64,000 nucleotides of DNA from an uncultured Gammaproteobacteria bacterium (GTDB lineage Bacteria > Patescibacteriota > Patescibacteriia > UBA1558 > S5-K13), in assembly GCA_964424195.1 (NCBI GenBank), contig CAYRHT010000001.1, forward strand, positions 135,260-199,259, read 5' to 3'. The notes under the pieces are model-generated. The model searched no databases. It saw only the letters and a list, made by a program, of their open reading frames with translations, and was not told the origin of the DNA. A program made the position numbers and the translations under genes. Shown here one piece after another: positions 1-64,000 of the stretch; position 1 is the stretch's first letter, and every line of letters starts with the position of its first letter.

Positions 1-527
1 AAATAGAAAGAGTGATAGGAATAGTAAAAGCATATTTAACACGAGTAGGAAATGGACCAGTTCCAAGCGAAGATACTACTGAAAAGGGTGATGATTTACG
101 AGAAAGAGGTGATGAATATGGAACTACTACTGGTCGACCAAGAAGATGTGGTTGGTTAGATTTAGTCCAATTAAAATATTCAGTACGAGTTTGTGGAATG
201 ACTTCTTTAGCAGTTACTAAATTAGATATTTTAGGAGGTATTAAAAAGATTCCAATTTGTGTAAAATATAAATATCAAGATACATATTTAGAAGAAGTAC
301 CAGCTGATTTAAGTGTATTTAATAAATGTGAACCAGTTTATGAATACATGGATGGTTGGGATGACCTTTCTCGAGAAGATTTAGAAAAAATTGTTGAAGA
401 GGGTTATGATGCTTTACCAGAAAATATGAAAAAGTATTTAGATAAAATAGAATCAACTTTAAATGTTCTAATTGAATTAATTTCCTTTGGACCAGAAAGA
501 AAGATGACAATCGAGTTGAAAGTTTAA
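1..527 (+). CDS. purA: Adenylosuccinate synthetase, C-terminal fragment; the 5' end lies outside the window
   Basis: The translation (VKAYLTRVGNGPVPSE...GRPRRCGWLDLV) matches the conserved PurA C-terminal region. The ORF runs off the window start. Confidence 0.85.
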   Translation, partial: IERVIGIVKAYLTRVGNGPVPSEDTTEKGDDLRERGDEYGTTTGRPRRCGWLDLVQLKYSVRVCGMTSLAVTKLDILGGIKKIPICVKYKYQDTYLEEVPADLSVFNKCEPVYEYMDGWDDLSREDLEKIVEEGYDALPENMKKYLDKIESTLNVLIELISFGPERKMTIELKV

Positions 528-564
528 AGTTAAAAGTTGAAAAGTAATAATTAATAACAAATAT

Positions 565-837
565 ATGTCAGAAAAGATTTTTTTAGGTCATGAGAAACCA
601 GGACCAATGGAAGAGGTATCTGGAGAAGAGAAGAATAAATTAGATCTTCGAATAGATCTTCGAAGGAAACATTTAGAATATTATAAAAGCCATCCATGGA
701 TTAAAAAAATGATAGAAATAACAAATCTTTCTCTCGATGATTGGATAAATGAACGAGTAGCTGAAGATGAAGAAAAAAATGAAAGATTAACTAAAGAAAG
801 AGAAGAATTAATGAAAAAAAATTATAATAAAAAATAA
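565..837 (+). CDS. Small charged hypothetical protein inside the pur operon
   Basis: 90-aa ORF tightly packed between purA and purL, with a 4-nt gap to purL. No recognisable motif. Confidence 0.45.
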   Translation: MSEKIFLGHEKPGPMEEVSGEEKNKLDLRIDLRRKHLEYYKSHPWIKKMIEITNLSLDDWINERVAEDEEKNERLTKEREELMKKNYNKK

Positions 838-841
838 AACA

Positions 842-3127
842 ATGAAAGTTACTCAAGAAAATTTAAATAAATATAAAATTGCTTTAACTTTAGATGAAGC
901 TATAAAACTGCGAGATGAAATTTTAAAAAGGGAACCAACTCTAACCGAGCTGGTTGCTTTTGGAATTGAGGGCAGTGAACATTGTTCATATAAGAGTAGT
1001 CGTGATTATTTAAAGCAATTACCTACTGATGCTCCTAATGTAATTTTAGGTCCCAAAGAAGATGCCGGAATTATTCGAATCGCTGAAGGTTGGGGAGTGG
1101 TAATGGCTCATGAATCACATAATCATCCTTCTCAAGTTGTTCCTTATGAGGGAGCAGCAACAGGTATCGGTGGTATTGTACGAGATGTGCTTTGTATGGG
1201 AGCTAAAGTAATTGCTGTGTTAGACGGTCTTAGATTTGGAGATATTGAAAGAAATCATACTCAATGGATTCAATCTGGAGTAGTTTCAGGAATTTGTGGT
1301 TATGGAAATCCAATTGGAGTAGCAAATATTGGTGGTGATCTATATTACAATAAATCTTACAATGATAATTGTTTAGTTAATGTGGGGGCTATGGGTTTAA
1401 TTAAAGAAGATGAAATTATTCATTCTTTTGCTCCGAAAGATGCCGAAGGACTTAATTATATTCTTCTAGGTAAGCCAACAGATAATAGTGGTTTTGGTGG
1501 AGCTAGTTTTGCTAGTTTTGAATTAGATGAGAAAGACAAAGAATCGAATAAAGGTGCAGTTCAAGAACCAAACGCTTTTTTAAAGAGACATATTTTTGAA
1601 TCTACTTACGACTTATTTAAAATTTTAAAAGAAAAGAATTTATTAGATAAAATTGGTTTTAAAGATCTAGGAGCTGGTGGAATATTATGTTCTACAGTTG
1701 AAATGGCTGACCATGCTGGTTACGGAGCACTTATTGACTTAGATAAAGTTCATGTTGGTATGGATAATTTAGAACCTTATGTAATTCTTTCTGCAGAAAC
1801 TCAGGAAAGATTTATGTGGGTAGCTGATGATGAAGTCACGGAGTTAATTTTAAAACATTATAATGAGAAATGGGCTTTACCAGAAGTTTCTCGAGGAGTA
1901 AGAGCTTCAGTAATTGGTAAAATTCAAAAAGGAAATTATCAAGTTAAGTATAAAGGAGAAATAATTTTAGATGCTAAAGCTAATGATGTTACTGAAGGAT
2001 TAAAATATGATCGACCAGTGCAAGAAATTAAATATGATTTAAGTGAACCAGGCATTAAAGTAGAAGATTATAATGAAGAGTTGATGAAATTATTGAAATC
2101 AGAAAATATTGCTAGTCGAAAGTCAGTTTATGAAAAATATGACAAACAAATTCAAGGCATAACTCATATTGAGTCAGGTGAAGCTGATGCGGGAGTAATG
2201 AAACCTTTAATTGATGAAAATTTAAATACGGGAATTGCTTTTTCTATGGACGGAAATTCTCGTTATGGAGAAATATCTCCTTATTGGCAGGGAGCTAATG
2301 CTGTTACAGAAGCAATGAGGAATGTAGCTGCTGTGGGAGCTATTCCTTGGGGATTAACTGATTGTTTAAATTATGGTAATCCAGAAAAACCAGAACAAAT
2401 GTGGCAATTTGCGGAAGGAATTAAAGGTGTAGCAGATGCAGCCAAGAATATTCATTTAAAAACCTATCCTGATTCACCAACTCCTTTTGTATCTGGAAAT
2501 GTGAGTTTCTATAATCAGTCTAAGAATCAATCTATTAATCCATCAGCAGTTATTATTTGTTTAGGAAAGCTAGAGGATTATCATCAAGCGATTACTATGG
2601 ATATTAAAAAATCAGATAGCAATTTATATTTAATTGGTCCTCGGAAAAATGAATTAGGAGCTTCTGAATTTTATAACCTCCACGATGAATTAGGAGCTAA
2701 TGTTCCTCAGTCAGATTTCAAAGAGGTAGAAAAAGAAATTTATGCTTTAACTGATTCTATCGAGCAAGGTTTAGTATTATCAGCTCATGATATTTCCGAA
2801 GGTGGTTTAGCTGTTACTCTAGCAGAGATGATTATTACTAGTAAAAACAAACTTGGTTTAGAAGTTAATTTAGATAAAGTATCTGAACTTGATTTAAACA
2901 CTGTCCAAAAACTATTTTCCGAAACTGGTGGTTTTGTAATTGAAGTTAGTTCAGAAAACGATGAAAAACTCAAAGAAGTATTTAAAAACAGAGGAGTAGA
3001 ACTTTATAACCTAGGAAAAACAAATGAGAGCAAAGAATTAAAGATTGTAGATAAAGAAGAAATTATTAATTTGAAAGTTGATCAGATGCACGATGCCTGG
3101 TCAAATTCTTTAAGATCAAAATTATGA
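842..3127 (+). CDS. purL: Phosphoribosylformylglycinamidine synthase subunit PurL
   Basis: 761 aa. Contains the PurL motifs GPKEDAGIIRI and AHESHNHPSQVVPYEGAATGIGGIVRD. Confidence 0.93.
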   Translation: MKVTQENLNKYKIALTLDEAIKLRDEILKREPTLTELVAFGIEGSEHCSYKSSRDYLKQLPTDAPNVILGPKEDAGIIRIAEGWGVVMAHESHNHPSQVVPYEGAATGIGGIVRDVLCMGAKVIAVLDGLRFGDIERNHTQWIQSGVVSGICGYGNPIGVANIGGDLYYNKSYNDNCLVNVGAMGLIKEDEIIHSFAPKDAEGLNYILLGKPTDNSGFGGASFASFELDEKDKESNKGAVQEPNAFLKRHIFESTYDLFKILKEKNLLDKIGFKDLGAGGILCSTVEMADHAGYGALIDLDKVHVGMDNLEPYVILSAETQERFMWVADDEVTELILKHYNEKWALPEVSRGVRASVIGKIQKGNYQVKYKGEIILDAKANDVTEGLKYDRPVQEIKYDLSEPGIKVEDYNEELMKLLKSENIASRKSVYEKYDKQIQGITHIESGEADAGVMKPLIDENLNTGIAFSMDGNSRYGEISPYWQGANAVTEAMRNVAAVGAIPWGLTDCLNYGNPEKPEQMWQFAEGIKGVADAAKNIHLKTYPDSPTPFVSGNVSFYNQSKNQSINPSAVIICLGKLEDYHQAITMDIKKSDSNLYLIGPRKNELGASEFYNLHDELGANVPQSDFKEVEKEIYALTDSIEQGLVLSAHDISEGGLAVTLAEMIITSKNKLGLEVNLDKVSELDLNTVQKLFSETGGFVIEVSSENDEKLKEVFKNRGVELYNLGKTNESKELKIVDKEEIINLKVDQMHDAWSNSLRSKL

Positions 3128-4047
3128 CAACAACATATAAAGATGCTGGCGTAGATATTGATGCTGGCGCAGAAGTGGTAAAAAGAATTAAGAAAATGAT
3201 TCCTAAGGTTGGTGGCTTTGGGGGAATGTTTGAATATGAAGGAATGATTTTTGTACAAAGTATTGATGGTGTCGGAACTAAAATGAAATTAGCTTCTCAA
3301 TTTGATCGTTGGGAAACAATGGGGCGAGATATAGTTAGTCATTCTTGTTTAGATATTATGTGCCAAGGTGCTACTCCAAAAACTTTTATGGACTATATTG
3401 CTGGGGCAAAAATTGATCCAGCAGTAATTGAGAAAATAGTTACAGGTATTGTTAATGAATGTCAGGAAAATGATATTTCTTTAGTTGGTGGAGAAACTGC
3501 TGAAATGCCTGGAGTTTATGCTGAAGGGGAATATGATTTAGCAGGAGCAATTATGGGAGTAATGAAAAAAGATGAAGAAATAACTGGTGAGGATATTAAA
3601 GCTGGTGACAAAGTATATGGTTTAGCTTCTATCGGTTTACATACCAATGGCTATTCTTTAGCTCGAAAAGTTTTAGAAACAGAAATTGCTGATTCTAATA
3701 TGGAAATTGTAGATCAATTATTACAACCTCATCAGAATTATTTAAAAGAGGTTAAAGAGTTAATTAAAAAATACGATATTAAAGGAATTGCTCACATAAC
3801 TGGTGGTGGATTTTTGGATAATATCCCACGAATTTTACCAGAAGGTGTGGGGGTAGAAATTAAAAAAGGAGAGTGGCCAATTTTACCAATCTTTAAAACT
3901 ATTCAAGAAAAAGGAGATGTCCCAGAAATGGATATGTATCGAACATTCAATATGGGAATTGGTTTAGTTTTAATTTCTGAAGATGAATTACCAATATATA
4001 AAATAGGGGAAGTAGTTGAAGGGGATAAGCAAGTTAAATTAATTTAA
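3124..4047 (+). CDS. purM: Phosphoribosylformylglycinamidine cyclo-ligase (AIR synthetase)
   Basis: N-terminus YKDAGVDIDAGAEVVKRIK is PurM-like. ATGA start/stop overlap with purL. Confidence 0.9.
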   Translation: MTTTYKDAGVDIDAGAEVVKRIKKMIPKVGGFGGMFEYEGMIFVQSIDGVGTKMKLASQFDRWETMGRDIVSHSCLDIMCQGATPKTFMDYIAGAKIDPAVIEKIVTGIVNECQENDISLVGGETAEMPGVYAEGEYDLAGAIMGVMKKDEEITGEDIKAGDKVYGLASIGLHTNGYSLARKVLETEIADSNMEIVDQLLQPHQNYLKEVKELIKKYDIKGIAHITGGGFLDNIPRILPEGVGVEIKKGEWPILPIFKTIQEKGDVPEMDMYRTFNMGIGLVLISEDELPIYKIGEVVEGDKQVKLI

Positions 4048-4052
4048 AAATT

Positions 4053-6257
4053 ATGTATAAAATAGCAGTATTACAATTTCCAGGAACTAATTGTGAATAT
4101 GAAGCTCAAAGAGCTGTAAATAACTCTGGAATGCAAGGAGAATTTTTTAGATGGAATCAAAATGCAGAAGAATTAGATAATTATGATGGCTATGTCGTGG
4201 CGGGAGGATTTTCTTACGAAGATCGATCCCGAGCTGGAATAATTGCTTCTTTAGATCCAATCATGAAAAAGATTAAAGAAGAGGCTGAAAAAGGAAAACC
4301 AATTATTGGAATTTGTAATGGTTGTCAGATCTTAATGGAAACTGGTTTAGTGCCTGGTTTAGAAAACAATGCTTTGGGTGGAGCTCTAGCTTTAAATACT
4401 AGAGCTCAAGATGGCAAAGTCATTGATACTGGATATTATAACGAGCAAATTTACATTAAAAACCAAACCGAGAATCGTTCTGCTTTTAATTTAGAAACAG
4501 ATAAAAATCATCACTTTAGATTACCAATTGCTCATGGAGAAGGAAGATTTGTTTTAGAAGAAGAATTATTAAAAGAATTACAGGAACATAATCAAATAGT
4601 TTTTAGATATTGTGATGCTCAAGGAGAAGTTAAAAATGAATATCCAGTAAATCCTAATGGTACTACTGATAATATTGCGGGAATTTGTAATAAAAGAGGA
4701 AATGTTTTAGCTTTAATGCCTCATCCTGAGAGAGTAGCAGAGGGACAATTTATTTTTGATTCAATGAAAAAATACATTGAAGATAATTCTAAACTTTCAG
4801 AAGCAGATTATAAATTAGAATATTCTCAGGAAATCAAAAAACCAGAAGCATATTCTAAGCCGGAGAATTCTACAGAACTATTAGTGGATATGATAATTAC
4901 TGATAATGAAGCTGTAACTGTAGAAAATGCTTTGAAACAATCCGGATTTGAAGGCGTAGAAATTAAAAAGAAAGTATATTGGAATGTTGAAGCAGATAAT
5001 CTAGATCTAGATGCTTTAGTTAAATCAGGGGAGTTATTAAATACTAATAAAGAGAATGTAATAGAGAAATTAGAAGATGGATATTTTAATCTTTTAGTAA
5101 TGTATAAGGGTGATGCTGAAGGCAAAGGAAAATTAGCTACTCTAAAAAATAAATTAGGGTTTGATAGTATTGAAGATGTTCAGAAAGGAATTTTGTGGCA
5201 AATCAAATGCAAGGAAGAGGATCTAGAGAAAATTTTAGCTACCAATATATTTTATAATCCTTTTTCACAAGATTATTTTAACTATAAATTCAAATATATG
5301 AACAAAGAAGAGATAATAAAAAACAATTTAAAAAATACTTTAACTGAAATTAATATTCCCGAGCTAGGAGAAAAGAAAATTGGTAAAGTTAGAGACACTT
5401 TTTTTAAAGATAAACAAATTATTTTAGTTACTACTGATCGACAGAGTGCTTTTGATAGAGTGTTAGCTGCTATTCCATTTAAGGGACAAGTTTTAAATCA
5501 AACATCAGCTTGGTGGTTTAAACAAGTCGAAGATATTATTCCAAATTCAGTTATCTCTACTCCTGATCCAAATGTAGTTATTCAAAAAAAATGCCAAGTA
5601 TTCCCTTTTGAAGTAATTGTGCGTGGTTATTTAACTGGTTCTACTTCAACTTCTGCTTGGACTAATTATGAAAAAGGAGTCCGAAATTTATGTGGTAATA
5701 AATTGCCAGACGATATGTGGAAGAATCAAAAATTTGAGAAGAATATTATTACTCCGAGTACTAAATTTGAAGAACATGATCGAAATATCACTCCAGACGA
5801 TATTATCAATGAAAATTTTGCCACCAGAGAAGAATGGAAGTACATTTCTCAGAAAGCTTTGGAAGTTTTTACCAGAGGACAAAAGATTGCTAAAGAACAT
5901 GGTTTAATTTTAGTAGATACCAAATATGAATTTGGTAGAGATGAGGAAGGAAATATCATGATTATTGATGAGATCCATACTCCTGATTCTTCTCGTTATT
6001 GGTTAGCTAATAATTATCAAGAAAATATTGATGAAGGAAAAGAACCAGATAATATTGATAAGGAATTTTTAAGATTATGGTTTAAAGAAAATTGTGATCC
6101 TTATCAGGATGAGAAATTACCACCAGCTCCAGATGAGTTAGTAATTGAACTTTCAAAGAGATATATTCAACTATATGAAATGATTACCGGAGAAGAGTTT
6201 AAATTTCCGGAAGGCGATGTTGAAGAAAGAATTAAAAATAATTTAAAAAATATATAG
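4053..6257 (+). CDS. purQSC: Fusion protein: PurQ glutaminase, two tandem PurS-like repeats, and PurC (SAICAR synthetase)
   Basis: N-terminus MYKIAVLQFPGTNCEYE is class I GATase PurQ. The middle has two segments of about 80 aa resembling PurS (ITDNEAVTVENALKQSGFEGVEI..., LKNKLGFDSIEDVQKGILWQIK). The C-terminus is PurC (ILVTTDRQSAFDRV, FEVIVRGYLTGS). Confidence 0.8.
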   Translation: MYKIAVLQFPGTNCEYEAQRAVNNSGMQGEFFRWNQNAEELDNYDGYVVAGGFSYEDRSRAGIIASLDPIMKKIKEEAEKGKPIIGICNGCQILMETGLVPGLENNALGGALALNTRAQDGKVIDTGYYNEQIYIKNQTENRSAFNLETDKNHHFRLPIAHGEGRFVLEEELLKELQEHNQIVFRYCDAQGEVKNEYPVNPNGTTDNIAGICNKRGNVLALMPHPERVAEGQFIFDSMKKYIEDNSKLSEADYKLEYSQEIKKPEAYSKPENSTELLVDMIITDNEAVTVENALKQSGFEGVEIKKKVYWNVEADNLDLDALVKSGELLNTNKENVIEKLEDGYFNLLVMYKGDAEGKGKLATLKNKLGFDSIEDVQKGILWQIKCKEEDLEKILATNIFYNPFSQDYFNYKFKYMNKEEIIKNNLKNTLTEINIPELGEKKIGKVRDTFFKDKQIILVTTDRQSAFDRVLAAIPFKGQVLNQTSAWWFKQVEDIIPNSVISTPDPNVVIQKKCQVFPFEVIVRGYLTGSTSTSAWTNYEKGVRNLCGNKLPDDMWKNQKFEKNIITPSTKFEEHDRNITPDDIINENFATREEWKYISQKALEVFTRGQKIAKEHGLILVDTKYEFGRDEEGNIMIIDEIHTPDSSRYWLANNYQENIDEGKEPDNIDKEFLRLWFKENCDPYQDEKLPPAPDELVIELSKRYIQLYEMITGEEFKFPEGDVEERIKNNLKNI

Positions 6258-6258
6258 T

Positions 6259-6756
6259 ATGGAAATTCTAGATGTTATTAATATAAAAGATGAGGTTATA
6301 GGAGAAGCTAGTAAGGATGAATGTCATCAAAGAGGATTAAGACATAGAAGTGTTTTTGTATTTATATTTGATAATAATGATAATTTAATTCTACAAAAAA
6401 GAAGTAGTAAAAAAAAGATAAGACCCAATAAAATAACAGCTTCCGCTTGTGGTCATGTAGTGAAAGGAGAGAATTATTTAAAAGCTGCTGAAAGAGAATT
6501 ATTAGAAGAGCTGGGCATTAAAACAAATCTAATAGAAGTTTTAAGAACAATCGGTCCTTATGATCAAGACAAAGAGAATATTGTTTTATATGAAGGTCAT
6601 TATGAAGGAGATTTAGATTTTAATAAAGAAGAAATAGCTGAAATTATCAAAATGAGTGTAAATGATATAAAGGATAAATTGGAAGAAAAAGTCTGGAATT
6701 TTGGTTCAAGTTTTAAAAAAGTATTTTTAGAATATATAAATAATAAAAATATATGA
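6259..6756 (+). CDS. Nudix hydrolase
   Basis: Nudix box GHVVKGENYLKAAERELLEELGI, matching Gx5Ex7REUxEExGU. Confidence 0.75.
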   Translation: MEILDVINIKDEVIGEASKDECHQRGLRHRSVFVFIFDNNDNLILQKRSSKKKIRPNKITASACGHVVKGENYLKAAERELLEELGIKTNLIEVLRTIGPYDQDKENIVLYEGHYEGDLDFNKEEIAEIIKMSVNDIKDKLEEKVWNFGSSFKKVFLEYINNKNI

Positions 6757-7142
6757 AAGCAATAATAATCATGGGATCAGAATCTGATAAAGATTTTGTC
6801 CAAAAAATTACAACAAAATTAAGTGAATTAAAAATTGAGTTTGAGGAGCATGTAGCTTCTGCTCATAAAAATCCTAAAGAAGTATTAGAGATTATTGAGA
6901 AAAATAATGAGTCCGATGATAAATTATGTTATATTACAGTTGCCGGAAGAAGTAATGCTTTGTCAGGTTTCACAGCTGCTAATGCTAAACACCCTGTCAT
7001 TGCTTGCCCTCCTTTGAAGGATAAAATGGATTATATGGTAAATATCCATTCTACTCTCCAAATGCCCTCAAAAGTGCCTGTAATGACTGTAATTGACCCA
7101 GGAAATGCAGCTTTAGCAGTAAGTAGAATCTTAAACTTATAA
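6753..7142 (+). CDS. purE: N5-CAIR mutase / PurE family protein (short)
   Basis: IIIMGSESD, SAHKNP and AGRSNALSG align to the PurE motifs IVMGSKSD, SAHRTP and GGAAHLPG. Confidence 0.8.
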   Translation: MKAIIIMGSESDKDFVQKITTKLSELKIEFEEHVASAHKNPKEVLEIIEKNNESDDKLCYITVAGRSNALSGFTAANAKHPVIACPPLKDKMDYMVNIHSTLQMPSKVPVMTVIDPGNAALAVSRILNL

Positions 7143-7146
7143 AAAT

Positions 7147-8472
7147 ATGGATTCATTAAATAGTATTTGTCCTTTAGATGGACGTTATCAAAAAGACCTG
7201 AAGATTCTTCAGGAGTATTTTTCAGAAAGCGCTTTAATTAATTATCGGGCCGAGGTAGAAAAGAAATATTTAATAGCTTTATTAAAATTATTAAAGAAAG
7301 CTAATGCTACTGAATTAAAGAAAATTGAAAATATTAAAATTGATTCAGCTAAAGTTAAAAAAATTGAGAGCATTACTAATCACGATGTTAAAGCAGTAGA
7401 GTATTATTTAAAAGAGGAGTTAAAGAAATTAAAATTTAGTGATGATATTTTAGAGCTAGTACATTTTGCTTTAACTTCTGAGGATATAAATAATTTAGCT
7501 TATTCTTTAATGTTTAAAGACGCTTTAGAAAAAGCCTATCTTCCAGAATTAAATAAGACTATTAAAGAATTGAAAAAGCTAGCTCAGAAGCATAAAGCTC
7601 AGACAATTTTAAGCATGACCCACGGACAGCCAGCTACTCCAACAACACTTGGAAAAGAAATGGCTGTTTTTGTTTATCGTTTAAATAGACAATTAAAGTT
7701 TTCTCCTTTGCTAGGAAAATTAGCAGGAGCTACTTCTAATTGGGCTGCTCATTATGTCGCTTATCCAAAGATTGATTGGTTTAAATTTAGTGAAAAATTT
7801 GTGAAGTCTCTCGGCTTAGAATTAAATCCTTTAACTATCCAAATTGAATCACATGATAGTTTAGCTGAGAATCATCAGCAAGTTATTAGAATAAATAATA
7901 TTCTTAAAGATTTTTCTCGAGATATGTGGCTATATATCTCCCGAGGGATTTTTAAACAAAAGGTGGTTAAGGGTGAAGTTGGTTCCTCAACTATGCCTCA
8001 TAAAGTAAATCCAATTAGATTTGAAAATGCGGAAGGTAATCTCGGAATGAGTAATGCTATCTTTGATTTTATGGCTAATAAATTACCAATTTCTCGAATG
8101 CAAAGAGATCTTTCTGATTCTACAGTATTAAGAAACCAAGGTTTAGCTTTAGGATATAGTTTTTTAGCTCTACAGAATTTAGTCAAAGGTCTAGCTCGAG
8201 TAGAAGCTAATAGTATAAAGATCAAAGAGGAATTAGATAATAATTGGGAAGTTTTAGCTGAACCAATTCAAACTGTATTAAGAAAATTAGGATATTCTGG
8301 AGCCTATGAAAAATTAAAGGAATTAACTAGAGGTAAAAAATTAAATCAAGAAATCCTAACTGAGTTTATTGATGACTTGAAGATACCTCAAGAAGAAAAA
8401 GAACAATTGAAAAAATTAACACCATTTAATTATAATGGTATTTCATCTAAATTAATTAAATATATTAAATAA
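7147..8472 (+). CDS. purB: Adenylosuccinate lyase
   Basis: N-terminus CPLDGRYQKDL is PurB-like. Fumarase/lyase family signature near GSSTMPHKVNP. Confidence 0.9.
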   Translation: MDSLNSICPLDGRYQKDLKILQEYFSESALINYRAEVEKKYLIALLKLLKKANATELKKIENIKIDSAKVKKIESITNHDVKAVEYYLKEELKKLKFSDDILELVHFALTSEDINNLAYSLMFKDALEKAYLPELNKTIKELKKLAQKHKAQTILSMTHGQPATPTTLGKEMAVFVYRLNRQLKFSPLLGKLAGATSNWAAHYVAYPKIDWFKFSEKFVKSLGLELNPLTIQIESHDSLAENHQQVIRINNILKDFSRDMWLYISRGIFKQKVVKGEVGSSTMPHKVNPIRFENAEGNLGMSNAIFDFMANKLPISRMQRDLSDSTVLRNQGLALGYSFLALQNLVKGLARVEANSIKIKEELDNNWEVLAEPIQTVLRKLGYSGAYEKLKELTRGKKLNQEILTEFIDDLKIPQEEKEQLKKLTPFNYNGISSKLIKYIK

Positions 8473-8476
8473 TATT

Positions 8477-9955
8477 ATGTGTGGAGTGGTCGGAATATTT
8501 GGTAATCAAGAAACCAGAGTAAGTTTAGAGCTTTATGATTCTTTAATTGCTTTACAGCATCGAGGACAAGATTCAGCTGGGATTATAACTCTCAATGATG
8601 GTTTTCATTTACATAAGAAATTAGGATTAGTTCGTAATGTTTTTAATGAAGAAGTTCTTTCTCGTTTAAGAGGTAATATGGGAATTGGACATGTCCGTTA
8701 TTCAACAGTTGGTGATGGGACTGCAAATGATGCTCAACCATTTTTAGCTAGTTCTCCCTATGGAATAGCTATAGCTCATAATGGTAATGTAACTAATTTT
8801 GAAAAACTTAAGAAAGAATTAGCTGAAAAAGATTTACGACAAACTAATTCTGGTTGTGATGTAGAAATAATTTTGAATGTTTTTGCTAGTGCTTTAGCGA
8901 AACAAAAAGAGGGAGATTTTAAAGAGCAAGTTTTTAAAGCAGTAGCAGAAGTTCACCAAAGAGTTCAAGGGAGCTATTCAGTAGTAGTAATCATTGCTGG
9001 TAAAGGAATGGTAGCTTTTCGAGATCCTTTAGGAATTAAACCTCTGGTAATTGGTAAACGAGGAGAAGAATATATATTTGCTTCAGAGAATGTAATGTTT
9101 ACTACATTAGGATTTGAATATCAGGGAGATGTCCAAGCTGGTGAATGTATTTTTCTTGATCAAGAGAGTAAATTACATCGGAAGTTAATTACTAAAAAAA
9201 CTCATTGTCCTTGTATTTTTGAACATGTTTATTTCGCTCGACCAGATGCATTGATTGATAATGTTAGTGTTTACAAATCTCGTTTACGAATGGGTAATAA
9301 ATTATCAGAAAAGATTAAACCTTTGATGGATGAATTAAAAATAGATGTAGTAGTCCCAGTTCCTAGTACTTCTACTACCACAGCTTTAACTTTAGCCTAT
9401 GACTTAGGAGTTAAATACCGAGAAGGATTAATGAAAAATCATTTTATTGGTCGAACATTTATTATGGAGAGTCAAGAAAAAAGAAAAAAGTCAGTTCGTT
9501 ACAAACTATCTCCCGTAGAATTAGAAATTAAAGACAAGAATGTTTTATTATTAGATGATAGTATTGTTCGAGGAAATACTTCTAAAGAAATAGTGAGACT
9601 TCTGAAAGAATGTGGAGCTAAAAAAGTATATTTTGCTGTAGCTGCTCCACCAATTAAATTTCCTTGTGTCTATGGAATTGATATGCCAACTCGACAAGAA
9701 TTAATTGCTCATAATAAAGAGAGTATGGAAGAAATTAGAAAAGAGATTGGAGCTGACTTTTTAATATATCAAGAACTTGATGATTTAGTTGATTGTGTTC
9801 ATGAGGGTAATCCGGAAGTTAGAGAATATTGTACAGCTTGTTTCTCTGGAAAGTATCCAACTAATATTTCAGCAGAAGAGTTGTTAGAACTAGAAGAAGA
9901 GAGACTGGTAGTTCGGAAGAAACAAAAAGAACAACAAATGAAAATATTTAAATAA
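8477..9955 (+). CDS. purF: Amidophosphoribosyltransferase
   Basis: N-terminal MCGVVGIFG Ntn-amidotransferase start, followed by a PRTase domain. Confidence 0.92.
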   Translation: MCGVVGIFGNQETRVSLELYDSLIALQHRGQDSAGIITLNDGFHLHKKLGLVRNVFNEEVLSRLRGNMGIGHVRYSTVGDGTANDAQPFLASSPYGIAIAHNGNVTNFEKLKKELAEKDLRQTNSGCDVEIILNVFASALAKQKEGDFKEQVFKAVAEVHQRVQGSYSVVVIIAGKGMVAFRDPLGIKPLVIGKRGEEYIFASENVMFTTLGFEYQGDVQAGECIFLDQESKLHRKLITKKTHCPCIFEHVYFARPDALIDNVSVYKSRLRMGNKLSEKIKPLMDELKIDVVVPVPSTSTTTALTLAYDLGVKYREGLMKNHFIGRTFIMESQEKRKKSVRYKLSPVELEIKDKNVLLLDDSIVRGNTSKEIVRLLKECGAKKVYFAVAAPPIKFPCVYGIDMPTRQELIAHNKESMEEIRKEIGADFLIYQELDDLVDCVHEGNPEVREYCTACFSGKYPTNISAEELLELEEERLVVRKKQKEQQMKIFK

Positions 9956-9959
9956 AATT

Positions 9960-18682: not shown

Positions 18683-20539
18683 ATGACAGATTTAGCAGAT
18701 TTGCTTAAGAAGTTTTTAATTAAAACTAAAAAAGCATTCTCTCCAAATACTAGAGCGGATAGTCTTTTAAATAAATCAATTAGATTTGTTAATTTTATTG
18801 TTATCCCTAAAATTAAATCTTTATTCCCTTCTAAATACGATGAAGAGGAAAAATTATTATTCTCTTTATCTAAGAAAAAAATTCCTAGTCGTCAACAACT
18901 AAAACAACTTAAATACTTTTTAAATTACAAAGAGAAAAGAATTGTCTATATTTCTCTATTCTTCTTAGTTTTTTCAGTAGTTTTCTTAGGTGGAAGATTT
19001 TTATGGAAGAATTTAGTGGAAGTTCCTAAATATGGTGGAGAATACACTGAAGCTATAGTTGGTTCTATCCAATATATTAATCCAATTCTTTCTCAAGGTA
19101 ACGATGCTGACCGAGATCTTAGTAGATTAATTTTTTCAGGATTATTTAAGATAAATACTAACGGTGAATTAGAAAATGATTTAGTAGATAAATATCAGAT
19201 TTCTGAAGACCAGAAAACATATATTTTTACTTTGAAGAATAATATTAAATGGCATGATGGTATGGATTTAATTGCTGATGATATTGGTTTTACTTTGAAT
19301 GCTATTCAGAATCCAGAATTTAAGAGTCCTTTGTATAAGACTTTGCAGGGAGTAGGCTATGAGAAGATTTCTGAAAATTCTTTCAAACTTATTCTAGCTG
19401 AACCTTTTAGTCCTTTCATTTCTACTCTAACCTTTGGTATTTTACCAATGCATTTATGGGAGAGTATTAATCCAGAGAATTCTACTTTGACAGAGTTGAA
19501 TAAGAAGCCAATTGGTACCGGACCTTTTATGTACAAGTCATTTAGAAAAGATTCTAGTGGTAATATCAAACAATATACTTTAGTTAATTTTAAGGAGTAC
19601 TATGGTAAACGAGCTTATTTAAAAAGAATAATTTTAAAACTATTTGCTAATTCAGAAATGGCTTTAGAATCTTTGAAGAATAATCAAGTTCAGGGTGTAA
19701 GTTTCTTATCCCAGGATAATTACAAAGATGTAGTTGCTTCAGAGAATTTTAATGTTTATGACTTTAATATGCCTCAGTATTCAGCTTTGTTCTTTAATCT
19801 TAAACAACAAGAGTTATTAAAAGATAGAAGTATTAGAAGAGCTCTTTCTTTAGCAATTAACAAGAAAGAATTAGCTGCTGAATTGGGTTCAGGCTTAAAA
19901 GAAGCTTATGGTCCTCTAGATTTTATCATCGATCCTCAGGAAGATGAATATGATTTAGAAGCGGCAGCTGAATTATTAAAAGAATCGGAGTGGGAAATGA
20001 AAGATAATTTTCTAGAAAAAGATGAAAAGAAATTGGAGATAACTATAACTAGTGTTGATAATAATGAGTATATTAAAATTTTACAATATATTAAAAAACA
20101 ATGGGCAAAGTTAGGAATTATTACTAATTTAGAAATTATTCCCAAGCAAAAAATCTCTCAGATTATTACTGAAAGAGATTACGAAGTTTTGTTAATTGCT
20201 CAAATTTTATCATATGATCCTGATCCATATCCATTCTGGCATTCTTCCCAGACAAAAGTTGGTTTAAATCTTAGTATTTTTGCTAACCAGAATATTGATG
20301 ATATTCTAGAAGAGGCTCGGAAGATTACTTCTTTTGAAGAACGACTTAAAAAATATGAAAATTTTCAAGAAATTCTTAAAAAAGAACATATAGCTATATT
20401 TTTATTCAGACCAACTTATCATTATCCAGTGGATAAAGATTTAAGAGGTATTGATACAAAAGTTATCTATCTTCCATCAGATCGGTTCTCTAATATAGAG
20501 AATTGGTATCTGAAAACTAAAAAAACATTTAAAAAATAA
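18683..20539 (+). CDS. ABC transporter solute-binding protein, family 5 (peptide/nickel type), membrane-anchored
   Basis: N-terminal TM helix, then SBP_bac_5-like core (KNNIKWHDGMDLIADDIGFTLN). Confidence 0.75.
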   Translation: MTDLADLLKKFLIKTKKAFSPNTRADSLLNKSIRFVNFIVIPKIKSLFPSKYDEEEKLLFSLSKKKIPSRQQLKQLKYFLNYKEKRIVYISLFFLVFSVVFLGGRFLWKNLVEVPKYGGEYTEAIVGSIQYINPILSQGNDADRDLSRLIFSGLFKINTNGELENDLVDKYQISEDQKTYIFTLKNNIKWHDGMDLIADDIGFTLNAIQNPEFKSPLYKTLQGVGYEKISENSFKLILAEPFSPFISTLTFGILPMHLWESINPENSTLTELNKKPIGTGPFMYKSFRKDSSGNIKQYTLVNFKEYYGKRAYLKRIILKLFANSEMALESLKNNQVQGVSFLSQDNYKDVVASENFNVYDFNMPQYSALFFNLKQQELLKDRSIRRALSLAINKKELAAELGSGLKEAYGPLDFIIDPQEDEYDLEAAAELLKESEWEMKDNFLEKDEKKLEITITSVDNNEYIKILQYIKKQWAKLGIITNLEIIPKQKISQIITERDYEVLLIAQILSYDPDPYPFWHSSQTKVGLNLSIFANQNIDDILEEARKITSFEERLKKYENFQEILKKEHIAIFLFRPTYHYPVDKDLRGIDTKVIYLPSDRFSNIENWYLKTKKTFKK

Positions 20540-20613
20540 TATAAACAAGTAGAAGTTAATGAAGACACAAATCTTTGGGTCTCTGTTAGATTTCTATTTT
20601 AAACAAATAAATT

Positions 20614-22368
20614 ATGATTAAGAAAAAACAATTAAAGAGAGGCCCTGTTAAACACAGACCTGCTCATAACAAAAAACAAATAAATACCAAGGTCAAAACT
20701 TTTGACCATGGTAAACTTAAGATTGTTGTATTAGGCGGAAACGAAGAAGTTGGTCGAAATATGACAATCTTAGAATATGAAAATGATATTATTATCATTG
20801 ACATGGGAATTCAATTCCCAGAAGAAGATATGCCTGGAATAGATTTTATTATTCCAAATATTGAATATTTGAAAACAAAGAAGAAGAACATTAGAGGAGT
20901 TGTAATTACTCACGGACATTTAGATCATATTGGAGCAATTCCATATCTAATTCCAGAACTGGGCAATCCAGTAATTTACAGCGCTCCTTTAACATTGGGA
21001 TTAATTAAAAAAAGACATGAAGAATTCAAAGATCTTCCGGCTTTAAACCTTCAAGCAGTGACTCCTGATGACACAATAACTCTAGGAACTTTTAAAGTAT
21101 CATTCTTTGCAGTTAGTCACAATATTCCAGCTTCAATGGGAATTATCGTTGATACTCCTTTAGGAAAAGTAGTACATAGTGGTGATTTTAAACTTGATTT
21201 TGATGGACCAGTACGAGATATGCCAGAAGTTTCCAAGATTGCTAAGTTAGGAGAAGAAAATGTTCTAGCTTTAATGTCTGATTCAACTAATGCTCCTCAA
21301 TCAGGTCATCAAATTTCTGAATCAGAGATTCAAGGTAACCTATTTAATATTATTAGAAATGCTAAAGGTCGAGTTATTATCGGAACTTTTTCATCTCTAT
21401 TGAATAGATTGCAACAAGTTTTTGAAGCTGCTGAAAAATTGAACAAGAAAATATTGATTGATGGTTACAGCATGAAGACTAATGTAGAAATTGCTCATCA
21501 ATTAGGATATTTAAGCTTCAAGAAAGATACTTTTATTACTGAGAAGCAATTAAAAGAATATCCAGACAATCGAGTAGTAATTTGTTGTACTGGTGCTCAA
21601 GGAGAGGACAGAGCTGTTTTAATGAGAATTGTAAACAGAGATCACCGTTTCTTAGAAATTGGTAAAAACGATACTGTAGTCTTTTCATCTTCAGTTATTC
21701 CTGGAAATGAAAGATCAGTTCAAAGATTAAAAGATTCCTTATATCGACAAGGTGCAGAAGTTATTCATTATCAAATGATGGATGTTCATGCTGGTGGTCA
21801 TGCTAAAAAAGAGGATTTAAAATTAATGATTAATTTAGTTAATCCAAAATATTTTATTCCGATTGAAGGAAATCATTCTTTTTTACATATTCATGCTAAA
21901 TGGGCTACTGAAGCTGGTATTGATCCTAAGAATATTTTTATCGCTGACAATGGTCAAATAATTGAATTTACTAAACTTGGTGGAAAGTTAACTAACAAAA
22001 AGATTCCAGCTGATTATGTATTTGTAGATGGTTTAGGAGTAGGAGATGTTTCTCATATCGTACTTCGAGACCGGAAACAAATGTCAGACGATGGTATGAT
22101 TGTTGTTATTTCTACCATTAGTGCTAAAACTGGAAAGCTAATTCATTCTCCTGATATTATTTCTCGAGGTTTTGTGTATATGAAAGAGAATAAAGAATTA
22201 ATCGAAAAGACTAGAAAAAGAGTAAAACAAATTATGCAATCCAATACTGATAAATCTATGGCTAATGATATGTTTATTAAAAACAAGATTAGAAATCAAA
22301 TTGGTAATTTACTTTACAAAGAAACTGAGCGAAGACCTATGGTCTTACCAGTAATTATTGAAGTCTAA
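20614..22368 (+). CDS. rnj: Ribonuclease J
   Basis: Metallo-beta-lactamase motif HGHLDHIGAIPYL, beta-CASP region and RNase J C-terminal domain. 584 aa. Confidence 0.9.
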   Translation: MIKKKQLKRGPVKHRPAHNKKQINTKVKTFDHGKLKIVVLGGNEEVGRNMTILEYENDIIIIDMGIQFPEEDMPGIDFIIPNIEYLKTKKKNIRGVVITHGHLDHIGAIPYLIPELGNPVIYSAPLTLGLIKKRHEEFKDLPALNLQAVTPDDTITLGTFKVSFFAVSHNIPASMGIIVDTPLGKVVHSGDFKLDFDGPVRDMPEVSKIAKLGEENVLALMSDSTNAPQSGHQISESEIQGNLFNIIRNAKGRVIIGTFSSLLNRLQQVFEAAEKLNKKILIDGYSMKTNVEIAHQLGYLSFKKDTFITEKQLKEYPDNRVVICCTGAQGEDRAVLMRIVNRDHRFLEIGKNDTVVFSSSVIPGNERSVQRLKDSLYRQGAEVIHYQMMDVHAGGHAKKEDLKLMINLVNPKYFIPIEGNHSFLHIHAKWATEAGIDPKNIFIADNGQIIEFTKLGGKLTNKKIPADYVFVDGLGVGDVSHIVLRDRKQMSDDGMIVVISTISAKTGKLIHSPDIISRGFVYMKENKELIEKTRKRVKQIMQSNTDKSMANDMFIKNKIRNQIGNLLYKETERRPMVLPVIIEV

Positions 22369-22428
22369 CCACCTTGCTTTATTATTTAGTTTAATTTAAG
22401 GTATAATGAAATTATAAATATAAAATAT

Positions 22429-24204
22429 ATGAGACGAGAAAGTTCTTTAATTAAAGATTTTTCTAAAGAAAAAAATCAAGAAAATAGAGATAAAACAGCT
22501 CAAGATATTAGGTCTAAAAGAACTGAGTATTTTTCTAATAAAGAAGAAAGAAAAGAATGGCAGGGTGAAAAAGATAATTTGCAAGAAGACATGGAATCTA
22601 GTGACTTAGAAATTCAAGAAAAAGTTGAGTCATTAAATGACCTAAGGGATGATATAGAAAGATTATCTAGTAATTTACCTAAAAAGCTTTGGAATCATTT
22701 TAAAATAAAGAATATAAAGTCAAAATTAGCTATTGGTAAAAAATCTTATGAGGAATTAAAAACTTGGCACGATGGATTATTAGAACAAGATAATGTTTTA
22801 GAATCTAATTTATCAGAAGAAAATATTTCTGACGGAGACCAGGAAGCTCAGAAAATTCTAAATAATTTTTATAGAGAACAAGAAAATCAATGGGCTAATA
22901 GTGAATATAATAAAGAAGATATAAATAAACACTTTTCTGAAGAAAATTTAGCTTCTTTATCAATAGAAGACTATATTTTGCTTTTAAAAAGATTTCCTGG
23001 AAATATGGTTACTCATGTTACTCGACAAGGAATTAGAGATCATACTGGTCATATGTATCATACAGCTGGAAAGGGCGAATATTCAGATGGTTTTAAACAA
23101 ATATTAGAGTCTGGCAAGTTGTTTTCGATATTAAATGATAATTTAACAGAAAAAGAAAAAAGGAATTTGATTTCCGAATTTTTATTATTAGAAGAATGCG
23201 AAAATAGAGAAGAAGCATTGGAAAATTTAGAGGCGACCTTAGGTAGAGTAGGTGGACATTATAGCGACAGGACATCTGTTCATTTCGCTACAGAAGAAGT
23301 TGCTGATAAATTTTATGGAGGCGAGAAGGGAAATGAAATATTTTTTACTTATCCTTCTCTCTATATATCTTCTCAATATTCTTTTCAGGGGAATCTTGTG
23401 GAAGGGCAGGGTCATGAACATAATGATCAATGGGTCTGGATGAAGGAAGAAGAAAAAGGTATGAATATAAACGCAGGTATTGTTTTTATTCCCAAAGAAT
23501 CTCAGGTTGATAAAAGGACTGGTTCGGTATATGAATTAGACGAAGATAGTGATCCTATTATTAATCAAGAATATAAAGATCTTGTGAAAAACTTTATAGA
23601 TTCTGAAGATTTTTCTAAATTGTCTGATGAAATTATGGAAATTACTAATAATAGTGAAATAGATTATCTTATTCGCTTAGACGAAGCTACTTTGTCTGAG
23701 GAAGACAGAGAAAAACTAAATGTTCTAAATCCCTTTAGAAAAGAAATAGAAAATACTTTTAACATTAAAGATAGGAAATTACAGAACGTTCTATTTGGTT
23801 ATCAAAATCTGGATTCTTTTCAAGAATTTAGAAAAGAAAATATAGATAAATTAGACTCGCCTGATGAAAAAATAGAAAAGGCTTTAAATAAGAATGGTGT
23901 TTTATATAAAAGAGCAGAAGATGTTGTTGATTCTGAGAAATATTGGGAAGATTATTTTAAAAAATATCCTGGCAAGAAGCCATCAAAAATTGTTTATTAT
24001 AAAGCGAAAACTCCAACAATTGCATTAGAGAAGTGGAGAGAAGATAATTCCATTAAATCTGAACAAAACAATATTTATTTAGAATCTTCAGAAAATAGAA
24101 CAGATAGTACTTTCCCAGAAGTGAATGAAGGGAGAGATGAATTATATAATTTAGCGATAGAAGTTATTAATGACCATTTTGATAAAAAAGAAAAAGTGGC
24201 TTAA
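22429..24204 (+). CDS. Large acidic hypothetical protein
   Basis: 591 aa, E/D/K-rich with coiled-coil-like N-terminus. TATAAT -10 at about 22400. No assignable domain. Confidence 0.5.
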   Translation: MRRESSLIKDFSKEKNQENRDKTAQDIRSKRTEYFSNKEERKEWQGEKDNLQEDMESSDLEIQEKVESLNDLRDDIERLSSNLPKKLWNHFKIKNIKSKLAIGKKSYEELKTWHDGLLEQDNVLESNLSEENISDGDQEAQKILNNFYREQENQWANSEYNKEDINKHFSEENLASLSIEDYILLLKRFPGNMVTHVTRQGIRDHTGHMYHTAGKGEYSDGFKQILESGKLFSILNDNLTEKEKRNLISEFLLLEECENREEALENLEATLGRVGGHYSDRTSVHFATEEVADKFYGGEKGNEIFFTYPSLYISSQYSFQGNLVEGQGHEHNDQWVWMKEEEKGMNINAGIVFIPKESQVDKRTGSVYELDEDSDPIINQEYKDLVKNFIDSEDFSKLSDEIMEITNNSEIDYLIRLDEATLSEEDREKLNVLNPFRKEIENTFNIKDRKLQNVLFGYQNLDSFQEFRKENIDKLDSPDEKIEKALNKNGVLYKRAEDVVDSEKYWEDYFKKYPGKKPSKIVYYKAKTPTIALEKWREDNSIKSEQNNIYLESSENRTDSTFPEVNEGRDELYNLAIEVINDHFDKKEKVA

Positions 24205-24231
24205 AATTAATTTATAATAAGATATAAGATT

Positions 24232-25221
24232 ATGAGCGATAAGAAAATATTATTTTCAGGAATTCAGCCAACAGGTGATTTGCATATTGGAAATTACCTA
24301 GGAGCTTTAAAGAATTGGGTTGATTTACAAGATCAACATGATTGTTTTTATTCAATTGTAGATTTACATGCAATTACTGTTGATTATGATCAAGTAAGCT
24401 ATCAAGAACAAATTCTAAATACAGCAATTGATCTATTAGCTATTGGTATTGATCCTAAAAAATCAACTTTGTTTGTTCAATCTAAAGTAACTCAACATAC
24501 AGAACTTACTTGGTTATTCAATACTTTAGTTCCGATGGCAGAATTACAAAGAATGACTCAGTTTAAAGACAAGTCTCGACAAAACTTTACTAATATTAAT
24601 ATGGGACTTTTTGATTATCCAGTATTACAAACTGCTGACATTTTACTCTATAAAGGTGAACTAGTTCCAGTTGGTGAAGATCAATTACAACATTTAGAAT
24701 TAGCTAATACTATCCTTAGAAAGTTTAATAACAAGTTTGGAGAATATTTTCAAAAGATTGATCCAATTGTCAGTAAGAGTGCTCGAGTAATGTCATTACA
24801 AGAACCACAGAATAAAATGTCTAAGTCTCTAGGAGCTTCTAACTATATTGCTTTAAGAGATGATGCAGACACTATTCGAAAAAAGATTATGAGTGCTAAG
24901 ACAGATGCTGGTCCTCAAAAGGATGGACATATGTCTCCAGGAGTTGATAATCTATTCACTCTTTTAGAAAGCTTTGCTGATGAAAAAGTAATTAAGAAGT
25001 TTAATTTAGATTATCATAATGGTGAATTAAAATATTCAGAACTTAAAGCAGAGTTAGCAGATGCTATCATTAATACTCTAAAACCTATTCAAGCTAAGAT
25101 AGCTAAATTAGAGAAGGATAAAGATAAAGTGAAAAAGATTCTAGCAGATGGTGCTCAGAAAGCTCAGAAAATTGCTGAAGCTAATATGTTAGAGATTAAA
25201 GAGAAAATGGGATTAATTTAA
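24232..25221 (+). CDS. trpS: Tryptophan--tRNA ligase
   Basis: Class I aaRS HIGH-like motif (TGDLHIGNYLGA) and KMSKS motif. 329 aa. Confidence 0.93.
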   Translation: MSDKKILFSGIQPTGDLHIGNYLGALKNWVDLQDQHDCFYSIVDLHAITVDYDQVSYQEQILNTAIDLLAIGIDPKKSTLFVQSKVTQHTELTWLFNTLVPMAELQRMTQFKDKSRQNFTNINMGLFDYPVLQTADILLYKGELVPVGEDQLQHLELANTILRKFNNKFGEYFQKIDPIVSKSARVMSLQEPQNKMSKSLGASNYIALRDDADTIRKKIMSAKTDAGPQKDGHMSPGVDNLFTLLESFADEKVIKKFNLDYHNGELKYSELKAELADAIINTLKPIQAKIAKLEKDKDKVKKILADGAQKAQKIAEANMLEIKEKMGLI

Positions 25222-25251
25222 AATTATATTTTGAAATAGAAAAAGCTCTGT

Positions 25252-25284
25252 TTTTAAGCAGAGCTTTTTATTTTACGAAATTTA
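25252..25284. terminator. Intrinsic terminator after trpS, probably bidirectional
   Basis: aagctctg-tttttaag-cagagctt hairpin followed by a T-run. Confidence 0.8.
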
Positions 25285-25286
25285 GT

Positions 25287-25520
25287 TTAAGCGACAACGG
25301 GTCTTTGTTGTAAAGAGTTTTCATAATTTTCAGGACGAGGATCTGGGTGTAAAAAACCTGTTACATCGTTTTCGTTTGGACCACACTTCCATATTCCTGT
25401 TTTTTTATCTAAAGTTGGTTCATGAGAAAACCCATGTCTTTCTCCACCAAAATTAGTAGCTACCCATTGTATCGACTCATTTATGTTGGGCCAATCGTAC
25501 TCATATTTTACTGGCGGCAT
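25287..25520 (-). CDS. Orphan small protein, hypothetical
   Basis: 77 aa with a strong RBS (AGGAGGGAAAATG). Modestly higher GC than the surroundings. No motif recognised. Confidence 0.45.
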   Translation of the reverse strand: MPPVKYEYDWPNINESIQWVATNFGGERHGFSHEPTLDKKTGIWKCGPNENDVTGFLHPDPRPENYENSLQQRPVVA

Positions 25521-25656
25521 TTTCCCTCCTTATATTTTTATTATCTATAACTTACAAAAATATTAGTTTCTTGTCAATCTTTTATTACTCTGGACAATCC
25601 TTCTCTAATAAATTATAATTCCTTAACAACTTAATTATTTATGTTATTATTTAGAT

Positions 25657-28170
25657 ATGAAAGATTCAAATATTTTTAATAAATTTTCTAAACATTTAAA
25701 AACAATCTTAGTTAAAGCTCAGGACTTGAGTTCTGCTTTGCATAAAAAAGAAATAGATTTTTGGGAGATATTATATGCTCTGACTTTAGAAAAAGGTTCA
25801 GTAGCTTTTAGTTTATTGGGTAATAAAGGCTGTAAAGCTATTGATTTTAAAAGGGAAGCTGTGAAGCTTGTTAATTTGGAAAAAAAAGAGGCTGGAAAGA
25901 AAGTAGAACAAAAGATTCCAATGTTTTCTGAACAAGCTCAAAAGATTCTTGAAAAAGCAGTTAAAATTGCTTATCAAAACAAACATGCATATATTGGCAG
26001 TGAACATCTTTTGTCAGCTATTCTAGAGTCTAATCTTAAAGAGCTAAATCAATTCTTTAAAGACCAGAAAGTAGATAAAGTTGAATTAAAAGAAGATTTA
26101 AAAAATATTTTAGCAAATACTAGTAAATTAACAGATTTAATTGATGACAAGTTATCAAATGTTAATGTTTTAGAGAAAATGGTTATGGGTGGTGGAGCTC
26201 CAGAAACTGGAACCATGCCTCAATTTACTATGGAACTTACTTCAGCTGAAATACAGCATAAGATTGATCCAGTAATTGGTCGAAGCAAAGAAATTGATCG
26301 TTTGATTCAAGTATTAAGTAGAAGGAATAAAAATAATCCAGTACTTTTAGGGGAACCAGGAGTTGGGAAGACAGCAATTATTGAAGGTTTAGCAAAAAGA
26401 ATATTTGAAGGAAAAGTGCCCGATGTTTTATTAGAAAAGAAAATAATTTCTTTAGATTTAGGAGCTGTAATTGCCGGAACTATTTATCGAGGAGAGTTTG
26501 AAAAAAGATTAAAGAAAATTATTGATGATGCTAAGCATGATGATAATATAATTCTATTTATTGATGAAATTCATACTTTAGTTGGAACGGGAGCAACTAG
26601 TGGACAATTAGATGCTGCTAACCTATTAAAACCAGAATTAGCTAAAGGTGATTTGAAAGTCATTGGAGCTACTACTGTGCAAGAATATCGAAAATATATT
26701 GAATCTGATGCTGCTTTTGAAAGAAGATTCCAACCAATTGTAGTAGATGAACCAAGCGCTCAGGAAACTAAAGAAATTATTCAAGGTTTAAGATCTAATT
26801 ATGAAAAATATCACTTAGTTAAAATTACAGATGGAGCAATTAAAGCAGCAATTGAATTAAGTCAAAGGTATTTACCAGAGAAATTTTTACCAGATAAAGC
26901 TATTGATTTAATTGATGAAGCAGCTTCAAAGTTTAAGGTTAAGAATTTAAAGAATAGTAGCTTGAAAAAGATTATTAGTTTAAAGAATGATTTACAGAAG
27001 ATGTCTGAGGCTAAGGAAAAAGCTATTCACGATGATAATTATGAGAAGGCTGTTTTCTTTAGAGAAAACGAAGACAGGATTATTAAAGAATTAGAAATTT
27101 TGAATAAAAGTAAAACAAAGAGTAAAAAGTTCTTAGGAGAAATTGTGGAAAGTAATATTGCTGAAATTATTTCTAAGATTTCTGGTGTGCCAGTGGAGGA
27201 GTTAATGGAATCTGAAAAAAAGAAATTTATAAATTTGGAAAAACTTTTAACTAAAAAAATTATTGCTCAGGATGAAGTTATTAAAGATATTTCAGAGTAT
27301 ATTAGAAGAGCGAAGGCTGGTTTAGCTAATCCCAATAAACCTCTAGCTTCTTTTATATTCCTCGGACCCTCTGGAGTTGGTAAAACTGAAACTGCTAAAG
27401 TTTTAGCCCGAGAAGTATATAATAGTGAGAAAGCTTTAATTAGAATTGATATGTCTGAATTTTCAGAGAAATTTGATACTTCTAAGTTGATTGGAGCTCC
27501 AGCTGGCTATGTGGGTTACAAAGATGTAAATAAATTTACTGATCAAGTTCGAATGAAACCTTACTCTGTAATATTATTTGATGAAATAGAAAAAGCCCAT
27601 CCAGATATTTTTAATCTATTATTACCAGTCTTGGAAGATGGATATATTACTGATTCTAGTGGAAAAGTAATTAATTTCAAGAATACAATTATCATTATGA
27701 CTTCTAATATTGCCAATGAACAGTTTAATAAGCATGCTTCTATTGGTTTTGATGTAGCTAGTAAGACTAAGAAAGAGATTATTGACGAAGAATATCAGAG
27801 TTTGGAAAATAAAGTCATAGATTCTTTAGCTGATTATTTTAAACCTGAATTTTTGAATCGCTTGGATAAAATATTTACCTTCAAACCTATTGATGTAGAC
27901 AATATGTCTAAGATAGCTAAAATTGAGATGAAGGAGTTAGAAAAAAGATTAAAAGGCAAAGATATTTCTATTAAATTAGATAATAAGGTGTATAAATATA
28001 TTGCTCTTCATTCTTTTAATCCTCAATCCGGAGCTCGACCATTAAAGAGATTTATTCAAGATAAGATAGAAAACTTAATTGCTAATCAAATTTTAGCAGA
28101 TAGTATCCATAATGGTGATAATATTAAGATTGAATTAAAGGGTAAGGAAATTATAGTTGAAAAAGTTTAG
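25657..28170 (+). CDS. clpC: ClpC-like ATP-dependent Clp protease ATP-binding subunit (two AAA+ modules)
   Basis: Clp_N repeats. Walker A boxes GEPGVGKTAI and GPSGVGKTE. Only a short M-domain. Confidence 0.85.
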   Translation: MKDSNIFNKFSKHLKTILVKAQDLSSALHKKEIDFWEILYALTLEKGSVAFSLLGNKGCKAIDFKREAVKLVNLEKKEAGKKVEQKIPMFSEQAQKILEKAVKIAYQNKHAYIGSEHLLSAILESNLKELNQFFKDQKVDKVELKEDLKNILANTSKLTDLIDDKLSNVNVLEKMVMGGGAPETGTMPQFTMELTSAEIQHKIDPVIGRSKEIDRLIQVLSRRNKNNPVLLGEPGVGKTAIIEGLAKRIFEGKVPDVLLEKKIISLDLGAVIAGTIYRGEFEKRLKKIIDDAKHDDNIILFIDEIHTLVGTGATSGQLDAANLLKPELAKGDLKVIGATTVQEYRKYIESDAAFERRFQPIVVDEPSAQETKEIIQGLRSNYEKYHLVKITDGAIKAAIELSQRYLPEKFLPDKAIDLIDEAASKFKVKNLKNSSLKKIISLKNDLQKMSEAKEKAIHDDNYEKAVFFRENEDRIIKELEILNKSKTKSKKFLGEIVESNIAEIISKISGVPVEELMESEKKKFINLEKLLTKKIIAQDEVIKDISEYIRRAKAGLANPNKPLASFIFLGPSGVGKTETAKVLAREVYNSEKALIRIDMSEFSEKFDTSKLIGAPAGYVGYKDVNKFTDQVRMKPYSVILFDEIEKAHPDIFNLLLPVLEDGYITDSSGKVINFKNTIIIMTSNIANEQFNKHASIGFDVASKTKKEIIDEEYQSLENKVIDSLADYFKPEFLNRLDKIFTFKPIDVDNMSKIAKIEMKELEKRLKGKDISIKLDNKVYKYIALHSFNPQSGARPLKRFIQDKIENLIANQILADSIHNGDNIKIELKGKEIIVEKV

Positions 28171-28212
28171 AATTTTTGCTAAGTTAAATTTAAGAGGTCG
28201 CATTTATTAATA

Positions 28213-28857
28213 ATGGGACTTTTTATGTTCAAAAAATTATTAAATATATTATTCCCCATTGAATGTTTGGGATGTAATCAAAATGATATTCTATTATGTT
28301 CTAAATGTTTTGATTCTATAGAAATTAAAGAAGCAAGTTTTTTTAATACAGAATTTATTGACCAAGTTCATGTCACAGCTTCTTTTCATCAAAAATTACT
28401 ACAGAAGATTATTCATTTGTATAAATATTCATATATTAAAACATTAGCTACTCCTTTGTCTGAGTTAGTTATAGATTATTATTCTCAGATTGAAGATAAA
28501 TTAGATAAGCCAATTATTATTCCAGTGCCTCTGCATCAGAAGAGGTTGTTAGTGAGATGTTTTAATCAATCAGGTTTAATCGCTCATAGTTTTTGTAAAC
28601 AATTTAATTATGATTCTAACGATGATTTAATTGTTAGAATTAAACATACTGAACAACAAGCTAAATTGAATAAAAAGGGGAGAATAGAAAATATAAAGGG
28701 TGCTTTCAAAATTAAAGATAAATCTTTTATAAAAAATAGAAATTTTATAATAGTAGATGATTTGTATACCACTGGTTCTACTGTAGCTGGAATAGCTAAA
28801 TTATTGAAGGAAAACGGTGCTCAGCAAGTTTGGTGTCTAGTGATAGCTAAGAATTAG
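28213..28857 (+). CDS. comFC: ComF family phosphoribosyltransferase (ComFC-like)
   Basis: N-terminal Cys4 motif CLGCNQN...CSKCFD. C-terminal PRTase motif IIVDDLYTTGST. Confidence 0.75.
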   Translation: MGLFMFKKLLNILFPIECLGCNQNDILLCSKCFDSIEIKEASFFNTEFIDQVHVTASFHQKLLQKIIHLYKYSYIKTLATPLSELVIDYYSQIEDKLDKPIIIPVPLHQKRLLVRCFNQSGLIAHSFCKQFNYDSNDDLIVRIKHTEQQAKLNKKGRIENIKGAFKIKDKSFIKNRNFIIVDDLYTTGSTVAGIAKLLKENGAQQVWCLVIAKN

Positions 28858-28942
28858 CTTGACTTTTCTTTCAAAATATGGTATATTGTAATAATACTTC
28901 AATTTAATAGATTGAGTAGAAAAAGAAAACCAGGGAGGAAAA

Positions 28943-29326
28943 ATGAAAAATCTGTATTTACTTATTGTTCTAGCCATTTTATTTATGGCGGGTTGCTCTA
29001 CTGTTAGTAAGGGAGTCAGCACTGACGTTGTTAATACTAATAGTGTAGATGCTTGGAAAACAGGTTGGATGTCTGATGGATCAGTTAGAGCTACCGGAGA
29101 GGCATCTAAATCTACTCCAGCTTTGGCTCAGAAAATTGCAGATGATCGATCTAAAACGAACGCTCTCAAATTTATATTCCAGGAAGCTGGAATTGAATGG
29201 GATGGTAGTTCAATAGAAGTTCAAGCTCGTATTGTTAAAAGAAAACCAAAGGGCAATACTTGGACTTCACTAGCAGAAATTTCTACTCAAGGAGTATCAA
29301 ACATACTCCAAAAGTATAAAAAGTAG
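28943..29326 (+). CDS. Lipoprotein, hypothetical
   Basis: Signal peptide with lipobox LFMAGC|S. Confidence 0.6.
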   Translation: MKNLYLLIVLAILFMAGCSTVSKGVSTDVVNTNSVDAWKTGWMSDGSVRATGEASKSTPALAQKIADDRSKTNALKFIFQEAGIEWDGSSIEVQARIVKRKPKGNTWTSLAEISTQGVSNILQKYKK

Positions 29327-29411
29327 AATGTTTGAGAGTTTGTTAATTAATTGATTTATATCGATTATATTAACAGCTCTCTTTTTTATTGGCATTAAGT
29401 AGGAAGTTTAG

Positions 29412-29441
29412 TATAATAACTGTAATTGTATATTACAATTA
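29412..29441. promoter_or_regulatory. TATAAT -10 box followed by the perfect palindrome TAATTGTA-tat-TACAATTA (putative operator)
   Basis: The palindrome at 29423..29441 sits immediately downstream of TATAAT (29412..29417), 37 nt upstream of the ATG at 29478. Its half-site ACAATTA is the same motif repeated upstream of the HTH-GHKL gene at 13395..13449. Confidence 0.45.
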
Positions 29442-29477
29442 ATTATAGAAATAATTTAATAAATAAAGTTTAAATTT

Positions 29478-30659
29478 ATGAAATTTGAAGGAAATATAAC
29501 ACCCATTACTAAAGATGAGATATCTTCTAGTGATAGTGAAAAAAATAAATTAGAAGATTCTAAAAAAAAGGATATTGATTCATTAACAATAAAAGAAGTA
29601 GAAAATTATGAAGTACCAGGAGCAGATGAAATACTTGAAATTATGTCCGAAGAGGTTTCTGCAGAAGAAAAAGAAAAATTGGAAAAAATAACCAATAATA
29701 TACCATTAGGAGTGAAGGATAATATTGTTAATACTTTTAAGGATCAAGTCAAATTATTTAAAAATTTAGGAACAGGTTTACAGGAAAAAATTAATTGGGA
29801 TAAAAAGAAAACAAAAGCTGTTGTATGTTTAGGAATATATGCTCTTATGAATGTTATGGGTAGTGTGCTTCATGCTGATGAATCTGATACAGATTCGGAT
29901 ACAGATTTAGATGGTGAATTAAATCTCTCTTTTTTGAAATCTACACTTTCTGGTGCTATTAATGAATTAAATACTTTGGACGCGACTCCAGAACAGGGAG
30001 ATTTATTTTTTAATGCTTCTATGGAGTTAGCAAAGGAAATGACAGAGATAGAGGAATTAGATGGTGAAAGAGTAAAATATAATTGGGCTATAAATAAGAT
30101 GTTAGAATGGTCCGAATATGCGCAGGAAAGCGGAATATCTCTGGAAGAATATAAAAATGGGTTAAGTGAAATTTCAGATAACTTTTTAGATTATATTAAT
30201 GGTTCAGATGAAATTGATTCTAATGATAATTTAGATGATTCTGTTGAAAATAATAATAGTATTTTAAATGAGATAGTTTTACCAGAAAAAGCAGCATTAG
30301 AATTTGACTCTCATTTTTCAGAAATTAATAAAATGAATATGCAAAAAGGTTATAATAGTACTGTAGAAGAAATACATGCTGCGGCAGAAAAATTTGAATG
30401 GTGGGGAGATAAATATGGAGACAGAGATGCTTTTTCAAAATTTGAAGAGCAGGTTAAAGATTATATTAATGGTTTAATAGCTAAAGTTGAAAAGATAGAA
30501 AGTAATGCTAAGAATCCAGATCATACATTAAAAACATATAGTAACCATGAATCCAGTAATATAGGGTTGAAGGTAGAGTTTGAATTAGATAAATTTTCAA
30601 AAGACACTGGACTTCGTAGTGATATGGAAGAAATGGATGATCAGTTCGAAAATTTTTAA
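29478..30659 (+). CDS. Acidic hypothetical protein
   Basis: 393 aa, D/E-rich, one central hydrophobic segment. No recognisable domain. Confidence 0.5.
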   Translation: MKFEGNITPITKDEISSSDSEKNKLEDSKKKDIDSLTIKEVENYEVPGADEILEIMSEEVSAEEKEKLEKITNNIPLGVKDNIVNTFKDQVKLFKNLGTGLQEKINWDKKKTKAVVCLGIYALMNVMGSVLHADESDTDSDTDLDGELNLSFLKSTLSGAINELNTLDATPEQGDLFFNASMELAKEMTEIEELDGERVKYNWAINKMLEWSEYAQESGISLEEYKNGLSEISDNFLDYINGSDEIDSNDNLDDSVENNNSILNEIVLPEKAALEFDSHFSEINKMNMQKGYNSTVEEIHAAAEKFEWWGDKYGDRDAFSKFEEQVKDYINGLIAKVEKIESNAKNPDHTLKTYSNHESSNIGLKVEFELDKFSKDTGLRSDMEEMDDQFENF

Positions 30660-30671
30660 TATTTAAATAAT

Positions 30672-31625
30672 ATGATATTACAATTTGGTATTTTAATTAT
30701 TGCCTTTGTGATTTTAATCAAAGGTGCTGATTGGTTAGTTAAGGGTGGATCTTCTATTGCTAAGAGATTTGGAATCCCTAGTATTGTCATTGGATTAACT
30801 ATTGTAGCTTTTGGAACATCGGCTCCAGAGCTTTTGGTTAATGTCATGGCTAGTATTAATGGAAATAGTGGAATAGTTATTGGTAATGTTTTAGGTTCTA
30901 ATATTGCTAATACTTTGTTAATTCTAGGTATTTCAGCAATTATTTTACCCCTAGCAATTAGAAGAGGAACTGTTTTAATTCAAGTTCCTTTATCTCTTCT
31001 AGCAATTGTTGTTTTAGGAATAGTTGCTAATGATATTTTGATTGATGGTGGAGTAGCAAACTTCATTACTAGAATTGACGGAATAGTAATGCTCTTATTC
31101 TTTGCAATCTTTATATATTATACTTTTAGTATTGCTAAAGTCAAAGGTGAGCCAGAAACAGTTCTTAAGTATACCCTTCTTAAATCTATCTTTTTAATTT
31201 TAGGTGGTATGATTGGTTTAGCATTTGGTGGTCACTTTGTAGTGAACAGTGCAGTTAGTATAGCTAAATTATTTAATGTTTCCGAATCTTTAATTGCTTT
31301 AACTATTGTTTCTATTGGTACCTCTTTGCCAGAATTAGCTACATCAGTAGTAGCAGCTTTGAAAAAGAATCCTGATATTGCAATTGGTAATGTAATTGGT
31401 TCAAATATATTTAATATTTTCTGGGTTTTAGGATTTTCTGCTGTTATTCGACCAGTGGTATTTTTACCAGCTTTAAACTTTGATGTCCTATTTGTTGTTT
31501 TTATAACTGTTTTATTATTTGTATATATGTTTGTTGGTAAGAGAGATGTTATTCAAAAATGGCAGGGAGCTAGTTTAGCTACTCTATATGTAGCTTACAT
31601 TGTATATTTAGTCATGAGAGGATAA
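30672..31625 (+). CDS. Na+/Ca2+ exchanger (CaCA) family antiporter
   Basis: Two internal repeats each carrying the alpha-repeat signature GTSAPEL / GTSLPEL. 10 TM helices. Confidence 0.85.
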   Translation: MILQFGILIIAFVILIKGADWLVKGGSSIAKRFGIPSIVIGLTIVAFGTSAPELLVNVMASINGNSGIVIGNVLGSNIANTLLILGISAIILPLAIRRGTVLIQVPLSLLAIVVLGIVANDILIDGGVANFITRIDGIVMLLFFAIFIYYTFSIAKVKGEPETVLKYTLLKSIFLILGGMIGLAFGGHFVVNSAVSIAKLFNVSESLIALTIVSIGTSLPELATSVVAALKKNPDIAIGNVIGSNIFNIFWVLGFSAVIRPVVFLPALNFDVLFVVFITVLLFVYMFVGKRDVIQKWQGASLATLYVAYIVYLVMRG

Positions 31626-31647
31626 ATTAATAATAATATTTAAAAAT

Positions 31648-31824
31648 ATGCCAAAAGTAGATAAAGAGAAATGTATTGGGTGTGGAACATGTGTTTCAAT
31701 GTGTTCTGATTGTTTTAAATTAGATGATGAAGGAAAGGCAGAGAGTAGTTGTGAAGGCAAATCTGGATGTACTACTGTTGATGAAGTTATAGCTGCTTGT
31801 CCAGTTGATGCTATTAGTAAATAG
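31648..31824 (+). CDS. Small 4Fe-4S ferredoxin (58 aa), below the ORF-track size cutoff
   Basis: Translation MPKVDKEKCIGCGTCVSMCSDCF...AACPVD contains CxxCxxC...CP cluster ligands. Confidence 0.6.
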   Translation: MPKVDKEKCIGCGTCVSMCSDCFKLDDEGKAESSCEGKSGCTTVDEVIAACPVDAISK

Positions 31825-31843
31825 ATTTTAAATAATTTAAAAA

Positions 31844-31872
31844 ACGTTAGAGTAAATCTAGCGTTTTTTATT
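31844..31872. terminator. Bidirectional intrinsic terminator
   Basis: acgttag-agtaaat-ctagcgt hairpin with one G.U pair, an A-run upstream and a T-run downstream. Confidence 0.7.
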
Positions 31873-31880
31873 TTAATTAA

Positions 31881-32330
31881 TTATTTTAATAAGAAGTAAC
31901 AGATGATAATTGGAATAAATTGGAATGAATATTCAAAGATGTATTTTGGTTTATAACCAATAAGGCGGTGACATTTGTGATTAAGATCATCAAACTGTTT
32001 AAAAAATTTAATTTTACTTACTCTATATATTCCCCAAAGAATATCCGGCAAGATTGCTCCAGATAAGGCGATTATAATATAATAGATGTTAAAATCATAT
32101 ATTTTGTACACCATATTACTTATGACTAGGACAAATCCAAAATCAAATATAGCCATCAGAGCAATATTAATATCCTTATTTTTAAAACCCTTAGTTATAG
32201 AACTACCATCTCCATGAGGAATAGCATCTAAGATATAATGTAATATAAAATTAACTATAAATAATAGTAGAGGATTAGAAATATATTTGATGCTCGTTAA
32301 AGCAACTATGCTGTGAACGCTTAAAAACAT
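31881..32330 (-). CDS. Hypothetical membrane protein, possibly YdjM-like membrane-bound metal-dependent hydrolase
   Basis: Four TM segments. His/Asp-rich loop ILDAIPHGDGS. Confidence 0.4.
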   Translation of the reverse strand: MFLSVHSIVALTSIKYISNPLLLFIVNFILHYILDAIPHGDGSSITKGFKNKDINIALMAIFDFGFVLVISNMVYKIYDFNIYYIIIALSGAILPDILWGIYRVSKIKFFKQFDDLNHKCHRLIGYKPKYIFEYSFQFIPIIICYFLLK

Positions 32331-32422
32331 AAGTGTATTATATCATGTAATGATGAGTGAGTATTGCTTTGTTTTTTATTTTATTATAAGCTTTAACAAA
32401 AGGAAATATTTAAGGAGGAAAA

Positions 32423-32599
32423 ATGTTTATTCAATTTATTCAAAAGATTATTGATCTTTTTAACTTCTCTGGAAAACCTAAAAAGATAAGTAAGAGAGAA
32501 CAAAAATTAATGGCTAAAGTAAATGAATTAAAACGTGAAGAAGTATTAAACAAGACTCGTCCTAAGCATGATTTTTCAGGTGCACGAAGACATTATTAA
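32423..32599 (+). CDS. Small basic hypothetical protein (58 aa)
   Basis: AAGGAGGAAAAATG RBS. Followed by an intrinsic terminator. Not in the ORF track because of its size. Confidence 0.45.
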   Translation: MFIQFIQKIIDLFNFSGKPKKISKREQKLMAKVNELKREEVLNKTRPKHDFSGARRHY

Positions 32600-32604
32600 A
32601 TACT

Positions 32605-32632
32605 AAGACCGGTTTTAAACTGGTCTTTTTTT
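32605..32632 (+). terminator. Intrinsic terminator
   Basis: aagaccgg-ttttaaa-ctggtctt hairpin followed by a T-run. Confidence 0.7.
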
Positions 32633-32676
32633 ATTGACTAATTACTCTTTTTTATTTATTATAATGATTAGTCTAT

Positions 32677-32762
32677 GCCGAAGTGGCGGAACTGGTAGAC
32701 GCGCACGACTCAAAATCGTGTGGACTTTGTCCGTGAGAGTTCAAGTCTCTCCTTCGGCACCA
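32677..32762 (+). tRNA. tRNA-Leu (anticodon CAA), class II with long variable arm
   Basis: GCCGAAGTGGCGGAA...CTCAAAA anticodon loop, long extra arm, T-arm GTTCAAGTC and 3' CCA encoded. Confidence 0.85.
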
Positions 32763-32802
32763 TTGACAAAGAGATGAATATTTATTATCATCTCTATATC
32801 GT

Positions 32803-32879
32803 CGCGGGGTGGAGCAGTCTGGCAGCTCGTCAGGCCCATAACCTGAAGGTCGTAGGTTCAAATCCTACCCCCGCTACCA
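32803..32879 (+). tRNA. tRNA-Met (anticodon CAU), likely initiator type
   Basis: CGCGGGGTGGAGCAG start resembles bacterial tRNA-fMet. C1:U72 mismatch at the acceptor end. Anticodon loop cCCATAA. CCA encoded. Confidence 0.75.
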
Positions 32880-32896
32880 ATTTTCTTTAATATCTA

Positions 32897-32973
32897 GGCA
32901 GGGTAGCTCAGTTGGTTAGAGCGCAGGACTCATAAGCCTGAGGTCGCGAGTTCAATTCTCGCCCCTGCTACCA
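32897..32973 (+). tRNA. tRNA with CAU anticodon (elongator Met or lysidine-modified Ile2)
   Basis: GGCAGGGTAGCTCAGTTGGTTAGAGC...CTCATAA anticodon loop, T-arm GTTCAATTC, CCA encoded. Confidence 0.75.
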
Positions 32974-33087
32974 AAGCTTAACATTTATCATCCGGAAGGG
33001 TGTTTTTTGTTATCTATTTTTCTGTTATAATAAAGGTAATTAAAATATAAGATTAGAAATAAAGAACTCTTTATTAATTATTTTTTT

Positions 33088-33870
33088 ATGCCAGAAACAA
33101 TTGCCATAGTAAATCAAAAGGGCGGAGTAGGAAAAACTACAACTTCTATTAATTTAGCAGCATATTTAACATATCTAGGAAAAAGAGTGTTGATTGTTGA
33201 TTTTGATTCTCAAGGTAATGCTTCTTCTGGTTTAGGTGTAGATTACAAGAATTTAGATCATGGTATGTATGAGGTTATTATTCCTGGTCCAGTTACTATG
33301 AAGAAAGTAATTCTATCCACTACTCTAGAAGGATTACATTTAGCTCCCTCCACTCCTAATCTAGCTGGTGCTAGTGTTGATTTAGTACAATTAGATAAAA
33401 GAGAATATCGTTTATTACATAACTTAGAAGAAATATATGATTACTATGATTTTATCCTAATCGATTGTCCACCTTCTCTAGGATTGGTGACAATTAATGC
33501 TTTAGTAGCTTCTGATCATGTTCTAATCCCAGTTCAATGTGAATATTATGCTCTAGAAGGTTTAGGACAATTATTAAATACAGTGAATTTAATAAAAGAA
33601 AATTTAAATAGTAAATTAAATATTCTTGGAGCAGTTTTAACGATGTATGACAAACGGAATAAACTGAGCGAAGAGGTATTTAATGAACTATACAAATATT
33701 TTCCAAACAAGATATTTAGAACAGTTATTCCTAGAACAGTGAGGTTAGCAGAAGCTCCTTCACATGGTAAGAGTATTTTAGATTATGATCCAAGATCAGT
33801 AGGTGCTAAAGCCTATGAAAGATTAGCAAGAGAAATTCTAGGTTCATATGATTCTTTAAAGAGTAAATAA
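33088..33870 (+). CDS. parA: Chromosome partitioning ATPase ParA/Soj
   Basis: Deviant Walker A motif KGGVGKTT. 260 aa. Confidence 0.9.
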   Translation: MPETIAIVNQKGGVGKTTTSINLAAYLTYLGKRVLIVDFDSQGNASSGLGVDYKNLDHGMYEVIIPGPVTMKKVILSTTLEGLHLAPSTPNLAGASVDLVQLDKREYRLLHNLEEIYDYYDFILIDCPPSLGLVTINALVASDHVLIPVQCEYYALEGLGQLLNTVNLIKENLNSKLNILGAVLTMYDKRNKLSEEVFNELYKYFPNKIFRTVIPRTVRLAEAPSHGKSILDYDPRSVGAKAYERLAREILGSYDSLKSK

Positions 33871-33879
33871 AATAAATAT

Positions 33880-34758
33880 ATGGCTAAATATGGTTTAGGA
33901 AGAGGATTAGGATCCTTAATACCTAAAAAAAATGATCCCGAGCCAGTACATCCTGTGGATTTAGGGGAGATTAAGGATAAGAATATTAAAGAAGAAATTG
34001 TAGAAATAAGTGTTGATGATATTCAATCAAATCCTTGGCAACCAAGAACTAATTTTGATAAAGAGAAACTTCAAGAGTTAGTAGATTCTATTCGAGAACA
34101 CGGTATTATTCAACCTTTAATTGTAACTAAGTCAGCTAAGGGTTATGAGTTAGTTGCTGGAGAGAGAAGACTTAAGTCTGCTCGAACTTTAGGAATGTTT
34201 AGAGTTCCGGTTATTGTGAGAGATATGAATGATATGAAGAAATTAGAATTAGCCGTAATTGAGAATGTTCAAAGAAGTGATTTACATGTTCTAGAAGAGG
34301 CAGAAGCATATAATCGTCTGATGGATGAATTTAAATTAACTCAAGAAGAAGTTGCTAAGAAAGTTGGTAAAAGTCGTTCCACTGTAGCAAATATATTAAG
34401 ATTAAGGGAATTACCAGAATCGATTAAAAAATCTTTAAACAATGAGAAGGTTAGTTTTGGTCATGCTAAACTTTTACTTTCTTTAGATAGCGAAATCAAA
34501 CAAAAAGAATTATTGAAAAGAATCTTAGTTAAAAATTTAAATGTTCGTGACACTGAAGAAGAAGTTAAAAAAGTTACTGTTAAGACTCATAAGAGGGTAG
34601 TAAATAAAGATGCTAATCTTCTAGCTAAAGAAGAAGAGCTTCGGAATCATTTGAATACTAAGGTTAAGATTAATGACAAAAAAGGTAAGGGAAGTATTAG
34701 TATTGAATATTATTCTAAAGAGGAGTTAGGAGATATATTAGGGAAGATATTGAAGTAA
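33880..34758 (+). CDS. parB: Chromosome partitioning protein ParB/Spo0J
   Basis: GLGRGLGSLIP N-terminal motif, ParB box (GERRLKSA) and HTH. Confidence 0.9.
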   Translation: MAKYGLGRGLGSLIPKKNDPEPVHPVDLGEIKDKNIKEEIVEISVDDIQSNPWQPRTNFDKEKLQELVDSIREHGIIQPLIVTKSAKGYELVAGERRLKSARTLGMFRVPVIVRDMNDMKKLELAVIENVQRSDLHVLEEAEAYNRLMDEFKLTQEEVAKKVGKSRSTVANILRLRELPESIKKSLNNEKVSFGHAKLLLSLDSEIKQKELLKRILVKNLNVRDTEEEVKKVTVKTHKRVVNKDANLLAKEEELRNHLNTKVKINDKKGKGSISIEYYSKEELGDILGKILK

Positions 34759-34780
34759 TTAATATATATTTTATGATAGA

Positions 34781-34812
34781 AAGTCACTTAATTATAAGTG
34801 GCTTTTTTAGTC
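34781..34812 (+). terminator. Intrinsic terminator after parB
   Basis: aagtcactt-aattat-aagtggctt hairpin with one G.U pair, followed by a T-run. Confidence 0.65.
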
Positions 34813-34860
34813 AAAAAAAGAAACCATTCAAGCATATTGCTGAACGGTTTCAAATGTTGA

Positions 34861-35319
34861 TTAACAAAGTTCTTCGACCATTTTTTTTGCCTCTGTTTCT
34901 ATTTTTTTGCAAATTGTTTCAAAGTCTGCGCTTCGAAAATCAAGGTTTTGGCATTTTGTAAATTCATCAGGTCTGAATTCACTAATTAAAAAACAATGTA
35001 CCTTGTAACTTTGAGAATCATCTCTTACTGATGCTAATAAAGCTTTTCCACAATATAGCTCTCGACCGGTATCAGTTTTCTTCCATACTATTTTGAATCC
35101 TTTCAATTCTTCTAACATTTCATCGAAAAGTTTTTCTATTTCTTCCTTGGCTTTTGTGCCACATGAGTAAAATATACCACTTTTGCTTAAGAAATGATAG
35201 GTAAGAAAATAATTTTCTTCATCTTCTGTAAAAGAATTAACAAATGTAATTGAACCATAGTGTGCGGTAATTTTCTTTTTAATTTTTCTCCATTGCAATT
35301 GTTTCGGCAATTGTTTCAT
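34861..35319 (-). CDS. Hypothetical cytoplasmic protein
   Basis: 152 aa with a strong RBS (TAGGAGGAAAAATG). No motif recognised. Confidence 0.5.
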   Translation of the reverse strand: MKQLPKQLQWRKIKKKITAHYGSITFVNSFTEDEENYFLTYHFLSKSGIFYSCGTKAKEEIEKLFDEMLEELKGFKIVWKKTDTGRELYCGKALLASVRDDSQSYKVHCFLISEFRPDEFTKCQNLDFRSADFETICKKIETEAKKMVEELC

Positions 35320-35492
35320 TTTTCCTCCTATAGAAAATATTTTTTAATTATAATTAAAGTATATCATACTTTAATATAAATGTCAAGTAATTTATCCACT
35401 TTTAGAGTTGATTTATCCTCTAAAATAGAGTAAAATAAAGGTAACGAAAAGGTCGTTTTTTGTTTATTTTATACATTTATTTACATAAATAT

Positions 35493-38240
35493 ATGGCGTG
35501 GAAAGTAAAGAAAGTAAAAGCTAAAAAAGTTGTTAAAAAGGCTGTAAAAAAGCCAGTTAAAAAAGTAATTAAGAAGAAGGCTGTTCCTAAAAAGAAGAGT
35601 CTTGTTAAAGTTAAAAAAGTTGCTAAAAAGACTATTAAAAAAACAGTAAAGAAAGTTGTTAAGAAAGCTCCTGTTAAAAAAGTAGTTAAGAAGGTTATTT
35701 CTAAAAAACCAGAAGTTAAAAAAGAAGTAATTAAAGAAATTAAACCAGAAACTGAAGTAGTTGTTCCAGAAGTAGTAGAGGATAAAATTGAAATAGAAAG
35801 AACTCCGAATGGTAAAAATGTTTCTGACCAACCTTTAGTTGAAGAAATGAAAACTTCTTATTTAGATTATGCAATGAGTGTTATTGTCTCTAGAGCTTTA
35901 CCAGATGTCCGAGATGGTTTAAAACCAGTACATAGAAGAATTCTTTATGCCATGTGGAAACTCGGTTTAAGACCAAGTGCTAAGTTTAGAAAATCAGCTA
36001 CAGTAGTCGGTGAAGTTTTAGGTAAATATCATCCTCATGGAGATTCTTCAGTTTATGATGCTATGGTGCGTATGGCTCAAGAGTTTTCTCTAAGATATAT
36101 GTTAGTTAATGGTCAGGGTAACTTTGGTTCTATTGATGGAGATGGTGCAGCGGCTATGAGATATACTGAAGCTAAATTACAAAAGATCTCTGAAGAATTA
36201 TTATCTGATATTGAAAAAGATACAGTTGATTTTATGCCAAACTATGATGGTTCTCAAAAAGAACCAGTAGTTTTGCCAGCTCGAGTTCCAAACCTTCTTT
36301 TAAATGGTTCTATGGGTATTGCGGTTGGTATGGCTACAAATATTCCTCCTCATAATCTGAGAGAGGTAGTAGATGCTACTTGTCATTTGATTGATCATCC
36401 TCAAGCTGATGTAGATGCTTTGATGGAATTTGTAAAAGGCCCTGATTTCCCAACTGGTGGAATTGCCTATGATGTTAAAGAATTAAAGTCCGCTTATTCA
36501 ACTGGTAAGGGTGGAGTAGTAGTGCGAGCTAAGACTGAAATTACTGAAGGTAAAAAAGGATTTAAAATTATTGTTTCAGAAATTCCTTATCAAGTAAATA
36601 AATCTACATTATTAGAAAAGATAGCTAATTTAGTTAAAGACAAGAAAATTACTGGTGTTAGTGATCTAAGAGATGAATCTAATAAAGATGGTATTCGGAT
36701 TGTTATTTATTTAAAGGATTCAGCTTATCCAAAGAAGATTCTAAATAGTCTTTACAAACATACTCAACTCCAAGATAAGTTTCATTTTAATACAGTTGCT
36801 TTAATTGATGGTATTCAACCTAAATTATTATCCTTGAAAGTAATTTTAAGTGAGTTTATTAAACATCGACAAGAAGTTGTTACTCGAAGAGTAACTTTTG
36901 ATTTGAATAAAGCTAAAGACCGAGCTCATATTTTAGAGGGATTGGTAATGGCTTTAGAAAAAATTGATGCGATTATTAAAACCATTAAACAATCTAAGGA
37001 TAAAGAAATTGCTAAAGTTAATTTAATTAAGAAATTCAAGTTAACAGATAGACAGGCAGTAGCAATTTTAGAAATGAAGTTGCAACAATTAGCTAATTTA
37101 GAAAAATTAAAATTAGAAGAAGAGCTTAAAGAAAAGAAAAGAATTATTAGAGAATTAACAGCAATTTTGAAAGATCCTAAGAAAGTATTAAAGATTATTA
37201 AAGATGAGCTTCATGAAATTAAAGATAAATTTGGTGATGAAAGAAGAACTAGAATTATTAAAGGTAAAGTAGACCAAATTTCTAGTGAAGATTTAATTCC
37301 TAAAGAAGAGATTGTCGTGATTATGACTAAAGATGGATATATCAAACGAATGTCTACTGATAATTTCCATACTCAGAATAGAGGTGGAAAAGGAGTTATT
37401 GGTTCAGCTACTAAAGAAGAAGATGTTATCGAAAGATTATTTGCTTGTACAACTCATTCAGATTTATTGTTCTTTACTAGTCGAGGTAGAGTTTTCCAAT
37501 TGAAATCCTATGAAATTCCAGTAGCTACTCGCCAAGCTAAGGGACAGAATATTGTTAACTTCCTCCAATTAGCTCCAGAAGAAAAAGTAAACGCTATTTT
37601 ACCTAATGATGAAATTGCAGAGTTAAAGTATTTAATGTTCATTACTAATAATGGTTTAATTAAGAAAACAGAGATTGATAAATTTTCTAATGTTCGGAAA
37701 TCAGGATTAATTTCTATTAAATTAAAAGATGGTGACTTCTTGAAATGGGTTAAACCAACTACTGGTAAAGATGAAGTAGTTTTAGTAACTGCTAATGGCC
37801 AGTCTATTAGAACTAAAGAAAAGAATATCCGATCAATGGGAAGATCAGCTTCTGGTGTGAGAGGTATTAGATTAAAAGGTGAAGATCAGATTGTTGGTAT
37901 GTTAATTATCAATCCAAAACGAACGGATAAAGATAAGCTGTCCATAGTTATGGAAAATGGTTTTGGTAAGAAGACATTTTTGAAAGCTTATAAAGTTCAA
38001 GGACGAGGTGGTTCTGGAATTAAGACTGCTAAGGTTACTGCTAAAACTGGAAAGATTGTTTCCGCTTTCATAGCCGATGAAGAAAACAAAGATAAGGATA
38101 TTATCATTATTTCTACCGGAGCCCAAGTAATTCGATTAGCTTTAAAGAATATCCCTACAATTGGTAGAGCTACTCAAGGAGTAAGATTAATGAGATTTAA
38201 GAAAGCTGGAGACAAAGTAGCTTCAGTAACTATAGTTTAA
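35493..38240 (+). CDS. gyrA: DNA gyrase subunit A with a lysine-rich, histone-H1-like N-terminal extension
   Basis: GyrA core ([33 protein letters not shown], active-site region, GyrA-box NRGGKG) preceded by about 110 aa of KKxVKK repeats. Start at 35493 chosen over the ORF-track 35460. Confidence 0.88.
35496..35780 (+). repeat. Tandem coding repeats (AAAAAGTTGTTAAGAAAG-like) encoding KKVVKK-type lysine-rich repeats
   Basis: Low-complexity K/V/A repeats. The six-frame antisense ORF 35481..35831 is an artefact of this repeat. Confidence 0.7.
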
Positions 38241-38258
38241 ATATTAAAATATAAATAT

Positions 38259-39230
38259 ATGATGACTGTTAAAGAAATATATGATTTAGCAATAAAATTA
38301 GGTGTTCAGAATGATCTTCGGGGCTCTGATTTTGTTAATAAAAAACTCAAATATATTAATGAAAAATATAAAGAATTAAAACCAGAAGATAAAAAGGATT
38401 TTGATCAAGAAATTCTAAAAAATCCCTATGCTGATTCTAGAGTTTTAACTAAGGGCCTGAGTAAAAAAGTTAAGAGAGTTTTAGTTGGTATTGATATTGA
38501 AGTAGGAGAAGTTATGTTAGCTAATGAACTTTCCAAAAAGAAACCAATTGATTTAATTATTGCTCATCATCCTGAAGGAGTTGCCTTAGCTGGTTTAGGA
38601 AGTGTTATGGATCTCCAGATTGAATTACTTCATAAGTATGGTATTCCAATAAATATTGCCGAAGATATTACTAGAATGAGAATGTCAGAAGTTAATCGAG
38701 GAGTGAATCCAATTAATCATAATCGAGCTGTTGATACTGCTAACCTCTTAGGATTGGAAATGATGAATGTTCATACTCCAGCTGATAATTTAGTTGCTAC
38801 TTTTTTAGATAATTTAATTAAGAAGAATGAGAAGAAATTAGAAAGAGTAGAGGACCTATTAAAACTATTAAAAACAATTCCAGAATATAAAGAAGCTGCT
38901 AAAACTAAAGTTGGTCCTAAATTATTTGTTGGTAGTCCAGATAGATACTTAGGTAAGATTGCAGTTACAGAGATAACAGGTGGAACTAGTGGTTCTAAAG
39001 CCTATTACCAAAAGATAGCTGATGCTGGCATTGGAACTATTGTGGGAATGCATATGGGAGAAGAGCATCGTAAAGAAGCTGAAAAAGCTCATTTAAATAT
39101 TGTTATTGCTGGTCATATGTCTTCTGACTCTATTGGTATGAATTTATTCTTAGATGAATTAGAAAAGAAAGGTGTTGAAATTGTTCCTTGTTCTGGATTA
39201 ATTAGACATTCTCGAAACAAGAAAAAATAA
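38259..39230 (+). CDS. Nif3-like dinuclear metal center protein (DUF34 / GTP cyclohydrolase 1 type 2 homologue)
   Basis: IIAHHPEG matches the YbgI VIVHHG motif. C-terminal AGHMSSDSIGMN matches the AGHYxTE motif. Confidence 0.65.
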   Translation: MMTVKEIYDLAIKLGVQNDLRGSDFVNKKLKYINEKYKELKPEDKKDFDQEILKNPYADSRVLTKGLSKKVKRVLVGIDIEVGEVMLANELSKKKPIDLIIAHHPEGVALAGLGSVMDLQIELLHKYGIPINIAEDITRMRMSEVNRGVNPINHNRAVDTANLLGLEMMNVHTPADNLVATFLDNLIKKNEKKLERVEDLLKLLKTIPEYKEAAKTKVGPKLFVGSPDRYLGKIAVTEITGGTSGSKAYYQKIADAGIGTIVGMHMGEEHRKEAEKAHLNIVIAGHMSSDSIGMNLFLDELEKKGVEIVPCSGLIRHSRNKKK

Positions 39231-39251
39231 TATATTTTAGATATTAAAAAA

Positions 39252-39279
39252 GGCGAAGAGATATTTCTCTTCGCTTTTT
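39252..39279. terminator. Bidirectional intrinsic terminator between the nif3-like gene and acpP
   Basis: gcgaagag-atattt-ctcttcgc hairpin flanked by A- and T-runs. Confidence 0.8.
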
Positions 39280-39292
39280 GGTTGATTTAATT

Positions 39293-39526
39293 TTACTTAA
39301 CTTTTGTTTTTAGATATTCAATCGCTTTTTCAACTGTAGTGATCTTTCTAGCATCTTCATCAGGAATTTCAATATCAAATTCTTCTTCGAATTTCAGGAT
39401 GAGTTCTACTGTGTCTAAAGAATCTGCTGCTAGATCTTCAATAAAGTTAGAATTCATTTTTACTTTATCTTCATTAAAGCCTAATTCTTCAGCAACAATT
39501 TTGATTACTTTTTGAGTAATATCCAT
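39293..39526 (-). CDS. acpP: Acyl carrier protein
   Basis: 77 aa with DSLDTVEL phosphopantetheine-attachment motif. GGAGG RBS. Confidence 0.9.
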
Positions 39527-39624
39527 TTTTCCTCCTTATTTGATTTAACTACATCTTGCATTAAATAATCTAATAAGTCAAGAACTTTATTGAGTTATTT
39601 ATGATTTTAAGATAAGATTAATTT

Positions 39625-40653
39625 ATGATTGAAGAAGATACACAAATATTAACCACTAAAGAACGAGAAGAGGACAAAACCTTGGAAGTTGCTTTGCGTC
39701 CCAAAAGTTTTAAAGAATATATTGGTCAAAAGAATGTGAAGGATAATTTAAAGATTTCTATTCAAGCTGCTAAACAGAGAGAAGAACCAATTGAACATGT
39801 TTTACTTTATGGTCCTCCTGGACTTGGTAAAACTACTTTAGCATATATTATTGCTCGAGAAATGGGAGCTAATATTAAAATTACTTCTGGACCAGCAATT
39901 GAAAAAGTAGGAGACTTAGCAGCTATTTTAACAAATTTAGAAGATGGAGATATTCTATTCATTGATGAGATTCATCGTTTAAACCGAGTAATTGAAGAAG
40001 TTTTGTATCCAGCTATGGAAGAGCATGCTCTAGATATAGTTATTGGTAAAGGTCCTTCAGCTCGAACCTTAAGATTAGATTTATCTAAATTTACAATTAT
40101 TGGAGCCACTACTCGTTATGATTTATTATCTTCACCTTTTCGAGATAGATTTGGCTTAATTTTTAGATTAGATTATTATCAAGCTCAAGAAATATCTACG
40201 ATTATCAAGAATAATGCTCAGAAATTAAATATTGAAATTGATGATCAGGGAGCAAAATATATTGCAGAGCGTTCTCGTTTAACTCCTCGAATTGCTAATC
40301 GTTTGTTAAAAAGAGTAAGGGATTATGCTCAAGTGAAAGGTAATGGAAAAATTTCTGGAGATTATGCTTTAGAAGCTCTTTCGATGATTGATGTTGATAG
40401 TCATGGTTTAGACTATATTGATCGAAGAATACTAGAAACTATTGTGGATAAATTTAAAGGTGGTCCAGTTGGATTATCAACTTTGTCAGCAGCAGCTGGG
40501 GAAGAAATTGGAACCATTAGTGAAATCTATGAACCTTACTTAATGCGAATTGGATTTTTAGCACGAACTTCAAGAGGACGAGTTGTAACTGAAGAAGGAT
40601 ACAAACATATTGAAAGAGAATGTCCAGATGATATACAGAACAAATTATTATGA
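39625..40653 (+). CDS. ruvB: Holliday junction branch-migration helicase RuvB
   Basis: [12 protein letters not shown], Walker [12 protein letters not shown] and sensor motifs. 342 aa. Confidence 0.92.
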
Positions 40654-41183
40654 AGAAAATATTATTACATTCCTGTTGTGCACCATGTAGTGCTCACGTA
40701 ATTCAAGAGTTACAAAAAGAATATGAAGTAACTCTCTTTTATTTCAATCCTAATATTTTTCCAGAAGCGGAATATCAGAAAAGATTAGCAGAAGCTAAGA
40801 AATATTTGAAGAAAATTAATGTAAATTTGATAGAAGGAAAGTATGATTATCAAGCTTGGTTAGAAAAAGTTAAGGGCTATGAAAATGAACCAGAGAGAGG
40901 TAAAAGATGTCAGATTTGCTATCAAATGCGTTTAGCAGAAACAGCTTCTCAGGCGAAAGAATTAGGATGTTCAGTATTTTGTTCTACATTATCAATAAGT
41001 CCTCATAAGGACTCAGAAATGGTAAATAAGATAGGTTTAGAGCTCTCAGAAGAGCATAATATTAGCTATTTACCATCAGATTGGAAAAAACAAGAAGGTT
41101 TTAAAAAAGCTTGTGATATTTCTAAAGAAGAAGGGTTCTATAGACAAGAATATTGTGGCTGTGAATTTAGTATTAGGAAATAA
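40650..41183 (+). CDS. queH: Epoxyqueuosine reductase QueH (DUF208)
   Basis: [11 protein letters not shown]-terminal motif plus conserved Cys (CQICY, CGCEF). Confidence 0.8.
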
Positions 41184-41186
41184 AAT

Positions 41187-42227
41187 ATGAAATTAAGTGA
41201 ATTTAATTACAATTTACCTCAGAAGATGATTGCTCAAAAACCGGCTTCACCGCGGGATTCTTCTAAATTAATGTTAGTTAATTATCAGAGTGGAAAATTA
41301 AGTAATTATATTTTTAATGAACTCCCTGATTTTTTAGAAAAGGGTGATGTTTTAGTTTTTAATAATACTAAAGTTTTCCCAGCAAGGTTATTCGGTAAAA
41401 AAGAAACAGGTGGAAAGGTAGAAGTTTTTTTACTTACTCATCATCAGAAAAATGTTTGGGAAGTATTGATTGGTGGGAAGAGAATGAAAGTTGGGATGGA
41501 GATTATTTTTTCAAAAGATTTTAGATGTATTTTAAAACAAAAAACAGATTCCGGGGTTTGGAAAGTTAAATTTAGTTGTTCTGGAAAAAAGTTGGACAAA
41601 TTAATTGATCATTATGGAAATATTCCTATTCCTCCATATATTAAAAGTACAAGTAGTAAATCTAAATTGAAGAAAGAATATCAAACTGTTTATGCTCAGA
41701 AGAGAGGGTCAGTAGCAGCGCCAACAGCTGGCTTGCATTTTACTAATCGGATTTTGAATAAATTAAAGAAACAGGGAGTAGTTTTTAAATATGTGACCTT
41801 ACATGTTGGTCTAGGAACTTTTGAACCAGTGAAAGAAGAGAAAGTTGAAGACCATCAGATTCATTCTGAGTTTGGAATTCTAGATCAAGCTATTGCTAAA
41901 TATTTGAATAAAGCTCGGAAAAATGGTCGGAGAATTATTATTGTTGGTACTACTACTATGCGAGTTATTGAAGCTTTTGCTAATCAAAAAGGAATTTTAA
42001 AAGCAAATAAAAAATGGATAGATATATTTATCTATCCTGGTTACAAGTTTAAGTTTGCTAGTAATCTAATGACTAATTTTCATTTACCTAAATCAACTCT
42101 TTTAATGTTAATTTCAGCTTTAGCTGGAAAGTCTTTAGTTAAAAAAGCATATCAAAAAGCTATAAAAGATAAATACAGATTCTTTTCTTTTGGAGATGTT
42201 ATGTTGATTAATGATTTTAAAGAATGA
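41187..42227 (+). CDS. queA: S-adenosylmethionine:tRNA ribosyltransferase-isomerase
   Basis: LSEFNYNLPQKMIAQKPASPRDSSKLM is a QueA N-terminus. 346 aa. Confidence 0.9.
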   Translation: MKLSEFNYNLPQKMIAQKPASPRDSSKLMLVNYQSGKLSNYIFNELPDFLEKGDVLVFNNTKVFPARLFGKKETGGKVEVFLLTHHQKNVWEVLIGGKRMKVGMEIIFSKDFRCILKQKTDSGVWKVKFSCSGKKLDKLIDHYGNIPIPPYIKSTSSKSKLKKEYQTVYAQKRGSVAAPTAGLHFTNRILNKLKKQGVVFKYVTLHVGLGTFEPVKEEKVEDHQIHSEFGILDQAIAKYLNKARKNGRRIIIVGTTTMRVIEAFANQKGILKANKKWIDIFIYPGYKFKFASNLMTNFHLPKSTLLMLISALAGKSLVKKAYQKAIKDKYRFFSFGDVMLINDFKE

Positions 42228-42231
42228 AAAA

Positions 42232-42267
42232 AGGAAAGTTATTAGATGTTTATAACTTTCCTTTTTT
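42232..42267 (+). terminator. Intrinsic terminator after queA (11-bp stem)
   Basis: aggaaagttat-tagatgttt-ataactttcct hairpin followed by a T-run. Confidence 0.75.
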
Positions 42268-42507
42268 AATAATATATTCAAAAGCTAAATTTGTTTGATC
42301 GAACTCTTTAGGTATTTGAAAGGTTTTACCTTTCATTCCTTCGGGAGTATTAACTTCGAATATTATTAAAAGACTTTTGAGTTGTGATTCATCTGGAATA
42401 AAACTAAGAATTCTTTTCTTACGACTAGCAGATTTTTTAACAAATATCTGTGGTCCTGATTTACCGTCTAATTTAACCTCAACTATTTCTAATTTTATCT
42501 CTTCCAT
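42250..42507 (-). CDS. Small hypothetical protein; its last codons lie inside the queA terminator hairpin
   Basis: 85 aa with a strong RBS (AGGAGGGAAAATG). Confidence 0.45.
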   Translation of the reverse strand: MEEIKLEIVEVKLDGKSGPQIFVKKSASRKKRILSFIPDESQLKSLLIIFEVNTPEGMKGKTFQIPKEFDQTNLAFEYIIKKGKL

Positions 42508-42522
42508 TTTCCCTCCTATTTT

Positions 42523-43068
42523 CTAGTTTGTTTTTATATTTTCTAATAAGTTAATATATTCTTTTGGTAAATTGCAATCAAGTGCTCCTCGAATTAAAGT
42601 ATTTTTGTATCCAAGAGTTGTTATATCATCTCCAGACTGAGGTTGAATGTAAATATAGGCATCGTAGCTTTCTTGATCACTAATTTTAACATTAATTGTT
42701 TGACGATTATAACTATTAACTTCTCGGCCTTCTTGATAACCTTCAATTCTATCTAAATCATAAATATCATCCATATCTAATAAGTATAGACAACCCCAAA
42801 GTATTTGATCTTCAATTTTTTCAATATTACCAACTTTTCTGGGAAAAGTTAAGTGATAATTTTCTAGGTAAGCTGGGCCAATAACTTTAATATTTGAGTT
42901 ATTAGTTCGAGAACGCATTTTATCAATATCCATATTACTACCGTAAGCAAAATAATAATATTGGTTAGTAGTTATTTCTGATTCAGAAGTTTTTTTCTGA
43001 AAGAATAAAAAGAATATTATCAGAATGGAAAAAGAGATGATGATTACTAAACCAATTTTTCTTTTCAT
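42523..43068 (-). CDS. Gamma-glutamyl cyclotransferase-like (AIG2/GGCT family) protein with N-terminal TM/signal
   Basis: YYFAYGSNMD motif characteristic of the GGCT/AIG2 fold. N-terminal hydrophobic helix. Confidence 0.6.
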   Translation of the reverse strand: MKRKIGLVIIISFSILIIFFLFFQKKTSESEITTNQYYYFAYGSNMDIDKMRSRTNNSNIKVIGPAYLENYHLTFPRKVGNIEKIEDQILWGCLYLLDMDDIYDLDRIEGYQEGREVNSYNRQTINVKISDQESYDAYIYIQPQSGDDITTLGYKNTLIRGALDCNLPKEYINLLENIKTN

Positions 43069-43077
43069 TGTTTTTGT

Positions 43078-44133
43078 TTAATTACTAAATCTAAAAACCA
43101 TTGTATCTCCATCTTGAGTGATGTATTCTTTACCCTCTAATCTAATTAATCCTTTTTCTTTAGCCTGGACTTCTCCACCAGCATCAAGTAAGTCTTTCCA
43201 ATTTATAACTTCAGCTCGAATAAAACCGTCTTCAAAATCTGTATGTATTTTTCCAGCTGATTGAGGAGCAGTAGATCCTTTTTTAATTGTCCAGGCTCGG
43301 GATTCTTTAGGTCCACTAGTTAAGAAAGTTATTAAATCTAAAGCTTGATATGATTCTTTAATTAACTTATTCAAACCAGTATCTTCAATTCCTAATTCTT
43401 TCATATACTCTTCTAAATCTTTTCCTTCTAGTTCTGCTAATTCTGATTCTAGCTTAGCACAAATAGTTAAACCATCTTCAGCTTTATCACTCAATTCATT
43501 TTCATCAACATTGTAGGCATAAAGCATTGGTTTCAGAGTGAGTAGACTATAGCTTTTAATTAACTTTCTTTCATCAGTATTTAAATCTGTTTCAATAGCT
43601 AATTTATTGTTTTCTAAAGTGTCTTTAATTTTATCTAAAACTATTTTTAGTTTATCAATCTCTTTGTCATGTGGTCCTTTAAGTTGAGAATTTACTTTAT
43701 CCAATACTTTGTTAATAGTTTCTAAATCAGACATGATTAATTCTAAATTAATAACTTCTTGATCACTGCTCGGATTTATCTCTCCATGAACATGAGTAAC
43801 ATTAGGATCATTAAATCTTCGCACAACTTGAAGAATAGCATCTACCTCTCGGATATTGGATAGAAACTTGTTTCCTAATCCTTCTCCTTTGGAAGCTCCT
43901 TTTACTAAACCAGCAATATCAACAAACTCTATTGTAGTGTAAATAGTTTTTTCAGAATTATGTATTTTAGATAAAGAGTCTAATCTTTCGTCAGGTACAG
44001 TAACAACACCTACATTTGGTTCAATGGTACAAAAAGGGTAATTAGAAGCATCTACTTGTTTTTTAGTTAAGGCTTTAAATAGTGTTGATTTACCAACATT
44101 TGGTAAGCCTACTATTCCAATTGAGAATGACAT
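43078..44133 (-). CDS. ychF: Ribosome-binding ATPase YchF (Obg family)
   Basis: G1 motif [12 protein letters not shown]-domain, TGS-like C-terminus. 351 aa. Confidence 0.9.
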
Positions 44134-44190
44134 GATTAATTAATATTTTATTAGTTTTAACTACCATAAATTTAACTAATATTTAGGTTT

Positions 44191-44832
44191 TTGTCCACAT
44201 TTTTAAAAAATAAAATTCTATGTTATAGTGTATTTACTAAGAAATTAAAAAACATTATGTCTAAAACATTATTTAATAATATTATAAAGGATTTAAAACT
44301 TTATTACCAAGAAAGAGGAGTTTTACATAAAATATCATCTGAAGGGCTTACTAAAAGCAAACAAGCAATCTTTACTGCTCATGATGGTGAAATTGCAAAA
44401 GCGGAGAAGATACTTAAAGAAGTTAGGGGATTATTAACAGATTTGAATAAAAAGTATAATCATAGTAATCGATTACAATTTGAAGGATCCTATCGAGCTT
44501 GTGTTGAAGAATTTTTAGAAGCTAGTTTTTTTGTAGCTACTCTAAAGGGTAAAGAATTAAAATTAGATCCTGATTTTCAATTTGGGCCAGAAGAATATAT
44601 TGGTGGACTTTGTGATTTAACTGGTGAATTAGTTAGACAAGCAGTTTTATTAGGAAGTAAAAAGAATTTACCTAAGATTAAAAAATATACTAAGATGACT
44701 AAAGAAGTTGTTGGATTTATGATGCAATTATATATCTCTGGAAAATCAAGACAAAAATTTGATGAAGCTAAGAGAAATTTAAAGAGATTAGAACAAATTG
44801 TTTATGAAATTAATTTAAAAAATATTAAATAA
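44191..44832 (+). CDS. Translin-family protein; the true start may be the Met at 44257
   Basis: EEYIGGLCDLTGELVRQAV and SRQKFDEAKRNLKRLEQIVYEINL align with translin core EYLGGISDLTGELMRLAI and LRKRYDGLKYDVKKVEEVVYDLSI. Confidence 0.6.
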   Translation: MSTFLKNKILCYSVFTKKLKNIMSKTLFNNIIKDLKLYYQERGVLHKISSEGLTKSKQAIFTAHDGEIAKAEKILKEVRGLLTDLNKKYNHSNRLQFEGSYRACVEEFLEASFFVATLKGKELKLDPDFQFGPEEYIGGLCDLTGELVRQAVLLGSKKNLPKIKKYTKMTKEVVGFMMQLYISGKSRQKFDEAKRNLKRLEQIVYEINLKNIK

Positions 44833-44855
44833 CAAAAAGAAAGACAAACAAAAAT

Positions 44856-44984
44856 ATGCATCGATTACCTAAAAGTGTTAGAAAATATATTGCCCATCAG
44901 AAATCTTTAATTCGGAGAGATTTTTCTAATCAGACAGAAGTGGAAGACAAGATCAGAAATTTATATAGTAAATTTGGACTTTAG
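44856..44984 (+). CDS. Small basic peptide A (42 aa), paralogue of peptide B
   Basis: MHRLPKSVRKYIAHQKSLIRRDFSNQTEVEDKIRNLYSKFGL. Shares LPK, KYI and the C-terminal LYxKF(G/S) with peptide B. Weak RBS. Terminator hairpin follows. Confidence 0.4.
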   Translation: MHRLPKSVRKYIAHQKSLIRRDFSNQTEVEDKIRNLYSKFGL

Positions 44985-44994
44985 AGTTATAATT

Positions 44995-45034
44995 ATCCCT
45001 AAATTATTTTTTGTTTAGATTTAGGGATTTTTTG
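44995..45034 (+). terminator. Intrinsic terminator after peptide A
   Basis: atccctaa-(18-nt loop)-ttagggat followed by TTTTTT. A TTGACA -35-like box follows at 45036. Confidence 0.6.
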
Positions 45035-45099
45035 ATTGACAAAGAATAATAGAAGGTGTAAGTTTTAGAAAAGAGGATAAAATGATTAAGGGAGGAAAG

Positions 45100-45258
45100 A
45101 TGCGTAGTAGTTGTAGATTACCTAAGAATATTCAAGTTAGACTCTCCAGAGGCGCTCATAAATATATTAGGAAAGAGAAAGCTAAAATAAATAGATCTCT
45201 TTTAAGTGCCGAGAAGAAAAAAGACAAAATGAAAGAGTTATATTTAAAATTTTCATAA
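45100..45258 (+). CDS. Small basic peptide B (52 aa), paralogue of peptide A
   Basis: MRSSCRLPKNIQVRLSRGAHKYIRKEKAKINRSLLSAEKKKDKMKELYLKFS. Has its own TTGACA...TAAGTT promoter-like boxes and an AAGGGAGGAAAGATG RBS. Confidence 0.5.
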   Translation: MRSSCRLPKNIQVRLSRGAHKYIRKEKAKINRSLLSAEKKKDKMKELYLKFS

Positions 45259-45262
45259 ATAT

Positions 45263-45294
45263 AAGTTCCCCGAGCATTACTCTGGGAACTTTTT
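45263..45294 (+). terminator. Intrinsic terminator after peptide B
   Basis: gttcccc-gagcattactct-ggggaac hairpin followed by a T-run. Confidence 0.75.
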
Positions 45295-45319
45295 TATTTA
45301 TCCCCATTGTCAGTTAGTT

Positions 45320-46735
45320 GTGAGATATGATATTATTTTAATATCATTTATGATTAATAAATTATTTTCAAATGGTGATGATTTGACTAATGGTTCTCGT
45401 CTCCAAGAGTTCATGGCCAAGCCTAAGAAAGCATTATGGACACTAGCAGGTCCTATAATTTTTAGTTTAATGTTTCAAGCTTTGTATCTAATTATAGATA
45501 CTTTTTTTGTAATTAAAATTGGATATGAGGCTGTAGCAGCTATTACTTTTGCCATGCCTGTTTTTTTAATTATTGTAGCTACAGTAACTGGTTTTGGGAT
45601 TGGAGTTACTACTTTAATTTCCAAATATATTGGTGCTCAAGAAAAAGAAAAAGCTTCTAAGATTGCCCATCATGCTGTAATTGCTGGTTTAATATTAGGA
45701 GTATTTATTAGTTTATTTGGTTATATTATTACTCCAGCTATTTTTAAATTTTTAGGAGCTACTGGAATTACTTTATTTTTAGCTATTCAATATTTTAGAG
45801 TAATTTTTATTGGTAGTCTTTTTTTAGTTTCTTCAGTAATTTTTAGATCTATTTTAGCTGGTGAAGGTAATCATATGGCTCCAGCTACTATTTTAGTTAT
45901 TGCTGTGGTTATAAATTTAATTTTAGATCCTATTTTTATAATTGTTTTAGATTGGGGAATCCAAGGAGCTGCTTGGGCAACTCTTTGTGGTTTTTTATTT
46001 TCTTTTATTACTTATGCTTATTTTTTATTCATCAAAAATTCATCTTTTTTTAATTTCAATTTTAAAGAATTTAATTTTAATGCTAGTTTAATTAAAAAGA
46101 TATTTAAGATTGGAGCTCCAATTGCAGTATCTCAAATGTTATTATCTAGTGGAGCTATGATAGTTAATTTTTTTGTTTCTCGTTTTGGACAAGAAATGGT
46201 AGCTGGTTTTGGTTTAGCGTCGAGGTTAGAATCTTTGTATATAATTATATTAATTGGTTTAAGTTCAGCTCTGTTAACTCTATTAGGAATGTATTTAGGT
46301 GCTAAGCGTTATGATTTGATAAAATTAATTGTTCATTATTCAGCTAGAGTCAGTTTAGTTATTAGTTTATTTATTGGAATTCTTCTTTATTTTTTCTCGG
46401 GAATGTTCTTATCGATATTTACTAACAATATAATGTTAATTAGTATTGGAATTCTTTATTTTAAGATTACAGTTTATTCCTATCCAGCTATTGCTATAAT
46501 ATATGTGATAGCTAAATTACTCCAAGTAGCAGGTCATCCTATTAAAGATGTTTTGATTAATCTTTTTAGACTAGTAATATTCTTTTTACCTCTGGCTTAT
46601 CTCTTAGCTTATGGATTGGATTGGGGAATTAGAGGAATCTGGTATGCTCGTTTATTTGCCACATTACTAGCTCTGATAACAGCAGTCATTTTCTACAAGA
46701 AAGTTTGTTTTCAAGTTAAAGAAGTTTGTAAATAA
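45320..46735 (+). CDS. MATE family efflux transporter
   Basis: 12 predicted TM helices. N-terminal LAGPIIFSLMFQALYLIIDTFFV...GYEAVAAITFAMPVF pattern typical of NorM/MATE. Confidence 0.75.
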   Translation: MRYDIILISFMINKLFSNGDDLTNGSRLQEFMAKPKKALWTLAGPIIFSLMFQALYLIIDTFFVIKIGYEAVAAITFAMPVFLIIVATVTGFGIGVTTLISKYIGAQEKEKASKIAHHAVIAGLILGVFISLFGYIITPAIFKFLGATGITLFLAIQYFRVIFIGSLFLVSSVIFRSILAGEGNHMAPATILVIAVVINLILDPIFIIVLDWGIQGAAWATLCGFLFSFITYAYFLFIKNSSFFNFNFKEFNFNASLIKKIFKIGAPIAVSQMLLSSGAMIVNFFVSRFGQEMVAGFGLASRLESLYIIILIGLSSALLTLLGMYLGAKRYDLIKLIVHYSARVSLVISLFIGILLYFFSGMFLSIFTNNIMLISIGILYFKITVYSYPAIAIIYVIAKLLQVAGHPIKDVLINLFRLVIFFLPLAYLLAYGLDWGIRGIWYARLFATLLALITAVIFYKKVCFQVKEVCK

Positions 46736-46761
46736 GATTATATAGTATTTAAATAATTTTT

Positions 46762-47802
46762 ATGATTTTATCTTCTTACAATAATTTATATTTATTTATT
46801 AAAAGACATTTTAATAATTTGTTACCTTTTTTAAATTTTGTTAAGCTTTTTAATGGAGTTACTGCTTTGTTAGAGATGGCTATGAGGAAGGAAAGGTGTC
46901 ATTCATTTCCTTTGATATATAGAATAGATCCTTGTACTCAATGTAATTTAAAGTGTCCACCATGTACATCTTGGCAAACAAATACTAAAGAAAAAAGGAT
47001 GATGGAATACAGTGATTACAAAGTGATAATTGATAAAGTAAAAAAATACGCTTTGAGAGCTTCATTATATGACATGGGAGAACCCTTGTTGAATAAGGAT
47101 ATCTATAAAATGATTAAATATGCTAGTAATAATAATATAAGTACATTAATTAGTACTAATTTTAATTTATTTAATAGGAATCAAATTAAGGATTTATTTG
47201 AAAGTCGCTTAACTGTTTTAGAGCCTTGTTTGGATAGTTTTACTCAAAAAAATTATGAAATATATAGAAGAGGTGGGAATGTTCAATTGGTTAAAAATAA
47301 CATAAAAAGTGTTATGGAATATAAATTAAAGAATAAATTTAAATATCCAATTGTTGATGTACAGATTATTAATTTTAAATATATAAAAAATGAAATTCCT
47401 TTAATTAATAAATTTTTAAAAAGAAATAAAGTAGATAAAATTACTTATCGGAAGGATATTTATGATTTTAATACAGACATAATTACAGAGGTTAAAAGTA
47501 ATAGAAAAACATGTTTTTGGTTGTATTTAGGTATGATGATTAGACCAGATGGAAATGTTTATCCTTGTTGTGGTAAAGATTTCAATCGTTTTTCTTATGG
47601 TAATATATTGAGTCAAAATTTAGAGGATATTTGGAATAATGAATATTATCGTTTTTCTAGAAAGTTATTTAAGAGGGGTAAGAACTTATCTTACAATAAA
47701 AAGATGAAAAATATACCTTGTTTAACTTGTAATAATTTTACAAAATTAAGAATAATGAAAAAAGACTGTAATAAAAATCCTCTACTGAGAGTAGAGGATT
47801 AA
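46762..47802 (+). CDS. Radical SAM protein with C-terminal SPASM/twitch-like Cys-rich domain; the true start is probably the Met at 46876/46882
   Basis: Cx3Cx2C motif CNLKCPPC. GEPLL SAM-binding motif. C-terminal CFWLYLGMMIRPDGNVYPCCGKDF...CLTCNNF auxiliary-cluster-type cysteines. Confidence 0.7.
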   Translation: MILSSYNNLYLFIKRHFNNLLPFLNFVKLFNGVTALLEMAMRKERCHSFPLIYRIDPCTQCNLKCPPCTSWQTNTKEKRMMEYSDYKVIIDKVKKYALRASLYDMGEPLLNKDIYKMIKYASNNNISTLISTNFNLFNRNQIKDLFESRLTVLEPCLDSFTQKNYEIYRRGGNVQLVKNNIKSVMEYKLKNKFKYPIVDVQIINFKYIKNEIPLINKFLKRNKVDKITYRKDIYDFNTDIITEVKSNRKTCFWLYLGMMIRPDGNVYPCCGKDFNRFSYGNILSQNLEDIWNNEYYRFSRKLFKRGKNLSYNKKMKNIPCLTCNNFTKLRIMKKDCNKNPLLRVED

Positions 47803-47818
47803 AAGGAAGTAAGTTTTT

Positions 47819-49117
47819 TTAATAATCTAAGTCTGGATAAAGAGGAAATTTATCACACAGGTCTTTGACTTGTTTTTTTATTTTCTCTAAAACTGTATTA
47901 TCTTTGTTATTCTTTAAAGCCTCTACAATCATCTTAGCTATTTCTTTCATTTCTTCTTCTTTCATTCCTCTAGAAGTCAAAGCTGGAGTGCCAATTCTAA
48001 TTCCAGATGGATCAAATGGAGATCGAGGATCAAAAGGAATAGTATTCTTATTCACCGTAATCATAGCCTTTTCTAGAGCAGTTTCAGCTTCGGAACCACT
48101 AATATTAAAAGGAGTAACATCAATAAGCATTAGATGATTATCAGTTCCACCAGTGATTACTTTTAATCCAGCATTCATTAATTCTTCAGCTAATACTTTA
48201 GCATTTTTTACAATCTGTTCAGCATAAACTTTAAATTCTGGTTGTTGAACTTCGAATAAAGCTTGAGCTATTCCAGCTGTAGTTTGATTATGAGGACCAC
48301 CTTGTAATCCTGGGAATACAGCTCGATCAATATATGATGGAATATTATGTTTTGATTCTTTCCAACCAATAACTGGTTCTGGTTTCTTAACTGGATTAGA
48401 TGGATCACCATCACACATAATCATTGCTCCTCGAGGTCCTCTTAAAGTCTTGTGAGTAGTAGTAGTAATTACATCAGCATGTCCAGCTGGAGAAGGATGA
48501 ACACCACCAGCAATTAAACCAGCAATATGAGCAACATCAGCAATTAAAAATGCATTTTCAGCATGAACAATTTCTGCTAATTTTTTAAAATCAATTATTC
48601 GAGAATAAGCAGTTGCTCCAACAAAGACTAGTTTTGGTTTTTCTTTTTTAACTAAAGCTTCAATAGCATCATAATCTAGGAAACCATCTTTATCAGTAGT
48701 ATATTGAATTGATTCATAGAATCTTCCACTAAAATTTACTTTCCAACCATGAGTTAGATGTCCACCATACAAAAGATTAAATCCCATTACTTTATCTCCT
48801 GGTTCACAAAGAGCAAAATATACAGCTTGGTTAGCTGGAGATCCAGAATATGGTTGAAGATTAGCATGGTCAACTTTAAAGATATTTTTAGCATAATCTC
48901 GACCCATATTTTCAATTTCATCTACAAATTCATTGCCACCATAATATCTTTTTCCGGGATAGCCTTCAGAATATTTATTAGTTAAAATTGAACCCATAGC
49001 TTTAAGGACATTTTCGGAAACATAATTCTCTGAAGCAATCATTTCTAAACCATCTTGTTGGCGTCCAAGTTCTTGGTTAATTAATCCAAATAAGTCATTG
49101 TCTTTTTTGTTTATCAT
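47819..49117 (-). CDS. glyA: Serine hydroxymethyltransferase
   Basis: LEMIASENYVS, PLP-lysine motif TTTTHKTLRGPRG. 432 aa. Confidence 0.93.
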   Translation of the reverse strand: MINKKDNDLFGLINQELGRQQDGLEMIASENYVSENVLKAMGSILTNKYSEGYPGKRYYGGNEFVDEIENMGRDYAKNIFKVDHANLQPYSGSPANQAVYFALCEPGDKVMGFNLLYGGHLTHGWKVNFSGRFYESIQYTTDKDGFLDYDAIEALVKKEKPKLVFVGATAYSRIIDFKKLAEIVHAENAFLIADVAHIAGLIAGGVHPSPAGHADVITTTTHKTLRGPRGAMIMCDGDPSNPVKKPEPVIGWKESKHNIPSYIDRAVFPGLQGGPHNQTTAGIAQALFEVQQPEFKVYAEQIVKNAKVLAEELMNAGLKVITGGTDNHLMLIDVTPFNISGSEAETALEKAMITVNKNTIPFDPRSPFDPSGIRIGTPALTSRGMKEEEMKEIAKMIVEALKNNKDNTVLEKIKKQVKDLCDKFPLYPDLDY

Positions 49118-49233
49118 AGATTTAATTTATTTTTAAGTATTAATATTATATCATTGTTTAAAGATTTTTCTATATTGACATTATAAGAATATTATTTTAA
49201 GATATAGAAAATAAAGAAGAAATAGGAGGAAAG

Positions 49234-49506
49234 ATGTCAGTAATGGACTGGTTAGTTATTGTATTAGGAGTGTTATTTTGGATTGGAATACCAGTAGCTA
49301 TAGAAATTTATTCCAGAAAAGAAGAAAAAAAAGAGATCTTAAAGAAAAAGAAAACCTCGAATGATAAAAACTTTGGACATCTACATGCTGAACTTTTTAA
49401 AGAAGATGGTAATATGAAAATATTTACACCAGAAGAAAGAAAATCTCTTCTTACTTTGAGACCTGAGTTGAAAGATCCACCACCTTTTATTAAGACTTAT
49501 CACTAG
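49234..49506 (+). CDS. Small membrane protein, hypothetical
   Basis: One N-terminal TM helix, basic tail. AGGAGGAAAGATG RBS. Confidence 0.5.
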   Translation: MSVMDWLVIVLGVLFWIGIPVAIEIYSRKEEKKEILKKKKTSNDKNFGHLHAELFKEDGNMKIFTPEERKSLLTLRPELKDPPPFIKTYH

Positions 49507-49523
49507 CTAATACAAAATCAAAA

Positions 49524-49551
49524 ACTGTTCGAAAATTTCGAGCAGTTTTTT
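49524..49551. terminator. Bidirectional intrinsic terminator
   Basis: ctgttcgaaa-a-tttcgagcag hairpin with one G.U pair, flanked by A- and T-runs, between convergent genes. Confidence 0.7.
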
Positions 49552-49572
49552 ATTTGTTTTGAATTTAATAAT

Positions 49573-51165
49573 TTATATCTTCTTAGTCATATAAGTTCCT
49601 TCAAGTTTATACCCTAACTTTCGATAATATTCTCGAACTCCAATACCAGAAATTACAGCAATTTTAGAATATTTATTTTTTTTGGATAATTTTTCAGCTT
49701 CAATCATTAGTTTTTTACCAAAGCCCATATGTTGAGCACTTGATTTTGATTTAGACTTTCCATGAGCTACTAATTTACCATAGGCATGAATTTCTCTAAC
49801 AATGGAAGAATTATTTAATTCAGAGATAAAGTTATCTTGAGAATTGTTGAAACGCAATCTTAAAAAAGCATATAGTTTATTTCGTTCTTTGTTTTCATAA
49901 GAGATAAAATATTCTATGCCATCGGAGGCTTTATATTTTTCTATAAATAATTTAGCATCAGATAATTTAATTTCTTGATCTTTTATTTCCCGACAACGAA
50001 TACATTTACATTGTATATTTTTCTTCTTTAATTCTAATTGAACACTTTGTCTTAAATTAGTAATTCTATTTCCAGCCACAATTGATTCAGAAGGAATATC
50101 CCTAATTAACCTATTAATCCGTACATAATAGGGGATAGTTTTAATCTTTATTTTAATTAATAAGTCTAAGAGTTGTTTTTTAGTATAAGGGGTATACTTT
50201 TTATCTTTAAATAGCTTATAAAGTGTTTGAGCTTCTTTAGTAACTACACAGGGATAAATTTTAATTTGATCTGGCTGGTAATCAGGAGTGAAAAAAACTT
50301 TTTCAAACATTTTAAAGTCCTTGGCTGGAGTAGAAAATGGTAAGTCAGGCATTAAATGATAATCTACTTTAATTCCAGCTTGTTTACATAATTTAGTAGC
50401 TTCAATAATTTCTTTTTGAGTATGACCTCTTTTAATTTTTTGGAGAATTTGATCATCAGTATGTTGAACGCCAAGTTGGATCCGAGTACAACCCTGTTCT
50501 CGCATAGCAATAATCTCTTTTTTATTTACTAAATCGGGTCGAGTCTCTAAAGTTTCTCCAATAATCCTATATTTAGTTTTTTCATTTTTTTTTAATTCTT
50601 TTTCCAAGGTAGTTTTTACCTTTTCTTTGTTCTGGGGATAGTCATTAGCAGCTTGAAAACATTTAGCAATAAAATTATCTTGATAACTACGAGTATAGGC
50701 GTTCCAAGAACCTCCTAAGACCAAGAGTTCTATCTTGTCAACTACATGACCATTAGTTTCCAAAGCTTTAATTCGGTATTGAACTTGTTGGTAAGGATTA
50801 AAATTTAAACCTTTAGCTCGTTGAGCTGCTGGTTCATTGGATAAATAACTAACTGGCATATTTTTTTCATGAGGACAATAGATACATTTTCCAGGGCATT
50901 GATATGGTTTAGTTAAAACAGTTACTGGAGTTACACCAGAGATTGTTCTAGTAGCCCGGGCAATAGTTAAATTTTCAAAGTTTAGGTTTTTTTTAATTAA
51001 GCCTTTTTGTAAAAGTTTGCGATAGGCTTTAATTAAAACAGAATTCATTACTGGCTCTATTTTATTTTTTCCACAGAGTTTCTTTTTTGCTGATTCAAAA
51101 GTATCCCTATTTTTGTAGGGTTTTTTAATTAGTTCTTGAACAATTTTTTGGTATAATGAATTCAT
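49573..51165 (-). CDS. elp3: Elp3-like protein (radical SAM + C-terminal GNAT acetyltransferase); the ORF track extends to 51210 but the start is likely the Met at 51165
   Basis: Radical SAM Cys cluster CPGKCIYCP. C-terminal GNAT segment HMGFGKKLMIEAEKLSK...GVREYYRKLGY. Architecture matches the Elp3 family. Confidence 0.75.
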   Translation of the reverse strand: MNSLYQKIVQELIKKPYKNRDTFESAKKKLCGKNKIEPVMNSVLIKAYRKLLQKGLIKKNLNFENLTIARATRTISGVTPVTVLTKPYQCPGKCIYCPHEKNMPVSYLSNEPAAQRAKGLNFNPYQQVQYRIKALETNGHVVDKIELLVLGGSWNAYTRSYQDNFIAKCFQAANDYPQNKEKVKTTLEKELKKNEKTKYRIIGETLETRPDLVNKKEIIAMREQGCTRIQLGVQHTDDQILQKIKRGHTQKEIIEATKLCKQAGIKVDYHLMPDLPFSTPAKDFKMFEKVFFTPDYQPDQIKIYPCVVTKEAQTLYKLFKDKKYTPYTKKQLLDLLIKIKIKTIPYYVRINRLIRDIPSESIVAGNRITNLRQSVQLELKKKNIQCKCIRCREIKDQEIKLSDAKLFIEKYKASDGIEYFISYENKERNKLYAFLRLRFNNSQDNFISELNNSSIVREIHAYGKLVAHGKSKSKSSAQHMGFGKKLMIEAEKLSKKNKYSKIAVISGIGVREYYRKLGYKLEGTYMTKKI

Positions 51166-51828
51166 ATGAATAATGATATTAAAAAAGCTTATGATGTAGT
51201 GGCTGAACATTTTAGTTTAACTCGGAAAAGAGCTCTACCATCACAATTAATAGATTTTAAACAATATTTGGCTAATGGTCAACAGGTTTTAGATTTAGGT
51301 TGTGGTTCTGGAAGAATTATTCGGATTTTAAAGGATTTTGAAATAGATTGTGTTTTTACAGATATTTCCGAGAAGCAAGTTAATTATGCCAGAAAAGAGG
51401 AGCGAGGTAAAATAAGGAGTGCTGAATTTATTGCTGAGGACATGATAAATTCTTCTTTTCCAGATAATAAATTTGATGTCATTTTTTGTGTAGCTACTTT
51501 TCATCATTTAAAAACTAGAAAAGCTAGAATTAAATTTTTGAAGAATGTTTATTCTTGGTTAAAGCCCGAAGGATATTTTTTAATGACTAATTGGAATTTA
51601 ATGCAAAAGCGTTATTTTAAATACATTTTTAATTTTAAAAAGAGAGTTTGGAATGATTTTTCTATTCCTTACAAAGATAATCAGGGGAAGAATTTAGCTA
51701 ATCGTTATTATCATAGTTTTACTCATCAGGAATTAGAAAAACTTCTATTAAAAGTTGGTTTTAAGATAGAAAAATTAGAATTATCTGAAAATGGGAACGA
51801 CCGAGTAAGTGTTTGTCGGAAAAGATAA
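51166..51828 (+). CDS. Class I SAM-dependent methyltransferase, Trm9/ALKBH8-MTase-like
   Basis: Motif I VLDLGCGSGRII. ATFHHLKTRKARIKFLKNVYSWLKPEGYFLMTNWN resembles Trm9 AVIHHF...LKPGG..L.YVWA. TATAAT at 51153..51158 lies 7 nt upstream of the ATG, so the mRNA may be leaderless. Confidence 0.65.
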   Translation: MNNDIKKAYDVVAEHFSLTRKRALPSQLIDFKQYLANGQQVLDLGCGSGRIIRILKDFEIDCVFTDISEKQVNYARKEERGKIRSAEFIAEDMINSSFPDNKFDVIFCVATFHHLKTRKARIKFLKNVYSWLKPEGYFLMTNWNLMQKRYFKYIFNFKKRVWNDFSIPYKDNQGKNLANRYYHSFTHQELEKLLLKVGFKIEKLELSENGNDRVSVCRKR

Positions 51829-51899
51829 TTTTTACTATTGACTAATCCCTTATAATCCCATATAATTACTTATATAACTTATAAGCATTGTAAATAAAG

Positions 51900-52979
51900 T
51901 TGAAGATTATGGAAAAAGATAAATTAACAACTAGATTAAATTTTAGAAAATTAGAGGATGCTCAAAAAATTCAACGTTTGTTAGCGGAAATTGATGAATT
52001 TAAGGGTCGATGGATCGCAGGAATGAAATTATCTCCGCAGATTTTGAATAAATTAAAAAGATCGGTAATTATTACTTCTACTGGGTCTAGTACTCGAATT
52101 GAGGGAGTAGAGCTTAGTGATGAAGAGATTGAAAAATTATTTAAAGGTTTAAAGATTAAAAAATTTAATACTAGAGATGAACAAGAAGTAGCTGGTTATA
52201 AAGAGCTTTTGGAAAACGTTTTTAATTCTTATTTAAATATAAAATTTAATGAGAGTTTAATTAAAAGTTTTCATAAAGAATTATTAAAATATTCTGAAAA
52301 AGATAAGTATCATTTAGGGAAGTATAAATTTGATAATAATCAAGTAGAAGCTCTTGATTTAAAGGGCAAGGTAATTGGCATTGTTTTTGATCCAAGCCCA
52401 CCACATTTAACCTCTAAAGAGATGAATGAGTTGATTGAATGGACTCAAACTGCTTTACAAAAGAATTTAATTCACCCTTTGCTAGTAATTGGAAATTTCA
52501 TTTTGGAATTTTTAGCAATTCATCCTTTTCAAGATGGTAATGGTCGAACTTCAAGAATTCTGACTAATTTTTTGATGCTTAAATTAGGATATGAATATAT
52601 GCCTTATGTTTCGCATGAAAAATTTATAGAGGATAATAAAACAGATTATTATTTAGCCCTTCGAAAAAGTCAGGGGAATTGGAAAAAACGAAGTAAAGAT
52701 ATTGCCCCGTGGATGATTTTCTTTTTAAATATTGTCTTAGAACAAGCTCAAATGGCAATTACTATTAGTGATAATGAGAAAATAGAATTTTTGTTATCAG
52801 AGAAGCAGTTGTTAGTTTGGGAATATTTTCAAGAGCATGAGTATTTAAGTCCAAAAGATATTAGAGATAATTTGAATATCAAAGAGTCAACTGTGTTGCA
52901 GATATTAAATAAATTATTAAATATGAAGAAAATTGAACGTTTAGGAATGGGTAGAGGTGTGAGATATAAGAAAACTTAA
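51900..52979 (+). CDS. Fic family protein (class II, with N-terminal inhibitory motif)
   Basis: Fic motif HPFQDGNGRTSRIL. N-terminal STRIEG matches the (S/T)xxxE(G/N) inhibitory helix. C-terminal winged-helix-like domain. Confidence 0.85.
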   Translation: MKIMEKDKLTTRLNFRKLEDAQKIQRLLAEIDEFKGRWIAGMKLSPQILNKLKRSVIITSTGSSTRIEGVELSDEEIEKLFKGLKIKKFNTRDEQEVAGYKELLENVFNSYLNIKFNESLIKSFHKELLKYSEKDKYHLGKYKFDNNQVEALDLKGKVIGIVFDPSPPHLTSKEMNELIEWTQTALQKNLIHPLLVIGNFILEFLAIHPFQDGNGRTSRILTNFLMLKLGYEYMPYVSHEKFIEDNKTDYYLALRKSQGNWKKRSKDIAPWMIFFLNIVLEQAQMAITISDNEKIEFLLSEKQLLVWEYFQEHEYLSPKDIRDNLNIKESTVLQILNKLLNMKKIERLGMGRGVRYKKT

Positions 52980-53098
52980 GGAGAATTTTTAGTTTTATAT
53001 TAAAAGAATTTTTATTCCGTCAAGAGATTTTTAACGGTTTTTTATTTTACCTTAAAAATGTGTTATAATATAAGCAAATATAAACAAAAATGAATTAA

Positions 53099-54208
53099 AT
53101 GCCAGATATTAAAATAAAAAGTGATCTTGGTAATTTTTCTGATATTAATGATGAAATTATTATCAAAGATGATGATGATTTTCAAGTTTTTTCCCAAGGA
53201 AATTTATCAGATTTAGATATTTCTAAATTAGAAGAAAAGAAAAAGTTTTCAGAATCTAAAGAAGTCCTAGATACAGGTAAGGAAGAAATAAATTTAGCTC
53301 CACCAGCTCCAGTTGTTTGGGATAAAAAATCTAGCTTTTATTTCGATATTCAAGATGAAGATGATATTGCTCAGGAGGTCAAGAAGATAGCAAAGATGGA
53401 GAAAGAATCTCCAGAATCTACAAAGAGCAAGGAATTAAAAAAATACAGTTTAACTAAGATATTAAAAAAACTTTTAGAGAATTATAATTTAAATTTACTA
53501 CCAGATTTAGAAAAAAGATTGAGTAATATTGTTCTGTCTTTTTTAAAACATACTAGAAATAGAGTAGATGCTTTGAATTTGTTTAAGGCTCCGATTAATC
53601 AATCTGGTTTAGCCATCGATAGTGAGTTAGCAGGTAAATTAATTGATTTATTAGATAATATTAGGACTAAAGTTGATGAAGTCGGAGGAAGTATTATTGA
53701 GGATCAAAAGGATGTAAAAAATAATAATCAAGTTCAAAATAACCAACGGGTAGAAAACTTAGCTAATATTGATCCGCGACAAAAGATTAAAGTTGAAGAA
53801 AAAGGAATAGAAATACCAATGATTCAAAGGAATTCTTCAGTTGGAGACAAGCCTATAGTTACAGGTATTAAAAAGAAGGAAAGAGTAGTTGGTCCAATGG
53901 ATGAATTTTCAGAAATTACTTTAATAAATTTTAGACGTTTATCCAACGACCCTACTGAAGCAGCTCAGAAAATTATGGATAGAATTAGATCTTTAGAAAA
54001 AGAATCATATATCAAGAGAGCGACAGCTATTCAGAACTGGAGAAAGAGCGAGGTTTATAAACTTTATTTAGATTTAGGTAGAGAAAGTATGGAAAAAAAT
54101 CTATCAATAGATAAAATTATTGAACAAAAGATTTTAAATAAAGAAAAAGTTTTGAAGATGAAAGAGTTTAGTGCTGTTACAGATTTAAATAAAAAATTAA
54201 GGTTTTAA
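53099..54208 (+). CDS. Hypothetical protein (first gene of the T4SS-like cluster)
   Basis: 369 aa, acidic, no TM helix and no recognised domain. Confidence 0.45.
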   Translation: MPDIKIKSDLGNFSDINDEIIIKDDDDFQVFSQGNLSDLDISKLEEKKKFSESKEVLDTGKEEINLAPPAPVVWDKKSSFYFDIQDEDDIAQEVKKIAKMEKESPESTKSKELKKYSLTKILKKLLENYNLNLLPDLEKRLSNIVLSFLKHTRNRVDALNLFKAPINQSGLAIDSELAGKLIDLLDNIRTKVDEVGGSIIEDQKDVKNNNQVQNNQRVENLANIDPRQKIKVEEKGIEIPMIQRNSSVGDKPIVTGIKKKERVVGPMDEFSEITLINFRRLSNDPTEAAQKIMDRIRSLEKESYIKRATAIQNWRKSEVYKLYLDLGRESMEKNLSIDKIIEQKILNKEKVLKMKEFSAVTDLNKKLRF

Positions 54209-54210
54209 AT

Positions 54211-54669
54211 ATGCGTTATATTGTTCCTCAATTTATTGATGTCGAAGATAAAATATTTGGTCCAGTTACGGTTCGACAGTTTTTAATTTTAACAGTTGGC
54301 GGGCTTTTTATATTCATCTCCTTTAAATTATCTGATTTTTCCTTATTTGTTTTTTTAACTGTTATCATCGCTGGTTTAGCAGTGGTAATTGCCTTTGTTA
54401 AGGTGAATGGTAAAAAATTTCATGTCTTTTTCCTAGATATGTTAAATTTTCTTTTTAAAACTCCTAAATTATCTATTTGGCAAAAAAAAGAAAACACTAT
54501 TAAAACCATAGAGATAAAAGAAAAGGAAATAATAGATGATTATTACTTTAATCCCAAAGATTTACCACGAACAAAGTTGTCAGAAATATCTTTAGTAGTT
54601 GATACTGGTGGAGCATATATTGGTGAAGATAATAATGACTCATTAATAGGACAAAAATATGAAAAATAA
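54211..54669 (+). CDS. PrgI-like / VirB3-like small membrane protein
   Basis: 152 aa. N-terminal MRYIVPQFIDVEDKIFGPVTVRQFL followed by two TM helices, immediately upstream of a VirB4-like ATPase. Confidence 0.55.
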   Translation: MRYIVPQFIDVEDKIFGPVTVRQFLILTVGGLFIFISFKLSDFSLFVFLTVIIAGLAVVIAFVKVNGKKFHVFFLDMLNFLFKTPKLSIWQKKENTIKTIEIKEKEIIDDYYFNPKDLPRTKLSEISLVVDTGGAYIGEDNNDSLIGQKYEK

Positions 54670-55330
54670 AAAGAGAAAAACAAATAGTGCTGCTCAAGAA
54701 ATTTTAGAAATTTCTAGTATTCAGGATAATATGGTGATTTTGAAAAATGGTACTGTCCGAGCAGTGTTAATGGTTTCATCTATTAATTTTGCTTTAAAAA
54801 ATCAAGACGAGCAAGAAGGTATTATTGGAGCTTTTTATTCTTTCTTAAATTCGATTGATTATCCTTTACAAATAGTTATTCAATCAAGAGCCTTAGACAT
54901 TGATCAGTATTTAGATAAATTAGATAAATTAGGAAAACAGCAAACTAATGAATTACTAAGAATGCAAACTACTGATTATACCCAGTTTATTAGAGAGCTT
55001 CTACAATTACAATCAATTATGAGTAAGAAGTTTTTTGTAGTCGTCCCTTATTCAGTCGTAGAAGTTAAAAAGAAAAGTTTTTTCACTCAAGCTTCTGATC
55101 TATTTACAGCTCAGAAAGTATTGAAAATTAGGAAGAAAGAATATGAAGAATACAAGGATCAATTATTTAGAAGAGTTGGTCATGTTCGTTCAGGTTTAGA
55201 AGGTATGGGATTGCAATCAGCACCATTGGATACTTCAAGTCTAATAGAACTTTATTATAATTCATATAACCCAGAAACTTCCAAAAGAGAGAAGTTAAAG
55301 GATATTAAAAAAGTTAGAATTGATGAGTAA
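54659..55330 (+). CDS. Hypothetical T4SS-associated protein
   Basis: 223 aa, translationally coupled (11-nt overlap) between the PrgI-like and VirB4-like genes. Confidence 0.4.
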   Translation: MKNKKRKTNSAAQEILEISSIQDNMVILKNGTVRAVLMVSSINFALKNQDEQEGIIGAFYSFLNSIDYPLQIVIQSRALDIDQYLDKLDKLGKQQTNELLRMQTTDYTQFIRELLQLQSIMSKKFFVVVPYSVVEVKKKSFFTQASDLFTAQKVLKIRKKEYEEYKDQLFRRVGHVRSGLEGMGLQSAPLDTSSLIELYYNSYNPETSKREKLKDIKKVRIDE

Positions 55331-55365
55331 GATTATTAATTTATTTGTAAAATAATAATTCTAAG

Positions 55366-57234
55366 ATGTTTAAACAAAAACAAATTCAAGAAACAAATAA
55401 TGCTTCTGAACAGGATTCACAAGTTTCAACACAGAATAATGTTCAAGATAAGCGTTTTTTAGAAGCTGAAAAAGTATATCGAAGAGGTAAGACTTCTGTT
55501 AAAGATTTAATTGCTCCAGCTGCTTTTAAAGTAGAAAGTAGTTTTCTTCGGATTGGTGATAAATATGTTAGTACTATTTATGTTATAACTTATCCTCGAT
55601 ATATTAGTATTGGATGGTTTGCTCCAGTTATTAATTATTCTATTCCTTTGGATGTTGCTATGTATTACTATCCTTTACCTTCAGAAAAGATTTTAAAAAA
55701 GTTAAGAAACAAAGTTGGTTCTTTGGAAGCTCAATTACATGGTGATGCTGAAAAAGGTGCTCCTCGTGATCCCCAAAGACAAACTGCCTTACAAGATATT
55801 GAAGAATTAAGAGATAATTTGACTCAAGGTACAGAGAAATTTTTTCAATTTGCTTTGTATATAACTATTTATGCTAATGATCCAGAAGAATTAGAAAAAA
55901 GAGTTGAAAATGTTGAAAATATTTTTGGTTCAAAATTAATTTTTACTAAGAGAGCATTATTTACTTCTAAAGAAGGATTTAATTCAACTTTACCACTAGG
56001 TAATGACGAATTATACATTGCCAACAATATGAATTCATCCCCGGCTTCTGCCTCTTTCCCTTTTATCTCTTCCGAATTAACTAGTGATGATGGTATTTTG
56101 TATGGAATTAATCGACATAATAATTCTCTGATACTTTTTGATAGATTTTCTTTACAAAATGCTAATGCTGTTGTTTTTGCTACTTCTGGTGCTGGTAAAT
56201 CCTACGCTATTAAGTTAGAAGTAATTCGAAGTTTAATGATGGGTACAGAGGTTATTATAATTGATCCGGAAAAAGAATATCAACATTTATCAGAAGCAGT
56301 AGGAGGAACATATATTAATCTTTCTCTAAATTCTAATTCTAAAGTTAATCCTTTCGATTTACCTAAGGGTTTAAGTAAAGAGATGAAGGCGGCTGATGTT
56401 TTAAGAAGTGCTGTAATTACTTTAAAAGGATTAATTCGTTTAATGGTCGGTAAATTATCTCATTTGGAAGATTCTTTAGTTGATCGAGCGCTTTTAGAAA
56501 CTTATGCTAAAAAAGATATTACAGCAGATAGTGATTTAGATGATGTAGAAGCTCCTTTGATGGCAGATTTTGAAGAAGTTTTAAATGGAATGGAAGGTGG
56601 AGGAGACTTAGCTCAAAGAATTAAAAAATATACTGAAGGAACTTTTGCAGGACTTTTTAATAGTCCTACTAATGTTGATGTTACTAATCAATTAATTACT
56701 TTTAGTGTTCGAGATTTAGAAGATGAATTAAGACCAATCGCTATTTATACCATTATTACCTATATTTGGAATTTAGTTAGATCTCAAGTTAAGAAGAGAA
56801 TCTTAATTATTGATGAGGCTTGGTGGTTAATGCAACATGAAGATAGTGCTAAGTTTATCTATGCTTTAGTAAAAAGATGTCGAAAATACTATTTAGGAGT
56901 AACTACTATTACTCAGGATGTTAATGACTTTTTAAGATCACCATATGGTCAAGCTATTGTTACTAATTCTTCTTTACAATTATTGTTAAAACAGTCTCCA
57001 GCAGCTATTGATCTAATTCAAAAGACTTTTATGCTGACTGATGAAGAAAAATATTTACTATTACAAGGTAAAGTTGGACAAGGAATTTTCTTTGCTGGAA
57101 ACAAGCATGTCGCAATTCAAATTGAAGCATCATATACTGAAGATCAATTAATTACCTCTGATCCAAAACAACTTTTAGAAATTGAAGAAGCTAAGAGAGA
57201 GTTTAAAGACAAACAAGTAAAAGAAAATTCTTAA
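55366..57234 (+). CDS. VirB4/TrsE/PrgJ-like conjugation ATPase
   Basis: Walker A ATSGAGKSY, Walker B ILIIDEAWWLM. N-terminal IAPAAFKVESSFLRIGDKYVSTIYVITYP typical of Gram-positive VirB4 homologues. Confidence 0.8.
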   Translation: MFKQKQIQETNNASEQDSQVSTQNNVQDKRFLEAEKVYRRGKTSVKDLIAPAAFKVESSFLRIGDKYVSTIYVITYPRYISIGWFAPVINYSIPLDVAMYYYPLPSEKILKKLRNKVGSLEAQLHGDAEKGAPRDPQRQTALQDIEELRDNLTQGTEKFFQFALYITIYANDPEELEKRVENVENIFGSKLIFTKRALFTSKEGFNSTLPLGNDELYIANNMNSSPASASFPFISSELTSDDGILYGINRHNNSLILFDRFSLQNANAVVFATSGAGKSYAIKLEVIRSLMMGTEVIIIDPEKEYQHLSEAVGGTYINLSLNSNSKVNPFDLPKGLSKEMKAADVLRSAVITLKGLIRLMVGKLSHLEDSLVDRALLETYAKKDITADSDLDDVEAPLMADFEEVLNGMEGGGDLAQRIKKYTEGTFAGLFNSPTNVDVTNQLITFSVRDLEDELRPIAIYTIITYIWNLVRSQVKKRILIIDEAWWLMQHEDSAKFIYALVKRCRKYYLGVTTITQDVNDFLRSPYGQAIVTNSSLQLLLKQSPAAIDLIQKTFMLTDEEKYLLLQGKVGQGIFFAGNKHVAIQIEASYTEDQLITSDPKQLLEIEEAKREFKDKQVKENS

Positions 57235-57253
57235 ATTAATAATATATAAATAT

Positions 57254-57835
57254 ATGGATAAGAAACAAATTAAAATATTAATTATTACCTTTATAGCAGT
57301 ACTTTTAATAGTCTTTGTAGTGTTTTTACTAGTTAATATTGGAGATAAAGTAAATAATTCTCAATCAGAAATAAATTCAGTTGATAATACTTTAAAAGAG
57401 GAGAAAAAAGATTCAGAGCTTATTAAAGAAGTAATTGCTGAAAAGAGTGCAGAAGAATTATCAGAAATGAAGATCAAAAGTGTTGCTAAAAATTTTACAG
57501 AAAGATATGGTACTTGGTCATCAGATAATCAAGCTAATAATTTTAAATCAACTAAAGTATATACCACTTCAAGAATGGAGAATATTATTAAGGACTTTGT
57601 AGAAAATGATGAAAGATTAGCTAATGATTATCCAGATTATTATGGAATCACTACTAAAGCTTTGAATGTTAAGATTATAGATTCCAATGAATCTAGTGCT
57701 AATCTATTAGTTTCTGTTCAACAAACAGAGACTTTAGGAGATGTTTCAGGAGAAGATACTAGTTATAGTAGTTTAAGTTTGGAATTGATAGAATATAATG
57801 GAGATTGGTTTGTTAATTATGCAGAGTGGGAATAG
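57254..57835 (+). CDS. Membrane-anchored protein, possibly VirB8-like (NTF2-like fold)
   Basis: N-terminal TM helix followed by a soluble domain of about 150 aa. Assignment is tentative. Confidence 0.35.
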   Translation: MDKKQIKILIITFIAVLLIVFVVFLLVNIGDKVNNSQSEINSVDNTLKEEKKDSELIKEVIAEKSAEELSEMKIKSVAKNFTERYGTWSSDNQANNFKSTKVYTTSRMENIIKDFVENDERLANDYPDYYGITTKALNVKIIDSNESSANLLVSVQQTETLGDVSGEDTSYSSLSLELIEYNGDWFVNYAEWE

Positions 57836-57850
57836 ATTAATTTAAAAAAT

Positions 57851-58897
57851 ATGCCAGAAGATCAGAAAGAAATAGAATTAAAGCCAGGAGAAACTAAAGA
57901 AATTAAAATTGATATTCCTTTAGCAGTTCAAGGTGATGATAAGCCAGAAGTAAAACCTAAAGAAGATTCAGAAGTCAGAAACCAACAACCAGAAAATCAA
58001 GAAGAAGATCAAAATTTAAAGAATGATGAAGAAAATAATCAAGAAGAAAGACCAGGACTAAGTGATGTTGGTCAGATGAATCAGAGATCAGAGAGAAGAC
58101 ATTATCCTCAAACTGAAAAAATGGATAATCTAGATAAGCCAAAGCAAAATGATAAAAAACGAGATTCAAAAGAAAATGGAGATGAAAGAAGTTTAAGGGA
58201 TAGGTGGAGAGATGCTCAAGCCAAGAAACAAAATAAAGATAGAGAAAATGTAAGAAAGAATGCTAAAGATAAATCTAATTCAAATTTAGGAGATAAAATG
58301 ACAGAGTTAGCAGGTAAAGCAGGAGATAAGCTTTTACCGAAATCTAGGATTCCAGAGAGAGGAAAGGGAATGCCAAGAGATAAATCAGATGTTATTGATA
58401 GTGATTATGGTGGTCCAAGTAAAAAAGAAGATTTAATGTCTAGTTGGAATAAGTTAAGGAATTCAGTTAGAAATAAAAAAGATCAGAATGATATTAAGGA
58501 AAAGAGAAGTGGAACTGGTCAAATTATTAATAAAGGAAGTAGATTGGCTAGTTATGAATTTTATAGATTATGTTGGCTAAATTTAATAGATAGTTTTGGT
58601 TTAACATATCTTGGATTATTGTTCTTATTTGTAGCTAAATATGTCGCTGGTAGTAGTAAGGTTATAAAATTTGTTAGTATTAAAGATACTTCAGCTCGTT
58701 TAGATGTAATTCATAATAAAGAGAAAACAGACATACTATCAATGATTACCTTTGTTGCCCTGACTATGGCCATTGTAGCATTAATTATCTTAGCCATATT
58801 CTTGATAATACTAATATTAGTAGCCTTAGGAGTAATTAAAATTGAAGGTCTTAGTAGATTAGAGGCTATTATAGAGATTATTAAAAAAATATTTTAA
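57851..58897 (+). CDS. Hypothetical membrane protein with charged low-complexity N-region and C-terminal TM helices (possibly VirB6-like)
   Basis: K/E/D/N-rich first 230 aa. Three hydrophobic helices at the C-terminus. Confidence 0.4.
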   Translation: MPEDQKEIELKPGETKEIKIDIPLAVQGDDKPEVKPKEDSEVRNQQPENQEEDQNLKNDEENNQEERPGLSDVGQMNQRSERRHYPQTEKMDNLDKPKQNDKKRDSKENGDERSLRDRWRDAQAKKQNKDRENVRKNAKDKSNSNLGDKMTELAGKAGDKLLPKSRIPERGKGMPRDKSDVIDSDYGGPSKKEDLMSSWNKLRNSVRNKKDQNDIKEKRSGTGQIINKGSRLASYEFYRLCWLNLIDSFGLTYLGLLFLFVAKYVAGSSKVIKFVSIKDTSARLDVIHNKEKTDILSMITFVALTMAIVALIILAIFLIILILVALGVIKIEGLSRLEAIIEIIKKIF

Positions 58898-58909
58898 TAA
58901 ATTAAATAT

Positions 58910-60184
58910 ATGTCAAAATTTAGGAAAATAGCATTAATCATTTTATTTATTCTAGTAATTACAATAGTTAGTATTTTATTGTATAGAATATTCTTTAAAA
59001 CAGCAGATCCTGTTATTGTTACGGATCCTAGTGGTATTGAAGGCGGAGGTTTGCCAGCTATTAATGAAGGAGATGTTTCAGTGAGGGGATTAGAAGGAGA
59101 TATTGTTACGGATCCAATAGATGCGGAAGATATTTTTGTAGAACAAGAAGGAGTTGATAATATTGCTCAAGGAGGATTTACAAACTCTAAAGAATTAGTT
59201 GCTAAAAATATTAAATCCCCAGATTTTAGTAAGATTAATAATGGTTTAGTCTATTATGATCGAGAGAATCAAGGATTTTATCGAGTTAATGATGATGGTA
59301 GTGTTTTTAAAATGTCAGAGAATAAATTCTATTCAGTAGTTGATGTTGTTTGGTCTCCAACTAAAAACCAAGCTTTAATAGAATATCCAGAAGATGATAA
59401 TGTGGTTTATAATAAAGTTTTGTATGATTTTGATAAAGATAGAGCAATAACTAGCTTCCAGAAAGAGATGAAAGATTTTAACTTTTCTAATAATGGAGAA
59501 AAGATATCAGCTAAATGGATAGGTGATTATGAAGATCATAATTATATAGTTAGTTCTGATATTCATGGTAATAATTTTAAATTTGTAGAACCAATTGGTA
59601 GTAAGAGAAAAGATGTTCAAACAGTTTGGAGTCCAGATTCTGAAATCCTAGCTACTTATCGAGAATCTGTTGATGCTAATCGACAGGAAGTGTATTTTAT
59701 AAATGAAAATAATAAGAATCTTAGTTCTTTAATAGTTGATGGTCGAGGTTTTGAAGTTGCTTGGAACCCCAAGGGGGACAAGATTTTATATAGTGTTTTT
59801 AAAGCTCAAACTGATTACAACCCCACTTTATGGATAGCTAGTGGACAAGGAAATGGTCTGGGAGGCGGTAAAAGATATGTTGGTTTAAATACTTGGGTTG
59901 ATAAATGTGATTTTAGTCAAAATAATGGTGACATAGTATATTGTGCAGTACCAGATTATTTACCTAAAGGCAGTGGTTGGTATCCAGAACTAGCTAAAGA
60001 TGTCCCTTATCATATATATCAAGTAGATATTAGTACTGGTCGAAAACAAAAAGTTGCTGACCCAGTTGTTAATGGTTCAAGAGTTAATATTGATCAAATA
60101 TATTTAGGGGAGAATGATCAAACACTATATTATACTAATGGAGCAGATGGTCATTTATATAGTATAAATTTAGCAACAGAATAA
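58910..60184 (+). CDS. Membrane-anchored TolB-like (PD40/WD40-like) beta-propeller protein
   Basis: N-terminal TM helix. Repeated VWSP...K-type PD40 segments (VVWSPTKNQ, VWSPDSEILA, VAWNPKGDKILYS). Confidence 0.6.
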   Translation: MSKFRKIALIILFILVITIVSILLYRIFFKTADPVIVTDPSGIEGGGLPAINEGDVSVRGLEGDIVTDPIDAEDIFVEQEGVDNIAQGGFTNSKELVAKNIKSPDFSKINNGLVYYDRENQGFYRVNDDGSVFKMSENKFYSVVDVVWSPTKNQALIEYPEDDNVVYNKVLYDFDKDRAITSFQKEMKDFNFSNNGEKISAKWIGDYEDHNYIVSSDIHGNNFKFVEPIGSKRKDVQTVWSPDSEILATYRESVDANRQEVYFINENNKNLSSLIVDGRGFEVAWNPKGDKILYSVFKAQTDYNPTLWIASGQGNGLGGGKRYVGLNTWVDKCDFSQNNGDIVYCAVPDYLPKGSGWYPELAKDVPYHIYQVDISTGRKQKVADPVVNGSRVNIDQIYLGENDQTLYYTNGADGHLYSINLATE

Positions 60185-60188
60185 TATT

Positions 60189-60851
60189 ATGCCAGAACAA
60201 AAAGATAAATTATTTTCTTCATTAATGATTATATTAATCTTAGTTGTTTTAGCTTTTTTAGTATATAATTTTGTTTGGGATATAAATATTTTTAAAACTA
60301 AAAATAATGAAACTGTAATCCAGAGCAAAACAGAAGGATATTTACTTTCTTCTTTACCAAACGACCCAGTTAAAGGAGAAGGATTATCAACTATTGCTAT
60401 TTATTTATTTACTGATTATGAAGCTAATCAAATGAATGAAATTATGAAGATAGTTAATGATTTAATAAAGAAATATCCTAATGATGTTCATTTAGTTTGG
60501 AAGGATTTACCAGTTTCTAAACATTATTTCTCTCGAGGAGCAGCTTTAGCAGCTCGTTGCTCTCTAGATGATCAGAAGTATTGGGAATATAATGAAAAAT
60601 TATTAAATAGAAAAAAGTCTTTATCTTTAGAATTGTATCAAGAAATAGCTAGTGACTTAGGAATGGATTCAGTAAGCTTCTTAGCTTGTTATAAGTCAGG
60701 TAAATATCTATCTGATATAGATAATAATATTAGGGAAGCTTATGTTTTAGATGTTGATGATGTTCCTAGTATTTTTCTAAATCAAGAGCAATTGAAGGGG
60801 GAGATTAGTTTTGAAAAATTAGATAAGATGGTTAGTAATTTAGTAAAATAA
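60189..60851 (+). CDS. DsbA/BdbD-like thioredoxin-fold protein lacking the CxxC active site, membrane-anchored
   Basis: N-terminal TM helix. DsbA-like pattern (VWKDLPVS...GAALAARCSLDDQKYWEYNEKLL...GTP-like DVPSIFLN), but the CxxC position reads FTDYEANQ. Confidence 0.5.
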   Translation: MPEQKDKLFSSLMIILILVVLAFLVYNFVWDINIFKTKNNETVIQSKTEGYLLSSLPNDPVKGEGLSTIAIYLFTDYEANQMNEIMKIVNDLIKKYPNDVHLVWKDLPVSKHYFSRGAALAARCSLDDQKYWEYNEKLLNRKKSLSLELYQEIASDLGMDSVSFLACYKSGKYLSDIDNNIREAYVLDVDDVPSIFLNQEQLKGEISFEKLDKMVSNLVK

Positions 60852-60928
60852 TATTCAACTTGACAAGTATAATAATATTAGATAATATTATACTTAGTAA
60901 GTGGTAAATTATTAAATATGTAAAGTAT

Positions 60929-62125
60929 ATGCTTTATTCAAGAGAAATTTTTGAACAAGCTAAAAAATTATTATTAAAAGATGAATGTATTATCTTAACA
61001 GGAGCTAGGCAAACTGGTAAGACTTCTATTTTAATAATGTTGAAAAATTTTTTAGAAATAAAAAAAAATCAACCTTGTTTCTATTTTAATTTAGAAAATC
61101 AGGATTATTTGAAATTATTAAATAAACATCCTTATAATATTTTTGAATTAATTCCTAATAGTAAAGTTAAACAAACTATTATTATTGATGAAATTCAATA
61201 TTTAGATGATCCAACTAATTTTTTAAAATTACTTTATGATGAAAAAAGGGATCAAGTAAAAATTATTGCTTCGGGTTCTTCGTCTTTTTACATTGATAAG
61301 AAATTCAAAGATAGTTTGGTAGGACGAAAAGTATTATTAGAAGTGTATCCTCTTAATTTTACAGAATTTTTAGTTTTTAATGATGAAGATGATTTAATAA
61401 AGCAGAAAAGTAAAACATTGTCAGTTTATTATAAAAACAAATTAAAGAAATTATGGGATAAATATTTAATTTATGGTGGTTATCCTAAGGTTGTTTTAGA
61501 GGGTAAAAATAATGCTCAGATAGTAATTTTGCAAGATATTGTTTCTTCTTATATTAAAAAAGATATTCGGGATGCTGGTATTAAGAATACAGATAAATAT
61601 TTTGCTCTTTTAAAAATATTAGCTAGTCAAACGGGTGAATTAGTAAATTCTCAAGAGTTAGCTAATACATTAAATATGGCTCACAAGACAGTAGAGGAAT
61701 ATTTATATGTTATGAAAAAGTCTTATCAAGTTGCTTTTATTCGACCTTTTTACAGAAATGCTAGAAAAGAGTTAAGTAAGATGCCTAAGGTATATTTTTA
61801 TGATTTAGGTTTTAGAAATTTATTACTTAATGATTTTGATTTTTTAGATAAAAGACAAGATAAGGGAGCTTATTTAGAAAATGTTATTTTTAAAGAATTT
61901 TTAAGACAGTTTGGAAATATTAATTTGATTAATTTTTGGCGCACTCAAGACAAGAAAGAAGTTGATTTTGTAATTGATAGTAAAGAAGCTTTTGAAGTTA
62001 AGTTTGTTGCATCTCAGATTAAGAAAAAGAAGTATGAAGCATTTAAAAATTTCTATCCTAATATTAAATTAAGTTTTTTAGAATATTCTAAAGTTTTAGA
62101 AAAGTTTTACAAATGGAAATTATAA
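60929..62125 (+). CDS. AAA family ATPase (AAA_14 + DUF4143 type)
   Basis: Walker A GARQTGKTS, Walker B IIIDEIQY. C-terminal DUF4143-like region. Confidence 0.7.
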   Translation: MLYSREIFEQAKKLLLKDECIILTGARQTGKTSILIMLKNFLEIKKNQPCFYFNLENQDYLKLLNKHPYNIFELIPNSKVKQTIIIDEIQYLDDPTNFLKLLYDEKRDQVKIIASGSSSFYIDKKFKDSLVGRKVLLEVYPLNFTEFLVFNDEDDLIKQKSKTLSVYYKNKLKKLWDKYLIYGGYPKVVLEGKNNAQIVILQDIVSSYIKKDIRDAGIKNTDKYFALLKILASQTGELVNSQELANTLNMAHKTVEEYLYVMKKSYQVAFIRPFYRNARKELSKMPKVYFYDLGFRNLLLNDFDFLDKRQDKGAYLENVIFKEFLRQFGNINLINFWRTQDKKEVDFVIDSKEAFEVKFVASQIKKKKYEAFKNFYPNIKLSFLEYSKVLEKFYKWKL

Positions 62126-62142
62126 ATTTTAACCATAATAAG

Positions 62143-63243
62143 ATGAATAAAAAAATAATTAAAGTCATATTAGTATCCTTAGTTCTAGTCTTTATTTTTA
62201 ATATTAACTTTGCATTAGCTGAAAATCCTTTTGGAGAACCTTGTTCAACTAAATCATTCACTGATCTTAAAGGTGCTATTTGTTATGAACCAGAGATTGC
62301 TATTCCTGGATTACCAAGTTCTTTTGAAGTTGAATCTAATACTTTAGGTTTATATATTAAAATCTGGTATGAATATTTACTTTATGTAGCTGGAGTCCTA
62401 GCTGTAATTGTAGTTATGGTTGGTGGATTTCAATGGATTACTGCTGGAGGAAATCAGAGTAAGATTGGTGAAGCTAAAGAGAGGATTATTAGTGCAATTA
62501 TTGGTTTATTTTTAGCTCTAGGTTCTTATTTATTACTTTATACTATTAATCCTGAATTAGTTAAAATACATGATTTAAATATGCCGGATATAGAGCCAAT
62601 CAATATCTATTGCGAAGATGTCAGTAAATTAAGAAAGGTTGGGGATACAGGAGAATACACAATTGATGGTTCAGAAACTGAATGTGGTGAATATTATGAA
62701 TATGTGGTGGATGAATCTATTTTTAAGTGTCGAGGAAGGAGTTGTTTTAAAGAAGGTGCTAGTTATGTTTGTAAAATTGATAAATGTGTAAATGAGTCAG
62801 TTTCTTATAATCATCCCTGTGATGATAATAAAGATTCTGATTGTATACCACCTAATGTTTGTAAATCATATGCAGCTAGACAGGACGGAGGAACTGGTTT
62901 ATGTGGTCTTAGATCTGGTCAAGATGGTTATTGCTCTGAGGATTTAGATTGTGTAGAAGATTATTCATGTATAAGTTCAAGATGTAAACATGATGTGTCT
63001 GGATTGTGCGAAGGTTTGAGTCCGGGAGATACTTGTGTTAATAGTGAAGAAAATGGTTATTGTAATAATCAATTAGCTTGTTTTGCATGTGCTAGTGTTG
63101 GTGATAATTGTGGTTCACCACATGGTCCACAATATGTTTGTCCCAATCCACAGGGTATTTGTGGAAGTAATAATGGAGGAGATTATTGTGATAGTTGGTC
63201 TAATTTATGTACAGAAAATGATAATCCTGGTTTACTTCATTAA
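62143..63243 (+). CDS. TrbC/VirB2-like pilin fused to a cysteine-rich extracellular domain (about 190 aa)
   Basis: Signal peptide MNKKIIKVILVSLVLVFIFNINFALA. Pilin-like core with two TM helices (LAVIVVMVGGFQWITAGGNQSKIGEAKERIISAIIGLFLALGSYLLLYTINPEL). C-terminal domain with more than 30 Cys in CxxxC/CxC-rich arrangements. The ORF track starts at 62113; the internal Met at 62143 was chosen. Confidence 0.55.
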   Translation: MNKKIIKVILVSLVLVFIFNINFALAENPFGEPCSTKSFTDLKGAICYEPEIAIPGLPSSFEVESNTLGLYIKIWYEYLLYVAGVLAVIVVMVGGFQWITAGGNQSKIGEAKERIISAIIGLFLALGSYLLLYTINPELVKIHDLNMPDIEPINIYCEDVSKLRKVGDTGEYTIDGSETECGEYYEYVVDESIFKCRGRSCFKEGASYVCKIDKCVNESVSYNHPCDDNKDSDCIPPNVCKSYAARQDGGTGLCGLRSGQDGYCSEDLDCVEDYSCISSRCKHDVSGLCEGLSPGDTCVNSEENGYCNNQLACFACASVGDNCGSPHGPQYVCPNPQGICGSNNGGDYCDSWSNLCTENDNPGLLH

Positions 63244-63274
63244 TAATTCAATATAATAAAATTAAAATAAAAAT

Positions 63275-64000
63275 ATGAAAAACATTCAAAGAATTGATAT
63301 TTCTACAGCTACTTTCTTAAAAGTAATAGTGTTGATTGCAATTTTTGCTTTTCTTTATTTAGTTAAAGAAATTCTAGCTTTAATCTTCTTAGCCTTAATC
63401 TTTGCCTCTTCAATTGATCCTTGGGTAGATTGGTTAAAGAAAAGAAGTATTCCAAAAACTCTGAGTATTATTGTAATTTATGCTCTTTTTATTGGTATCT
63501 TTTTAACTATTATAATTTCAGTTATTCCACCGGTAGCTGGGGAAATTGCTCAATTAGCAAAACTTTTCCCAGATTATTATGAGAAGCTTAGTCAATTTTT
63601 TAGTAATTTTCAAAAAGTTGAAAGTACTAGCGCTGTTCAAGATGTTCAATTAGGATTAAATACTGTGAGTAGTACTTTAACTCAAGCTCTTAGTTCATTA
63701 TTTACAACAACAACACAAGTCTTTAGTGGAATATTTTCTTTCATAACTATTTTAATCATGGCTTTTTATTTCACAGTTGAAGAGAATGCTATTAAAAAGT
63801 TTTCGGAAGCTATTATTCCTAAAAAATATCAAAATTATGTTACTGATTTAACCTCTCGGATTCAGACAAAGTTAGGTCAGTGGTTTAGAGGACAGCTTAC
63901 TTTATCTCTGGTAATATTTGCTATGACATTTTTAGGGTTATTTTTAATAAGTATTTTTATACCTATTAAATATATTTTAATCATGGCTTTGTTAGCTGGT
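63275..64000 (+). CDS. AI-2E family transporter (PerM/UPF0118), 3'-truncated by the window end
   Basis: Polytopic membrane protein with N-terminus typical of AI-2E/PerM permeases (IDISTATFLKVIVLIAIFAFLY...LIFASSIDPWVDWLKKR). Continues past position 64000. Confidence 0.6.
   Translation, partial: MKNIQRIDISTATFLKVIVLIAIFAFLYLVKEILALIFLALIFASSIDPWVDWLKKRSIPKTLSIIVIYALFIGIFLTIIISVIPPVAGEIAQLAKLFPDYYEKLSQFFSNFQKVESTSAVQDVQLGLNTVSSTLTQALSSLFTTTTQVFSGIFSFITILIMAFYFTVEENAIKKFSEAIIPKKYQNYVTDLTSRIQTKLGQWFRGQLTLSLVIFAMTFLGLFLISIFIPIKYILIMALLAG

Follow-up and report, generated by a model that had tools for sequence, protein, structure and literature searches.

The 64,000-nucleotide stretch of DNA analysed here (the window) encodes, as the last gene of a T4SS operon, a protein in which a VirB2-like pilin core, recognised by profile comparison, continues into a long cysteine-rich C-terminal domain. 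This fusion is genuine and conserved among relatives, and its C-terminal domain is a replaceable cassette with sharp breakpoints. We tentatively propose, as a reading that falls a little short of probable, that the protein is a VirB2-type pilin of the chromosomal monoderm-type T4SS of a Komeilibacteria-like Patescibacterium, and that it displays a swappable host-recognition head. The window is ordinary Patescibacterium chromosome of 29.5% GC, with ParAB, GyrA, RuvB, queuosine genes, the purine pathway and aminoacyl-tRNA synthetases, and the 424-aa protein encoded near the pilin gene is 78% identical to its counterpart in a Candidatus Komeilibacteria MAG, the closest named genome.

Gene, operon and authenticity of the fusion

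The open reading frame runs uninterrupted on the plus strand from 62143 to 63243 and encodes 366 residues plus a stop codon (ORF list and translation), as the first-pass annotation of this DNA had reported. An alternative in-frame ATG upstream, at 62113, runs into the preceding gene, and we take the MNKK start at 62143 because the homologues and two gene callers begin there. The features of the gene and of its operon, with their basis in brackets, are the following.

62143..63243, plus strand: whole gene, VirB2-like T4SS pilin fused to a cysteine-rich ectodomain (translation, PF18895 match, same gene in two assemblies)
62143..62220, plus strand: predicted Sec signal peptide, residues 1-26, MNKKIIKVILVSLVLVFIFNINFALA↓EN, with a KK n-region, a hydrophobic core and an ALA↓EN cleavage motif (inspection and hydropathy)
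62221..62331, plus strand: short N-terminal ectodomain, residues 27-63, with a conserved C34/C47 pair and an E-I-x-IPG motif (alignment of homologues)
62332..62562, plus strand: pilin core, residues 64-140, comprising a helix, TM1 (~76-97), the basic loop TAGGNQSKIGEAKER, TM2 (~115-135) and the end motif LYTINPELV (PF18895, hhalign, hydropathy)
62563..62610, plus strand: conserved linker, residues 141-156, KIHDLNMPDIEPINIY (alignment; low pLDDT in both models)
62611..62787, plus strand: cysteine module A, residues 157-215, rich in beta-hairpins (alignment and model of the C-terminal part)
62788..63006, plus strand: cysteine module B, residues 216-288, an insert with two CxxDxDC-type motifs (alignment; low model confidence)
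63007..63210, plus strand: cysteine module C, residues 289-356, with ten conserved cysteines (invariant cysteine columns, model of the C-terminal part, library-wide tail search)
62613..63239, plus strand: replaceable cassette, lacking DNA similarity to the syntenic orthologue in locus L003 (blastn breakpoints)
53099..60184, plus strand: rest of the T4SS operon, from a 369-aa protein through the 424-aa protein (Pfam, NCBIfam, synteny, TM scan)
54211-54669, plus strand: PrgI/VirB3-like gene (Pfam/NCBIfam)
54659-55330, plus strand: TraC-like gene (Pfam/NCBIfam)
55366-57234, plus strand: VirB4 gene, CD1110 family, 363.6 bits (Pfam/NCBIfam)
60189..60851, plus strand: gene for a membrane-anchored thioredoxin-fold (DsbA-like) protein without CxxC, followed immediately by the pilin in every syntenic locus (Pfam Thioredoxin_4/DSBA, synteny)

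The pilin gene lies downstream of PrgI and 4.9 kb downstream of VirB4, on the same strand, at the end of the order 369-aa protein, PrgI, TraC-like protein, VirB4, 193-aa bitopic protein, 348-aa protein, 424-aa anchored beta-propeller-like protein, DsbA-like protein and pilin; genes for an AI-2E transporter, a TP_methylase and CysRS follow. The operon order is kept in at least 12 loci (L003, L004, L011, L013, L014/15 and L023-L030). Two other genes of the window, for an AAA_14/DUF4143 ATPase (60929-62125, 23% GC) and for a Fic protein (51900-52979), are missing from the syntenic loci, so we regard both as insertions, the ATPase gene as a lineage-specific one, and reject them as components of the system, and with them the initial idea that the AAA protein services the pilin head. 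The companion idea, that the DsbA-like protein oxidises the cysteine-rich domain, had to be given up as well: a CxxC motif was not found in any of five orthologues, the window protein included, and the Pfam match begins past the active-site region of the profile. Since it has no CxxC, this neighbour cannot be a conventional oxidase, and we rejected it as the source of disulfides; a search of the window found no disulfide oxidase. MdbA/VKOR-type oxidation systems are general among CPR bacteria, where 92% of MdbA-like proteins retain CxxC (bioRxiv 10.1101/335083), and the closest parallel to the CxxC-less neighbour is F-plasmid TraF, a thioredoxin-fold pilus-assembly factor likewise without CxxC (PMC7555446).

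A protein of this length could in principle be two genes joined by a frameshift or a chimeric assembly near 62560, a check called for at the outset, but the sole basis for that reading is a size unusual for a pilin, and it is effectively refuted by several observations. Every base of the gene agrees between a 96-kb JGI contig and a separate ENA assembly contig, and third-position GC is uniform along it (0.114 in the N-terminal part, 0.123 in the C-terminal part). A first search returned 46 relatives, nearly all of 290-450 aa, in which the pilin core is followed or flanked by extra domains. About 45 proteins, drawn from many samples, keep the fused architecture, among them P0002, P0005, P0007 and P0011, which match over their full length at 42-53% identity. 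The architecture is common to about 15 positional orthologues, each preceded by the T4SS operon and the DsbA-like gene and followed by the AI-2E transporter gene.

The pilin core and the cysteine-rich tail

As judged from sequence profiles, the N-terminal part is a VirB2-like T4SS pilin core. Against PF18895 (T4SS_pilin) the whole protein scores 36.3 bits and the core alone 40.5, with a gathering cut-off of 26.6, and all 23 core relatives match the family. The score against PF04956 (TrbC/VirB2) is 17.3 bits (E = 0.0055), below the 27.9-bit cut-off; 18 of the 23 relatives match this family at E <= 1 and one, P0045, exceeds the cut-off. When a profile of the Patescibacteria cores was compared by hhalign with one built from genuine VirB2/TrbC genes, flanked by VirB1 and VirB3 in six MPF_T plasmids, the two aligned collinearly over 65 columns that take in both helices of mature VirB2 (71% probability, E = 3.7e-5), although transmembrane helices can inflate such scores. 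The pilin-like character assigned to this region in the first-pass annotation is thus upheld on profile comparison. A PDB search with the whole-protein profile gave only chance connexin matches, with no solved structure detectable by sequence.

Hydropathy peaks at residues 8-26, 78-96 and 115-133 correspond to the signal peptide and the two transmembrane helices, and the Sec-type signal peptide claimed earlier is borne out by eye and by hydropathy. Between the helices lie the basic residues K107, K112 and R114, the last two invariant in the alignment, and the core as a whole is nearly invariant, with GGFQW..GGNQSKIGEAKER kept throughout. We envisage that the protein is exported by Sec and loses its signal peptide, and that its helical hairpin would then sit in the membrane with its two termini on the outer side and the basic loop on the inner side. 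The VirB2-type C-terminus faces outward, so the tail would be displayed at the surface; the topology (tail after TM2, basic loop between the helices) agrees with the extracellular placing of the cysteine-rich domain that had been suggested.

Ordinary members of the PF18895 family are small. All 118 profile matches to short pilins measure 94-161 aa, close to the 100-130 aa previously quoted as normal for T4SS pilins, and against this range the 226-aa tail of the window protein is exceptional. The LYTINPxL motif of its core is common to 65 of the 118, and the short pilins end 3-30 residues past it (median 16), which suggests that the C-terminus is a free, variable end. Apart from its size (366 aa with the 226-aa tail), the window protein has the other hallmarks of the family: the profile score, the signal peptide with two helices, basic loop and LYTINPxL, and the VirB4/PrgI locus. 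It shares its family, signal peptide, two-helix hairpin and LYTINPxL motif with described Patescibacteria pilins such as those of the Southlakia epibionticum ML1 array; in both cases the gene accompanies VirB4 and PrgI in a chromosomal MPF_FATA-like T4SS locus that has no relaxase nearby (PMC12102498, PMC10633639). The described pilins are small, often form arrays of 2-11 paralogues, and have diverged along the whole protein to an average of 25% identity (PMC12102498), whereas the window pilin is encoded by a single gene that hardly varies in its core, with variation confined to the 226-aa C-terminal domain, which is probably disulfide-rich. A core HMM found no further pilin-core genes in the 64-kb window or within 10 kb on either side of the syntenic loci.

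The resemblance to VirB2 (Ti), TrbC (RP4) and TraA (F) lies in the predicted hairpin with both termini outside and in the association with VirB3 and VirB4; the window pilin differs in its PF04956 score below the cut-off, in a loop longer by 7 residues and in its monoderm host. Classical conjugative pilins measure 70-120 aa when mature, and VirB2 and TrbC are cyclised head to tail, a modification incompatible with a retained 226-aa tail.

The protein contains 26 cysteines, fewer than the more than 30 first counted: C34 and C47, a pair found in the N-terminal part of most homologues, and 24 between residues 157 and 356. The region after the pilin core, first put at about 190 aa, measures 226 aa, with a cysteine-containing stretch of about 200 aa. 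The C-x5-C spacing described earlier is present, together with C-x4-C and one C-x2-C, but the reported CxC is absent and no regular internal repeat was found. Twenty-four cysteines in 226 residues, compared with 0.70% in the 43 other proteins of the window, is a strong enrichment (binomial p = 8e-21), and in 20 of 21 homologues the C-terminal part contains an even number of cysteines (p = 1e-5). This parity fits complete disulfide pairing outside the cell, and from it about 12 disulfides may be expected in the tail.

The three cysteine modules differ in their distribution. Module A is common to most cassette types (54% identity to P0003 over 61 aa), module B occurs only in the window protein and P0002 and is an insertion relative to P0005, P0007, P0011 and P0013, and module C is common to P0002, P0005, P0007, P0011, P0013 and P0047, with its ten cysteines invariant. 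AlphaFold2 gave a pLDDT of 56 for the whole protein and of 67 for the tail alone, which it modelled as small beta-hairpin modules with values of 82-89 in A, 76-86 in C and below 40 in B. The tail had no match in Pfam at E <= 0.1 and none in the PDB by sequence at E <= 10, and fold comparison of its models, which are of medium confidence, gave no significant match and no known adhesin fold. Membership in the knottin, EGF-like or granulin families, to which the first-pass annotation had seen a resemblance, is accordingly not supported, since neither profile nor fold comparison recognised such a cysteine framework; a local match to squash knottin inhibitors, 21-24 residues long, was not significant (E > 2). 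Outside pilins the tail domain was not found: phmmer with the tail alone gave five matches in 1.84 billion representative proteins, of which three are full-length pilin fusions and two (P0047 and P0048) resemble fragments of pilin fusions that begin inside the pilin core, and a profile search with the tail alignment returned only three already known members.

Cassette replacement between relatives

Identity between relatives is 80-93% for the flanking genes and for the core of the pilin but is lost in the distal tail. Comparison with the syntenic locus L003 gives protein identities of 91.5% for VirB4, 84.6% for the AI-2E transporter and 87.8% for CysRS; the two pilins are 65% identical over residues 1-205 (about 95% in the transmembrane core), and beyond that no alignment is possible. 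In blastn, DNA similarity of 77% ends near nucleotide 470 of the gene and resumes at 80% from 5 nucleotides before the stop codon. The same breakpoint pattern separates L023 from L024. In the pair L011 and L013, the AI-2E transporters are 93% identical, the N-terminal parts of the pilins 90% and the C-terminal parts 35%, with DNA similarity gone from about nucleotide 511 to about 80 nucleotides beyond the stop codon. Overall, similarity ends at about codons 157-170 and picks up again at the stop codon or close to it.

When the distal parts were clustered, at least eight unrelated types emerged among the cysteine-rich pilins. These types do not track lineage: one of them, marked by 'WSGE...GW.GE', occurs in three lineages of the N-terminal part, and close relatives carry differing types. 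A single metagenome, Ga0307992, contains four contigs whose flanks are 80-91% identical and whose pilin 5' halves are 83-88% identical, each with a different cassette. A search of the 64-kb window with all known tails found no silent or orphan cassettes.

A conserved N-terminal assembly part joined to a hypervariable distal part that recombines with sharp boundaries is also seen in T4P pilins and phage receptor-binding proteins; these differ from the window pilin in their unrelated fold and machinery, and no silent cassettes were found near the window gene.

Candidate roles of the variable head

We favour a host-recognition head because the C-terminus would lie outside, is cysteine-rich and apparently disulfide-locked, and is the sole strongly variable part of a conserved, probably essential machine. 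VirB2-like pilins are widespread in Patescibacteria, and S. epibionticum, the one species tested, cannot grow epibiotically without its pilin array and T4SS (PMC12102498, PMC10633639, PMC12857230). According to our proposal, the T4SS would employ the protein as its pilin and show the 226-aa tail on the cell or pilus surface, where about 12 disulfides would lock it into a folded domain that acts as an adhesin. The head cassette would be exchanged by recombination between co-occurring strains, and such exchange would alter or widen the host surfaces that the T4SS of the epibiont can engage. A part of this protein serving in host attachment was suggested from the start, and cassette replacement at the strain level fits such a role. 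We infer that the window pilin is disulfide-bonded, displayed at the surface, polymerised and able to bind the host.

F-type TraN is a cysteine-rich mating-pair stabilisation adhesin whose allelic tips set recipient specificity. It resembles the window pilin in being encoded with a T4SS, exposed at the surface (as the pilin is predicted to be), very rich in cysteine and endowed with a variable region that presumably serves in partner-cell recognition; it differs in having no sequence relationship to the window pilin, which has no match to the TraN Pfam family, and in being an outer-membrane protein apart from the pilin, whereas the variable head of the window protein is within the pilin polypeptide. 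The cysteines of TraN are noted, along with TraF/TrbB, in PMC7555446.

Alternatively, the hairpin may never polymerise in this monoderm and may serve as a membrane anchor or docking module that sets the ectodomain beside the T4SS channel. The head would then be an adhesin that stays attached to the cell and crosses its wall. In a variant of this view the protein may be a minor, nucleating or tip pilin on a shaft of short pilins encoded elsewhere. In other Patescibacteria the same core is fused to SLT, VanY, Peptidase_M15_4, M23 and 3D domains, enzymes suited to a membrane anchor, and in Magasanikbacteria loci a single long fusion pilin stands alongside arrays of about 10 short ones; furthermore, a pilus is normally absent in Gram-positive T4SSs (PMC12102498, PMC12857230). 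A head of about 24 kDa on each subunit would also carry a steric cost, as we estimate from published F-pilus geometry that a VirB2-type filament offers about 660 Å² of surface per subunit against a head cross-section of about 1100 Å². With such crowding the heads would have to stand about 30 Å clear of the shaft, a distance that the 16-aa linker could span. In the window lineage, however, neither the operon nor the surrounding 64 kb contains a short pilin, and the extreme conservation of the core, with its invariant GGFQW..GGNQSKIGEAKER, suggests a constraint beyond the needs of a simple anchor. On balance we consider this anchor, minor-pilin or tip-pilin reading rather unlikely, though it deserves serious weight.

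A tail that is cleaved after export, freeing a soluble, variable and disulfide-rich effector, inhibitor or signal and leaving the core as an ordinary short pilin, appears improbable to us. The conserved and apparently unstructured linker KIHDLNMPDIEPI lies exactly at the junction of core and head, and C-terminal processing is established for the TrbC/VirB2 family, RP4 TrbC being trimmed at its C-terminus before cyclisation; the local fold matches to knottin protease inhibitors point the same way, weakly and below significance (E > 2). Against it, no protease gene conserved in the operon was found, and the short family members retain unprocessed-looking tails of varied lengths. Finally, a conserved N-terminal part with a replaceable C-terminal part and sharp recombination boundaries would also suit a polymorphic toxin, with an N-terminal trafficking module and variable toxin cassettes directed at competitors or hosts, but this is very improbable given that no immunity-like gene is present (the conserved AI-2E transporter comes next in every locus, and DNA similarity is back at the stop codon), that Pfam recognises no toxin or enzyme domain and that the window holds no orphan cassettes.

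The displayed, exchangeable host-recognition head can be taken further, into a speculation that we regard as doubtful: the T4SS filament or channel would be built of a pilin with a receptor-binding head on every subunit, host range would be set by recombinational head swapping, and the PF18895 hairpin would be a modular platform for adhesins and for the hydrolases named above (SLT, VanY, M15, M23, 3D) at the contact between epibiont and host, taking the roles of VirB1 and VirB5, two components apparently missing from these systems. Most genomes with VirB2 lack VirB1 (PMC12102498), and the hydrolase fusions of the same core may explain this apparent lack in most VirB2-bearing Patescibacteria T4SS loci.

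Small VirB2-like pilins of Patescibacteria are already established by earlier work, as are the arrays that they form and their essentiality; new here are the cysteine-rich C-terminal fusion and its cassette polymorphism, and a non-exhaustive literature search that included the searchable text of PMC10633639, PMC12102498 and PMC12857230 found no description of C-terminal fusions or cassette polymorphism in Patescibacteria pilins. The window pilin, with a near-invariant assembly core and a large head, predicted to be extracellular, that is exchanged between co-existing strains, is a concrete candidate for a specificity determinant, and its interest lies in the testable handle that it would give on the host specificity of Patescibacteria epibionts.

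The DsbA-like protein and other operon members

The protein encoded upstream of the pilin gene is a membrane-anchored, T4SS-linked member of the DsbA/thioredoxin fold, with orthologues in the syntenic loci of relatives (L003, L004, L013 and L014):

Window 60189-60851: DsbA-like protein
L003 9325-9987: orthologue
L004 1640-2302: orthologue
L013 848-1510: orthologue
L014 9304-9996: orthologue

In all five proteins compared, the CxxC active site is gone and LF-x-DYE-A/S stands in its place, with two other conserved cysteines being retained. The window protein thereby resembles F-plasmid TraF, a thioredoxin-fold pilus-assembly factor likewise devoid of CxxC.

The same operon encodes a 348-aa protein:

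Window 57851-58897: long, highly charged, low-complexity (K/E/D/N/Q-rich) N-terminal half; C-terminal TM segments

This protein and a 193-aa one evolve faster than the rest of the operon, pilin tail excepted (55-57% identity to L003 versus 92% for VirB4).

Genes inserted around the operon

Comparison with L003, L013 and L014 reveals two extra genes within or adjoining the T4SS operon:

Window 51900-52979: Fic/DOC gene
Window 60929-62125: AAA_14/DUF4143 ATPase gene, 23% GC

A second DUF4143 ATPase lies directly behind a pilin-SLT fusion gene in a Magasanikbacteria locus (L005 3118-4335), which may point to an insertion hot spot or to a mobile or defence-type gene. There is also an ATG upstream, in frame with the pilin (window 62113-62142, MEIINFNHNK...) and overlapping the ATPase gene's stop codon; it was set aside as a start, as homologues and gene callers favour 62143.

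Elsewhere on the contig, downstream of the window, a Gp49/HTH pair (HigBA-like toxin-antitoxin; locus L001 15874-16519) is inserted between TatD and RmuC, as judged against L003. The window also carries a cluster for de novo purine biosynthesis that looks complete (842-17578: PurL, PurM, a PurQ-PurC fusion, PurE, PurB, PurF, PurD, PurN and PurH, plus GuaA), notable because the phylum is usually described as lacking nucleotide synthesis.

Pilin arrays and pilin-hydrolase fusions

Two Magasanikbacteria loci each feature one long pilin-fusion gene followed, a few kb downstream, by a tandem array of about 10 short PF18895 pilins:

L005 7042-12247: array
L006 4384-9826: array

Elsewhere among Patescibacteria, the pilin core of the window protein recurs joined to peptidoglycan hydrolase domains, frequently with an extra N-terminal cysteine-rich domain (P-numbers denote protein relatives of the pilin):

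P0030, P0033, P0040: VanY
P0041: Peptidase_M15_4
P0042: M23
P0034: 3D
P0035; L005 1603-3027: SLT

VirB1 is reported to be apparently missing from most Patescibacteria genomes with VirB2 (PMC12102498). The VirB1 function reported missing from most Patescibacteria T4SS loci may be supplied by these pilin-hydrolase fusions.
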